Shown: positions 1-64,000 of the stretch, one piece after another
Layout of the letters: each line of letters starts with the position of its first letter
Numbering within the stretch: position 1 is the stretch's first letter
Assembly (NCBI RefSeq): GCF_023055435.1
Contig: NW_025964223.1
Location: 10,044,001-10,108,000 of the forward strand
Direction of reading: 5' to 3'
Source of the DNA: Haliotis rufescens
Taxonomy: Eukaryota
Length of the DNA: 64,000 nt
Position numbers and translations under genes: made by a program
The notes under the pieces: generated by a model
Told to the model about the DNA's origin: nothing
Seen by the model: the letters and a program-made list of their open reading frames with translations, nothing else
Database searches by the model: none

Positions 1-685
1 ATGAAACGTATGTAAAAACCTGTCAACGAGGGACAGTAAAACAACTAGACTTATCACAGCAATAAATTTAAAACTAGTATGTAATCATAAAATCAATAGC
101 ACTTTACATATACATTACATTTTAAAAACAAGCTATAGATCGCCAGCAACTGAAGGTAGATCACCATACTAGGGACCAAGGGGACTTACAGTACCTTTGC
201 TACCTGCATGGACCCTAGCAGGATTTACATCATCCCTTCAGTCGCTGGCGATTGTACATAATTTTAGCCACAATTAAAATGACAGAAATTCTACGTTAAA
301 AAAGCGTAGTAAATGTAAATATTCCTTGAATGACAGGGACTTATGATACCCTCTCAGGGGGACAATAATTTTACAGTACTTTAACCCCCTTCGAGGATAC
401 TGCCACTAACAATCTCAGATATAAATTCATTCTACTAGTGTTAAAAAGTTATCATACACAAAACATATTAACAAAATTTATGATACAATTCAATTTCTTT
501 TAAAAAAACAATAATTAAATGATCCTTAATAGTTTTGACCTGGAAATATTTATCCCTTGTGATGGAAAAATCAACACAGTCAAGCAATATATGCTTGACG
601 GTGATTCTTTACTCACAAGGGATGCAGAACGGATGATCCTCCCCTTTCAACAAATATTCGTGGGTGTAACGGCAATGGCCAATAC
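1..685 (-). mobile_element. 3' fragment of I/Nimb-type LINE (C-terminal cysteine motif + structured 3' UTR), runs off the window edge
   Basis: Reverse strand reads IGHCRYTHEYLLKGEDHPFCIPC..RITVKHILLDC; 3' UTR aligns with 17520-18020. Confidence 0.9.
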
Positions 686-1146
686 TAAACAGGGTAGTAT
701 TGTGCTTAGCAATTTGTACGAGTGACATACAGAGGGGTATAAACATGAGTGCTTACAGGATTCGACTCCAAAGTCAAGGTTTTGAAAAAATTTCCCGGAT
801 AAATGTATTTGTAATATAAGAAATCATACACGAGACTGAGACCGAAATTGGACTGAAATCGAACGAACTGTCTATAACCGTAAATGTTATGAAAAGTGCA
901 CTGAAACTGGAACTGATCAGTTATTGAGCTGAATCTGTAATGTTATTAGGCTGAAAGTAAAATGAATCATTGTCCTGATACTTTAAGTGGATTGAAATGT
1001 GCGTGAATCTCGACTGGGACAAGTATGATGGACAGACTGGAATTAAATAACAGACTGAATCGGATACTGAACTGAAACCGATTATAAGACTTGGACTGAT
1101 GCTGAGACTGAACATCAGTGAAGTGAAAGTTGTTAAAAATACTTAC

Positions 1147-1298
1147 GTCCCGAGCATCTCAGCTTCCTTGGTGGTTTCCGGTAACTTCTTGTTCAGCGTT
1201 TCCGGGAGAAGCAGACCGAGGAGGCCCGCCAAAATGGTGATACCGCCAAATACCAGCATGGGAAGAATCTGTCCGAAACGTCCTGATATGTACATCGT
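1147..1298 (-). CDS. SLC22 gene A exon 9 (LPMLVFG...LLPETLNKKLPET)
   Basis: 152 nt, cag| and |gtaagt. Confidence 0.92.
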
Positions 1299-4200
1299 CT
1301 GAAATTCGAAATGTGAAAGTACTTTATTTTTTATGACTACACCAACATACAAAGTGCTGGCATTGGTTTAGTATTACGCTGGAACATATGGCCTCAGTTA
1401 TTTACAAGACATAACCAGGGTCAATCAGTATTTATTCATAGATTCCCAGTTAACTTTTAGCACTGGCGGACCTCTTCGTTATCTCACAGTTTACCATAGT
1501 TGCCCAGGATATCTTGCAGTTAACCCATACGTCTTCCACTTATCTCCAGGTTGACCAATAGTTCCACAGATAATTTGTTGTTAAGCAGTAGTCACCAAGG
1601 TATCTTATAATTAACCAGTAGCTCCCACATTTGGCTTTAACCTACATTTATTTAAAGGTACATTGTTCCTCCACTTCCCTCGCATTTAACTCCACGGCGC
1701 CCAAGTTTTACTCAGTTAATCTATATCTTTTTACGTTTATATTGTGCATAACCGTAGTTATTTAACCAATAGTTACCCACATTATCTTATAGTTAACCTA
1801 TACATCACCGTTATCTTGTTGTTAACTCAAAGTTCCTAAATTAACTGATAGTTAACCCACAGCTCCCCGGTTATCTTGTAGTTTATCCACTGGCTCAGTT
1901 ATCTTATAATCAATCCATAATTTTCCCGGTCATCTTGTAGTTAGCCCATAAAGGTACCGTGTAGTGAAACAATAGCTCCCCCAGAAATCGCATAGTTTGC
2001 TCAGGTAAATTGTTACTTCATTGTTCAGCTTGTAATCTCGCCGTTTAGACATAGTTCCCCGAGATGTCGTTTAGATAACCCATAGCTCCCACGTTATCTT
2101 GTATTTTACCCATACTTCCCCAAGATATCTTGTAGAGAAGCCATGGTTCCCGCATATATCGTGTAGTTTACTCAAATATCCTTTTCTCGCACAGTTAATC
2201 TATAGCTCCAAAGTTGTCTTGTAGTTATCCTAATGGTCCCATACATATCTTGCCGTTTACCCACAGTTTTCCAAATTATCCCGAAGATAACCTATAGTTC
2301 CCCCACTTATCTTGCAGTTAACCCATGGCTCCCCCACTTTTTTGTATTTAACCAATTATTGCTCCCCCCACTTATCTTGTCTTTAACCACAGAGCTCTGA
2401 GTTATTTCGCAACCAACACATATTTCCCCCGCTATCATGTAGTTAACACATAGTCCTTCCACTTGTGCTTCGCTCCCCAACTGATCTTGTAGTTAACTCA
2501 TATTTCATCAAGTTATCTCGCGGTTAATCGGTAGTTAATCCTTTGTTCCCCAACTTAGCTTGTAGTTAGCTTTTGGTCCAGTTGATAGTTGGTCCTTAGG
2601 TGTTGTCTTGTTGATAACCCGCAGTTAACCAGTTGTCTAATAGTTAACCCAAAGCTCCAGAGTTATGCTGTAGTTAACCGACAGTTCCCCAAGTTATAGT
2701 GTTGTTAACCCATAGTGCCCTAGTTATCTGGTAGTTAATCCATAGTTCCTCCTGGTAAATTGTTAACCCATAGTTCACTGTGCTATCTGGCAGTTAACCT
2801 ATAGTGCCCCCAGGTATGTTGCAGATAGCCCATGCATAGATCCTCAATTATATTGTGATTTCCCCATTCTCCCCCCGGGTATCATGTAGTGAAGACACAG
2901 TTGCCGCAGTAATCATGTAGCTAACACATATGCCCCATGCATGTTACAGTTTGCCCAAAGATGTCCCAATGTTCTTGTAGTTAACCCATAATTCACCCAA
3001 TTACATCTCAGTTAACGCATCACTCCCCCAGTTACCTCATAGGTCCCCAAGTCGTCTCATGTCATCCAGTTGTATCAAACCCGAATTCCACTGTTCGATA
3101 TTGTATCCTCTTTGTCACAACCACTGCTGTAGTAAACCTCGCTTCCTCTTTAACGTCTCACGTTATATAGTACAGCATTTCACAATGTCATCATACTTAC
3201 CCTTTAAAAATTCGCTGTATTTTTAATTTGAGAACTAATAAAACAAGACTTGCCTGCAATCACAAGGAATTCGTAAAACTCACCAAGTCAACAATATAGG
3301 GAGAAAGAAGACTTCCAACTCTACAGCAATTGGAACTTATTGACATGCCAAATGTCCTTGATGTGGTTGGCATTAATTCAGCTGTGAAAGTGTAGACGGC
3401 ACACATGGCAGCAGCGGCACACGTGTTTCCTATAATGGCGAGGATGTTGATGGCCCATTTCTCAGCTGATGGACAGAGAGACAGAGTTTGTTCGTTGAAG
3501 GAAAGGTTTTTTTGCAAGAGTCAAAACGGAATATGTATTCTTACATGATTGTATCTAATTCATGTTCAATCTCCTCCTTTGTTTCTTTTTTTTTTATTAC
3601 GATGAATTTGATTTCATCAAATTTAGTTTTTAAACATTTTTCAAGATATATAACCGGGAGCTATGGAGTTAAGTGGGAGATTAATGGGCCGTCAACTATT
3701 GATTAACTACAAAATAACCGAAAAGCTATGGATCAACTATATATAATTCGGATTGAAATATACAGGTCTTTTCTTCATTCTACACATTCAAATAATATAA
3801 GCTTGTCAATACTTTAAGCAATTTTTATGTTACAGCAAACTACGGTTATAAGGAACGCAAAGGGACTACTTATTTCAGTTCGGTATAACCGTAGTTCGTT
3901 ATAAGCATATATACAGCATAACTACAGCAAATAGTCTGGACCAAAAAAGTAAGTTCGATATATCCGTCAGTTCGTTATAAGCGTGTTCGTTATAACCGTA
4001 GTTTACTGTACTTGTAATGGGTAAGGAGAGGTGAAACTGGGCTTACATTTTTTACCTCATATAGCGACGTGTATGTACACGAGTGTCTGCTTGATCTAGT
4101 CCGGTTTGTACTGATGCCTGTTTTATTGGCCTAGGCTACTAGTAAGTGAATGAGTTGGGTTTAACGCCGCTTTCAACAGTATTCCAGTTAAATCGCGGCG

Positions 4201-7200
4201 TGTCAGCTTAATGTGGGAGGAAAGCCCGAAGTGATGCAGGTCTCAGACGTTTACCACTTCGGTGAAACCCACGAGCACGGGTATGGTGCTGACAAACCTA
4301 GAAACATAATCGGGGCGAACCGGGATTCGAACCCACAATCATAGGTTTCTGGCGTGCCCAAGGAACGCAACTCTGCTCAGCGAATCGCGGCGCCTTAGAC
4401 TATTGGGCCACCTGTCACCAGTCACCAGTTACCTGTCATAAGTATGAATATGTTAGAATTCTAGAAATGACACATAAGATTCAGGACCAGGACGTTAGTA
4501 TACGTGTTTGTGCATTCTGAAATTGACACTTACGTGGATCTGACACTAGGACTGGAATCAAAGGAAGAATGCAAGCTACTCCTGTCAGCGACAGAGATAA
4601 AGACAGGAGCAACTTGCGGCCAATACGATCCATGAGGAAAAAACAAAAAATGTATGCAACAGCCTCTGCGATGACGAACAAGAAGAAGTTGAGGTAGATA
4701 CTTCCAGAGAGATTAGTGACGTTCATGCTGAGACCATAGAAACCCATTCCAACTGCAAACCTGAAGAGTCATTAAAAGATGGAGAAATGGCATGAAGGGA
4801 AGGACTTTAAAAAGTGACAATTGTCTCATTTCTCACTGGAATCAATTTGTAGAGAAAAGTATTACAGCGGTTGACAAATTGGTATAAAAGTTATGCGCGT
4901 CTTCGTCGACGTGCACACACCGAGAGCAACATGACTCTGCCTGAAACGTACTAAGAAAATAAGTTCATAACGACTTTTCACAATCACTAAAGTCTTCATG
5001 AACTAACAGATTATATAGAGGTACAAATTAAACATTAACAGTAATATATCTGTACATATTTCAAATGTAAATTAATGACTGAAGCGCATATGTTAGTGTG
5101 CGTCTAATCTACCAAAACCATTTTTCAAATATTGTACAATCATACTTTGGAGACCGAACTCATACCAGCTGTAGCAGATGATCACCATTCGACGCCTCAT
5201 CACTGAAGATTTCAATAATTTCCAGAATGGTTCTTGCTTTACCTTTGCCTTTTCAGTATCGACCTCATCAAGAATACCTGGATCTATTTCCACCTTGTTC
5301 TTCTTCGCAATATTTGCTACGTTCCTTTTAGCTTCTTTCTTCTTTCCATGTTTGAGAAGCCACCTTGGGGACTCTGGCAGAAAACTGTGGTTGATAAATG
5401 TGAACCTTGTTATCATACAAACATTGACGTTGGTTTCCTGTCAATCTCAAGAAGATATACTGGGCCATATGACGTGTTTATCGTATAATACTTGTACTTG
5501 TATGAAAAGCTGTTTAATGTTATGTTACAATTGAACAAATAGTTCTACGCCTTCAGCTGGTATGACAGAACTAAGTCATTAAATGAAGCAGTAAGCACAG
5601 CTTATAGTTCATGTGAAAATATAAACCTTGAAAAATAACAACCTTCAGCAAAATTATCTCGGATGCAATTCCAATTTATTATCATTATTATAATTTACAG
5701 ATTAAAATTAAAAATGCAGCAAAGAGGGTTTGGGTGATCCTGGCACAGTCAGACTGGTGAGGCTCATCATCAACTCAGAGCCATTTCCCCTTCTACACGC
5801 AGCCCAGACAGCGAATGGGACTTCTCAAACCCACCCAGAACTTTTCTGAAAATGTGAAGACTCCCTAACACTGTAGCCTTCTGCATTACCCAGATTGTCA
5901 GAAGGGCTGTATTCCTGGTAGCAAACCTGGGTACTCTCCCAATGTCAGTCAACAGATTGGGAGGTACCAAACCTAAGGCACTGAGAACAATGACTTGGTA
6001 CTTGGGATGCAAGTGTGACATTTCGAAAACGAGGTCTGCATATTTGCCATGTTATTCCCCAATCTTGTCAATCACATTAGTGTCAAAGGGGACAGAAAAT
6101 TCAATGATATGAATGATTTCATTGAATTTATCAAGAAGGCCAAGATCAGGTTTATTGGCCTGGATATGTATGAGGCTGTATACTGGTCTGTTCCTAAGGA
6201 TTTTGTATTTATAATTTTCCATGACGCCCTCTACATATTCCGGGTCGTATCATGGATGGACCTCTGTGTCAAAACCACAAACATGGCGAAGCCAAAGCTG
6301 GGCATCCACTGACAATGTGTTGGACAGTCTCATTAAATTCATTACATAATCTACATTTCATATTCACATTTTGATGCAAAATGACACATTGACGGTTTCG
6401 AGTTGGAAGTGACTGGTCCTGAGCAGCAAACAGAAAGCCTTCGGTTTCACTTTTCAGACCATACAACTTCCTCTAAGCGAAGGACGCTGCAGGATTGCTT
6501 ATCTTCTCAACACACTGCACATAAACTCGATGCAGTGGCCGTTCAGAAAGCCTCTCCTTGAAAAACTCCTTGAGTCTGGGCCGATTTGATATGGCACTTC
6601 ACTTGGTTGACACTCATTTCTGTACCGTCCAGCAGTACAAAACCATCAAGAAAATCAGCACCGACTTTGAGATTATGTCCCACATCCTTGGCTCGTTTTA
6701 GAAAACTGTGGAATGCCGTTTTCATCACGAGTCTTGACATGCTTCACAAAAGGATCATCAGACAAATAAATGGGTGCAAAAGTGCAAAAAAACAATTCTT
6801 TCATGTAGAGCCTCCACATTAATCCATCCACGCCCTCCTATCATAATTGGTAAATATAAGCGAATGAGGGAAGAGCAAGGTAGGTGGGATCTATTGTCTG
6901 ACATGATTCTTCGTGTGAGGGTGTCAACTGCCTAAATTTCTTGTTTCGTCCAATCAACAACACCAAATGAATACGAAAGGACGGGCGTATTTGTGGCTTT
7001 GACTATATTGCGAGCGTTCAGCTCTGAACTCCAGATTTTCTTTAGTCTACATTTGTACTCTGCAAGAAGTTTGCCCTTGATCTGGGCATTCTGAAGTTTG
7101 TCCCTAATCTGCATCCCTAGGTACGTATAGGCCTGACCTTCCACAAGTTGGTCAATAACTCCTCCTCCAAGTAAACTGACTGATCCTCCCTCTTCTACCG

Positions 7201-10200
7201 TGCCACGTTTCAAATGAAGAATGTTGCATTTGTCAAGTCCAAAGGACACGCCGATATCATTAGAAGAGGACTCGACAAGAAGAATCGGTTTTTTGAGTGT
7301 ACATCCTCCATTGACAATAAGTTCAAGGTCATCCACGTAAAGGAGGTGAGTAAAGGGGGTTGGGGATCTCTGCTTAGGAGGTCCCGGGTGATAACCTTCC
7401 TCTTTGCTGAGCAAAAAGCTTAAAAGATATATTATTATTATTATTATTAACAAAGGACTTGCAATAACTACACTGCCGTATCCTTATGTTATCAAATTAA
7501 CACGATTTCAAATCCAAGTCAATAAACCTACTACAGATAAGCAAAGACAACCGCAGGGACACTGACAATCAGCTGTCGAGTCTTCCAGTCCCTGATGAGA
7601 TAGGCCGTTAGAGCTGTGATCATGTTTCCCGCACTCCAGAAGAGGTTCATAGCAACACCTGCCCACATACGCTTAGAGGGACCGACTATCTCCATGCCTG
7701 TTCGTAACATAAATGGTTAGCGTTTATTGTCGGTTAAAGTACAACTACATGTAGTGTCGTCCGGACACTGGTGGCCTCATTAGTATCTGGTTTGCATCAT
7801 CTGAATTGACTTCTCTGATAAATTAAGCGAGTGAATGTCATTAACAGTCAACAACATTGACGTTTTATTATGGAGTTGGGGCTAAATCACACAATCAGGA
7901 TTTTTACTGCTGTTTTTGACAGGAACATTCCCGATTAAAATTTGTCAAAAGTCTGATCAAGATCCCGTGTTTCGTGGCGGAGAATTCACAAACAATCAGA
8001 TATTGTTCAGAAAGCGTCCCGATGCAGCCGATTCCAACCGAATTCGTCCCGGATCTCCCGTTCTAAATCCGCTTGGTAAAAAACGACCGAATCGGTCCCG
8101 ACAGCCTTCCGATTCTCCCGAATGCGATCCGACAGAGATCAGACAGTGACCGGGCAGTGAACCGACAAAGACGGTTCGCATTCGGCAACATCTGGACGCA
8201 ATTTGGACTCAATCGACAAGAAACGGCAATGAACAATTCATTCTCGTTCATCACGACAGCGTCCCGATCCACAGGACACCGTCCAGACAACACAGGACAT
8301 TCATACGATTTTGATCCGATACAGCAGAATCTGCCACGTCATAGCCCCGATTGTAGTGAGTGAGTGAGTGAGTTAATATTTAAAGTCACATCGGCAATAT
8401 TTCAGCCATATCAGCCCCGATTGTAAGCCGACAAGTTTCCCGAATGTTACGGGACGCAGAATACTGTCGGGAGTGCTTGGCCGACCTCTCTGGACCTTTC
8501 CCGATCCTTAGGACTCTGTTATGAACGTATTCCAGATCATTGAGGATAGTAATCCGGCTTTTTCACTTTTCGTGTCGTGGCGCAGTCTGATCTCAAACGG
8601 GAGCCATGATCGGCAATTTGTGAACATGACCTTCGTAAATTAATCTGGAAACAGCAAGCCATTGACCGAAATCATAAGCGAGGATCCATGCTATCGGAAC
8701 ACAATATCACAAGCCAAATCGCCGAGCATGGACACCAGATCCTCTGAAGACGGCTCTTACGAAAAGCATGGAATACCAGGCACATATTCGTCCCCGGACT
8801 GCCAGAGACTACTCTCTTAGGCCGATTATGTGCACACACGCACGCACGCACGCACGCACGCACACACACCCACACTCCTCCGGGGAATATAGAAAGAGTA
8901 CATTCAGCTGTTGGGCAAACAAAAAGAATTCTGATCTCGCACTTAAACGGACGATAAAGGTGATAGCCATATACAGTCCTTTGCCTTACCAAATACGAAG
9001 CACACGAGATATTGGCCAAGGCAGCAGGCGTTGATGGCGAAATCAAGGAAGAGGACCACAGGGGCTGAATTGGACCACACCAGACAGATGCTGAGCAATA
9101 CCATGATGAACATGTTGCAGATTATAACTGGCCTTCTTCCAAACCTGCAGAAAACACAAGATAATTTGACTCATTATTATTCATAACGGCTTACAGTCTC
9201 CAAAAGTATCATCAATGACACCCTGTAACTTCGAATTACGAAACGTTTGCTACAACAAATAACAAACCCATTATGATAAGTGGGCTCCGATAACTCTCTT
9301 TGGATAGTGATATGTTGCATATCGTTTGTTTCTTTATTTTAATTCTCTTTGGATAGTGATATGTTGCATATCGTTTGTTTGTTTGTTGTTTAAGGCGGCA
9401 CTCAGCAATATTCAAGCTACATTGTATATGACGGCGGTTTGTAAATAATCCCGTGAGTCGCCTCTTACGACAGGCATAGTCGCATTTTACGACAAGCATG
9501 GGTTGCTGAAGACCTTTTCCATCCCGGATCTTCACAGGTATGTTGCATGTCGAAAATTGATAATGGGTAAAGCCTATTTATGCTCTGTGGATGTATATAC
9601 CAAAGGTGAAATTATTTGGATATCGCCTTCTGGTCATCTTCCCGAGTCCAGTTTCCACCCTTGCCGAACTAGGCTGGAATTCCTGGGCTCGATCGTAGCG
9701 CCACCAGTGGCTATTACGAGTTATGTCCCTTCCCAGCCTCTCCCATGGACCAATCAGATTCCACTTCTCGTATCACTTGCATTCGCTTCAAACAAAATGG
9801 CTACGCCCAGTCAGGACGATCTGATCGATTATCAAAATCTTTATTGTGATAAAACGGGTCTTACATCGCGAAATACATCAAATCACGTGAGCACCTAAAC
9901 ATAAACACATTTGGAAAATATCTGTTGACAACGAGTTGACGATGCACATGCTTTGCAAATCCTGCAATCGACCGAAATCTGCTCGACAGTTTACGAACCG
10001 GATTTAGATTTCGCTGCGCGATTTTGAATGGACTATGCATGGACTCGTTAGTCCAGCCAAAATATAACTCTACAATGCCAGCCTAGTTCGGCAAGGGTGG
10101 AAACTAGACTTTTATAGTCATTTAACTCCCTTGCCTCGGGAAGATGCCCTCTGGTATATAATTTAATGTGCTCTCTTATTTCTCCAATCAACCAAGCATT

Positions 10201-13200
10201 TCCATTGTTGATGGTTCAGGAGCGAAGGATCTGGAGATTAGGTCGTACGGAAATTTGAAGTATCAACGGAAAACACAATTTGTTTGAAACTATATAATAT
10301 CAGTAAATGTCTGTGATTTTAGAGAATATGAGGATGGATTTTCTTACCTGTCCATTCACACCGGACATATAATCCGCAATTTTGCACTGATTATTATACA
10401 TACATTGCAATACCAATTGTCACTGGCTTCAAAACATAATCTCTACACTGATAATAGATTGTAAACTTCCAAAGGGGTAAAAGTTAGATTTTGTAAATGT
10501 GTAACTTTCTATTCCGTTCTATTCTATATGTCATATTGTTATATTACAATGGCGTTGCAAAAAAACACTTATTGAGGACGGGTTTTCATTAAAAGCAAAA
10601 AGAAAGAAATCCCAAAAAAATTATTCTATCGTCTGTTCTGACACAGTGGTCTGTTGTGGTACCGGGATCCCAGTTCAGAATAGGACCCGGTATTTAATGT
10701 CTGTTGTAACAGCTGCCGATGTGACGTTAAATCTTAACTCGCTCACTCACCTACATACCTACCTACCTTCCTACTCATTCCAAACATGGATTAAATCATT
10801 AGTCATGATTTCAATCACTGATTTTGTTGGTTCAGATTCGACGATATCGACCCCATGTCGCTGAAATACTGCTGACTGCAGCTGCAAACAACATTATTGC
10901 ACTCCCTCTCTCCTGTCTAATGTAGTCTGTCAAGGCTACTCACATGTCTGACAATGGACCATTAATCAGAGCGCCAACCAAATGTCCAAACATACCAAGC
11001 ATCTTGGCATGACTCGCATCGGACTTTTTCTCGCAGACAAAATCCATCTGAAAAGGATGCAGAACAATCGATCATACATATTTTTATTGGACCTATTTAA
11101 GTAATGACTGGGCTGAGTAATTACTGATACCTCGCAAACATGTAATAATATAACTATACACACTCCACAAGTCTCTTGATATTCCTGTACTAGGCAGTCA
11201 CAGTACAAATATTCTTAATAAATAAATGCCTTTAAGACTTCTTAGCATTGGTTCATGATGAAATTCCACACAAAATTTGAAACTAAATGTTATTCAATGG
11301 AAACCATTTGCATATTTGTCATGGGGAAAGTTTTGCTTATTGGTCTAACCGTCTCTGAAATCGTTGATATGAACTGTGATTGATCGTACACCCAAGCATG
11401 ACAGGGTTCTGAGACACTTCTTGTAGACGACCAAATCTTGGAGGTATTGGTTTGTACATACAGTTGGCAGCGGGAATACTTTTCTTCGCCATAGTAACCG
11501 GATGTCATTGGAATGGAACGATTTATGAGTTCTTCGTGAAAGTCATTCTGAATTTCGTAGGTGTCATTGGCAAATCCTGGAATAGCGCACCTGCCATTGG
11601 AAATAACATCATGAATATTAGGGCTCAGTCAACATAAACGTCAGCATGTGTCAATTGCGGAAATAAGATAGTTCAATCTCTTCTTACCTTTACCCACGCG
11701 ATATGGTGGTCCTTATGTTTTTTATTTTCATTTTACCAAAGTGAAGACCCCGTGAAGATCCGGGGTAGAATAGGTCTTCACCAACCCATGCTTGCTGTAA
11801 AAAGCGACTATACTTGTCGAAAGAGGCGACTAACGGGATCGGGTGGTCAGGCTCGCTGACTTGGTTGATGCATGTCATCGCATCCCAATTGTGTGGATCG
11901 ATGCTCAAAAGATCAATCAATGGATTGTCTGGGCCAGACTTGATTATTTACAAACCGCCGTCATATAGCTGGAATATTGCTGAGTATAGCAACAAACAAA
12001 CCAATATGAAGCCATCTCTCGCCCCTAAACACGAACGGATTATTCACAACTAAGCAATAGGTTATGGGTTTTCATGAATTATTTCAATGATCACAACTCA
12101 TTGCTGCATATGAATAGTAATAGTTTTCATGAAGAAACAAGCAACGTTTCAGATATCAGAAGGTTATATCCGAAATTGACAATGTTTATTTATCAATCCT
12201 AATGCAAATTGTGAAGAACTGCAAAATGCCAACCAGAAACGTAATTACATTATCATACATAAATATGTGGAATTAGATATCAGTACAATTCAAACTTGTT
12301 ATTGGGCGAAATTCACATTTAACAGAACGTGTAAAATGTGTTCTGAGACAGAGTAAGTTTTCTATTTTCAAACGTGCAGGATAATTTGTCAAATATAATA
12401 AACAGCAACTATGTGTGACATGCAGGACTTATTCATATGTGATACTTCATATACCGTATTCGACGTAATAAGCGCCAAGGGCGATCTCAAAATTAGAAAA
12501 AGGGGGCTCTTATTAGAATATTATTTTGGTGGAAAAAAGAGAGTTGAAAGATAAATTTCGTGGTTTATGCTGACACACTGAAATGTTTATATGCGACAGA
12601 TACATTTTTCCAGAATTTAATTGCCCATAATTAAGAATGCATATAACACATGAGTGCGTATTATACGCGAATGAATAAGTTTTGTGTACATTGATCAATC
12701 GGAAGGGGTGCGAATTGGGATTGTTCACTAGCCAAAATATTAGCAAATATCGCCGTGGGCGCTTAATAGAGCGGGGCGCTTATTACGTCGAATACGGTAG
12801 ATGTGACATTCAGTATAGGACATGTAGGCAAGTAGTTGTCATCTACATGGGCAGCAATTGTGCTCCCCACCTTGCTGATCTTTTTCTGTATGCATACTCG
12901 TATTTGCAAAATCAAAACAAGGGAATTTGGCCAAGAAGTTCATCTTCTACTATCATACCCACCTGAGCTAGAAATAAAAGGTACCAATGAGACCGTCTCA
13001 TCTATTTCATATTGAGATATATTCATAACGATTCAGAGAGACAAAACTATTTCTCATGAATCTGGAAAGGATTGTGTCGCTTTAATTAAGCATAAACTAA
13101 GCTGGTTGCATTTGCATATGGAAAACCCTATCACTGTTTCATATTGCTTTTGTTCAGATTACATGATGCGATTTGTTTATTTTTTAGATTCTATCAAATA

Positions 13201-13885
13201 TATATTGTTCGATCAGGTTTAGCTGTTGTCATTTGCTGTCGTTGTCTAATGTTTATGAATAAGTTAGACATCTGCAGTGATGCAGGCTAAATGTACCAGA
13301 CAATATACATGTAGACGCGTGTGCTGTTAGTTTGATTAAACTACTTTTAACTACTCAAACAGTATTGTGAAATGGAAAGATATCATATATTTTCCATTTA
13401 CTTTTATTTTCTTTAAAAATTGGTAACATTATAATTACCTTTGTAAAGACAATTTCTTCGAAGTAGTACATGTGACAAAACAATCGGTATATACACTTGC
13501 AGTTTAAGACAAGTAGTTGTTGCATTCATGATGTGTTTTCAGCAGCATCCTACAAAGCGTGTATGTCCTTGTACCCTCAGATCATAGACACAGCTACACT
13601 GATATAACAATTGTTAATTTATATGAAACAATATTCGCTCTTCCATAAACCTATTCTATCACTGATATATATGCAGGTGATAATGACAATCATTACAATG
13701 CAACAAGATCTGAAATGCTTTGCTGAAAATCCATACCTATGTTCAGGAACTGCAAACAGAAACACAACTGCCTGTATAATCTGGAGAGATCCCGCTATTG
13801 CTGGAAGACACAGAAGTAAGTACAGACATTTCTGGTACGGGCCAAACTCCCCCAGTTGTCTCAACACGTCGTCAAAGTTCATCAT
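1147..13885 (-). CDS. SLC22-family (organic cation/anion/carnitine transporter-like, MFS) gene A; 9 coding exons in window, terminal exon off the left edge
   Basis: Exons 13885-13737, 11590-11350, 11047-10944, 9144-8990, 7697-7532, 5384-5166, 4760-4534, 3465-3284, 1298-1147 all have GT-AG boundaries and compatible phases. SLC22 motifs: FDDVLRQLGEFGPYQ, CxxWVYD, DMFGRRP, EIVGPSKR, PESPRWL, DRIGRK, ELMPT, LPET. Confidence 0.95.
1440..3060. repeat. Degenerate ~31-bp minisatellite (consensus ~AGTTATCTTGTAGTTAACCCATAGCTCCCC) in gene A intron 8
   Basis: Recurring TATCTTGTAGTTAACCCATAG units over ~1.6 kb. Confidence 0.85.
3284..3465 (-). CDS. SLC22 gene A exon 8 (AELMPT...CRVGSLLSPY)
   Basis: 182 nt, cag| and |gtgagt. 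Confidence 0.92.
3833..4008. mobile_element. Tc1/mariner-superfamily (Tigger/pogo-like) MITE
   Basis: TIR CAGCAAACTACGGTTATAA / TTATAACCGTAGTTTACTG, flanked by TA. Confidence 0.85.
4141..4419 (-). mobile_element. tRNA-headed SINE family S2, full length
   Basis: A box TGGCCCAATAG, B box GGTTCGAATCC, LINE-type tail ...GCGGCGTTAAACCCAACTCA; copies at 57214-57490, 41292-41478, 41779-41921, 21286-21436. Confidence 0.85.
4534..4760 (-). CDS. SLC22 gene A exon 7 (FYGLSMNV...DRIGRK)
   Basis: 227 nt, cag| and |gtaagt. Confidence 0.92.
5166..5384 (-). CDS. SLC22 gene A exon 6 (FLPESPRWL...)
   Basis: 219 nt, cag| and |gtatga. Confidence 0.92.
5693..7430 (-). mobile_element. 5'-truncated, decayed R4/Dong-type (RLE) non-LTR retrotransposon in gene A intron 5
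   Basis: LLYVDDL, FGLDKC and YTYLG RT motifs; CRLC..ETVQHIVSGC zinc motif; C-terminal QKATVLGS; both ends sit in TAA/TTA repeats. Confidence 0.8.
7532..7697 (-). CDS. SLC22 gene A exon 5 (MEIVGPSKR...DWKTRQL)
   Basis: 166 nt, cag| and |gtaggt. Confidence 0.9.
7880..8632. mobile_element. Putative non-autonomous DNA-transposon-like repeat, interrupted by a LINE tail (8356-8412, TSD AGCCCCGATTGTA)
   Basis: GC-richer block with many TCCCGA/TCGGGA sub-repeats and weak terminal inverted similarity; the nested tail has a perfect 13-bp TSD. Confidence 0.45.
8830..8873. repeat. (GCAC)n/(CA)n microsatellite
   Basis: Seen directly. Confidence 0.9.
8990..9144 (-). CDS. SLC22 gene A exon 4 (FGRRPVII...CFVF)
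   Basis: 155 nt, cag| and |gtaagg. Confidence 0.92.
9374..9539 (-). mobile_element. Retroposon family S1, internally deleted copy
   Basis: Head and tail match 57634-57909; TSD ATGTTGCAT(A/G)TCG at 9361-9373 and 9540-9552. Confidence 0.85.
9629..10150. mobile_element. MITE-like element with long inverted repeats
   Basis: AGTCCAGTTTCCACCCTTGCCGAACTAGGCTGG (9645-9677) is the reverse complement of 10078-10110 with 1 mismatch; outer CATCTTCCCGAG/CTCGGGAAGATG also inverted. Confidence 0.7.
10944..11047 (-). CDS. SLC22 gene A exon 3 (MDFVCEKK...GPLSD)
   Basis: 104 nt, cag| and |gtgagt, same length as B exon 3. Confidence 0.92.
11350..11590 (-). CDS. SLC22 gene A exon 2 (large extracellular loop, CAIPGFANDT...CHAWVYDQSQFISTISET)
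   Basis: cag| acceptor, |gttaga donor, 241 nt, open frame. Confidence 0.92.
11746..12003 (+). mobile_element. Retroposon family S1, full length
   Basis: GACCCCGTGAAGATCCGGGGTAGAATAGGTCTTC head, LINE-type tail, degenerate TSD ACCAA..TGAA. Confidence 0.88.
12454..12797. mobile_element. Tc1/mariner-superfamily (Tc2/pogo-like) MITE
   Basis: Perfect 23-bp TIR CCGTATTCGACGTAATAAGCGCC with TA on both sides. Confidence 0.9.
12800..13060 (+). mobile_element. Penelope-like RT remnant
   Basis: RQVVVIYMGSNCAPHLADLFLY; followed by PELEIK-like segment; related pieces at 18420-18720(-), 41080-41780(+), 63205-63690(+). Confidence 0.6.
13737..13885 (-). CDS. SLC22 gene A coding exon 1 (MMNFDDVLRQLGEFGPYQ...VPEHR)
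   Basis: ATG at 13885; donor AG|gtatgg; matches gene B exon 1. Confidence 0.92.
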
Positions 13886-14134
13886 TTTGCGGCACCACCA
13901 TCCGCTTGCTTAGAAAGTGAACTGATGGAGATTACAGCAATCCGTCAACACACAGCTGTGTACATGATGAAGGACATTCAAAGGCGTAGCCTCTGTACAA
14001 CCACGCTGTTGGTGTGCAAATCGTTACCAACTGCAAAAGTGGCTATATTCGTTCAGTATCCCGATTGCATGCTTTCAATTCGACCAATCAGACACGTGCA
14101 TCTATCTGCGGGGCGAGGCACACGCATGCATATA

Positions 14135-15499
14135 TACTCTTCAAAGGAAGAAACGCAATAGACATATTTTTGGCAATAAAAGCAAAATTAGCAGACTAAG
14201 AGGTGCAAAATAAAAAAAGGTTTAATGTGTTATAGTGTCAGTGACAAATTTCCCGGATCAAAATGATCACAACAAGGAAAATCAAACCACTCGTCGGGAA
14301 ACACGCACGATTCGGAAAAAAGCACCTAGTGCATTTATAAAAGGGCCATCGAGTTGCACGCACTGCACGTGCTGCAGCACTATGAACGGTATTAAAGTGC
14401 AGGGTTTTTGATTGCCTGGCATCTGCGTCAATCGAACAAAGAAACAACGTCATAGGCCGCTTACAGGCAGGGGAATCCCGATCAGATGTAGCCAGGGTTT
14501 TCAATGTAGCCTCAAGCACCATCACAAGGCTTTGGGGTCGGTTTCAACAGCATGGGACAACACGTGATCGGGACGACCAAGAGTAACCATCACCGCCAAA
14601 GTTCGCTACATCCGACTGCGTAACCTACGTGAAAGGACGACCACAGCCACCTCAACCGCATCCCAAATATCCGGACTGTGCAGAATCTCCGACCATACCG
14701 CACGAAACCGTTTAAGAGCAGCAGGTCTACGAGCAAGACGTCCTGTTCGACGCGTCATATTGAGTCGACGACATCGTCAACAACGACTGAAATAGTGTCG
14801 TCAACACATGTTATGGCCTCCGTTGCGATGGAGACATGTCTGGTTCAGCGACGAATGAAGATTTCTCCTCCGTCGAGGGGATTGAAGAGCACGGGTCTAC
14901 AGACGCTGGGTGACCGTTACGCCGGAAACTGCGTACAGGAAGTGGACAGAATTGCTGGGGTTAGCGTTATGATGTGGGCAGCTATCTCTCATCATGACAG
15001 GAAAGGTGTCGTCCATATCCAGGGCAATCTTACGGCTAAACGATACATCAACGAAATTCTCTTACCTCAACCAGCACTGATCACAAGAGCCTGTCCACAC
15101 AGCAACAACGTTCATATTCTGCCCTGGCCTCAGGATCCCCGGATTGTAACCCGATAGAACACCTGTGGGATGAAGTGGTTAGTCAACCATAACCCCAGAC
15201 GTTGCAGCAGTTGGCTTTTGCGTTGGAGGCCGAACGGGCTACCATTGCCCAGGATGTGATTTGCATACTCGTCTCTTCAATGGGCAGGAGCTGTCAGGCC
15301 GCTATCGACTCCAACGGGGGACATACGCGTTATTGATTGTAGCTGACCTTCACCTTGGACTTTTCCTAAATACCGATGACTGAGATGAGTACAATCACCA
15401 AGTGTCCTCTCCACAACATTTTGGTTCAATACCTTGTACGGTTCCTTGTATAAATGTATTTTCGTACCTCACACAAATCTTTTCCTTTTTTGAAGAGTA
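14135..15499 (+). mobile_element. Tc1-family DNA transposon, near full length, decayed transposase
   Basis: TIR TACTCTTCAAA / TTTGAAGAGTA flanked by TA; HTH region IGRLQAGESRSDVARVFNV, GRPRVT, WFSDE, VMMWAAIS, NPIEHLWD with stops and frameshifts. Confidence 0.9.
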
Positions 15500-16269
15500 T
15501 ATTATATTCATAGAGGTTCAATGGTTCTGAGTGATGACTACACTATTGGCATCACTAAAACGTTCCTTTGTCTTCCAATTTATGAGTTCAGAAATGATTA
15601 AACTATGTTTATTTGAGACAGGTTTTTTCCATCCATTTGATTTCGAATGTACATGTCTCATGTAGATGTTATAAAAACCAGACCAAGAGTGTCGTAAATT
15701 ACTCTCATCTATAGACTGTTATCAGTGATATCTCATCAGCCTGTCATCACACTGTCTCTTTGAATGATGACCTGTCAAGCACAGCAATGGGTTTTGGTAG
15801 GGGAGTCGGATGGAGGTTGGATAGAAATTATCTAAATCAACAACTAAAAACAACTTGCAACTTATTTGTTCCTAAATAGTCATTATTGAACATAATAGTC
15901 TATATAGATACATGTATAATCAATGGACATATGAATAAGGTGCTTGAGGGAGGTACATGTTTGGTTTTATAAGTACCAATATAATATGTATTTAATATTG
16001 GGTAGTATTCATGCCATTAAGAAGGTTGATGTTTGGTTTAAAATTGTAATAAATTTACAAAGTGGTCAACCTTTCTCTTGATGATTGGAAAAGCCCAACG
16101 GGACCAACAGTTGACACTATTAAGGATTGGCGTTGCTCAAGTTGACAGGGCTAATTAGAACATATAAACAAGTGGCCTCCTGCCAAATGATAAAACAGAT
16201 ATCACCAGCTAGAAACAGATGTTTGACAGTTAGACCGTGGTCGGTCTTCAATGCAATCTGTATGTAACA

Positions 16270-18101
16270 TGGCTCCATCGTCTATGGTGGAGCCTGCAAA
16301 AGTAATTTACAAAAACTCGATACCATCCATCATCAAGGCCTGAGGCTTTGCCTTGGAGCTTTTAGAACGTCTCCCATTCACAGTCTCTATATAGAAGCAG
16401 ATGAGCCTTCTCTTAAACAACGCCGTTTAAAATTATGTTTACAATACATCACTAAATTATATTCTAATCAGTCCAATCCAGCTTTTGAATGCATATTCAA
16501 TCCTCTCTACGAAGATCTTTACAATAAGAAATCAACACTTACTCCACCACTCGGAATCAGAATAAAATCTGCAATATCAGCTTCTAATATTCAACTCCAA
16601 GATATAGCTCCTACTAAACTTTTCTCATCTCCTCCTTGGCAAATGGTAAAGCCAGAGGTAGATCTTACATTAACAAAACTAAAGAAATCAGACACTAACG
16701 AATTAATTTACCAACAGGAATACAGTCAATTAAGAAATAATTATGACACTTATAAATCTATCTTTACAGATGGATCCAAGGATGGTGGCGCAGTTGCTAG
16801 TGCCACCGTCATTGGATCCAGAACAATATCTTCACGTTTACCTGATAACAGTTCCATATTCACTGCAGAAGCAAACGCCATTTTACAGCACTTAAATATA
16901 TCAGTAATCAAGCTAAACATAAACAATTCATACTGTTTTTAGATTCTCTTTCATGCCTTCAGGCGATTAAAAATATGTCACCTAAACATCCACTTTTAAT
17001 CGAAATTCTCGAATTATTTAATGATCTTGCTACTGGCCAATATGACATCGTCTTTTGTTGGTTACCAAGCCATGTTGGTATCATTGGTAACACAATGGCC
17101 TATGCTGCTGCAAAAGCAGCACTCAACAAATCTGTGACACCACTTCTGATTCCATACACTGATTTTAAACCCATGATTCGATCTTACATCCGAGATCTTA
17201 TGCAACAGAAGTGGGACGCCCAAGTAGGTATAAATAAATTACATGAAATTAAACCAAATATCGGTTATACCTACTTGGGCTGTCAGTCCAGATTTCAAGA
17301 GGTCATTCTAAGACGATGTCGCATTGGCCATTCCCGATACACTCACGAGTATTTATTGCAAGGTGAGGATCCTCCGTTTTGCATCCCTTGTGATGAGAGA
17401 ATCACGGTCAAGCATGTCCTGCTTGACTGTATTGATTTTGCCATCACAAGGGATCAATATTTCAACGTTTCATCTATAAAGGATCTTTTTAACCTCAACT
17501 CTCATTTAATTCTTTGATTTTTAAAAGAAATTGAATTGATTAATAAATTTTGATGTATAAAGTTATATATTTTATCAATTGGTAGAATATGATTATGAAC
17601 TGAGATTGTTAGTGGTTGTACCCTTGATGGGGGTTGAAGTAGCGTAAAATTATTGTCCCCCTGAGAGGGTGCGTAAACCCACTTCATTCAAAGTAATTTA
17701 TATATACCAGGTTTTTAATCGTAGAATATTTGTTTGTTTTAATTTTGGCTAAACTTGTCCATAATCATCAGTAACCGAAGGGATGGTGTAAATCCTGCCG
17801 GGGTCAATGCAGGTAGCAAAGGTACTGTAAGTCCCCATGGTCCCCGGTATGGTGACCTACCTTTTGGTTGCTGGTGATATATAGCCCAATTTTACGTTGT
17901 ATTGTAATGTATTGTATTATATGAATTTGTAGTTTTATGATCACTCACTAGTTTTAAACTGACATCTGTGATAATCTAGTACTTTTACTGTCCTTTGTCG
18001 ACAGGTTTATATTCTCAATTGATGTATTGTTTAATTTGATATAATCACTATATGGCTGAAATATTGCCGATGTGACTTTAAATTTTAACTCACTCACTCA
18101 C
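16270..18101 (+). mobile_element. 5'-truncated I/Nimb-type LINE (RT C-term, RNase H, Cys motif, full 3' UTR, (CTCA)n tail)
   Basis: IFTDGSK, FTAE, WLPSHVGIIGN RNase H motifs; 13-bp TSD TCTGTATGTAACA at 16257-16269 and 18102-18114. Confidence 0.93.
17764..17878 (+). ncRNA. Candidate structured RNA domain in LINE 3' UTR (copies at 139-252 minus, 53187-53300 plus)
   Basis: 18-bp closing stem and 12-13-bp inner stem with compensatory substitutions among three copies. Confidence 0.65.
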
Positions 18102-19098
18102 TCTGTATGTAACAGCCCGTTGGCAAACATCCGGGACGCATTAACGAAAATTAAATTTGATGATCAGTTACCACTTCATGAGATTAATATAGCAATAAAT
18201 TTGCAAAACTTCGCACAGTAAATTACAAACGACACAGTTTGTATACCTATTTTCCATTTATACAGGCCCACGTACCTGCTGTCACAATCGTTTTACAACA
18301 AAACGCTTTCCATATTCTGCAGAGTCGATTGTACGATACCGACTAGGTCATGGGCATGTGTCTATGAACCTCTAACAAAGAATGATAGTACCAGGTGTTC
18401 GCGAAAAGGTGACCCACCGGTCACACCGGTCACAATGTTGTAACCTTTATCAAACAGCTTCTGAGCATGAGTCGTATGACGCTCTTTGAAATTTTGGAAG
18501 AATGAGCATGCTCGATAACGCCTTAAAAGCTTCAGGAATACTTCTCGACATAAAGGGCAAGTTGACTATTGGAAGGTTGAAGTCATCTCCGTTGTTATAT
18601 AGTAGTCTGTCACTCTGAATCCTTATGTTATAGATCTAAATACGAAACAAATTAGAGTCTCACTGGTCTCCTTTATTTCTAGTTCAGATGTGTAAATCAG
18701 TGGAATGGAAATAGCTCTTTGATGATTCTTGGAGAACTTCAAGCAATAATAACACGACACGAATTACATTATATATAATATATACATGTATATGTTGGTA
18801 ATCCACTCTACAATTCTTAGTGGGCACACAATATAGATCTTGGCCATCATCATCTTGCATTAATAGTTTTCATTGGTTAGGGCATTTATACTTGGAACAA
18901 AGTAATAACAACTCAATGAAGACAGGGATGTAAGCATATAGTTTTACAATATTTAGTTTTCTTTGCAAAATGATATTACTGCAGCATGTTATCTCATTCT
19001 AAACAGTTCAGAAAATTAGATACAGCCAACAAAAATATTCAATAACATTATATAATTATGTAGTTCATTTTCTTAAATAATTCTACTCAAGCTCTATG

Positions 19099-19263
19099 AT
19101 GCTTGTCGTAAGAGGCGAGTCAGTCTCGCTGACTTGATTGATGCTTGTCATCGTATCCCAATTGTGTGGATCGATGATCCTGATATTAATCACTGGATTG
19201 TATGGTCCGCCGTCATATAGCTGAAATATTGCTGAGTGCGGCGTTAAAAAAACAACCATCCAA
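19099..19263 (+). mobile_element. Retroposon family S1, 5'-truncated
   Basis: GCTTGTCGTAAGAGGCGA through tail; TSD CTATGAT. Confidence 0.8.
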
Positions 19264-21559
19264 CTATGATATCTGCATACATGGCTTCTCTATTGGAATT
19301 TTATCATTTGCGGTCAGTGTCCAGATATTGTTCTTCAATTTGAATTTTAAAATGAATATTGTTGAATCATAACTTTGTGTGCTGCAAGAACGCTTTAGTA
19401 TTTTAAAGGTATCAATCATCCTTCTGTTGATGTATATGTTTGCAGGTAATGCACTCCACTAAAGACCTACTAAAGTGTACCGTGTAGTTAAAAGTGACAA
19501 GAACATTTTTTCCCTTATGAAAATAAATCTTCGCTAAAATTGAACGAAGCCGACGACATCATAAGCAAATATGTTTATAAATCACAATAAAACAGTGATG
19601 ATACCAGGTTTATAACAAAAGGAGAGCCTTCCTACCCCACCAGTGACACCCGTCACCGTTGACTAAAAGGACATTCATGCTGACAGGAACAGAAAGGAAC
19701 AAGTTTAATAATATACTCTGCAAAATAAAAGAAACGCAAAAGTGAGTTTAGATGTAAATTTCATATGAATTATCAACAGATGGAAATCGATTGTTCAAAC
19801 TTGGAAAACATCATTGTCATTAATCCAGGTTCCATATGGCACACAATTGGTCATCTGTTCTTGACATGTTTTCGCTGTTCACCTGCTGTACATGTAAGAT
19901 TGTGATATCAAATGTTCTATTGCGAACACATATACTGCCAGCGCTCATGATTGCCACATCTATTGCACGAATGAATGAACATATCATTAATAATCTTACC
20001 TGAGCTCACTGTGTGTTCTGAAGTCAAATCGCTGTAAGGCATCCTGCACGGCTTCGTTAACGTTTACCCTCAAAAGTACGATAGAAAAATCTGCGATTCT
20101 GTACCATGTGTGTTCAATGTTCGACTGTATTTTTTGCGACAGGTGTTCGTTTATTTATTAAAATTCCACACATTCATAAATCATATTGAGTTGCTCGCCT
20201 CTTCTCCAGTTGATCACACTCTCCACTGATGCTTACTGCTTTGATTAACTGGAGGCCGGATATAACTAGTTACAAACTCTGTTCTAATTATGCTAATTGA
20301 GAAAGCGCATTATACTAGATGACAAACTTAGTTATCCTGTCGCACTAATCCTTGTTTGTATATATTAAATTGTATATATTCATATTTGCCGCTATTAATG
20401 ATAAAATTTATTTTACCGTCATTGTTTAAAACCACTCTGAACTACTTGTATGTATAGATCATCTTAGGCGAACGTTACAAATCTTCTATTTCTTTATTAT
20501 GTAAAATGCTGTCAACATGAATAAATGCCAACTATTCCATAACACTCCAAATGTAGTTGTCATAATGAACATAGTTTTAAACTATAATTGTCACGTGCAA
20601 TAATACTGTCCGGTATTATTAATAATATTTTCAATATCAACCACATATTGTGTGAATCCAGTAAGAAGAAACTGAGTGAAGCAGTGGTAAAATCTATCCA
20701 TATATACAAAATTGTATATTTTTGGATATACCATTATACAAAATTGTATATTTTTCGATGTAACATACATACAAATTGTATATTTTGTATATATTGCAAT
20801 TTTCCCCTGTGAACGTTTATATAGCCCAACAAGTGATGATACACGTGCATGTCATGTTCGTGTGTTACGGTGCCAGGCTCTCACGTGGTTCTGTTTCTTG
20901 CGAATTCTTCATGTTTTCACCAAATCCCTGCAGTACATCATTCTTTCCACACAAATCAATCCCAATACATGTAGAAATGCATGCCGAAAGTCCTTTTTGG
21001 TATTAATTTCGTTTAACACTCAGCAACAATCTGGGAGATATTTACGATTTTACTACCTTTGCGAGGGGTTTTATTTGCAGATAATATGAAATATTATGCA
21101 AAGGAAATGTTATATTCTAAATTCTAAATTATTCAATGGAGTATTTCTGAAACGCATTCTGAAAATATTGGAAAATGTAAAATATGTGTTTATGAAATCC
21201 GACAAGGCGACCACCATACCCTCTCCATAGCAATTGACACAAACGACCTTTAGTCCCTATTCTCTGCACACGAGTGTACAGCGGGTGTCAGCACCATACC
21301 CGTGCTCGTGGGTAAACGTGTAAGACCTGCATCACTTCGGGCTTTCCTCCAACATTAAGCTGACACGCCGTGATATGACTGGAATACTGTTAAAAGCGGC
21401 GTTAAACCCAACTCACTCACTCACTCACTCACTCACTATTACCATCTATCACTTTTATTCATGCATTATTATTTTGCTTACCCTCGTTGTAATGTCACTA
21501 ATTGTTATGAATTGTAATGAAACTAATTTCCTTTATTTACACTAAAGGACCCAAGAATC

Positions 21560-22441
21560 CTATCAACAACAATGCAGATTACGGGATCCATATCTAAATG
21601 CTCCAAATCTCAAGCACATTCCGTTTGCCTGCCTGATGGTCAGTCAGTATTCACTGTTGACTTGAATGCAATTCATCATGCACTCAAACTCATTCTGGAA
21701 CTACCGGAAGCAAATGCAGTCGTCTTTTCATACTTGCTAAGTGCACTTCAAGCCATCTGCGGCAGAAACGCAAACTCAAGACCAAGCACAGTCAATAATA
21801 TTCAATACTATCGACCTATCATTGAGCTGTGGTGGATCCCGTTTCACATAAATGTTCAAGGAAATGAAAACGCAGACACACTGGCAAAGCTGCTCCATTG
21901 CTCAAAAATTGCAAGCCCAGTGAGACGCAAGTAAGATCGGCAGATGGCCATGCAAAATGCAACCCAAGATCCACCAAAAGCCATACTCATACTCAAGTGA
22001 AAGGAAAGTTAAAGTAGGCATCTCACGCCTCAGATTTGGTCACAAAAAGCACTATGACAAGGTATGCCCATTTTGCAAGTCAACCTGAGTCCATAGCTCA
22101 CTTGTTACTGGAATGTCAAGTTCATGCCCCAGCCCGGGCACTGTTAAAACAAGAATTGAAGTAACATTCGCTCGCTGAAGACCATGAGATGTAAAGCGAA
22201 AGCCAAACTAACTCTATTTTTTAGAGATGGACAGCTATTCGAACATATATAAACAGAGCAGCCAAAAATAAAAAATGAAATCGTATCAATATACGAAAAA
22301 GAATCTTATCTTTACAAAAGATATCTGATTAATACTAAAACTCACAAACGATATGTGTACCCTACTCACAAACATGAGTCCCAAAGGTCAGCCAAAATTG
22401 CTAAGGCAGAGGGCGACCTCTTAAACACTTAACAACAACAC
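21560..22441 (+). mobile_element. Decayed 3' fragment of a second RNase H-bearing LINE family
   Basis: SVFTVDL..I, LLSALQAI, WIPFHINVQGNENADTLAK; ends in TTAAACACTTAACAACAAC. Confidence 0.75.
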
Positions 22442-22550
22442 AATGGTTATGCGCAAGGTTCTGGGTCGGGATAAGATTATTAGAAGCATTGACGGCACTT
22501 GTGAAGAGCAAATTCCACGTGGTGAGTGCTGGGAAGCGCTAATGACTCTT

Positions 22551-22622
22551 CCCCCGTGTGGACCCAGGGTAGAATGTGTCCTCAGCACCCAATTGCTGGT
22601 CGTAAAACGCGACCAAATTGGG
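22551..22622 (+). ncRNA. Candidate structured RNA (H-type pseudoknot + internal-loop hairpin) at LINE 5' end, shared with S1 heads
   Basis: Manual alignment to 57634-57725 and 11746-11837 with structure-preserving changes; function unknown. Confidence 0.55.
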
Positions 22623-25600
22623 CAGTCTCCTTGCAGTGGGTTGCGTCCCTGTGTCGGCGGAGGACGGTAGTCTGGTGGTTGAGGGCACTGGATCCAGGAA
22701 TAGTGTTCCTATTGGCTGGTCATGTCGAGCCCTGTGCATTATTTTATTTGCGCAATCATTTTAATTGAAATTTGACTTATACTTTAGGACTTGACCCAAT
22801 TATATATTTATTTAAGCTTGAATTTTGCTTGTGAAATCTTTCAGATGCCTAGACTCGTATATCCAGAAGGCGGTGGCTCATGGGCCAATCCGGTGGATTA
22901 ATTAATTTTTAATTAATTCTTCTGCTTGAGTATACCATCTCAGTATCCTTGGTGCCTACAGGTGGAGATCCACTGGTCTTTATGACAGTCCGTGGTGGTG
23001 AGGAGCTGGGGTGTTGAACCATATACAAAATCAACATGGCACAACCAAAAAAAAACAACCAAAAACGTTCCCTGGATGATTCCTCAGTTGAGGTAAATAC
23101 TATTTTGAAGAATTCTTCAAACAACAGTTGGTCTCGATTTTTAGTGGTTACTGCTTCTGATGGTACCCCCTTGAAGCTTAACCCATTTGCCATTTCTAAG
23201 GCACTTTATGACATTGCTGGTTATGTACAGGATGTCGAGAAAATTAGATCTGGATTTCTGCTGGTGGAATGCAAAATCTCCAAACAATCTTCAATGTTGC
23301 AAGCTGCCAAACAGTTGGTTTCCACCCCTGTTCTGATTCCTCCTCACAAAACTCTAAATTCAGCAAAGGTATCGTCAGAGACAGGGATCGTTGTCTCTGT
23401 GATAAGACAGAAAATGAAATAGCCGCCGAATTACAAGATCAGGGAGTCACAAATGTCAAACGTTTCACTTACAAAAGAGATGAAACAATTTTATAGTCAA
23501 ATACCTATCACATGACCTTTTCAAACCTTTCCAAACACACTTCGATGTTACAAGTTCCAGCAGTTTGGGCATGGTGCCCAATCATTCAAAAATCACAAGA
23601 TCTGCCATCAATGTGGAGAACATGACTATGAACTGATGAGAAATGTACAAAATCACCTGACTGTGCGAATTGTTCTGGACATCATGTGACTTCCTCAAAG
23701 ACCTGTCCACAGTTCAAACTTCAACTCAAAATTGTACAATTAAACCTGAAAAAAACATAACATTCCCTGAATAAAGCGTTTGGTCAAGGCTTCTACCTCT
23801 CCAAGCACAGCTGTATCCTACTCGGCAGCTGTCTCTTGCATACCTTCAAAATCAGTCATGTCTGTGCAATTCCACACTGACATTACTTGGATTTTGGCAG
23901 ACAACTATTCTTTGTTACAGTCCAGTGCTTCTTCAAAAACAGATGAAGCACCTGTGTCAACGCCATCAGTAGCAACAGCACCACCGGCAACAAAGGCAAC
24001 TCCTGTTGTAAAAAGTGCAAACAAAAACGTTGATTACTCACAAAAATCAGACTGTGTACCAAAGGGTCACCGTGACCCTATTCAATTTTATAACCGATAC
24101 CAAACCTTAGAGGACATGGATGTCTCTCCTCATCCTAATGGGCGCAACAGAAGTAAGCCCCCTCGCAATGGGAGACGTAGATCTCCTGTTCATCCACCAA
24201 TAACTTGATATTATGAATCCACTGATTCAGTGGAATTGCAGAGGTCTTAAAACCAATTTTAATTAATTACATTTTTTAATACAAGATTTTAACCCATCAA
24301 CAATCTGTCTCCAGGAGACATATCTCAAACAGACTGACAACTTTGATTTACGTCGGTATAGTTTCATTTTCTCCTCCAGGTGTTAATGCTGCTGTGGCGC
24401 TTCAAAACAATCTTCAAGCTGTTGCAGTAAGACTGACTTTGCACATAACATTTCCTCTGTGCTCTCTATATATTTCCTCTTCTTCTGCGCTTCAGCAATC
24501 AGACCTTCAATCACTATATGCCCAGCTCCCAAAGCCCTGCTTGATCATGGGTGATTTAAACGGACATAACCCATTTTGGGGAAGGGTTGCCGTTAATCCT
24601 AAAGGTAAAGTCCTTGAAGATTGTATTTCCGATAACAACTTGTCCATTTTCAATAATGGATGAAGTACATATTTAAATCCTGCTACTGGTACCTATTCCG
24701 CTTTAGATTTGTCACTTACAGATTCCAAACTCTTAAACGAATTTACATGGTCTGTTCACAATGACTGGTGTGGAAGCCATCATTTCCCTTCAATCCCAAC
24801 AGCAAATAATCCATCTGATGTTCCACCCACATCAAGGTGGGTTGAAGCCTGATGAGTTCAGAAATGTAACTGATCCTATAGCTGTTTTCTAATATTTTAA
24901 ACGAAATTGCCGGCATAACCATTCCAAAGTCCTCTGCAAATCCACACATTCGAAAACCATGGTTTGATAAAGAATGCAAACAGGCTAGGAAGAGTAGGGA
25001 AAAGGCTGAGAAATATTTCCGCCGACATCCAACTGTCCATAATTTCAATCGTGTTAAGATTACAAGTGCCAGGGCATGCCGTACCTTCATGCAAAATAAG
25101 AGTAAGTCTTGGAGGAATAACGTCTCTAAAATTAATTCTCGCACGCCTATATCCATGGTGTGGAACATGATTGCAAAAGTTAAAGGCAAAGGTTCAAAAT
25201 CGAGTGTCCACCATCTCAAAGACCGTGACCATCTGTTAACAGATAAATCAGACATTGCCAATAAATAAGTTAAACGCTGGCCAAACACTCTTCATCATCA
25301 AACTACGATCCTAAGTTTCAAAATTATCAGGAAGAACAGGAAAAGAAGAGGGATGATTTTACTTCTCAAGATGGAGAAGATTATAATGAGGTATTTTCGC
25401 TCCACGAGCTAAATGCTGCACTAGGTCAAGCGCACGACACTGCAACGGGAGATGATAATATTCATTATCAGCTCCTGAAGCATTTGCCTAATTCATGTTT
25501 AGAGACGCTTCATGATATATTCGATCAGATCTGGACGTCAGGAAATTTTCCGTCTTCGTGGCGTAATGCAATAGTTGTTCCCAACTATTGCATCCAATTA

Positions 25601-27790
25601 TCGACTAATATCACTAACCAACAGTGAGTGCAAAACCATGGAGCGAATGGTAAACAATCGACTAGTGTGGTACTTGGAAACTAACAATCTTATAAGTAAC
25701 AACCAATGTGGTTTCCGTCAAAATAGAAGTCCTATCGGGTACGTATAGAATCTTTTGTCAAAAATGCAATTGTCAAAAATCATCATGCAGTATCAATCGT
25801 TTTTGATTTAGAAAAAAGTGTATGATACCACATGGAAGCATGGTATTTTAAAAGATCTACATGATTTGAGGTGAAGATGCCGTTAACAGGCGGGCAATTT
25901 CGTGTGGGTTCCACCCTGTCTGACCATTATAATCAGGATCAGGAAGTCCCACAAGGCAGTATTTTGTCTGTAACTATGTTTAGTATAAAGATTAATAGTC
26001 AAAGGTTTTAAATTATTGCATTCCCTTTTTCCGGACGACTTCAATATTTCATTTCATGGAAAAAATATGCATACCATCGAGAGACAGTTGCAGCTTTGTC
26101 TCAACAAAATCAAAAAATGTTGGCTCGAAAATGGTTTTAAGTTTTCCAAAGCTGAGACCAATTGTATTCATTTCTGTAGGAAATACAAGCATCATAAAGA
26201 TCCAGAGCTATTTTTACAAGGCACTCCTGTCAAGGTTGTAGAAGAAGCCAAGTTCCTGGGTCTCATTTTCGATCACCATTGACTTTGAAGCCACATATTG
26301 ATTATCTTGAAACTAAATGCCTAAATGCTCTAGATTTGTTGAAAGTTATTGCTAATACAATATGGTGAGGTGATCAGACAACCCTCCTCCACTTGTATAG
26401 ATCCGCTCTAAATTAGATTATGGCTCCATCGTTTATGGTGGAGCCTGTAAGAGCAATTTACAGAAGTTAGATTCGATTCACCATCAGGGCCTACGACTCT
26501 GTCTTGGTGCATTTCGAACATCTCCTGTGGACAGCCTATATGTAGAAGCTGGTGAACCTTCATTGAAGCAACGCCGTATCAAATTATCACTACAATACAT
26601 ATCGAAATTACATTCTAACCCATTAAACCCTGCATACAACTGTGTTTTCCAACAACTTTATGAACATTTTTTTTACAGTAAGCCTAAGCTGGTCCCATCA
26701 CTTGGCATTCGGATTAAACCCCATATTACAGCTGCCAATATTGATTTTGATAATCAATATTTGATAATATTTCTCCTTTCAGGCTTTTGTCGTCTCCTCC
26801 TTGGCAACTTATCAGACCGGAAGTGGACTTTACTCTTACACAATTTAAAAAATCACAAATCAATTGATGTACCAACAAGAATTTATAGAAGTTAGAACTA
26901 AATATGAATCCCACCGCTTCATTTTAACAGATGGATCCAAGGACGGTAGCTGCCGTCATTGGATCAAAAACCGTATCATCCCGCTTACCAGACCATAGCT
27001 CAATTTTCACAGCTGAAGCCAAAGAAATATAAACTGCTTTGGAATATATCCAAAATCAGTCCAGTTGTAAATGGTTCATCATCTATTCAGATTTATTGTC
27101 GTGTCTACAGGCAATAAAATCTAGCTCTTCACATCATCCATTCATTTTAGATATTTTAGAACTATATAATGACCTTACGACATCGTCTTTTGCTGGTTGC
27201 CCATTCATGTTGGAATCACGGGTAACACTATGGCTGATGCTGCAGCAAAAGCAGCTCTCAACAAATCTGTGAGACCACTTCTTTTCCCATACAGTGACTA
27301 TAAACCTGTTATTAGATGCTATATCAAAGACCTAATGCAAAAGAAGTGGGAGACCCAAGATAAAACTAACTATTGGTTACACCTACTTGGGTTGTCAGTC
27401 CAGATTTGAAGAGGTCATTATGCGACGTTGTCGTATTGGCCATTCGCTCTATACCCATGAATATTTATTTAAAGGTGAAGATCCTCCATGCTGTGTCCCT
27501 TGTGATGAAAGAACCACAGTTAAGCATGTCCTGCTTGACTGTATTGATTTTTCCATCACAAGGGGAACTTGTTTCCAGGTTTCATCCAGAAAGGATCTTT
27601 TTAATCAAGTTAGTACTCGTTTAATTCTTGGTTTTTTTAAAAGACATTGAGTTAATAGATATTTTTGATAAGATGTATTGTAAAAAGTAAGTGATTAAAA
27701 TTTGGTAAAATGATGATATAACTGTGATTGTTAGTGGCTGTACCTTCAAATGGGGTTGAAGTAACGTAAAATAATTGTCCCTCTGAGATC
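22551..27790 (+). mobile_element. Near full-length decayed I/Nimb-type LINE: structured 5' UTR, gag-like ORF1 (~23036-24208), ORF2 APE-RT-RNase H (~24213-27650), 3' UTR truncated
   Basis: ORF1 zinc-knuckle remnants (CYKFQQFGH, CANCSGHH); ORF2 begins MNPLIQWNCRGL, then LQET, MGDLNGH, VPQGSILS, FPDD, KFLGLIFD, TDGSK, WLPIHVGITGN; many frameshifts. Confidence 0.92.
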
Positions 27791-27839
27791 GCCCACTTCA
27801 CCCGATCACACATTTCGCATTTCTTAGACCTCAGGCTAG

Positions 27840-30190
27840 TTTAAGGAATGTTCAATTATGTTCATATTTTCGTATGCCAAAATTTCACAGCCATATAATA
27901 ATATTAGTAATACCATTACATCTAAAGCCTTAAGTAAACAATCCGAAGAAATATTATTATTACTAGAAAACAGAACCTGGCTTTAGAAGCACTGTCCACT
28001 AAACATTTTATTGCTGGCTTGAAATTTCTGTGTCTACTAAATAGAACACCTAGATACGTATAATTGTCTGCGATATCAATTTCCGTATTCTCCAAATAAA
28101 AAGATAATCTACTGTTTTGATAATCTGGAGTTCAGCAAAGAGGACAGTGTCATTAACATAAGAAGGGTTAAGAAACAGATACATAAATGTACATGTAAAG
28201 CGTTAACACCACCAATTTTCACACTCGTGCATCCGTTTTTCACAAGGATTTTTTCAAGAACATTGACAAAATAAGAGTGGTGAAAAATGTTCTCCTTGCC
28301 GCACATCCGGGTGACATGGGAAATAATCTGATATTACGCCATTTACAGACACACATGGTCTTATATTTGCATACATATTTTGAACTAACTGCAAGAAATT
28401 ACCCTTCATACCATTATCTTATGCCACAACTCTCCACACATTATAGAAGGCTTTTGAAAAATCAATGAAAGCGCAGAATAATTGTTTAAGAATTTGAATG
28501 AGCATATCCAATACAAAAATGTTATCATTTGTCGAGTAACCCTTTCTAAATCCGGCTTGCGCTGAGGTTAAGACATTATTTACCTCAAGGAAATTATGTT
28601 ATCTATTATTGAGAACAGTGGTGAAAAGTTTACCAAAGCAGCTGAGTATTGTAATGGGTCTGTAAGCGTTAGGGTCTGAATTGGTACTTTTCCCCTTGTA
28701 AATAGGACGTATAGAGCAAGAGAAAAATGCCTTAGGTAATATTCCTGAAGCTAATATCAAATTGAAATAATCGACTAATAATCTTCCAAAGACTTTAAAC
28801 GAATCAATAAAATAGTCGTTCTCAATTTGGTCAGTCCCTGTGGCTTTGTTACGTTGAAGACTCTGAATGGACAATGATATTTCATCAAAGGTTAAATCAT
28901 TATTCAAAACATTGTCATCATGATTAATTTAAAACTTCCTTTTCTTCATTTATTTCTACATAACCCATATGGTGTTCATCATTAGTGTTCTTAAAATGTT
29001 TAAAAAAATCAGTAGTATCGGGTGTTTTCGAATTTTGGTTTCTATTGCTCTCATTGAGGATTTTCTAGAATTCTTTAGGTGCATATTTAGCTTTTTCTCT
29101 TGTCACTGTACTAAATTCTGCTTTGTACTTATAAATATGTTTCTTAATGCACTTCTTATACTCTTTTGAACTTTGTCGAGAATAAAGTTTATTAATTTCT
29201 GATTTACGTTTAAACTATCGGCGTTTTGAATTATAAAATGTTTCACGTTTATTTCGACATTCTGTCCTAAACCAGGGTTTGTGATTTTGACATTTTATCG
29301 GGCCATGGCAAACTGGACGCCTTTCCCCAAGCGTTGCACGTGCTGCTTCAGTTAGCAGATGCGCGATCTCCTCAGCAAATTAATTAATAGCACATGCTTG
29401 GTCGTCATGATTTCAATAAATTGGTTAGTTGTGGGACAGCTTCTGTGTTGATATTATTTACAAATGCATTTGTTTTATTATTTTTTATAATGTTTAGGTT
29501 TTGCATAGCGATCTTTTAGGGGGATGTTTGAAATGATGTTTTGCATACTTGCAGTACTGACTGTGGTTGTATTACTACTATTTCAAGTGAGTGCAAACAT
29601 ATGGGGACAATGGCTATCTGAGCACGGATGGGAAAATTCACCAAAATAAAATTCATTAAAACATGGAAGGCATATACATGAAGATAGGACATAATCAACT
29701 AAAATGGAATCTTTACAAGTAACTTTATCAACTCATTTGTCTTAAGCCTGCCATTACATATAAACATATTGGTATTCTTACATAACTCTACCTGCGTAAA
29801 TCCTTGGCCATTGACTGTTCTTTGATCTTGATTACTTCGTGTAGTTGGTAAAGATAAGGTTGGTTGGTTGGTTTGTTGTTTAACGCCGCACTCAGCAATA
29901 TTCCAGCTATATGACGGCGGTGGTAATGATAAGGAGTGAAGTACATTTTCAGGTTCATATTTATCTTTCATCTTTCTTCAATGTCTTTATCAAGTTCTTC
30001 ATACCGTACCATGCTCTACCAGCACTTCCCCCACAAAAATAGCATAACACTTCTCCTAAATCCTCCCTCCCCCTTCCTGGCAATCTTTTCAACTATATCA
30101 AACGTCATTAAAAACAGGAATCTGCAAAGCAAATTTTAGAACTGTCCCACACAAGACACCTTTTATATACAAATATCAACAAACACCATT
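27840..30190 (-). mobile_element. Decayed RTEX/CR1-type LINE ORF2 fragment, with a nested S1 tail (29860-29920, TSD TGGTAA(A/T)GATAAGG)
   Basis: NKATGTDQI, PIYKGK, YRPITILSCFGKLFT, QAGFRKG. Confidence 0.8.
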
Positions 30191-31229
30191 TTCTTGATTT
30201 CGGATCGTAATCGAAATTACAAGAACGGATTATCTTTTACGACGGTCGCGCGCAAAATTAAAGCTTAACCATACACGCTAACGATTTATAACCTAGGAAA
30301 TAGGTTTATCCCAGTTTGTCTCTATTTCATAGACTTTATATTATAAAATCAGCTTAACTGATACACATGATTCATCTATATTTTATGCTTTACAACAATG
30401 TTACCATTATTATATTATCTCTTACTTTGTTGCCGGTTCAGCTTCTCCTCTCCGTACACCACGTCTATTAATAAGCCCTCATCAAACCAACTACTTCAGC
30501 ATTTTTATTTCATACAGGAAAATACCTGTACAATTTATATATTTTTTTACAACCCCTATTGCAGCTCATTGTGATCATGAACTGTCATTTGGGCCCATTT
30601 CTCAGCCTTTTCCTAATTATCATATTGTCAAGTCGAGAATGTATATTATTTATAAACATCTAACATAAAATCTAAGGTTATTTTTGTGCCGTTTTTATTG
30701 GGATTTTCTTAAACTGAACTGTCATGAATATGATCCCCATAGTAGTCACTATTTACTGAACTTCGATCTCATTGTCGAACTAGCCGCATCTTATTAAAGT
30801 AGATTTGTCTGCCGGATAAAGTGCACACCAAAAGGTAATCATATATCATAACTTTAATGTACGTCAACAATATTTCTGTATGCCAAATGAGTGGTCGAAC
30901 ATGGATATGCCATGATAAGGCAATTGAAAGTTGACATATTTTGATGTTACATGACTATACACTGATATTATCTGTAAAACCCTTTCCATAACCATAAAAC
31001 ACCCCTGTCAAAAACAGAGTCGACAGCACAATTCCGACCACATCGTGAGCATGTGTCCATGCATCACTATCGAACAGTGGACCGCCTCCGTGGTTTAGTG
31101 GTAGAGCTTATGCACACTCGATGACCCCAGCAACCTTGTTCCTAGGCTGACGTCACAAGGCATTGTTTCGCCGATGGATCTTGCAACAAAATTCCACAAA
31201 TTACGTCATCGGGTATTGTTATTGTAAAC

Positions 31230-31348
31230 TTTGTGGTGCAAGGCTCGTTCCACAAGACGATCGTATTGTAGCGCAACGACAGTCGTTAGTCTAAGTTAAA
31301 GTATGTGAGTTGCGATAGTCTTAGCCCTACGATAATTTTGTGAATTCT
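31230..31348. mobile_element. Short palindromic MITE-like repeat
   Basis: CACAAGACGATCGTA...TACGATAATTTTGTG inverted ends. Confidence 0.45.
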
Positions 31349-31509
31349 AAAGGTGGACCGTTGTATGGTATTAAATTCATACGTTTCAACTTTTTACGTG
31401 TTTGAAGTATTATTCTGTTTAACTCAATTGGACTATGCCGTGGATCGTGTAGGTGTCAGCCTATTCATATTCAACAGTATAATTAAAAAAAACGTTATAA
31501 ATGGCAAGT

Positions 31510-31611
31510 AATAAATAAAATACTAAACGAGCTCTCGTCAGATACCACAACTATTCTCTCGTTTCATAAAATTGGTATTACACGGGAGCTCGTTTAGTAT
31601 TCTATATTTAT
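31510..31611. mobile_element. ~100-bp MITE
   Basis: AATACTAAACGAGCTCTCGT / ACGGGAGCTCGTTTAGTATT inverted repeat. Confidence 0.75.
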
Positions 31612-31944
31612 TACCCATATGGGCTCAAATATGCAATAACTTTTTGATATTTGCACAGTGTGCAATTAGTGATACTCGAAGCTGATTGGTCAGTTGGACA
31701 AGATCAATTTTCATTGGACTATTTGTTTCTCATTCCATTCATCATAAATCCACGCCTTTCCCTTCAGATGTTTTACGTGCTACAATCTCAATGATTCGAG
31801 ATTTTTAAGACAAGAACCATAGTTTCATATCAACAACATGATTCCACAATAATTATTTTTCTTTTATTTCACATGATTTTCGTTTTACAGTAAAAACCAA
31901 AACTACGTCTGCGTTTGTAAACACACATTTGACACCTGTCAAAG

Positions 31945-34900
31945 TAGGATAGGATAAGTTTTATTCCATACTGAAAGGCCTCAGGCCCATAGTACAATTC
32001 TGTTTTCGGGAGTGGTTACAGATCCCTTTAACAGGTCATATTCTAACAAACATAGCATGATAAATGAACATTGACAGATTTCTTAGAGTATCTTAATCAG
32101 TTGTTGACATGATCGTTGTAAATTTTGTAGAGTGGGATGTACATAACAAGGCGGATCAGTATATTTTCTTCTAAGGTGGTCGTATTTTGGACAAACTAAC
32201 AGAAAGTGAAACTCATCTTCAATGACATTTAAATCACATTGCTCACATATTCTCAATTCTCTGGCTATGTTTCTATGCGTGCCGACTTCGATCCTTAGTC
32301 TCTGAGAGCTGCATCTAAATTGTGCTAAACTTATTCTAAACCTTTTAAAGTTGATGTCAAACAAATAGTATTCTGGGGAAATTGTTGTCTTGAAAAGCTT
32401 GTAACAATTGCATTTTTCTGAACTTAAAACATGCGATGCCCATTTTTGTAAGTATATATCCTTAAGTGTTTGGCGTAAAGATACTAAAAATCAATCTGGA
32501 TTGTTTGGTACACATTGATTATGCCAAACATACCCATAGCCGCAATCATTTAATAACGACTTTACATCATATACCCAATTGCGGATTCCATGTTTTTCAT
32601 ACAATAACATCATATTGTAACATTTTCTAGGTAATCTATCAATAGGCATTTTAAGAATCTTGAACCAATACTTGAGAATTCTAATATGTTGAAATATGTA
32701 AAGTGGTACACGTCCACATTCACCATATACCATAACACTCGATGTAGAGTTTTTTACGCCAAGGAATCGTTTACAAGCATATAGATGGACCAGTTCAATA
32801 GCTCTGTATTCAGTATACCCCCAGACCTCTGCTCCATATAAAAGAATTGGAGTAATTTTTGTATCAAATATTTTAAAAAAGGTTTGATATGAAAGATCAG
32901 TGAAAGTTTTAAAACTATGTAAGATTCCCATTAGTATCTTTTTTACCTGCATTGCTGCATTACCGGTGTGGTAATTCCACGATACTCTGCCTGTGAAGGT
33001 TACCCCCAGATATTTATAAGAAGTGACAATTTGTAACGGTTGTGAGTTGAAGAACCATTTTTCCCTACTTGATAGTTTATTTCCCTTTTTGAAAACTAAC
33101 ACTTTCGTTTTCTCAGTGTTCACTTGGAGTTTACAATTAGAACAGTACAGCTCCAGTTGATCTATCAAATTCTGTAAACCTTTTATCGTACTAGAGAACA
33201 GGACTATATCATCAGCAAAAAGCAACAGAAATATCTTAACAATATCTGGATGCAGCTGTATACCATCCGTACAATTTTCCTTAATTGTTGCAGCCAGTTC
33301 ATTGATTAAAAAACAAAACAGGAAGGGGCTAAGAACACAGCCTTGGCGTACTCCAATGTTACATGTGAAGACATCAGAGTATATTCCCCGATTGTTAACA
33401 CATGACTTTACATTTTGATAAGTACTGCATAATAATTTACCCATTTTATTACTCACACCATTTGAAAGAAACAATGACCACATTATATTTCTGTTTACAG
33501 AATCAAACGCTTTTTTGAAATCTACAAAAATTGCATAAAACTTTCCACCTTTTCTCTGCATGTATTTATGAATAATCGCATTAAGTACGAAAATATTATC
33601 CGTGGTTGAGAACCCTTATCTAAAACCTGCTTGTTCTTCCGAAATTTTATCTGATGAATCTGACCAAAAAGTGAGCCTTTTATTAATAATAGAAACAAAT
33701 ATTTTGCTAAAAACACTCAGAAGGGTAATTCCTCGATGATTTTTTGTATCGGTACGTGATCCTGATTTATGTAATGGAACAAGCACACCGATAGCCCACT
33801 CTTTTGGGAAATAAGACGTTTCTAAAATCATATTAAACAGTAATTCAAGGTATGGGAGTAGAATATTAACAGAATGTTTAAAAAAATCTGGAATTAAACC
33901 ATCTATGCCGGAACTCTTGCTGTTTTTCAAATCGTAGATAGCTTTTTGAATTTCCTCTCTTGTGATTGGCGAGTCAAGAATTGTAGCAGTTATGTCATTG
34001 TCACATGTTTCCTGATCTGATAATTCAAAGAAGGTATCATTCCTAACACCATTACCACTAAACATATTTTTGTAATAATCATACCATTTATCATTTTCAA
34101 TATTATTTTTAAACTCATAATGTGGATTTAGCTTGTGGAGGGTTGTCCAAAATTCTTTCGACGATTTAATGTTATCTTCCAAATATTGTTTTTTCTTTTC
34201 AAGAAATATGATCTTCTTTTCCCTGCACGTGGTTTTGTAAAGATTTCTAATTCTTGTATATTCCCTTAACGACTGTAAATCTTTATCTCTTCTGAATTTG
34301 ATGAGGCATGTACATCTCTCTTTTTTTAGTAAATGACATTCCAAATCAAACAATTGTTGTATTTTCTTGTCCACGTGAACCACTTTCTTCATTTCGTTCC
34401 CAGCATAGGAGAGTGCCCTTCTAATAAACTCGATACTTTCATCAATATTTGTGAATACGGCATCTACTGCTTTTTCAACAAGTGATACAAACTTGTCTGA
34501 AGCTAAGTTACAAAGAAATATTTCTTCTTTATCAATTCTCCACATAAATCTAAATGTACTTGCATAATTCATATCATCATAACCCTCGATGACTGAGTGA
34601 AGCGTACACGTACGTAAAGCCATTGTTAATGGAAAATGTTGCGACTCGTACCGTGTGTCTATGTCGTATGTCTTACAGAGGTCACACATATGTACGATGG
34701 AGATGATATAGTCATTTACGCTCGCCCCTGTACTACTAATGAATGTATAGTCCCCAATACCAGCGTCACTGCCACAACGACCATTCATAATATGAATATT
34801 TAAGACAGACTATAGGTTCAACAAACATTTACCAAACTTATTTAAAATAGTGTCAGCAGAGTATCTCTGCAAATCAAAATGGTCTATCAAGAAATCCCAG

Positions 34901-35360
34901 GACGAGTTATCACGCCCTTCAAGATAATCCAAATAGTCGTCTTCCACAAAGTCGGGTTCTGTCCCTGTTCTGGAGTTAAAATCAAAGTCACAGTCATCTA
35001 ATTTAGATTTCAATCCAGATATATTCCAATATAAGAGTTTTATTGTAGGAGAGTCATCACTTTTTAAATCCTCTGAGTCTGGGTATGGGCCCCGGCCACA
35101 CCCCTAGGTAGTGCGGTCCTGCTGGCTGCCCCTAGAGCTGGTAGCCTGACTGCGGGTAGTGGGGCGCGAACTCCCCTCATTCCTGGGTGAATTGTTCATT
35201 CTGTCAGAGACCCCACCTCTTCTCCCATCCGAGACATTGATTGAAGCATCCGTAACCTGTTTGGGTGCTGACACAATTTTACCACCTTTATAAATGACCT
35301 CGATAAGCGGACGGAGATCTGGCGGACATGAAGAGTTATTCGTATAATTCAACCTCTGAA
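31945..35360 (-). mobile_element. RTEX/CR1-type LINE, mostly intact ORF2 (partial APE, RT, C-terminal CxxC..EDE.HFLLxC)
   Basis: ORFs 34788-33616 and 33561-32491: SQHFP, KSSGIDG, FVDFKKAFDSV, GVRQGCVLSP, LFADD, YKYLG; AATAAA + (ATCCT)n tail. Clade assignment tentative. Confidence 0.9.
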
Positions 35361-36986
35361 CACATTTAATGTCTTTGTTGTCAAAACTGCTTATGGCCAG
35401 ATTTAAGTTCCAAGATTCAGATTGTGATGTTGCCAGAAACTATTTCTGGTGCGCCATGATCAACACCACCAACTCCGGGTTTGCGTCTATGTTAGAGGAC
35501 TTGCTGTTTGGCGAATTTTATGACCACCCGAATAAAAAAAACGGACTTAGTACAGACAGGTTTGCCTTTGTTAACGATGATGACATCGATAACTGCCAAT
35601 GAAAATGAAAACACAATGAAAGAGACTAAACTTGACAAGTTGACATGAACTTAGTTCAAATTTATACATGTAAGAAAAACACGAAAAATAAGACTACTCA
35701 CACTTTCAATGATGGCATGAGTTATAAAAACAAGTTCATTTTGCAACAACATTTAGACTTTCCGAAAGACATTATAAAGATACACAATTTCGTAGAATAT
35801 ACGTTTTTGTAACTGGGACGTCAGCACAGTACGGCGCTGAGCGGTATGCAGGCTGACTGATGCCCGGGCACCATATGAGGGTTAATGACACAGGAAAGGT
35901 GCAACTAAACATTATTCTTTGCAAATATATCATTTCGGCATGCACATCAGACGGTTCAGAATTCGAAATGTCTACTTTGAAGGAGAACAAGGGTAGCATA
36001 GAGTGTTACCTTGGCCACAAGATTACCAACATCTGGTTGCGAAATCGAAGCACGTTGCTGAACTGATAGGTTTTGAAATCAAACCAAAAATAATTAAAAA
36101 TACAAGAAAGGAAAACTTACCCCAGCGAGCTGATCCTGTGTCCGATATTGAACTAAATAAACTCCGTGGATGCGGACAGCTTGTTACCAAGTCTCCAGAT
36201 ACCGTGTTAAAGTCTATCAACATGTATTCGACTATTATGAATCATATCAAAATATCAACAAACTCCCGTCGTCTGACTGTCTACTCCACAAGCGTGATTG
36301 ACAAGTCTTCCTAAAATTCCACATGCACATGTTTCCATTCAGTCACACTTGTCTCAAATCACACACGATGTTCATTAAACTTGTTGTCCGGTTTAAACTG
36401 TAACGCCGGTTCTCTTGTCATTCCTGGTTTCGGCTGTCTCATATCTGGGTCAAGTTGGGTCATTCATTCCGACACGGTGACAGCAATCGTACTTTTCAAA
36501 GGTTACCTTCTTTTCGTAACTTTTCTCAGACAAACAAGACTTCTGTACATTCCGTCTATGTTGTTGTTATTGGTTTTGGCATTTTTTTCAAATGACACAT
36601 TAAAAATTTGACAGGTTTTCCGTGTTTCCTCTTCTCAACGTGAAATGCATGACTCTGCCGATGGACGACGGGGTCTGTCTGTCAGCGACGAGATCTTGTC
36701 AAAACAATTTTAAGCCTTGATTAAAAAACCTGATGAACCTTTTTTGAAACTTGTCTTCTTTATCAATGCTGTGTAAATCGGACAGAAATATAACTGCATT
36801 AATGTGATCTTTATAGTTTTTTAACAGAACTATATTTTTCACGCTTAACAACACGTTAAATGAGTAATACGATTGGAGTGAATAGACAGTGTTTTTTCAC
36901 ACGCGGATTGATACAACACAGCTGATTCTTAATCGGCGACAGGCTTTTACCCTTGAAACGTCTTTAATATGATTATAGGTAAAAAA

Positions 36987-37085
36987 TAGAATAACCCACT
37001 CTGTACGCTAAAGCTCGGAACTTAAAAAATTAATTTCACTCGTGACATATTTTCCGTACTCACTCGTACCTCGTGGGTTATTCTA
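36987..37085. mobile_element. ~100-bp MITE
   Basis: Perfect 13-bp TIR TAGAATAACCCAC / GTGGGTTATTCTA. Confidence 0.75.
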
Positions 37086-37123
37086 TAATGTACAATACAT
37101 GTAATTGTATAAAATAATTTAAT

Positions 37124-38618
37124 TATTTCAGGCCATTTATTTTTGGTTTGAAAGTATTAATAAAATAACTTTTATCTTTCTCAGTGCATCATTGTCACAT
37201 TTGTAAAACGGGAATATCACAAAGTTTTTTGTTTTTCTTCCCGACACACTGATCAATGTGTTGACTGAGTGGGATACACCGACAAGAGGGGTCCCTTATT
37301 TGTTGTCGGTGGACCCCCACTCTCGCGCTTAGGGTGTCCCCTGTCTGTCCAATGTATTCGGCCTTGCATCCAGCACATTGTATGACATAAATCAATTTTT
37401 TTGAAGCACAATTCATATTTTCACGACAGTTTTTCCGTCTTTGAATGTAAAAGAACAACATTGTAAAACATGAGGGCAAGTACCACAATTTGGTCTCCTA
37501 CACTTTTGTACTGTTTTACATTCTTGTTTTCCATTTGAGAAAGAAGCCCTAGTAAGAATCTGTTTCAGATTTTGGCTCTGTCTTTTACTTTTAATAAGTT
37601 TATTTTGTGATATTTTTTGTTTTAGTTCTTTACACTTATTTAAGGAATACAGTTTTTCCCGAACACTTCCAAATATTTCTGGGTTTGTAGGATTAAAGGT
37701 TGTAACAAAAGGGAGAACACTCTCGTAAGATTTATCTTTAGGTTTTAAAGATCACAACGGTTTTGTGATTTAGCCTTGTTTATTGCGTCTTCCACTATTT
37801 TTCTAGGGTGGTTTCTTTCTAATAGTGACTCCCTCAGTTCATCGTGTCTATATTGTGCACGATCTGAATTAGATACTATCGCGCAGATTCTACGTGCTAA
37901 TGAGTAAGGAACACTGTTTTTAGTATGACGGGTGTGACAGGAATTGTAATTGAGGTATTGTTTGGAATCGGTTGGATTGTAATATACATCTGTTTCAATG
38001 TTATTGTTTGAAATTGTAACCATTACATCTAGAAACGATAGATTGTTATCGCTCATCTCTAAAGTAAAGATTAAACTTGGATGGAGTGTCTGTAAAATAT
38101 CTATCAAACACTGTAGATCGTTTTCATTCAGACTCCACAGAACAAAACAATCATCTAAAAATCTTTTCCATTTATCTTGAAATCCCTGTCCAAATCCAAT
38201 GCCGAATCTTTCTTCAATTTTTGAGTACAGTTTTTCCTCCAAATAACCAAGTACAAGGGTTGCATAAGTAGGGGCCATTTTTGTCCCCTTTGCTGTGCCT
38301 TTAATTTGTTTGTAATGAGAACCATCAAAATTAAAAGTATTATTATTTAGAATAAATTTAATACTATCGATAATGAATTCGGAGGTAATGTCTTCTCGTA
38401 TTTCCGAACGGTGTTTATATATCCAGTATTCAATAGCTTCAATGCCGAGATCATGGGGAATGTTTGAATATAAAATAACTACATGAAAACTGACCAACTT
38501 TGTACCATTTTCGACTGAGGCGGGAAGTTGGTTCAGAAAATAAGTGGTATCTTTTATGTAGCTCTTGACATGTTTAGTTATTAGTTTCAACACTTTATCC
38601 ATAAGGTCACTGAGTCTG
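37124..38618 (-). mobile_element. Penelope-like element: RT + GIY-YIG endonuclease, 5'-truncated and frameshifted
   Basis: SYIKDT, LYSNIPH, QIKGTAKGTKMAP, RFLDDC, FLDV, YNPTD..QYL; LIYVIQC..CKAEYIGQT. Confidence 0.9.
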
Positions 38619-38639
38619 ATATATATATTTATAGCTATT

Positions 38640-39131
38640 TGTTACCTCTTGAAACAAAAAGTGTTATTCTATGTATAATATAACTACTACTGGTATTCTA
38701 CACTACACTCTTCTCATAAATGTGCTAACTATGTGTTATATAAGACACTTTTACATGTGGAAACATACTTATGCATTGCTATTCCTTTTCATTTGACAAT
38801 ATGTTTCACAAGATTTAGATGCGGCAATTTTAGACTTATGACAGAAACAGGAAGATACACTAACATACCATACCATTTAAGACTATGCCCTCATTGTTGG
38901 CTAAATGACAAAATGTACTTAGAAGACGGGATTCATGTTTTACTTGTATGTGATGCATATACCTCTATTAGAAAAAAGTATATTAGTAAATACATCAGAA
39001 ATGACAGTGCAGTAAACATATTCATAAATATTATGAAGACTCAAAATACACAAAGAATAAGTGATGTCTGTTTATACCTATTCAATGTGCAAAAAATAAG
39101 AAATATGTTCAATACCACTTAATATACCTAT
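38640..39131 (+). mobile_element. RTEX/CR1-type LINE C-terminal fragment abutting the gap
   Basis: FRCGNFRLMTETGRY...CPHC...EDGIHVLLVC. Confidence 0.75.
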
Positions 39132-39263
39132 NNNNNNNNNNNNNNNNNNNNNNNNNNNNNNNNNNNNNNNNNNNNNNNNNNNNNNNNNNNNNNNNNNNNN
39201 NNNNNNNNNNNNNNNNNNNNNNNNNNNNNNNNNNNNNNNNNNNNNNNNNNNNNNNNNNNNNNN
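39132..39263. other. Assembly gap (132 N)
   Basis: Run of n. Confidence 1.
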
Positions 39264-39715
39264 GAAATGAAACCTTTATATGTCCGTATTTTGGGCCACT
39301 GGCCTCTATACTGAATAAAATTGTCTTGTCTTGTCTTAATAACTACTTTAATCAATCGGGGTTTTGCGCAAAAGGATATTAACGGATCTACGCTGACATG
39401 TACAGATAACCTATCCACCATAATAGAAAATAAATTAGAAAACATATTGATCTGCTTCGCTAAACTAACATATACTCTCTGAATTGAAACTCTTGCATGA
39501 AAAAGGTTCAACAGGCTTTTTATACATGATCGGAAGGAACAAGTAGGGAGTCTGCATGAGATCTTTTGGATAGTTGTGTTTCACAGTTAGATTAACACTT
39601 AGTGTTTCTGATACTATATTATTTCGATAGAACTAAACAAATGCATTTAAATTGAAAAGGAACCCCGGTGACATGGAAATGTCAGCCTAAACCTGTGGAA
39701 GTTCTAGACTTGCTC

Positions 39716-39974
39716 GATCCCCAGCGAGGTGGCCTAGCTTTGGTTACTGGTGGCCTATAGCCCGTGTTTTAAAACTGTATATATAATATTGTTATGCTCA
39801 AATATTTTCATGAATTGTTTCTAAATATCGTATGCTCGAATATGTTTTACAACTTGTTTTTAAACAAAATTTTGCATTAATGACTAAATTGTAAATATAT
39901 TAACTTGGTCTCGTCGCTATATGGCTGAGATAATGCCGATGCATGCGACGTTAAATTTTAACTCACTCACTCAC
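39716..39974 (+). mobile_element. I/Nimb-type LINE 3' UTR fragment
   Basis: 13-bp TSD TCTAGACTTGCTC; ATGGCTGAG...CGTTAAATTTTAACTCACTCAC tail. Confidence 0.85.
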
Positions 39975-42179
39975 TCTAGACTTGCTCCATTAGGGATATA
40001 CCATTACGGTAAGGGCTGGGCGGAAATGAAAATAAAATGGTTCAGGAACTGTGAGAGAAACTACTTACTATTAATGACCGAGAAATGTTTTGCCATCGTA
40101 AATTTTTGGCTAATACTAAATGTTTGCTAAATAGGATATTAATTCATTTCGTTCTTCAAATAGGTGCCTAGTTATGTCTAGGTGTTTGGGAATGTGAGTG
40201 AGTGCTGGCGTAAAATACCTACGATATCAATATTTAGGCTATATTTCAGCAACCACTAAATTACTGAGGTAAACCCATCCTCACAAGTGTTTGATAGTAT
40301 GAACAACAATGCACGTCCCTTGTTTTAGGAGCCGATTACACACAATGAAACATATTACACATTGCGTATTTATTTTGTATTCATAATGGCCTACATTACA
40401 TGTACAAGTGTTTGCCAGTTTTAAAATTCCGAACAAGTAGCCACCATTTTCCCATTGCGACCGGCCGATGACATATACCGGAAGAATACAGAGTCTTTAC
40501 GTTACGCAACTCATCCTTCCTAGGAGATGAGTTCCACTATGTGTTTGGATGTGAAACCCTTTCCCAACTAAGATTATTGAATATACCGAAGAAATATCAC
40601 CAATGACCGAATATAAAAAATAGAATACATGCAACTCAACTGTTCACTCGAATATACGTATACACGGAAGTATGTAGTATGTGGAAACAAGTCAAAATAG
40701 GGAATTGCATCGAACATTTGTTTTGTCATATTTGGAAATGGCATTGCACGTCTATCATATTATGCAATTATTATAAGTGTCAATACCCTGTAACTACTGT
40801 TGTAATTTGTTAGATGGTCATGTATCAAATATCTTTCCATTACGTTATTAACATCACCGATATCTGTTTGGTTAATCAGACAATTCGATCTGCAATCGAG
40901 ATCAAAATATTAACTGGGGCGTAATTAAAAAATCGACTTATTTTAATGCAACAGCTCGTTTCTGCAGCTTCACACATTTGTTCTTAAACTATTGTCACTG
41001 GCCATGGTATTTGGAACTCAAATTAGATTCAATATTTAACTTGAAAGTTAGCTTTGTTTGTGGGAAAGTTTGAGATGAGACGTTTAGGACAGATGTACCG
41101 CATGGCCACCACCTGTACTCCCCTACTTGCTGATCTATTTCTATATGCTTGTGGATAGGAATGTCTGCTCGGAATGGCACAATCAGAACAGGAGAATTGG
41201 TCATAAGCTTCAGCCATATCGATAATACAATATCGTTCAAATACGGTCAAAAAGCCAATTCCCATCCCACCTCAACTAGAAATAAGAGAAAGAGTGGGTG
41301 AGTTGGGGTTAACGTTGGGGTGAAACCCACGAGCACGGGTATGGTGCTGACAAACCTAGAAACATAATCGGGGCGAACCGGGATTCGGGCCCACAATCAT
41401 AGGTTTATGGCGTGCCTAAGGGACGCAACTCTGCACAGCGAATCGCGGCGCCTTAGACGACTTGGCAACCGGTGCCCCAAAACATAAAAGAAACCAGTAA
41501 AACGGCCTTATCTGTTTTGGTACTTAGATCTGTGCACAAAGATTCAGAGAGAAAAAATTGTGAAAAAGAGTGACGAAAAACTCAACTAAATGCCAAGAGG
41601 GATGAATTCAACTCTCCAATATTCAACTTTCCCTTTATGTCGAGCAATGTTCCAAGCACTAGCCTGTGGTTTCTACATTTCACAACTTCTCAGGTACAAT
41701 ATCGACCATAACTCTTTCTAGCATCCTTCGAGTATCCTTCGACTCTGGCTCCATGCCCTCAGTAGAGCTTTCAAAGGAGTAAGTGAGTGAGTTGGGTTTA
41801 ACGCCGCTTTTAACATTATTCCAGTTATATCACGACGTGTCAGCTTAATGTGGGAGGAAAGCCCGGAGTGATGCAGGTCTCAGACGTTTACCACTTCGGT
41901 GAAACCCACGAGCACGGGTATTTCATTCTATCCGCCTGCTATGAACTCATTCAGCAATAATCACAACGACTATGTACTCTTGATCCTGTTTAATTGGCTT
42001 CCTGTTTTATTGGCTTCCTTATCATGAGAGAGAGATTCTGTATATCCTCCATATGTCATTCCGAAGATTACAATGAAAATATATTCAATTACACGCGGCT
42101 AAGACAATAAAAAAGGCAAAACACATTTACAATTCCCAACAGCTTATCGAATTCAAATATCTATACGAAGACAGCTATG

Positions 42180-43104
42180 CACTAACAGATACATATATAA
42201 AGATTCTTTAGTTTGTACAGATACGAGGCGAATTGAAGTATGATAGTTTCCAGATGTGTTGATCGAGTATATTCTGTTTCAGCCCCAAATAAGAATGATA
42301 ACATATTTGTTTCGTCTTGCATTTCGAAATCAACATATTTTTTAACGTCAAGTAGGTCAACGATAAAAAGAGAAAAACGCATTTCTGTCTGATATAAGCA
42401 CTTCCCAATGTAAAATAATGTGGTTATCATGGTCGAGAGCACGCTCATTACAGAGCTTGCACTCGTTTACTGCATGATGAGACTTCGCACAAGTCGATAT
42501 TCCAGATACAGAAAAGCTAATTGCCAAAGTTTATGGTATGTTAATTTCGTATGAATTCTCTTTATAACGGGACGTGCTTGGATTATTTAATACATTTATG
42601 AGCCATATTTGTTCTTCGTATTTGCATAAAGTTTCATAAACAAGATTTCTCCATTTCAATTTTGGAAGGAAAGTGAGCAGATGCACAACGGTAGGTATCC
42701 AACAGATCGGCATGTTGACCCTTGATGTCAGAGAGTAATTCACATCCATAAAGGCTGGTTTTGTCTATTATTCTGAGCCATATTTTCACGCTTGAAACTG
42801 GATGAAGATCATAATTATTTAATCCTAAGGATATAGGGAGTTAATATTTTGTCATGCTTTCTGTCAGAATTTTTCAATTATTGTTTTACAAGAAAGATTA
42901 TACGTTAAGAGTATTCAACCATACACCGTAACATCAGTAGTGATGTGTGTATCACCAAGTTTACAGAAACGTTATGCCCATTGTGGCTTGCTTTGGTGAA
43001 CGCAATTATTGCACTTTTTGATGGATTATATGTTAGGCGCCACCTTGAAGCATATGTATATACAATATCAAGGGTTGTTTGTAAGCCAGTGCCTCCACGT
43101 TTTA
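42180..43104 (-). mobile_element. Highly decayed LINE RT/C-terminal remnant
   Basis: VLL.....GLQTTLDIVYTYASRWRLTYNPSKS, the post-YADD RT segment. Confidence 0.65.
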
Positions 43105-43745
43105 GTAAAACCCATGTCGATAGTGTACCCACGTTGACAGTGTAACCCACGTTGACAGTAAAACCCTTGTCGACAGTGTATCCACGTTGACAGTAAAACA
43201 CATGTTGATAGGGGACCGGCGTTGATAGCAAAAGCCATGTCGACAGGGGACCCACGTCGACAGTAAAACCCATGTTGACAGTGTATCCACGTTGACAGTA
43301 AAACCCATGTCGACAGTGTACCCACGTTGACAGTAAAACCAATATCGACAGTGTATCCACGTTGACAGTAAAAGCCATGTCGACAGTCTTTCCACGTTCA
43401 CAGTAAAACCCATGTCGACAGTGTATCCACGTTGACAGTAAAACCCATGTCGACAGTGTATCCACGTTGACTGTAAAACCCATGTCGACAGTGTACCCAC
43501 GTTGACAGTAAAACCTATGTCGACAGTGTATCCACGTTGACAGTAAAAGCCATGTCGACAGTCTACCCACGTTGACAGTAAAAGCCATGTCGACAGTGTA
43601 TCCACGGTGACAGTAAAACCCATGTCGACAGTGTATCTACGTTGACAGTAAAAGCTATGTCGACAGTGTATCCACGTTGACAGTAAAACCCATGTCGACA
43701 ATGTAATCCACGTTCACAATATTACACCTGTCGACATTGTACCAC
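43105..43745. repeat. 35-bp minisatellite (GTAAAACCCATGTCGACAGTGTATCCACGTTGACA)n, ~18 units, made of 18+17-bp related halves
   Basis: Seen directly; explains the overlapping repetitive minus-strand ORFs. Confidence 0.95.
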
Positions 43746-44034
43746 ACGTTAAAACATATATACACCAGTAGCAAAACGATCGTGGTATCAGGTAAATGGT
43801 CCTGTATAAATGCACATTACATATGCTTGATTGAAAACGTGGACAACATTCTGTCTGTTGTTAATTGCTGCACAACGTGTTCTGTTAAACTGACGACATG
43901 ATGCACATATTTGTGCGTTGTTTTCACACGAAGTGTTAACTGATCACATATAAAATTACAACATGCTTTCATGCTATTGTTTCCTTCAGTTCCCTGTTAG
44001 TTTCTCAACTAGCGGTTATTGGTTTTCCAAAACG

Positions 44035-44195
44035 ATGAACTCGACGACGTGTTGAGGCAACTGGGGGAGTTTGGCCCATACCAGAAATGGTTGTATGTAC
44101 TTCTGTGCCTAGCAGCAATACCGGCGTCTCTCCAGGTTATACAGGCAGTTGTGTTTCTAGCGGTTGGTGTTTTTTCCAGAACGATGAACTTTGAC
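44035..44195 (+). pseudogene. Frameshifted, truncated duplicate of SLC22 exon 1 followed by a third ATG-AAC-TTT-GAC start stub
   Basis: ATGAACTCGACGAC lacks one T relative to ATGAAGTTCGACGAC; near-identical to 44444-44568 and has no donor site; extra stub at 44184. Confidence 0.85.
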
Positions 44196-44443
44196 ACACA
44201 TAATTATATGCACCTCTTATATATGGTAATATTATCGTGACACCAGGTTAGTGGACCTGTATAAATGGAACGTGTAGCGTAGGTATTGTTTTCCCTTGGT
44301 AATTGATCGTCATATCCAATTAAATAATGCATTTAGGATCTACATTTTTTATTGTTCGTCATCACGTGTGGACGTGTGTGTTGACTCACTGCTTTATCAT
44401 TTCCTTCAATTCTTGAAAGTTTGGTTTGTAGTCTTCCAGAACG

Positions 44444-44589
44444 ATGAAGTTCGACGACGTGTTGAGGCAACTGGGGGAGTTTGGCCCGTACCAGAAATGG
44501 CTGTACCTTTTTCTCTGTCTACCAGCAATACCACAGTCTCTCCAGGTTATACAGGCAGTTGTGTTTCTGTTTGCAGTTCCTGAACATAG
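44444..44589 (+). CDS. SLC22 gene B coding exon 1
   Basis: MKFDDVLRQLGEFGPYQ...; donor AG|gtatgt. Confidence 0.92.
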
Positions 44590-47500
44590 GTATGTATATT
44601 CAGTGAAACATCGTGATCTTGTGGCATCCTTATGAATGTTTCTATCTTGTCAACATCTACATATTTGTCAGTGAGAGAAAAGGTTTATTTACGGAAATAC
44701 GCATATTATCTTGTTTCGTATAAATTGGCCGTCGTTATATAAGTGCATCTATGGATATAATCAGAGGGTACAAGGACATACATATTTTAGCACGATGCTG
44801 CTTATACCACCACGTTAAAACAAATATGTGTTTATTAAATGACAGACCCGTGAAGTTTTAGAATAGGTCTTCAGCAACCCATGCTTGCCGTTAAAGGCGA
44901 CTATGCTTGTCGTAAAAGGCGACTAACGGGATCGGGTGGTCAGGCTCACTGACTTGGTTGATGCATGTCATCGTATCCAAATTGCGTGGTTCGATGCTCA
45001 TGATATCAATCACTAGATTGTCTTGTCCAGACTCGATTATTTACAAACCACCGCCATATAGCTGGAATATTGCTGAGTGTGGCGTAAAACAACAAACAAA
45101 CAAAACAAAAACTTAGAAAACGTCGTTTATGGCTTCACAGTATCGGTGTTAAAAAGTTACAAAATTCTTCTGAAATGATATATAACAACAGCTGAACATT
45201 GTGTGTGCACAGTATATAACCAGGGTACATGTAGTGATCTAAGGCGTAGTAAATCGCTGTGCATATCTGTGGCCCTACGCAATGCCGGGATTCTATGATT
45301 ATGTGTTCAAATTCGCATTGAAAATGGTTATTTTCTTAGGGTTTCACCAAATCGGTAAAGATATAAGACATGTATTAGTTGAATAGTGTATTACGTTGTA
45401 GCATATACATCGGTTGTTATAGTTTACACCATAGACTTATTACAAAACCAAGATATAACGTTCTGTTAACTATAACACGGAAGAATATTATTGACATCTA
45501 TTCTTTTCTTACATATTTGTGTTCAACAATGCAAAGACTGCAAAATATGAAAAACATATTACAGGTCGGCATATCGCAGTTATTATCTTTTGTGTTATAG
45601 TAATGAGTAATAGATAAACATTATCATTTTCTGACATCACTTTCTGATATATGAACTCTTGCAACATGTACGCCCGGGAATACTATTACTATTCCAAATG
45701 CAACAATGAGTAGGGATCAGAGCAAAACATCCATACACGGCACGAAAAAGCCAATTTCCTAACGTTCGGAATACGAAAAGCCTACTGCAAATGCAGATGA
45801 AACTGTGCCATCAACGCAACTTCAAGCAAACAACAGACCACAATCGAAATCAATAATACGAGGGCTGGTCAAAGAAATGAAAGCCTAACAAACAAAACCA
45901 ACTAACGTGAAATGTGAAATTATATTTTTTCACTAGAATCTCCATGCTTTTCAGTACACTTCTCATATCGACAGTGAAGCTTTTCAATTCCAGACAGGGA
46001 GACGTTTTCTGAAGCCACCCTGAAAAACCCATTCATGGCAGGTCTGAGGTCATCATTGTCGTCATAGCTCTTTCAATTAAGGTGTTCTTTCAGTTTATGA
46101 AACAGGTGGAAATCACTTGGTGTCAGGTCTGGCGTGTATGGAGGGTGATGTAGCTCTTCGAAACCACATTGTCGCACAGCAGCCTTTGCAAGTGGAGAGG
46201 TGTGAGAAGAGGCATTGTCATGAAGTAGTAGAACTCTAGTAGTCAGCATTCCTCGCCGCTTTTCTGTGATAGAATCTCTCAGGCGATGAAGCAAATCAGC
46301 AAAGGAAGCACCGGTAATCGTCTTTTGACTTTCTAAGTAATCAACAAGGGTGCATCCAAGAATAAAGTGGTCACAACTGTTTTCACTGGTCATGAAGACC
46401 TCGAATTCCTTAGGTGCCAGAGAAGTGAAATGGTGCCATTCCATGGATTGACGTTTAGACTCGGGATCATAGTGGTAGTCCCGCGTTTCATCACCCGTTA
46501 ATAATCTCTTTTTGAATTTGACGAATTCTTCCTCAATTAGATCAAAATATTTTCTGGCAATGTCAGTAAACGTTGGCGCACAACGAGAAGCTATCTTATT
46601 CATTTGTAAATGTTCATGAATAATAGGTTCAATGGATCCATGACTTTGACCTGTGTCTTCCACAAGTTCAGCAATCGTTATACGTATCTGACAGTATAAG
46701 TTTTTTCTATCTCCTTGATTGAATCGTCTTTGATGGAAGTTGGGACGTCCAGACCTAGGGTCATCATCAAGGCTTGTTCGCTCAGCCTTAAACGTAGCTG
46801 TCCAATGTTTAACAGTGGAATAGCTGCGGCAGTTATCCCCATGTGAATATCACTTTTCACCCTGGTGTTCAGCTTTCTCGGAAGCTTGACCACTGTTGCG
46901 GCGACGTGGTTATTATTCTTGTCATTGTCATTTCTACTACCCTCACATTTTATACCACTGTACTGGATATTGTACAACCCCTCTATTGTGTACTGTCATT
47001 GTAATTGATATGCAGTAATTTGTATTGATTAATATACAGTTTTTTGGTTTCACACCAAATTCTTTCTGGGCTGACATATTGTTTCAATTTGGAAATCGAC
47101 TCGTAACACCAAGTAGTGGTTAAGGTAGTGCCACGTAGAAGACAGTAGAACCACAAATACTCTGGCAGTTAAAAGTTATACAATGACTCTCTATGGATAA
47201 TTTCATTAATGTTTTCGAGTCCACATTTCCTGTAATGCATTCTGAAAGACACCGAGATAGATACATAGATACAAATAGACGTTCCCCAGCTTGGTTTAGA
47301 CACTGTGTTTTTGTGTAATTAATAGGCTGTTCACTAAAAGCCTTTAGGTTATTTCCCCTCCCCTCAATCACCACGATTACGCCCTCCCTACGTCAAGGCG
47401 TAGTACTTGCGTAGTGAGCGATTATCTCGGGACTGGGGTTTGATATCAGGTTATCACTATCGATAATACTAAAAAAATTATTTCTAGAGATATCTTGCAC

Positions 47501-50500
47501 GGCGGATAAACATTCCCAACACCATTTCATCACGTTCCGAATATGTGTAAATGTATCATGTGCATCACTTTCAAATCACATGGGAATTATTCCTCTATTG
47601 TTTCCGTTAATTTCAAACCTATATAAAACTGATGACATAAAATTCATTCTTTCTGTTATGTTTCAGCACCGTTTAGAATACATGGAAATGAATCATTTTA
47701 CATTCGTTCCTAACATTTGGCAGATATAAAGACATGGTTGTACATGCCATAATTCTTTTCCTGCACAGTTCAGTATATACATGTCCTAATTTATCTGAAA
47801 CTGATCAGGTATTTCGTAGGCCATACCTGGTCGGATGTTATATTTTATTGTATGTGTACGTTTTTTTAGTATGAATTGTATACAACATGTGACACTATAA
47901 TAAACATTATTCTTTTAACCTTTGTATTTTTAAATGGATACTTACTCCGGCGATTCAATGAAACAATCAGCAATGCGTGTGAATCAATATGTTTCTGCAT
48001 CATATTGATCATATTTGTTACGCGTAGTGGCACTATTATGGCGCAAACGAAGTGAATGTTTGGAAAGTATGAACATTTTGCTGCAATGAAGGCTGTCATT
48101 TCAACAGCTATTGTCATTTCTCATACAAGCCTCTGTAACAAATATTTTTTTTAATTAACATTTGTATATGGGGTGACAAATTATTTTTTTAATTATTACT
48201 GTGAACTAATGTTGTTTGTTTGTTTGTTGAATAACGCCGCATTCAGCAATATTCCAGCTATATGACGGCGGTTTGTACATAATGGAGTCGGGATCAGACA
48301 ATCTAGTGAATGATATCATGAGCATCGATCCACGCAATTGGGATCGATGACATGCATCAACCAAGTCAGCGAGCCTGACCACCCGATCCCGTTAGTCGCC
48401 TCTTACGACAAGCATAGTCGCCTTTTACGCCAAGAATGTGTTGCCGAAGACCTAATCTACCCCGAATCTTCACGGGTCTGTGAACTTATGACACCCTATA
48501 TACTGATATAATGCCGATCCATTAAACATTTATCTCACTCATTCAGTTTGTTACACAATGATAACTTGTTTACACATATGTGCCAACGCAGAACTCAATA
48601 TCCCGATAGAACTATTTATAAGTGCGGCCTGGTTTCGTATGTGTTATTCTGGTACCGTGAGTTATGTTTCGTCAGTTCCGCTGTCAACTATTGATGTGCA
48701 TGCTCCCTATTTGATTACTGACATGTCTCTGTAATAAAACTGTAAAATAAGGTAACACGATGACGACAACATAACACTGACTTGTTCAATCAATCTTTAT
48801 TTCGTACTCAAGAGGCCACAGGCCTTTAGTACATAATACATTTCAACATAATTAATCATTACAATAGAACATCAAATTGAAATAAATTATCTCCCACATA
48901 TATACATCATGACAACCATAAATATGCTCATTTTATTCTGGCATAGATATTATTTAATTAACAATTTCATTTCCATGGGCAAAAGCATTGTAAATAAACA
49001 TCGATAAATTCTTTACAACCCCTGTTCTCTCACATTTAAATAAACTTATACTTGTTTCTCTTGTCAGGTGCGCTATTCCAGGATTTGCCAATGACACCTA
49101 CAAAATCCAGAATGACCTTCACGAACAACTCGTAAACCGCTCCATTCCCAGGATATATGGTTACTATGGTAACGAAAAATATTCCCAGTGCCAACTGTAT
49201 CGACAGACCAATGCCTCCAATGTTTGGTCAACAAGAAATATCACAGAGCCATGTAATGCCTGGGTTTACGACCAATCACAGTTCATATCCACGGTTTCAG
49301 AGACGGTGAGTTATTATCATTCAGGTTGTTGCAATCATTATTAAATACCAGTACCACATTATTTACATGTTTTGTCCGAAAACAATTGAAACAACCTGTA
49401 ATGTACAAGCCTTTTGTACATTTCGGTCAGTAGACAGTGAGATGAATCATATTGTATATGTTGTATGTGATACAGCATACCGTAAAGATATACGTTATTG
49501 CTACATGAATTAACGTATATCACCACTGATCTTACTGACTGTTTGTTAAATGTGCAAAAACAAAATGGGAACACGTTCTAAATCACCTGTTTCGATTTGG
49601 CAACGTGATAGTTCGTGTGACGTCACCTATATTCGTGAGTCTGTTCCACGAAACTACTTCTTGTAGCATAATGGCTTAAATCAGCCTTGTATGGCTACAA
49701 AAGTGCATCTAGTCCATCTAAATGCATTGTATATTACTACACAGCCGTGACTCGAAGTAAAATAACTTCTGTCACTGGTGGAGTGCAATTTCCCCACGTT
49801 CCACCGACCGTATCCTCGTGCGAGAGACTACTTCCGGTATGACGTCACTTTGTTGACAGTTTGATCGGTTGTACTTTTTCTGATACGAGAGTGAAAGCCG
49901 GTTCGAGCCGAGATATGTGAGTTGACATTCAAGTATTTTATATTTATTGTACATCTTCCTAACTGAATGAAATACTGAAAAGAATAATTATATTCTTGTA
50001 AATTAATAAATCTTATTGTGCAATTCTTAATTGTGAAATTATTCTTAAAAAATTAAATAATTAAAACTGTGTGGTTGGTGGTATTGGGAGTGATCCACAA
50101 TTCGCTACCAGAGCTGTACCCCAATACCCACCCCCTGAACCGTTACACAACCTATTCTCCAAAAGAAATCAGACAAGTATATAATTTTTGTATCCGCCAT
50201 AAAGTGAAGTAGGTGAGATGAAATGGGTGTTTACATTGTTTACATTATAACTCATATTGCGACACTTTGTGTAAGGCTGCTTGAACTACACAGGACTTTC
50301 GATTTTTAATAGTGCTAGCCCACTGAGATACCATGTCGCAGTTTAACGTTGATAACCCACTCAGTCACACTGTACTGACTCCAAGCCGGCCAGTCCCCCG
50401 GTTTTTTTTCCCCTTAACACTGAGCATCTGCTGCAGGCAGCGTAACAAGTACAAGGTATAAACGTCTTTACCGTCTACATTGTCTCCACAAAATAATGTT

Positions 50501-53500
50501 GGAAATAAACGTAAAAGAAGGTCTGGTCTGCCCACCATGCAATTCCACAAGTATGTCATTTGCATACTGGTTTTTACATTAAATATACGAGACCGCGTCC
50601 GTGGTCTTGTGGTAGAGCGTCCGCCCGGAGAGCGGAAGGTCCAGGGTTCGATCCCGGGCCGCGTCATACAAAAAGACGTTAAAAGATTGTACTTGTTGTT
50701 ACCCTGTCTGGCGCTCGACATTAAGGGGCTAAAACAAGGACTGGTCGGCTCGGAGTCAGTATACTGTGTCTGAGTGGGGTATTCATGTTAAACTGCGGCA
50801 TGGTATCTCAGTTAGCTAGCACTATAAATCGGCATCAGTCCGGACTAGTACAAGCAGCCACACACACACATACACGTGCATGCACGTCGCTATATAAGTG
50901 CAATAATCTTGGACGCGACGTTAAACCCAATTTCACCTCACCTTTTAAATATACGAATTAACATATTGAAGTAAACTCTTACAAATATATATGTAGAAAT
51001 TATAACTGCACATACTGCTTATTTTGACATTTGCACAAATACACCGAAGACAATAACAAGAAACCGGGGACATGGTCAATCGCAATAAGGCAATAAAGAC
51101 TACATCCATTCTATCTTTATCAGGAAGCAGAAGTCCGTTGATGGACGAGGTCTAATTATTTTTCGGTGTATGGTATTATAAATGCCAAAACATTGCTTGG
51201 TTGGCCAATGAAATACCATAGCATTACTTGCAATTATGTATGAACACATTCATGTTGTAGGTAGGAACGATCTACTGGTCAAGATATGACGGCTAGTCAT
51301 GATTGGTTTGTGTAGTGGTTGAAACTAGACAGTGAAGAAAAAATAATAAAAATAGCGAATTGAGGTACAAAATGGGCCAGTAGGCCCGACTGCTTCTTGA
51401 AAATTTAGCTTTCCATCTTAATCACTGGAACGTCGAAAGATCGAAAGCACACCATCACTTTCGTATTTGAATTCTTGCAGATAACCTGGTTCATTACTTT
51501 GTTTAGGTGCAATGGATTATGTATGCACTGACTTCTTTCCAGATGGGTTTTGTCTGCGGGAAAAAGTCCTTCGTGAGTCATGCCAGAATGCTGGGTATGT
51601 TAGGGCATTTGGTTGGAGGCCTCATCAACGGACCACTGGCAGACATGTGAGTTCCTAGGATGGGGGGATCTTCGACGTTAGCGAGAGAGTGAATGTTGTT
51701 TGATACGATGGCTGCATTTTGACTGTTTTCGGAACATCCTGCTTTTCCGTTAGATAAAACGATGTAACCCCGTATTTTGCCTTTGTTATATCCCAAAATG
51801 CATGATTAAGAACTGAAAGAAAACTGTTTGGATTTTATACTGTAGATGTGCTAATTACATGATTGGGGTTACACGCGACTTTGAAAGGTAATAATTATTG
51901 TGTGCACGCTTTGTGTTTAATGGTACCCCTTGCTTGGACAATACTTAAACTATTTTAATACATTTAAGAGTAAATATAAGAATTATATCATTATGTAATA
52001 GATGACAATAAGAAAGCACATACTGGTGCTGTAAAATTAACCATTGAAGCAATGTTGTGTTGAATCATTTTCGACGTTTCTGTGCTTCTGGTAGGACACG
52101 ACATACATTATTGGCGAAAACCTGTTGTCATCTCTGATTTTCACTGACCCATTCCTATAAATTGTCACCTCTATTATGCTGTTTACACCAAATGGCATCT
52201 GTTTCATCGGATAATCGATGCTGGTTATTCTCTGGCGTTTTATATATGTAGAAACATTAGACTACCACACACGTCTGTAGGGTGGCACATGATCCTCAAA
52301 GAGAGTTGTTATGGCGACCACAGTCAAACTTCACTGTCGATACTTAGCAAGTGTTGAAATAAATTCAAAATACATTAAATGAAGTATTTATTAAATGGAA
52401 TAATAATTTGATTTCGCGCTAAGTTTTCCAGATGATTATCCCTACACACTCAAAATCAATAACTTCCTGTTGTCGCCAACTTTGTTGAGATGAAGCCGGC
52501 AATCAATGCAAATTGAAAAGTTAACATGAACTGACATGCTTATACAAAGAGGATCGTCAAAACCATCGTAATACCTTTTGACTGTTTACCTCTGTGTCAA
52601 AGACACAAGGGTTAATCCACAGTGATACTCGCTAATATATATCTGTTTGACTTTTTAACGCCGTATTCAGCAAGTCTGGACCTCACAAAACAGTGATTGA
52701 TATTGTCAGCAACGATTCGTGCCACCAGGGTAAGATGACAAGCACACAGCCGAGCCAAGCCTAAACCTAGTGCTCAGGGGTCACTGACTGCTATGTTTTG
52801 TTGAGGTATAGATGGCATGAACAAAGCCGTTAATACAAATATACCATTTTATGTGTCAGACCCTAAACCCGTGTGCCATACGTTGATTACTGACATATTT
52901 GTGACTGATGAAAGACAATGCAATAAAATGAAACATGATTGATGACTTGGTGCTTATATTAAATTTGTTTGCAACTGATGCTGACTACATGCTGAGTGGA
53001 AGCTATGCGGACACTAACTAGCTTGTCAACACCCGTCTCGGCAGAAACGCCCGACAGCGGTTACACTTCCTGAAGCGGTTGCCATGTGCTGTCAGGGTTA
53101 AACTCTTGATACCTGGCCCCCACTATGCGTAGTGTCCTCGTGGAATCACTTATCACTTTTGTACCTGTCACTTCTCTGTGTAAATAATCGCCAACAGCGG
53201 AAGGGATGATGTAAATCCGGCTGGGGTCCATGCAGGTAGCAAAAGTACTGTAAGTCCCCATGGACCCTAGAATGGTGATCTACCTTCAGCTGCTGGCGAT
53301 CTGTAGCCCTTTTTTATATTGTACTGTTTCCATTAGTGATATCTTTTTATGGTTGTATGCTAGTTTTACATATTAATCTGTGATTTTCTAGTAATTTTAC
53401 TGTCCATCGATGACAGGTTATATTTAGTTTAAATATATGTATTAGAAATGTATAATTTCTCGTCCTGATATGGCGGAAATATTGCCGATGTGACGTAAAG

Positions 53501-56500
53501 CATTAACTCACTCTCTGTGTAAACGTATATATAACCTGTTGTGATCTAAATGATTGTATCTATCATAACTCTTAGACATGACTGGGAAATAAATATATAA
53601 GAATCATTAATTCACTGACTGTACACGGTACTGTTCATGTGCCACTATTGTCCTCTGTTGATGTCTTGAAGTGTCTGAATCTCATGTAAAGCTAAGATAT
53701 GCCTGGTGGAAAAAAACACACTTTCATTTATTACTTCTGTGCGATATTATGGAGATTATCTTTAAGTTTTGTTTTCTGCAGGTTTGGAAGAAGGCCAGCT
53801 ATAATCTGCAACATGTTCTTCCTGGTGCTGCTCAGCATCTGTTTGGTGTGGTCCAACTCAGCCGCCATGGTCCTCTTCCTTGATTTCGCCATCCACATCT
53901 GTGCCATAGGCCAATATCTCGTGTGCTTCGTATTTGGTATGTCAATGAACACATTTCCTTATCCTCTATCAACATGTTTTTTGCGAATTCAAATCATAAA
54001 GTACATGTATCACAAACAATGAGAGGGGCATAAGTGTAGTGGTCTAATGGCGTCCTCACTGCCGGTGATGCTTTCCTTTCGTTCGGTTGATGCGGGGGCA
54101 CAGGAGGAGGTGTTGGCTTTGACACGGCTGTGGTACATACGTATTTGTGGACTTAACCAAACGGTCGTAGGACGTCGCCAGTTTTAAGTCACTTTCACAG
54201 CCTGAGTGTGTCATTGGGTTGCAAGGTTTCGCTTTACAAGACGCAAATATCTCATTAGGCAATGTCATGACACAGCCTCCCAACCCTGACCATGATTTGT
54301 TTTAGATTTTGCTCAACATTGAAAAGAAACAATAGGTATCAAATTGACACCTGCATCTATCACATGAAGACAACTGAAATCTGAAATATTTTAAACATGG
54401 TCCTAAGAATTAATCTTTGTTGAATTTGCTCGAAGAATAGGACGTATTTAATATTTGGCTTTAACCTTTTTCAAATACCAGAGAATCCTTGCATTGTAAA
54501 GTCGACCTGTTCCTCCGTATTGTGCAGTCATATCAACAACATCCTAAGTTGAACAGTGTTGAATGTTTTGTACACCCCGGAAAACATCTTTTAGCCAATT
54601 TCCTAGACTTGATGAGATTCGTACATTCAGTGAATTAGGACCATTGTCGTAAACTAAGAACGTCACTGTCTTGTAATAGAGATAAAGATTGATGATTTTA
54701 TCATGGCTTCAAACGGGAATCCCTGAATGTGCATATGCAAAAGACTACCTGTAAGTGAGTGAGTGCTCTTAGCAATATTCCAGCAATATCACGGCGTAAG
54801 ACACCAGAAATTGGCTTTACACATTGTATCCATCTTGGGAATGAAACCCGGACATGCTTCCCCTTTTCGCGAATACCGCTTGTCATCACTGATTTTTCAG
54901 TGATCCTTAAATATATGTTTCTCATTGGGCATAAAAGGCTTATTGTTCAAGGAGGAAACTGCAGGAAATGTTATGTTACAATTCTCTGTCAATTATAATC
55001 TACTGAGAGGCATTTAAAACGCACACCCATTATCATGCTAAAAGTCGGCGTTTTCTGTGTCTGTGTGTCTAACAAATGACATGAAATAAAGGGGTATACA
55101 GAACAATGTCGAACATCAAATGTTTGAGTTTGAATCCCAACTGCCATGAACGCAGTGGCTTGACGACTAAAACGCAACCATGAAGGTGAAATGTGGGAAA
55201 TCAGGAAGATCAGAAAAAAGTCATGATGCACGTGCAAAGCGGGACTTGGGCCCTATAAAAAAAACACAGTGCGGGCAGGGTACCATGCATATTCACGATG
55301 CCACGGTGAAGCAACGCACAGAGGAACTGAGCAATAGGGATGTTGGGAGCTGGTCAGACGGCGAGAGACGTTGTTGCGCACTTCAATGGCCATCGATCAA
55401 CTGTTGTCCGACTGCAGCATCGTCACAGGACAACTGGGAGTGTTGCCGACCGTCCTCGACAAGGAACGCTGCCTGTGACGTCACGGAGGCAGGACCATCT
55501 CATCATTGTGAGTCACCTTAGTGGTCGCTTCAGAACAGCACGACAGACTGCCATTGGAATGATGGGAACAAGGGGACGACCAATCAGTGATCGCACAGTC
55601 CGACGTCGCCTTGCTGCAGGAAACATACGGTGCAGTCGACCCTATCGTGGACAGATTTGGACTCACGCACACCGTCTTGCACGTCAACGTTGGGCAGCTG
55701 CAGGTGGTCATCTTCCTCCCAGGCAATGGAGAAATGTCATCTTTTCAGATGAATCACACTTCAACGTCAGTTTCCAAGATGGCCGCATACGTGTATACAG
55801 ACGGAACCATAAACGTTTTGCTTGAAACTGCGTTATTGAATATGATCGTTTTGGAGGTGGAGGTGTCATGGTGTGGGGTGCAATTAATGCCAACTTTCGC
55901 AACGCCCAGCGTTACATTGCCACAGTGTTGCAACCAGCGCTCTTATCGTTGCCAAGAGGATGTCGACGTGGCGTTAACCAACTGGTGTTCAAACATGATA
56001 ATGCCCGACCTCATACAGCTCGCGTGACCCGGAATCTCTTGCAACAAAACAATGTGCAGGTATGACATTGGCCCTCTCGATCGCCGGATTTGAATCCAAT
56101 TGAACATTTGTCGGACGAGCTTGGCCGTAGGGTTCGACGTCAGTTGCAACCACCACAGAATGTACCTGAGTTAACTCAAGCTCTGCAGGTGCAATGGAGG
56201 GCCATTCCATAGACATTAATAGAAGACTGTGCTTATCAATGCCTAACAGACTTACTATAATCTGCACCGGGTATTGGTTATGCCGTTGGAAAAGGTCTTT
56301 GCTATTCATGCCCAACGAATCTGGTTCGGTCATATGCTGCCTAGATTAATCACCAATAGCGTCAAATCCGTATAATATATTTGCGTACTTGTGTCCCAAC
56401 AAAATTGAAGAAACAGTTGATCACATTTCTGGAAACGTGGGTTGACGAGTTTACCATTGTTAATGAAGAATAACCATTCGGCAGAACCCGAAATAGAACG

Positions 56501-59500
56501 CGTAAAATCTTTGATTGGGATTGAAAGTCCATGAGAAAACACTCCTCCCTTCGTAAGGCAACAAAAACAATGTTCCGACATGACTGAAGTCCCAGTATAC
56601 TGACTTGTCACAACAACTTATCACACTTGATGACATTCATTTCAGAACACGCACAGCTGAGCAAATCACACACGAACCACTCACGGTTTCCGGGCCACAA
56701 CTGCCACATTACTGTGACACACTGACGACGAATTCTGTGAAATTTTGAAATTGACAGGTCAAATCCAATCCCTCCAAAATAGCCGTACGCCACGCAGTTC
56801 CATTTGTCAATCAGATGTGCTGTGCTTTTTCACGACTGTTTAGTGATATTTTTATGGTTGTATGATAGTTTTAAATATTAATCTGTGATATTCTGGTAAT
56901 TGTACTGTCAATCGATGACAGGTTTTTATTTAGTTTAGATATATGTATAAATAAGGTATTACTTCTCGTCACGATATGGCTGAAATATTGCCGATGTGAC
57001 GTAAAGCATAAACTCACTCACTCCATTTGTCAATGACGTTGCACCATCAGTCTCATTCCCAGTAAATCTACAGGTTAATGTTGAACCACATACTAGATCG
57101 GGGTTGTCATCTTAGCGCTTGCTTTGTGTAACTAGACAAAGTAACGGGTGTTGTAAACAAATCCATTGGCAGTAGCAGTGATGTAGGTCAAGTTTTGCCA
57201 CATCCCAGTTCCTTGAGTGAGTGAGTTGGGTTGAACGCCGTCTTTAACAGTATTCCAGTTATATCGCGGCGTGTCAGCTTAATGTTGGAGGAAAGCCCGA
57301 AGTGATGCAGGTCTCAGACGTTACCACTTTGGTGAAACCCACGAGCACGGGTATGGTGCTGACAATCCTAGAAACATAATCTGGGCGAACCGGGATTCGA
57401 ACCCACAATCATAGGTTTCTGGCGTGCACAAGGGACGCAACTCTGCTCAGCGAATCGAGGCGCCTTAGACAACTGTGCTACCCGTGCCCCCACTATTTTC
57501 TGGAACAACAGCTTCTCAGATCCACTAAATGCCACCTGTGTTTAGTCTGTTTCTGTTTTAACAATTCGTTAACATCTCAGTGGCTGTCAGCTGTATACGG
57601 CGTACTGGGAAAATCACGCATTACTTAAGATTTGACCCGTGAAGATTCCGGGGTAGAATAGGTCTTCAGCAACACATGCTTGCCGTAAAAGGCGACTATG
57701 CTTGTCGTAAAAGGCGACTAACGGGATCGGGTGGTCAGGCTCGCTGACTTGGTTGATGCATGTCATTGATCCCAATTGCGTGGATCGATGCTCATGATAC
57801 TAATCACTGGATTGTCTGGTCCAGACTCGATTATTTACAGACCGCCGTCATATAGCTGGAATATTGCTGAGTGCGGCGTTAAACAACAAACCAACCAACC
57901 AACCAACCAACTTAAGATTTACTGCCCTTCCCATGTTAAAGGTCATAGTCATCGGGATAACCTACAGACAGTACTATTGCAGACCATTCCCACAAAAATG
58001 GGCAACACTCTCTTCCTCCTGATACCTAACGGTGTGGTTAGTCGCCGTGTCATGAAGTGGCGATTGGTTTTATGATAGTTGTATCACACTGGGTACATCA
58101 CACTGGGTACATAATACACTACACAATCGAGGGTATGGGACATGTGTAACTAATAGCTGCGTATGTTACATTCTCCAAAGGTTAGTACATGAGTACTTAT
58201 ATATACAGATACTTGTCACAAAACTTTGAAGTCGGATGATATTATTCCAGAAGTCAGATGGTGTAACTATATTTGGCCTCCAATAACCCATGTTTGTCAC
58301 AATATGCGACTAAACGGATCGGGCTGATCAGTGCAGTGACTTAATGATTGCGTGTCATCGTGTCACGACTGTGTGGATCTTTGCAATAGTATTAACCACT
58401 AGATTGTCTGGTACAGATTCGATTATTTCAAGGCCGCTGTCATTTAGCTGGACCTTGTTGAGTTTGGCATTAAACAACAACGACTACAATGTGGTACTCT
58501 AAATGGGTATAATTGTAATCTACACAGTCCTGCGAGTGAAGTACTATATGTATGTTGGAACAGGCATGGAGATAGTCGGTCCCTCTAAGCGTATGTGGGC
58601 AGGGGTTGCCATGAACCTCTTCTGGAGTTTGGGGAACCTTGTGACAGCACTAACGGCCCATCTCTTCAGGGACTGGAAGACTCGACAGCTGATTGTCAGT
58701 ATCCCGACGGTTGTTTTTGCTTATGTATAGTAAGTATTGGACTCTGATGTACTTCATACGTATCACAAACATGAACATGTGCAAACTATGTATAGAAGGT
58801 TGCAGTGAAACATGTACAGTAGTATTGTTATTTTTAGTATCGCCTCATCGAAGTAATAATACGATGGAAAAAAGAGAATATTTATCTTTTGTAGTTAAAT
58901 TGTACATGACTTATATCGGAATAATAATAACTTGTCATGTTTAAAAAAACAGTGAAGGTTACTAAATTTTCGCATCTCAGTTGAAAGCGTCAGTGACTTA
59001 CCAACATATGATTGTTCAAGCAAAGAACCATTTCCAATACAGTATTCTTAAGTTACATTCATATTTTTTTATATCCAAAGAACAAGTAATTCCTGACATC
59101 ATGAACATGTGATATGGTCTATATTAACTTATTGATGTTTACAGGAAAGCTCTGTCCATTTAGTTATGATAACCGGGTTAATAATATTTGTTTTCATCAC
59201 AGTTTTATCCCAGAGTCTCCAAGATGGCTTCTGAAACATGGCAAAGGAGAAGAAGCTAAAAGAATAGTTGCAAATATTGCGAAGAAAAACAAAGTTCAAA
59301 TAGATCCACAAATACTTGGTGAGGTCGATATCGAAATGGAAGAGGTAAAACAAGAACCATTCTGGAATCTTTTGAAGTCTTCTGTGATGGTGCGTCGAAT
59401 GATCATCATCTGTTATAATTGGTACGAGTTTATTCCTAACATAATACATTCTCACCAAATTTAAAAACAATAGGAACAAACTAGTAATTCAGCCAGTAGA

Positions 59501-62500
59501 ATCTTATCAGAACTACTGTATATAATATGTTTCATGAAGGCTACCTGCTCTTAGTTTGGGAACATATTGTTAATAGTCGTAAAATCCTGACACAATTGTG
59601 TAGATCGAGGGTCATCACGATTATCTGGTCCAAACTCGATTATTTACAGACCGCCGTCATATAGCTTAAATATTGCTGATTGAGGCGTTAAACAGCAAAC
59701 AAGCAAACAAGAGGAAGAAATTCCTGCGGGGAAGTAAAGTTTACATTGGAGTCAACATAAACATAAAGTCAAAACAACTGTTTTATTCAGTTTGTACGAG
59801 TAAGTGAGATAGATTTGAAATATACTATACATTCCTTCCGTCGAAGGTCACGACAGAGAAAAAAGATATAACTGTCATTGTTTTTCCAGGTTTGCAGTAG
59901 GAATGAGTTTCTACGGCCTCAGCATGAACGTCACCAACCTCTCTGGTAACATCTACCTCAACTTTCTCTTGTTCGTCATCGCAGAGGCTGTTGCATACAT
60001 TTCTTGTTTTTTCCTAATGGATCGCATTGGCCGCAAGTTGCTGCTGTCTATGTCTCTGTTGGTAACAGGAGCAGCTTGCATTCTTCCTTTGGTTCCAGTA
60101 CTAGTTTCAGATACACGTAAGTATCTGTACAAAAATCACAAACATGTTAATTAGTGTATGTATAAATACTGGATCAACGATTAAGGTGTCATTTTTGTAA
60201 GACTTCACACATAAGCATGCACATTATATAATCATTTATACAAAATAAAAGAAGGAAACATATTCACTGCTCATGATGTTAAGATATTATGTACTTTGTA
60301 TCATGGGGTAGAGGCATATATATTAAAATAGACCCTTATGGCCACATACAGGACCAGGTTGATGCATATCATCGATCCCAATTGCGTGGATCGATGTTCA
60401 TGATGTAAATCTCTGGATTGTCTGGGTCAGACTCGATTATTTACAGACCGCCGTCATGTAGCTGGAATATTGCTGCTAAAACAATAAACCAAACCAAAAC
60501 CAGTATGTCAACTGGGTATGAACTCAAAGACACGGCTCAGAAATAGCAACATTTTGATTTGACACAAAAACCTGAAGACATATTCTGCTTTTGATGAGAC
60601 ATATATTGCAGAGCCAACTGGAATTTTCCAACATGGGTTATCAAAAGCACAAAGGATTTGCCTTTATGTTTGAAATATCAGAAAGGATCCAAGTTCTATC
60701 TGTCAAAAATGTTGTTTCCACTCTGGGTACCACTATCTTACACGAAGAACGTATTGAAAAAAATATTCATTGATCCTTGATCACCATATGTGTACAGGAA
60801 CATCTCTATTGTGAAGATTCGGGGGAGGGGGTGCGGTCGGGTTGTCTGGTGGTTAAAGCGTTTGCTTGTCACGCCGAAGACCCGAGTCCCGGGTTCGATC
60901 CCAACATGGGTACAATGTGTGAAGCTCATTTCTGGTGTCCCCCGCCATGATATTGCTTGAATATTTCTAAAAGCTGTGTAAAACCATACTCAGTCACTCA
61001 AGGTTTGGGAAAGCAAATGTTATCTGATGTTTACCATTAAAACAAATACTTGAAATGCTGAACGTGATCTGATATGTTTCAATATTGGTCATAAAGCTAA
61101 TACATCTCCATTGATTTACCCCACCAGCGGAGAAATGGGCCATTAACATCCTCGCCATTGTAGGGAACATGTGTGCCTCTGCTGCCATGTGTGCCGTCTT
61201 CACCTTCACAGCTGAACTCATGCCAACCACATCAAGAACATTTGGCATGGCATTAAGTTCCGTCTGTTGTAGAGTTGGAAGTCTACTTTCTCCCTACATT
61301 GTTGGCTTGGTAAGTTTTACCAAATCTTTGTGATTGCAGGTTTTATATGTTTAGTGTTAACTGAGAAAACTGGGAATCAACTTGGGGACCTGTTTAACTG
61401 TCAAATGAATTGCAGACGATTAACAATGTGATACTGGGGCATCGTTCTTAACTTTATGAATACCTTATGATTTCATACATGTCGGTCATCATTTGAAATA
61501 GAACACTCACAAATAACCCTAACATTTCAGACGATGTATATATCAGGACGTTTCGGACAGATTCTGCCCATGCTGGTATTCGGGGGTATCGCCATCTTGG
61601 CGGCCTTTCTGGCTCTGCTTCTCCCGGAAACGCTGAACAAGAAGCTACCGGAAACCATCAAAGAAGCTGAGATGCTCGGGACGTAAGTGCATGTAGTATT
61701 AATAACTATCACATCAGTCCCAGCATGAATTTATCCATGTGATTGGTTTACGCCCAGTAGCTGATTCAATTCAAGGTGTGGGAAGTCTATAGCTGTTTAA
61801 TTCCCGCCTATCCTCCATATCTGTCCCAAACGACTCACTCACATTTCCAGCCACTTTCAGTATCATGACTATGACTCATTTCGTTTTAAGCCTAATTTTA
61901 TTGCGTATTCAGTCCAATTACCGATCAGTTTCAGTCACGTTTCAGTACACTTCTCGAAAAAGTAGGGACCACAGTTAGTTCGATTTCAGTCCAACATTCG
62001 TCTTAGTCTCGTGTATGGTTTATTTCATTAAAAATACTTTTATCATTCATCCGGACAAATATTTTGAAACCTTGACTTTGGAGTCGATCCCTGCAAGCAA
62101 TCATATGTGCACCCCCCTCTATGCCACTGATATAAATTGCAAAACACAACACTACCTTATTACGTCCCATACATTCAGCTGCAAGGTGTCACTGGCACCT
62201 TTATATAGAAACATGCTTATCTTTGCATTTCAATGTGCAACCACGACGGTACTGTATATAACTATCACTTCAGTCTAAGTATAAGGTCACTAGTAGGCAC
62301 ATTCCCAGGTATGAGGCTCGAGTTTCATTTCAATATCAGTCCATTTCAGTTTCACTTCACTTTCAGCCCAGTTTGAGTTTAATTTCAATCAAATTCCGGT
62401 TTCAATCTCGTGAATGTTCTTTTTTTCTGGTAAATCTGTTATTCAACTGGATTGAATGAAATAGTGTAAAACCTCGAGGTTAAAGTCGAACCTAATCATA

Positions 62501-62845
62501 TTTATATACACAATGTCACTGATACAATCTGATCATCATACCATCATTCAATAAACATTTCTATTCTGAATGTCATAGTGGAACGTGATGTGTATGTTAA
62601 AGTGTAACATCGATGGTAATATTATATTGATATTGTCCTAAAGTGATACAAGTATATTCAATAAAGGAACCTGTATCCACTAAGACCATATTTGAGATTT
62701 GTGAAGCTCCAGATTCGTTGCTTTCAGGGACGTGTACGACATTGCAGATGCATCTCCTGTTCATGCTGAGCTGATTCCACTTGAATCTAAGTCCGAGACG
62801 AAAGAAGGCAAAGTTGAAGATTCTAACAATGTCCTACTTCTGTGA
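44444..62845 (+). CDS. SLC22-family transporter gene B, complete, 10 coding exons, 568 aa
   Basis: Exons 44444-44589, 49068-49305, 51543-51646, 53782-53936, 58564-58729, 59203-59421, 59890-60116, 61128-61309, 61531-61682, 62728-62845 sum to 1707 nt, give one open frame ending in TGA, and all introns are GT-AG; same motifs as gene A. Confidence 0.95.
44845..45110 (+). mobile_element. Retroposon family S1, full length (small deletion in head)
   Basis: Aligns to 57634-57909. Confidence 0.88.
45857..46900 (-). mobile_element. Mariner-family transposon relic
   Basis: TACGAGGG terminus at 45857; TGDET, HYDPESKRQSMEW, LHDNASSH, HPPYTPDLTPSDFHLF motifs; other TIR not found. Confidence 0.88.
48212..48478 (-). 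mobile_element. Retroposon family S1, full length
   Basis: TSD CTGTGAACT(A/T)ATG at 48199-48211 and 48478-48490. Confidence 0.9.
48787..49049 (-). mobile_element. RTEX/CR1-type LINE 3' end fragment
   Basis: GGCCTGTGGCC..AATAAAGATTGATTG end resembles 31945-31995; 7-bp TSD ACTTGTT. Confidence 0.65.
49068..49305 (+). CDS. SLC22 gene B exon 2
   Basis: ttgtcag|G TGC GCT ATT CCA...GAG ACG|gtgagt; 238 nt. Confidence 0.92.
50591..50944 (+). mobile_element. tRNA-headed SINE family S3, full length (body resembles Meta-domain SINEs, tentative)
   Basis: A box TGGTCTTGTGG, B box GGTTCGATCCC, LINE-type tail; 12-bp TSD TTAAATATACGA; fragments at 50305-50454(-), 4025-4140(-), 31080-31108(+). Confidence 0.9.
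51543..51646 (+). CDS. SLC22 gene B exon 3
   Basis: ttccag|ATG GGT TTT GTC TGC...GAC AT|gtgagt; 104 nt. Confidence 0.92.
53185..53511 (+). mobile_element. I/Nimb-type LINE 3' UTR insertion starting at the structured domain
   Basis: 12-bp TSD TCTCTGTGTAAA at 53173-53184 and 53512-53523; aligns to 17762-18101. Confidence 0.92.
53782..53936 (+). CDS. SLC22 gene B exon 4
   Basis: ctgcag|G TTT GGA AGA AGG...TTT G|gtatgt; 155 nt. Confidence 0.92.
55001..56245 (+). mobile_element. Tc1-family transposon relic in gene B intron 4
   Basis: AIGMLGAG..., VADRPRQG, TVRRRL, VIFSDESHF, VMVWGAI, FKHDNARPH, WPSRSPDLNPIEHL; right TIR not found. Confidence 0.9.
56812..57021 (+). mobile_element. I/Nimb-type LINE 3' tail insertion
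   Basis: 13-bp TSD TCCATTTGTCAAT; aligns to 53320-53511. Confidence 0.88.
57214..57490 (-). mobile_element. tRNA-headed SINE family S2, full length
   Basis: Near-identical to 4141-4419. Confidence 0.88.
57634..57909 (+). mobile_element. Retroposon family S1, best full-length copy
   Basis: Perfect 11-bp TSD ACTTAAGATTT; (AACC)n tail; older fragments at 52650-52770(-), 58285-58480, 59590-59710, 60355-60500. Confidence 0.93.
58564..58729 (+). CDS. SLC22 gene B exon 5
   Basis: aacag|GC ATG GAG ATA...GTA TA|gtaagt; 166 nt. Confidence 0.9.
59203..59421 (+). CDS. SLC22 gene B exon 6
   Basis: cacag|T TTT ATC CCA GAG TCT CCA AGA TGG...TG|gtacga; 219 nt. Confidence 0.92.
59890..60116 (+). CDS. SLC22 gene B exon 7
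   Basis: ttccag|G TTT GCA...ACA C|gtaagt; 227 nt. Confidence 0.92.
60828..61000 (+). mobile_element. Short tRNA-headed SINE family S4
   Basis: TGTCTGGTGGTTAAAGCG A-box region, GGTTCGATCCC B box, LINE-type tail ending ACTCAGTCACTCA; second copy at 54755-54850(-). Confidence 0.8.
61128..61309 (+). CDS. SLC22 gene B exon 8
   Basis: ccag|CG GAG AAA TGG...TTG|gtaagt; 182 nt. Confidence 0.92.
61531..61682 (+). CDS. SLC22 gene B exon 9
   Basis: ttcag|ACG ATG TAT...GGG AC|gtaagt; 152 nt. Confidence 0.92.
62728..62845 (+). CDS. SLC22 gene B terminal coding exon 10 (DVYDIADASPVHAELIPLES...NVLLL*)
   Basis: ctttcag| acceptor in the correct phase; acidic cytoplasmic tail ending in TGA. No paralog exon in window to confirm it. 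Confidence 0.75.
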
Positions 62846-63204
62846 AACAATACTCTGAAATGAACCTATCTTTAAGCCAATTCCTGGACTCGGTGTCGTA
62901 AACTAAGAACGTCACTGTCCTGTAACAGAAATATAAACGGATGAGTTTTTCATGACTTCAAACGGGAATCCCTAAATGTGCACATGCAAACAACTACATT
63001 GTACCTGTAATAATGACGTTTCGCGGATTTACGTTAGACCCATAAATTTTAAGTTGTTAAAGTTCATTGGTGACGGGAGCTGAAGGTAAGCAGGACATGC
63101 TTGACCTTTTCGCGAACACCTCATGTCATCACTGATTTTCAGTGATCCATTCACATATTTGTCGCCGCTATTTTGCCTTTTACGACCAATAAAAGGATCC
63201 TTCT

Positions 63205-63690
63205 CCGTGGCTCTGTTTCTTCATGCATATGAATCGGAATTTCTGAAGTTTAAGAAGCCAAACAGTGTGGGCTTCAGGTGTATTGATGATCTGATATCGT
63301 TCAATAACAATCAAATGGCCAATCACCTTCCACTGATTTACCCATCTAAACTAGAAATAAAGGAGACCAGTGAGACCGCCTCATTTGTTTCATATTTAGA
63401 TGTATGCAAAAAAGATTCAGAGTGACAAAACACTCTCCACAAGACCGGATAACTTTCCAATGGTCAATTTTCCCTTCATGTCGAGCAATATTCCAGCAAA
63501 TCCAGTCTTTGGAATTTACATTTCACAACTTTTAAGATACAATCGAGCATGCTCTTTTTCCCAAGATTTCACAGAACGTTATACGACACTTGCACATAAG
63601 TTGTTTGATCAAGGTTACAACATTCAAGGCCTCAGTAAAGTTTTCAAAATGTTTTATGGTAGAAATGTGGAGGACGTGTTTTTCAGGTGA
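63205..63690 (+). mobile_element. Penelope-like RT C-terminal remnant
   Basis: FRCIDDLISFNN, IYPSKLEIKET, SYLD, VNFPFMSSNIP, GIYISQLLRY. Confidence 0.7.
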
Positions 63691-63774
63691 ACACTTGACT
63701 TGCCTTTGTATGTGTTTGTGACGGGTGCCACCGGTGAAGCAGGGTACATTTTCGTGAACATTTATTTTTATTAT

Positions 63775-63910
63775 TATTTACAGATTAAAATAAAAAATGC
63801 AGCAAAGAGGGTTTGGGTGATCCTGGCACAGTCAGGCTGGTTAGGCTCATCATCAGCTCAGGGCCCTTGTCCTCTTTACACGCATCCCAGACAGTGAATG
63901 GGACTTCTCC
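63775..63910 (-). mobile_element. R4/Dong-type element 3' end fragment
   Basis: Near-identical to 5693-5828; abuts a TTA repeat. Confidence 0.8.
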
Positions 63911-64000
63911 CAGGAAGCGCAACACGTGGCACACTCATGTCAGAAATAGCAAACTTTTGACAAAAAGAGGGCCCACGTTAAGCTGGAATTGGAGGTAGTA

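What the first reader, a model, noticed from the sequence alone, without database searches (positions are those of the whole stretch)
17764..17878. 114-nt multi-stem RNA domain with compensatory mutations in the LINE 3' UTR
SEEN in three diverged copies (139-252 minus, 17764-17878, 53187-53300), embedded in poorly conserved AT-rich UTR. Closing stems: ATCGCCAGCGACTGAAGG/CCTTCAGTTGCTGGCGAT, ATCATCAGTAACCGAAGG/CCTTTTGGTTGCTGGTGAT and ATCGCCAACAGCGGAAGG/CCTTCAGCTGCTGGCGAT, with G-C>A-U, U-A>C-G and A-U>G-C swaps. Inner stems: CTAGGG/CCCTAG, CCGGGG/CCCCGG and CTGGGG/CCCTAG (double compensatory change). Near-invariant loop/junction segments: GGATGRTGTAAATCC, GCAGGTAGCAAARGTACTGTAAGTCCCC, ATGGTGAYCTA. 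Two UGUAA-(A/G)U-CC segments resemble T-loop motifs, which in RNase P, T-boxes and the ribosomal L1 stalk interdigitate to bind tRNA-like elbows. INFERENCE: a selected tertiary-structured RNA (ORF2 loading site, stability element or catalytic RNA) that I cannot assign to a known class. The SINEs borrowing this LINE's tail lack it, so it is not required for TPRT priming.
Basis: partly seen in the sequence, partly recalled or inferred. Interest (0 to 1): 0.8.

Follow-up and report, generated by a model that had tools for sequence, protein, structure and literature searches.

The report
Conserved RNA hairpin in abalone LINE tail

Summary
Each lies about 210 nt after the ORF2 stop and about 200 nt before a terminal hairpin and an (ACTC)n tail. 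The genome holds about 4,800 copies.

The RNA folds as one unbranched rod of about 36-41 base pairs. Compensatory changes support helices P1, P2a, P2c and P3 and one apical pair:
- 92% of cells are paired, against 30-48% when partners are slid.
- 16 of 17 shared double changes keep a pair, against 33% in background column pairs.
- A structure-level null simulated on the tree was reached in 0 of 500 runs.
- G-U cells outnumber A-C cells 584 to 95, so the fold belongs to the sense RNA.

A home-made all-pairs G-test with a tree null gave no individually significant pair.

The loops are nearly invariant, even in a LINE family whose ORF2 end is only 63-67% identical. The nearest outside relatives (55% identical) have 200-nt UTRs with the same terminal hairpin but lack this domain.

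The best reading is a lineage-specific accessory cis-RNA that displays fixed loops to a conserved partner. That function is inferred, not shown.

The parts
17764..17878 (+). Flagged copy of the 114/115-nt rod domain. It is a slightly decayed member of its subfamily, about 97% identical to the nearest copies.
   Evidence: The covariance model scores it 129 bits.
139..252 (-). Second copy, from a different subfamily. It is identical to two other genomic copies.
   Evidence: 141 bits.
53187..53300 (+). Third copy, from a young subfamily: it differs by one base from a version that is identical in 29 of the 30 fetched loci. This LINE copy is 5'-truncated exactly at the base of the element.
17764..17781 (+). 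P1 5' strand (e1-18). It pairs with 17860-17878, which holds one bulged U in this subfamily.
   Evidence: MFE fold. Nine of 18 pairs show changes on both sides, for example e4:e111 with AU 50 and GC 40.
17860..17878 (+). P1 3' strand (e97-114).
17785..17787 (+). P2a 5' strand (e22-24, GRU). It pairs with 17855-17857 (e92-94, RYC).
Evidence: e23:e93 is GC in 55 sequences and AU in 34. e24:e92 is UA 53, UG 37 and CG 11.
17788..17793 (+). Invariant GUAAAU, the long strand of the asymmetric internal loop. The opposite strand is UG at 17853-17854.
   Evidence: Zero or one change on internal tree branches at e26-e30.
17794..17803 (+). P2b (CC) and P2c (GCYRGGG) 5' strands. They pair with 17842-17852.
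   Evidence: e36:e83 is UA 71 and CG 19. e37:e82 is GC 42, GU 35 and AU 20. e34:e85 is GU 84 and GC 16.
17804..17809 (+). P3 5' strand (e41-46). It pairs with 17836-17841.
   Evidence: e42:e77 is CG 91 and UA 11. e44:e75 is AU 89 and GC 13.
17810..17835 (+). Near-invariant 26-nt apical region, CAGGUAGCAAAGGUACUGUAAGUCCC. It probably forms GG/CC pairs plus a small hairpin (G53-U65, C54-G64, R56-Y63).
   Evidence: e56:e63 is AU 70, GU 11 and GC 18. In an unselected genome sample the counts are A-U 58, G-U 18, G-C 19 and A-C 3.
17745..17749 (+). GGCUA, a possible outer helix P0 with UAGCC at 17882-17886 that would enclose the domain.
   Evidence: Predicted in the whole-UTR fold. Invariant in all subfamilies, including the divergent family, so there is no covariation for or against it.
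17882..17886 (+). UAGCC, the 3' strand of the possible P0.
17600..17683 (+). Upstream UTR domain, a second conserved rod followed by a third GUAAR..CC motif.
   Evidence: 86% mean pairwise identity. The stem reads AUAUCCUC/GAGGGUAU in one subfamily and GUACCCUU/GAGGGUGC in another.
18045..18075 (+). Terminal hairpin TCAC..GTGA around UAUGGCUGAAAUAUUGCCGAU. It is the deeply conserved candidate site for recognition by the reverse transcriptase.
   Evidence: Homologous hairpins sit next to the tail in related LINEs from metagenome contigs. The genome holds 7,381 copies.
18088..18103 (+). (ACTC)n microsatellite tail, the 3' end of the LINE.
16975..17553 (+). 3' end of ORF2 (RNase H plus the Cys/His C-terminal domain). 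It is frameshifted in this copy, and the ancestral stop is at 17551-17553.
   Evidence: Pfam RNase_H PF00075, E = 6e-10 on intact copies.

Best explanation
The element is a cis-acting structural domain of the LINE's own sense transcript. It is an unbranched rod of about 114 nt and 36-41 base pairs: P1, P2a, P2b, P2c, P3 and a small apical hairpin. The helices act as a scaffold. They may change sequence as long as pairing is kept, and they hold three fixed unpaired segments in place: GUAAAU opposite UG, the apical CAGGUAGCAARG..GUAAGUCC, and the AU/UA bulges.

It is an accessory module gained within the abalone LINE lineage. It is not the core signal for priming, which is the separate terminal hairpin next to the (ACTC)n tail.

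The most likely mechanism is inferred, not shown. The fixed loops would be a docking site for a conserved trans-acting partner, more likely a host RNA-binding protein or RNP than the fast-evolving LINE proteins. That partner would improve the fate of the LINE RNA: export, stability, avoidance of premature 3' processing in the AT-rich UTR, or RNP assembly.
For: Shown:
- Stable sense-strand fold, z = -5.3 to -7.3. Divergent subfamilies and both whole-UTR folds give the same rod.
- On 105 distinct copies, 92.4% of cells are paired against 30-48% with slid partners. There are 231 cells with changes on both sides, against 22-35 slid and 72 +/- 11 shuffled, and 18 pairs carry such changes.
- 16 of 17 shared double-variant states are canonical, against 33% in background column pairs with the same phylogeny (p = 5e-7).
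- In a tree-simulated null for the MFE-derived helices, canonical cells are 91.2% against 78.4 +/- 2.5%, and canonical double changes are 244 against 60 +/- 25. Both were reached in 0 of 500 runs.
- Changes on internal branches, meaning in replicating lineages, end in a pair 73 times and not 23 times. On tips the counts are 86 and 160 (p = 6e-12).
- G-U cells number 584 and A-C cells 95, which marks the sense RNA.
- Unpaired columns change least in replicating lineages: 0.78 changes per column, against 1.79 in stems and 4.8 in flanks.
- The element is the most conserved UTR block.
- It is present, with an invariant core and the same spacing (210-224 nt from the stop, 199-209 nt to the tail), in a LINE family whose ORF2 end is only 63-67% identical. 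In that family the terminal hairpin has changed both stem and loop.
- It is kept by young subfamilies with many identical copies and open ORF2 ends.
- It is absent from the nearest outside relatives (55% aa identity), which keep a homologous terminal hairpin and tail in a UTR of about 200-210 nt.

Inferred: a partner binds the loops, and the partner is a host factor. The argument is that the loops stayed fixed while the LINE proteins and the terminal hairpin diverged.
Against: No binding partner or phenotype is known. A home-made all-pairs G-test with a tree-based null gave no individually significant pair: the best true pairs, e4:e111 and e44:e75, reached E of about 3-6. The compensations rest on rather few founding events of subfamilies.

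All sequences come from one genome. The tree was built from the same 124 columns.

Invariant loops could equally reflect an RNA tertiary fold or binding by a conserved surface of ORF1p or ORF2p.

The element's overall nucleotide identity (75-90%) is only similar to, or slightly above, that of the ORF2 coding end (72-88%).
Confidence: 0.5

Rival explanations
1. The domain is a loading or retention site for the LINE's own proteins (nascent ORF2p or ORF1p). It would capture them in cis near the stop codon and hand them to the terminal hairpin, giving the LINE RNA an edge over parasitic SINE RNAs.
For: It lies a fixed 210-224 nt after the ORF2 stop and about 200 nt before the terminal hairpin, in all families. 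It is found only with this LINE group. Structured 3' UTRs that bind the element's own protein are established for R2 and for stringent-type LINEs (PMC11194090 and PMC4176376, abstracts only).
Against: The loops are invariant between families whose ORF2 C-termini are only 63-67% identical and whose terminal hairpins have changed. A protein-specific site would be expected to co-evolve. Relatives at 55% identity do without the domain.
Confidence: 0.25
2. One reading: a tertiary-structured RNA with interdigitated T-loops that binds a tRNA-like elbow, or a catalytic or exonuclease-resistant RNA.
For: Two UGUAA(A/G)UCC segments fit the bare T-loop sequence pattern U-(G/U)-N-R-A. They lie on opposite strands of the rod. 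The loops are as invariant as in tertiary-folded RNAs.
Against: - The hairpin proposed to hold T-loop 1 has no compensatory change and 18, 9, 8 and 2 unpaired cells at its four pairs.
- Position 1 of each motif covaries as a Watson-Crick partner of a distal base.
- No Rfam family, ribozymes included, matches at E <= 10, and there is no tRNA-like hit.
- Only 1 of 105 copies starts at the base of the stem, so there is no sign of an RNA end defined there.
- The first look at the reads shows no discrete RNA.
Confidence: 0.05
3. The hairpin is a source of, or target for, small RNAs: a miRNA-like or piRNA precursor, or a decoy in silencing.
For: A small-RNA run of a related abalone label lays reads on the element. 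Sixteen sense reads share a 5' end at e57, and ten antisense reads begin at one place over e1-29.
Against: Only 106 reads in about 18 million lay on the whole 851-nt stretch, and one sister run gave 2. Most reads are antisense and spread over the UTR, as expected for piRNA-like targeting of any LINE. No 5p/3p duplex is seen. Selection on loops and on long-range helices is not what a precursor needs.
Confidence: 0.05
4. There is no function of its own. It would be a captured GC-rich inverted repeat carried along by successful LINE masters, with apparent conservation due to the young age of the copies.
For: Many copies are young and near-identical. Single pairs do not reach significance in the all-pairs tree-corrected test.
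Against: Linkers on both sides diverged to 54-62% identity while the domain stayed at 89%. Double changes preserve pairing in 16 of 17 cases, against a 33% background. Internal-branch changes preserve pairing and tip changes destroy it. The domain survives in a family with 63-67% aa identity.
Confidence: 0.1

Closest known systems
3'-terminal stem-loops of stringent-type LINEs recognised by their reverse transcriptase (eel UnaL2, zebrafish ZfL2; PMC4176376)
   Same: Both are conserved sense-strand RNA structures in a LINE 3' UTR. In both, the stem sequence is free and the loop sequence is fixed.
   Different: Those hairpins are short, abut the tail repeats and are shared with partner SINEs. 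In this LINE a separate terminal hairpin fills that role. The 114-nt rod lies about 200 nt upstream of it and is missing from related LINEs.
R2 3' UTR protein-binding structure (PMC11194090)
   Same: Both are multi-helix 3' UTR RNAs of a non-LTR element maintained by compensatory change. Binding and priming determinants are separable in R2, as they would be here.
   Different: R2's structure is branched with a pseudoknot, spans most of the UTR and is required for TPRT. There is no sequence or model similarity, and binding was not tested here.
Constitutive transport element (CTE) of simple retroviruses (from my own knowledge, not tested)
   Same: Both are extended unbranched hairpins in the 3' part of an unspliced retroelement RNA. 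Both carry a repeated loop motif on opposite strands, here GUAAAU on the 5' strand and GUAAGU on the 3' strand. The CTE is a docking site for a conserved host factor.
   Different: There is no sequence similarity. The two loops here are not true mirror copies. Binding of the export factor NXF1 is untested. This is an analogy for how it might work, not a claim of membership.
T-loop motif (tRNA, RNase P, T-box)
   Same: The pentamer UGUAA fits the loose sequence pattern.
   Different: The U at position 1 behaves as a Watson-Crick partner of a distal base, and the proposed closing hairpin lacks support.

Membership tests
Terminal RT-recognition stem-loop of stringent LINEs | Lies directly upstream of the 3' tail repeats | tested here: not met
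   The element ends 199-209 nt before the (ACTC)n tail. A different hairpin occupies the terminal position.
Terminal RT-recognition stem-loop of stringent LINEs | Shared with the partner SINEs | tested here: inconclusive
   The (ACTC)n SINE in the window lacks the domain, but it also has a different terminal hairpin, so its partner LINE is unknown. The terminal hairpin has 7,381 genomic matches against 4,793 for the core, which is explained by 5' truncation.
Terminal RT-recognition stem-loop of stringent LINEs | Conserved across related LINEs of the clade | tested here: not met
   Relatives at 55% aa identity keep the terminal hairpin but give no covariance-model hit and have UTRs of about 200 nt.
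T-loop motif | Pentamer U-(G/U)-N-R-A | tested here: met
   UGUAA occurs at e24-28 and e63-67.
T-loop motif | Position-1 U is reserved for the intraloop pair with A5, and a local stem closes the loop | tested here: not met
   e24 covaries with e92 (UA, UG, CG) and e63 covaries with e56 (AU, GU, GC). The GGAU/AUCC stem has no compensatory change and only disruptive variants.
T-loop motif | Three-dimensional geometry with an intercalation gap | not testable with these tools
   This needs a solved structure or chemical probing.
Any Rfam family (ribozymes, xrRNA, tRNA-like and others) | Covariance-model match | tested here: not met
   cmscan at E <= 10 over 17000-18400 gave no match overlapping the element. 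ARAGORN found nothing.
Exonuclease-resistant or 5'-end-defining RNA | RNA, and the copies made from it, start at the base of the structure | tested here: not met
   1 of 105 copies starts within -5 to +10 nt of e1, and truncation points are spread evenly. No read pile-up at e1. This is an indirect test only.
miRNA-like precursor hairpin | Discrete, abundant 5p/3p small RNAs from the arms | tested here: inconclusive
   106 reads in about 18 million lay on the stretch, most of them antisense, and one sense 5' end at e57 has 16 reads. The runs carry another species label, and only two small-RNA runs were laid.
Selected RNA secondary structure (general) | Compensatory changes beyond what phylogeny alone gives | tested here: met
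   Met at the level of the whole structure. Not met pair by pair in a home-made R-scape-like test.

The most novel reading that the evidence does not exclude
The rod is a new class of retroelement RNA module that recruits a conserved host machine through three 5'-splice-site-like or PUF-like GUAAR(U)CC motifs spread over the UTR. The host partner could be U1 snRNP, recruited to suppress premature cleavage in the AT-rich UTR, or an export or PUF-type factor. In this reading the module was acquired once by an abalone LINE lineage and is the reason for that lineage's success, making it a CTE-like invention in a LINE.
Probability: 0.12. Interest if true: 0.75.

Novelty: new variant of a known kind. 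Interest (0 to 1): 0.45.

Why it matters
Structured 3' UTR RNAs that LINE enzymes recognise are known. Almost all are the terminal hairpin that SINEs copy.

Here an active, high-copy LINE group carries a second, larger and better conserved RNA domain. It sits well away from the priming site. Its loops have stayed fixed while the element's proteins and priming hairpin diverged, and its nearest relatives lack it.

That points to a step in LINE RNA life other than priming: export, stability, 3'-end control or RNP assembly. Such a step can be studied with a defined 114-nt RNA, and natural stem-compensated variants are ready to serve as controls. The result also gives annotators a clean covariance model for about 4,800 loci in abalone genomes.

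Tried and rejected
- **Rfam:** cmscan at E <= 10 gave no hit on the element. ARAGORN found nothing.
- **Literature:** a text search for three core strings returned only a chance primer match. The mollusc SINE-domain paper PMC4758252 does not contain the motifs.
- **All-pairs G-test with APC and a tree-based null (home-made, R-scape-like):** the top scores mix true pairs with subfamily-linked non-pairs, such as e41:e56, and no pair reached E < 1. I moved to structure-level and Watson-Crick-aware tests.
- **Local alternatives for the first UGUAA:** Both lose to the long-range P2a, because C24 pairs with G92 but not with A29.
- **Relatives outside the genome:** the protein-guided metagenome scan gave 80 LINE loci and no covariance-model hit. 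The core pattern was absent from viral and prokaryotic contig collections.
- **xrRNA-like end definition:** no pile-up of truncations at e1.
- **Earlier scan note on a histone promoter core in LINE tails:** I fetched that place. It is an unrelated hairpin of another LINE.
- **Dimerisation through the palindromic GUAC in the apical loop:** rejected, because the palindrome is lost in several subfamilies (GUAU, GUAA).
- **Contig depth as evidence for SINE sharing:** rejected as unreliable. Depth follows conservation at 90% likeness.
Full report
**Observation**

They carry exactly the stems and invariant segments quoted.

Each copy folds on the given strand to -52 to -57 kcal/mol, with z-scores of -5.3 to -7.3 against dinucleotide shuffles. 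The opposite strand of copy 2 scores z = -0.4. No Rfam family matches the element even at E <= 10, and ARAGORN finds nothing tRNA-like.

**Context**

Upstream of copy 2 lies the end of a LINE ORF2. On intact copies elsewhere in the genome this ORF is open for 388-390 residues and contains an RNase H domain (Pfam PF00075, E = 6e-10) followed by a Cys/His C-terminal region. I did not test that.

The ancestral stop is at 17551-17553, so the element starts 210 nt into the 3' UTR. The UTR continues for about 200 nt and ends in a terminal hairpin (18045-18075) and an (ACTC)n tail (18088-18103).

BLAST with each window copy finds thousands of candidates, including sets of 99-100% identical copies. 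The 22-nt core pattern matches 4,793 places against 25 for the reversed control. The element therefore belongs to an abundant LINE group that was active recently.

Aligning whole UTRs of seven subfamilies shows the following:

| Block | Mean pairwise identity | GC |
|---|---|---|
| 114-nt element | 89% | 54% |
| Upstream domain | 86% | 45% |
| End of ORF2 | 76% | 27% |
| Linkers | 54-62% | 17-29% |

The 'island' description is right, but it is not the only island.

**Structure**

I use e-numbers, meaning positions in the 114-nt copies. I collected 112 distinct, full-length copies. They came from 90 loci with flanks, plus 125-nt stretches chosen from an unselected list of core matches on two contigs.

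All single-sequence folds, including divergent subfamilies and two whole-UTR folds, give the same unbranched rod:

- P1: e1-18 with e97-114
- P2a: e22-24 with e92-94
- P2b: e31-32 with e88-89
- P2c: e34-40 with e79-85
- P3: e41-46 with e73-78
- a 26-nt apical region

On alignment A3 (105 sequences), the count of structure pairs gives these values:

| Measure | Observed | Partners slid | Shuffled |
|---|---|---|---|
| Cells forming a standard pair | 92.4% | 30-48% | 88.8% |
| Cells changed on both sides | 231 | 22-35 | 72 +/- 11 |

Eighteen pairs carry changes on both sides. Examples:

- e4:e111 is AU in 50 sequences and GC in 40.
- e23:e93 is GC in 55 and AU in 34.
- e24:e92 is UA 53, UG 37 and CG 11.
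- e36:e83 is UA 71 and CG 19.
- e37:e82 is GC 42, GU 35 and AU 20.
- e42:e77 is CG 91 and UA 11.
- e44:e75 is AU 89 and GC 13.
- e56:e63 is AU 70, GU 11 and GC 18.

**Phylogenetic correction**

1. An all-pairs G-test with APC, with a null made by re-placing each column's parsimony changes on a FastTree tree. No pair was individually significant. The best true pairs had E of about 3-6, and subfamily-linked non-pairs such as e41:e56 scored as high. Single-pair significance of the R-scape type is therefore not reached in this sample. The implementation is my own.
2. The same null applied to the structure as a whole, using only helices that MFE folding had already predicted. Canonical cells are 91.2% against 78.4 +/- 2.5%. 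Cells with canonical double changes are 244 against 60 +/- 25. Both values were reached in 0 of 500 simulations. The number of pairs with such changes is 18 against 13.9, reached in 33 of 500.
3. Among pair states in which both columns differ from the majority and that are shared by at least three distinct copies, 16 of 17 are canonical. For other column pairs with a canonical majority, which share the same phylogeny, the figure is 33% (p = 5e-7).
4. On the tree, changes on branches with three or more descendants are changes fixed in replicating lineages. These end in a pair 73 times and not 23 times. On tips, which mostly reflect decay after insertion, the counts are 86 and 160 (odds ratio 5.9, p = 6e-12).

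G-U cells outnumber A-C cells 584 to 95, which assigns the structure to the sense RNA. I conclude that the secondary structure is real and selected. The caveat is that the compensations trace to a limited number of subfamily founders within one genome.

**What the structure is not**

Its four pairs show no compensatory change and 18, 9, 8 and 2 unpaired cells.

The shared variants U18, A19 and U20 are either accommodated or unpaired in the rod model. The U24-to-C change found in one family pairs with G92 but not with A29, which also rules out a local GAU-GUAA-AUC hairpin.

In both UGUAA motifs the first U covaries as a Watson-Crick partner of a distant base. That does not fit a T-loop's internal U-A pair. 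The domain is a stack of helices, not a multi-branch fold.

**The loops**

Unpaired columns are the slowest to change in replicating lineages: 0.78 internal changes per column, against 1.79 in stems and 4.8 in the ten flanking columns. There are no internal changes at all at e26-29, e48-50, e52, e55, e57, e59-61, e66-72 and e90-91.

The motif GUAAR(U)CC follows a helix end three times in the UTR: at e25-32, at e64-71 and after the stem of the upstream domain. The first two lie on opposite strands of the rod.

**Distribution**

A divergent LINE family (locus L239) has an ORF2 end only 63-67% identical in protein to the main subfamilies (72-74% in nucleotides). It carries the element at 75-80% identity, with the same invariant core and the same spacing. 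Its terminal hairpin has changed in both stem and loop.

Across families the element lies 210-224 nt from the stop and 199-209 nt from the tail.

By contrast, the nearest relatives I could reach outside the genome are metagenome contigs with 52-55% identity over the last 390 residues. They have UTRs of about 200-210 nt that end in a clearly homologous terminal hairpin, a GTTAAA-like spacer and an (ACTC)n or similar tail. They give no covariance-model hit. The domain is therefore an accessory gained within this LINE lineage, while the terminal hairpin is the deeply conserved element.

Near-identical UTR words occur in public runs under four organism labels. Contigs from two of them cover the element.

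**RNA data**

One small-RNA run laid 106 reads of about 18 million on the 851-nt stretch, and a sister run laid 2. Most reads are antisense to the LINE and spread over the UTR. This assumes that small-RNA reads carry the RNA's own sequence, which rests on my own knowledge. The only sense start of note is at e57, with 16 reads.

This looks like low-level piRNA-like targeting, not a discrete product of the hairpin. Contig depth only mirrors conservation and says nothing on expression.

Of 105 copies with flanks, one (window copy 3) begins at the base of the stem, and the other truncation points are spread evenly. There is no sign that the structure defines an RNA 5' end.

**Mechanism**

Shown: a selected sense-strand rod with fixed loops, specific to this lineage, separate from the terminal hairpin and kept by active subfamilies.

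Inferred: the helices are a scaffold, and the loops are a recognition surface for a trans-acting partner. The loops stayed fixed while the LINE's proteins and its priming hairpin diverged, so I favour a conserved host protein or RNP that improves the fate of the LINE RNA. A site for the element's own proteins is the main rival.

Which partner binds is open. GUAAGU resembles a 5' splice site and UGUAAAU resembles a PUF site. Both resemblances come from memory and are untested.

**Limits**

- No eukaryotic genomes other than this one could be searched.

Noticed in passing
window 17600-17683 (+); the same block in L002, L032 and L240: A second conserved structured domain in the UTR (86% identity). 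It is a rod with the stem AUAUCCUC/GAGGGUAU in one subfamily and GUACCCUU/GAGGGUGC in another, which includes compensated positions. It also has a GGGGG/CCCCC helix and a conserved 23-nt loop, and is followed by a third GUAAR..CC motif.
   Followed up: partly
window 17745-17749 and 17882-17886 (+): GGCUA and UAGCC flank the element at fixed distances (12 nt and 3 nt). They are invariant in all families, including the divergent one. They could form an outer helix P0 that extends the domain to about 140 nt, but there is no covariation to test this.
   Followed up: partly
L119-L145 (metagenome contigs), 3' ends: Related RNase H LINEs from unknown organisms share one 3' architecture: a hairpin around UAUGG(G/C)UGAAA(U/G)AUUCC, then GTTAAAC-like letters, then a microsatellite tail that differs by lineage (ACTC, ATTC, CAAA, ACT or poly-A).
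   Followed up: partly
window 8343-8424 (-): An extreme 5'-truncated copy of the LINE. Only the last 58 nt or so (terminal hairpin plus tail) are present, flanked by a perfect 12-bp target-site duplication, ACAATCGGGGCT.
   Followed up: yes
window 21280-21438 (+); the same element is inserted in L061: An (ACTC)n-tailed SINE whose terminal hairpin (CGCCGUGAUAUGACUGGAAUACUGUUAAAAGCGGCG) differs from this LINE's. Its partner may be another LINE family that uses the same tail repeat.
   Followed up: partly
window 56850-57015 (+): A LINE copy truncated just downstream of the element, with the target-site duplication CCATTTGTCAAT.
   Followed up: yes
element e20-28 and e44-67 (window 17783-17791 and 17807-17830): Both UGUAA motifs supply an in-frame UAA to a short AUG-started reading frame: AUG-RUG-UAA and AUG CAG GUA GCA RAR GUA YYG UAA. 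This is probably a coincidence of the motifs.
   Followed up: no
L032:1150-2000, runs X20 and X21: Small RNAs of a related abalone label map mostly antisense to the LINE 3' UTR, including both conserved domains. This pattern is piRNA-like.
   Followed up: partly
L241 (G000:C445:49364421-49364449): I fetched the hairpin flagged in an earlier scan note as a histone-promoter core in a LINE tail (GCGCGGAC..GUCCGCGC). It is unrelated to the element studied here.
   Followed up: yes

Follow-up and report, generated by a model that had tools for sequence, protein, structure and literature searches.

How do LINEs, and SINEs without a tRNA head, acquire exact 5′ ends when no promoter is evident? The question is raised by a short interspersed element, S1, in a 64,000-nt stretch of the Haliotis rufescens genome (contig NW_025964223.1, positions 10,044,001–10,108,000; hereafter the window). 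A sequence-only reading had taken S1 for a bipartite mini-LINE that keeps only the two cis-acting RNA modules required by the LINE enzyme. S1 is real and its class is already described, and the 'minimal two-module LINE' is not supported by our analysis. Absent from the literature searched are the pseudoknot fold predicted for the module at its head, the presence of this module in viruses and a pair of LINE versions that carry or lack a hepatitis delta virus (HDV)-like ribozyme motif in front of it.

The boundaries of S1 were drawn correctly in the sequence-only reading: an 11-nt target-site duplication (TSD) lies on both sides of 252 nt plus CAAC/CAAA repeats (Table 1). The tandem duplication of a 22-nt unit (copies begin at 57677 and 57699) is also confirmed, and it marks a younger subfamily with a median divergence of 6% (n = 20) versus 17% (n = 7), as measured in loci not selected for S1. 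The earlier estimate of about 11 copies or fragments in 64 kb agrees with our count of 10 clear and 2 weak ones. TSDs had been reported on the copies, and we found them for five of the ten window copies tested, two of these being 6–7 nt; among the 30 best S1 copies, 26 have them. Of three hairpins that had been named, two are present as written, but the strand CATCGATCC of the third exists in the family consensus only and reads CATTGATCC in the focal copy. One 26-mer of S1 has 27,276 exact matches in the 1.33-Gb genome. In 160 kb of DNA (16 arbitrary 10-kb stretches), 31 body-containing matches, 13 of them full length, correspond to some 190 copies or fragments in each Mb and to 3.3% of the DNA, with one or two short matches that may not be S1. 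A tail-only fragment at 29858–29921 on the minus strand is 100% identical over 64 nt to positions 57841–57904 (+) of the focal copy. Three small-RNA runs of a related organism yielded few reads and no pile-up at the 5′ end; such reads do not address 5′ ends. Antisense reads of 31 nt that start with U were found on S1 (63 and 9 molecules sharing one start) and on the LINE module (127 sharing one start); they resemble piRNAs, although they may have been copied from single molecules.

Table 1. Features of the window, with positions counted from its first nucleotide.
Feature	Position	Strand	Remark
S1 element, full length, CAAC/CAAA repeat end	57634..57909	+	
5′ TSD of S1, 11 nt	57623..57633	+	Abuts first G
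3′ TSD of S1, 11 nt	57910..57920	+	
S1 head, predicted pseudoknot domain	57634..57668	+	Covariation and covariance-model match, 57.7 bits
S1 head, 22-nt hairpin unit, two tandem copies	57677..57720	+	Younger subfamily only
S1 middle, no LINE homology	57722..57838	+	Possibly a decayed tRNA-derived head
S1 tail, predicted stem–loop	57842..57885	+	Common to LINE and tRNA-SINEs S2 and S3
S1 copy, full length	48214..48478	-	TSD found
S1 copy, near full length	44845..45108	+	Small deletion in head
S1 copy, full length	11747..12004	+	
S1 copy, middle deleted	9373..9540	-	TSD found
S1 copy, old	58259..58480	+	Without 22-nt duplication
S1 fragment, 5′-truncated	19099..19264	+	
S1 fragment, 5′-truncated	59614..59710	+	
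S1 fragment, 5′-truncated	60357..60498	+	
S1 fragment, tail only	29858..29921	-	
S2/S3 copies	57216-57485, 4141-4415, 54750-54850	-	
Broken I-group (Nimb-like) LINE copy	22494..27788	+	3′ end missing
HDV-like ribozyme motif, true LINE 5′ end	22494..22551	+	Mutated in this copy
Module in LINE 5′ UTR (second module)	22551..22622	+	91 bits; in model by construction
3′ end of another LINE copy	18040..18100	+	Stem–loop and TCAC repeats
Other repeats, as listed: another LINE with RT, Penelope-like RT, two Tc1/mariner-like transposase remnants, ~35-bp tandem array	32083-34809 (-), 37745-38641 (-), 46073-46849 (-), 55331-56027 (+), 43087-43750		By eye, in the ORF list

The module at the head of S1 very probably specifies a structured RNA, predicted to consist of a pseudoknot and a hairpin. 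In the predicted pseudoknot, the loop of the P1 stem pairs with a strand beyond an AGAAT linker. The 5-bp stem, 7-bp pseudoknot helix and 6-bp hairpin of this model are paired in 92% of cells across 31 S1 and LINE sequences, compared with 31–48% in slid controls, and 7 of the 18 pairs show compensatory double changes. Two tree-robust covariation measures were not significant (127/500 and 174/500), and because the aligned sequences are related, the covariation represents a handful of independent events. Rfam scans returned no exoribonuclease-resistant RNA (xrRNA) or ribozyme family matching the module. Threading by hand on consensus structures likewise left HDV, twister, pistol, hatchet, hammerhead and hairpin ribozymes without a fit to the S1 head. 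Tandem arrays of the module or of its pseudoknot half occur with periods of about 49, 36, 76 and 74 bp, two of them in this genome and two in metagenome records.

The module is also found outside this genome. A search with a 20-letter hairpin pattern returned 2 virus contigs and 51 metagenome stretches. Full-length copies lie in a 6.9-kb virus contig that encodes an RdRp, some 20 nt beyond the stop codon (52.9 bits), and between genes in a 212-kb DNA-virus contig (43.7 bits), and the covariance model matched at full length in 22 of the 30 metagenome loci that remained after near-duplicates had been removed from the 51. These scores are inflated because the loci were picked by the hairpin motif; 25 viral control loci, obtained with a looser hairpin pattern, scored at most 19.4 bits. 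In four of the outside records the pseudoknot is near-perfect, each time with a different helix sequence, and a strict pseudoknot test was passed by 8 of 23 outside sequences that have the linker versus 1 of 10 without it; the DNA-virus copy fails this test, and only one clear RNA-virus record was found. As an RNA virus has no DNA promoter, the full-length viral copies, together with those from metagenomes, suggest that the module works as RNA, not as a promoter in DNA. In a group of 12 metagenome loci, the linker of the module holds an extra hairpin, and a contig end is often no more than 70 nt away.

In the window, the module also lies in the 5′ UTR of a broken LINE. There, as in most LINE subfamilies sampled, it comes second, behind an HDV-like ribozyme motif. 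The sequence-only reading had placed the 5′ end of this LINE at 22551, which is too far downstream: other copies share 57 further bases, from 22494 onwards, and the element begins with a 58-nt HDV-like ribozyme motif. These 58 nt can be drawn with P1 and a G1–U pair, L3 with UCC, GG, a short P4, the J4/2 C and P2; that is, they hold the nested pseudoknot elements and catalytic C of a predicted HDV-like ribozyme. Among 22 distinct copies, which are too uniform for covariation, G1, U37 and UCC are each present in all 22, the two positions of GG in 20 and 21 and the J4/2 C in 21. The Rfam model RF02682 matched at the exact LINE start in four of five loci, at 26–29 bits, which is below its gathering score of 44. 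With scoring of the best 150 of about 3600–3900 candidates from each Pfam search and retrieval of 24 full sequences, at least 13 intact related loci were recovered; their ORF2 proteins (1227–1238 amino acids, 74–99% mutual identity) contain APE, RT and RNase H domains. Eleven of the 13 intact loci listed start with the HDV-like motif, one is 5′-truncated and one starts at an S1-like module. The APE–RT–RNase H architecture, with an ORF1 zinc knuckle in one of two proteins, is that of the I group. The homologue search returned no clade names, and the LINE probably belongs to the Nimb clade, a label taken from passages of Matetovici 2016 (PMC4758252).

Several other features were noted around these LINEs. 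Several intact copies are inserted in other copies of the same family, and many of the top endonuclease matches cluster in one 1-Mb stretch (about 31.1–32.2 Mb). A second intact I-group family (7 loci, 31–34% identity, TAAG repeats) is without the module, and six of its copies are 98–99% identical. A repeated locus near LINE copies contains a different HDV-like Rfam match (30.3 bits, 270–357 +) and a histone 3′ stem–loop match (2818–2863 +).

Of 68 S1 copies examined, 36 bear TSDs, and in 33 of these the TSD terminates at, or extends over, the first 0–3 bases; these 33 begin with the first P1 base, and no flank has been carried over. Natural LINEs of one family come in two versions, which differ in whether the HDV-like motif precedes the module. 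The S1 head corresponds to the extreme 5′ end in the HDV-less LINE subfamily, but not in 11 of the 13 intact loci. In the HDV-less version, 16 of 17 distinct heads open with an identical dinucleotide just 5′ of the search pattern, next to unrelated flanks, and TSDs were seen by eye in three. S1 opens with a G and the HDV-less LINE subfamily with a T, and each of these bases can pair with the one that closes P1. HDV-bearing subfamilies, by contrast, start at G1 of the ribozyme motif: among 41 LINE-type heads, 32 have the full motif, 4 a partial one (one by eye), 4 none and 1 is cut inside the module, and no HDV-type head starts at the module. If the module contained a promoter or a ribozyme, the progeny would lose the HDV motif, and the lack of any HDV-type copy that starts there argues that the module neither starts transcription nor cuts itself. 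Compensatory changes are nevertheless retained in modules behind the HDV motif, where start-setting is silent.

We propose that the module fixes the 5′ end of the RNA by stalling 5′-to-3′ exonucleases, and that S1 would be carved in this way from host read-through transcripts; our confidence in this model falls somewhat short of even. Ribozyme self-cleavage leaves a 5′-OH end, and XRN1/2 do not attack such ends. For this reason, HDV-bearing LINEs would start at their ribozyme with the module behind it as a back-up only, and a decay block, unlike a promoter or a second cut, would leave the HDV motif in the progeny. The place of the module in the RNA virus, where the 3′ UTR begins, would also suit a decay block. 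Against the model, a nuclease that stalls might be expected to leave some bases upstream, and hardly any are seen. S1 itself may have arisen when the module was fused to an older SINE, perhaps a tRNA-headed one whose boxes have since decayed. We hold a wider form of this proposal more tentatively still: that S1 is promoter-free, that a nuclease-blocking pseudoknot of a class not yet described is common to I-group and other retrotransposons and to RNA and DNA viruses, that SINEs bearing it lose their Pol III promoter and that LINE subfamilies switch between module and HDV motif. If true, a nuclease block would be a third route to defined 5′ ends, beside internal promoters and ribozymes, in an element that accounts for about 3% of the genome.

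The strongest competitor, which we judge unlikely, is that the module is an internal Pol II promoter, or that S1 is made by Pol III through its B box, and that the fold serves a second RNA job, for example in binding ribosomes or an ORF protein. A LINE promoter was the idea published for the corresponding head (passages of PMC4758252). It agrees with the terminal position of the head in S1, in one LINE subfamily and in Nimb-17_LMi, I-3_DR and RTE-9_CPB, with the substitution of this head for tRNA heads in Saccostrea and with the precedent of L1Tc Pr77, which is both promoter and ribozyme (all as described in the same passages); the exact B-box match at 57783 would serve the Pol III version. 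A promoter would, however, strip the upstream HDV motif, and no HDV-type copy starts at the module; one LINE subfamily starts with T, and the module occurs in an RNA virus.

The B-box match calls for comment, as the sequence-only reading had stated that S1 contains no A or B boxes. This was too strong, because an exact GWTCRANNC match lies at 57783–57791 in the middle of S1; the A-box-like 12-mer at 57741–57752, 42 nt upstream, has two mismatches to the consensus used in the search, and a comparable pair arose in 3.2% of 5000 shuffles. S1 does not begin with a tRNA-like head containing A and B boxes. ARAGORN at -ps80, which does find the tRNA-headed SINEs S2 and S3, detected no tRNA in S1, and an Rfam scan of S1 was blank; the earlier reading, which a head derived from tRNA, 5S or 7SL RNA would have contradicted, is upheld on this point by these scans, which gave no snRNA match either. 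The 117-nt middle (nt 89–205) aligns in register with the tRNA-Asp-like head of S3 under two of three scorings (P = 0.006, 0.008 and 0.41), and a profile search of S1 against that head was negative; the resemblance of the middle to a decayed tRNA head is weak and suggestive only. At two metagenome loci, the module is followed directly by A- and B-box-like motifs. The same order of head and box motifs is described for scallop SINEs in passages of PMC4758252.

We judge it quite improbable that the module is a self-cleaving ribozyme, of a class not yet described, with its cut at the P1 base and, in HDV-bearing LINEs, its site hidden in the HDV P2 helix. The exact starts at the P1 base are what such a cut would give, as at the HDV motif of the same family; the 3′ strand of HDV P2 abuts the module, whole modules are tandemly arrayed in other organisms and the layout is reminiscent of a pistol ribozyme without P2. 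On the other hand, a linear RNA virus cut in its 3′ UTR would lose its genome end, and at about 190 copies per Mb S1 would cleave many host transcripts. The fold is also kept behind the HDV motif, where no cut is evident, and no Rfam ribozyme matches.

The mini-LINE claim rested on resemblances that are largely borne out. The head is indeed homologous to the LINE at 22551 (78% over 50 nt in the window and 75–80% to intact LINEs), over about 65 nt when the repeated unit is counted once; the 90 nt given earlier include the duplication, which older copies lack. As had been expected of a true LINE component, the head motif is common to the LINE 5′ UTR genome-wide, which shows that 22551–22622 is no stray insertion, and the tail does match LINE 3′ ends (28–32 of 43 nt identical in 15 elements). 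Overall, the head and tail are 65–80% identical to intact LINEs. S1 is not, however, composed of LINE 5′ and 3′ sequence alone, as 46% of it is without a LINE match. Nor is it nearly identical to an autonomous parent among the LINE families, which were sampled incompletely: the head is 75–80% and the tail 28–32/43 identical, and the terminal repeat differs. A search for a closer partner, with a head pattern that excludes duplicated S1, gave 17 matches, all of them S1-like. The proposed role of the head as a cis requirement of the LINE enzyme also fails, as S1 copies truncated at the 5′ end, and tRNA-headed SINEs that share the tail, insert without it, which argues that the enzyme needs no head for insertion.

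The tail has a different affinity. S1, S2, S3 and the LINEs share a predicted 3′ stem–loop with a near-constant 9-nt loop and with stems that differ in sequence but pair. The S1 tail is more similar to S3 (37/43) and S2 (35/43) than to LINEs (28–32/43, the best being the HDV-less subfamily). S1 tails end in CAAC/CAAA in 123 of 140 cases and LINE tails in TCAC in 34 of 34, and no LINE with a CAAC/CAAA ending was present among 261 tails surveyed in about 1 Mb. These identities and differing terminal repeats indicate a shared SINE module of LINE type. S2 and S3 (the latter with a tRNA-Asp-like head, about 165 nt) are two tRNA-headed SINE families that combine a LINE-type tail with TCAC repeats. 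We infer that S1 is mobilized in trans through this stem–loop by the intact LINEs, or possibly by an unsampled partner. The origin of S1 by internal deletion of a local LINE, with retention of just the two cis modules of the enzyme, is very improbable and is already contradicted for the LINEs sampled: although head and tail resemble the LINE, best in the HDV-less subfamily (tail 32/43), with which older S1 heads also share a GGGGA/TCCTC helix, the middle does not outscore shuffled sequence against 15 LINE elements or their UTRs, the tail is nearer to tRNA-SINEs and insertion proceeds without the head.

Among described elements, S1 is very likely the mollusc LP-SINE, which is known from Haliotis, Littorina, Ostrea and Saccostrea under the names Hdi_LP, Hmi_LP, Oco/Oed_LP, Sgl_LP and Lsa_2 (Matetovici 2016, PMC4758252; here and below, in the passages that describe these elements). 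Its head of about 70 bp resembles the 5′ ends of Nimb-17_LMi, I-3_DR and RTE-9_CPB and is added to tRNA heads or, in Saccostrea, substituted for them; LP-SINEs have TSDs and tandem-repeat ends, and the Haliotis consensus is 255 bp long (PMC4758252). S1 correspondingly is short and TSD-flanked, with a tandem-repeat end, a length near 255 bp (252 nt plus repeats) and a head that is homologous to a LINE 5′ UTR (75–80% to local LINEs, together with the model match). Both have an unexplained middle and a head of about 70 bp shared with a LINE 5′ UTR, from a Nimb LINE in LP-SINE and from a probable Nimb LINE in S1. The Haliotis hexamer is AATATA in LP-SINE versus AATATT in S1, which is likened to Hdi_LP and Hmi_LP by description only. 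The fold, the partner LINE of the tail, the HDV motif, the viral copies and the 22-nt duplication, all noted here for S1, do not appear in those passages. The LP head, formerly only guessed to be a promoter, is here a conserved, predicted folded RNA that also occurs in viruses. The module fold, its viral copies and the stacked ribozyme were in no paper found in our search of the open-access literature.

Bipartite non-autonomous LINEs (RIME, NARTc, Bov-A, RTESINE and R2 derivatives) are reported only from RTE, Ingi, Vingi and R2 in the corresponding passages of Kojima 2018 (PMC5786205). They resemble S1 in having LINE-like 5′ and 3′ parts and no ORF, and S1 differs from them in its foreign middle and in being only 65–80% like the local LINEs. 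V and Meta SINEs are reported to have Nimb-related tails (passages of PMC11481361 and PMC4824008). RUDI and other tRNA-headed V, Meta and MESC SINEs start with a tRNA head, whereas S1, compared with them by description, does not; an assignment of S1 to the MetaSINE or V-domain elements is not supported by the published descriptions consulted. HDV-like ribozymes at LINE 5′ ends are listed for the clades R1, R2, R4, RTE and Ingi as well as LOA in passages of PMC5786205, and the LINE described here, an APE–RT–RNase H element that is probably of the Nimb clade, lies outside that list. Known HDV-like LINE ribozymes and the motif in this LINE have the same elements, and copies here start at G1. Unlike in the listed LINEs, the motif here is stacked before a second structured module, and S1 is without it.

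xrRNAs are known from flavi-, tombus- and luteoviruses; the literature that we searched gave no report of exoribonuclease-resistant RNAs in retrotransposons. The module differs from viral xrRNAs in having no Rfam match, and its fold is likened to theirs by prediction only. It resembles them in its predicted compact pseudoknot, in its position at the start of the 3′ UTR in one RNA virus and in the exact 5′ end that each would be expected to leave.
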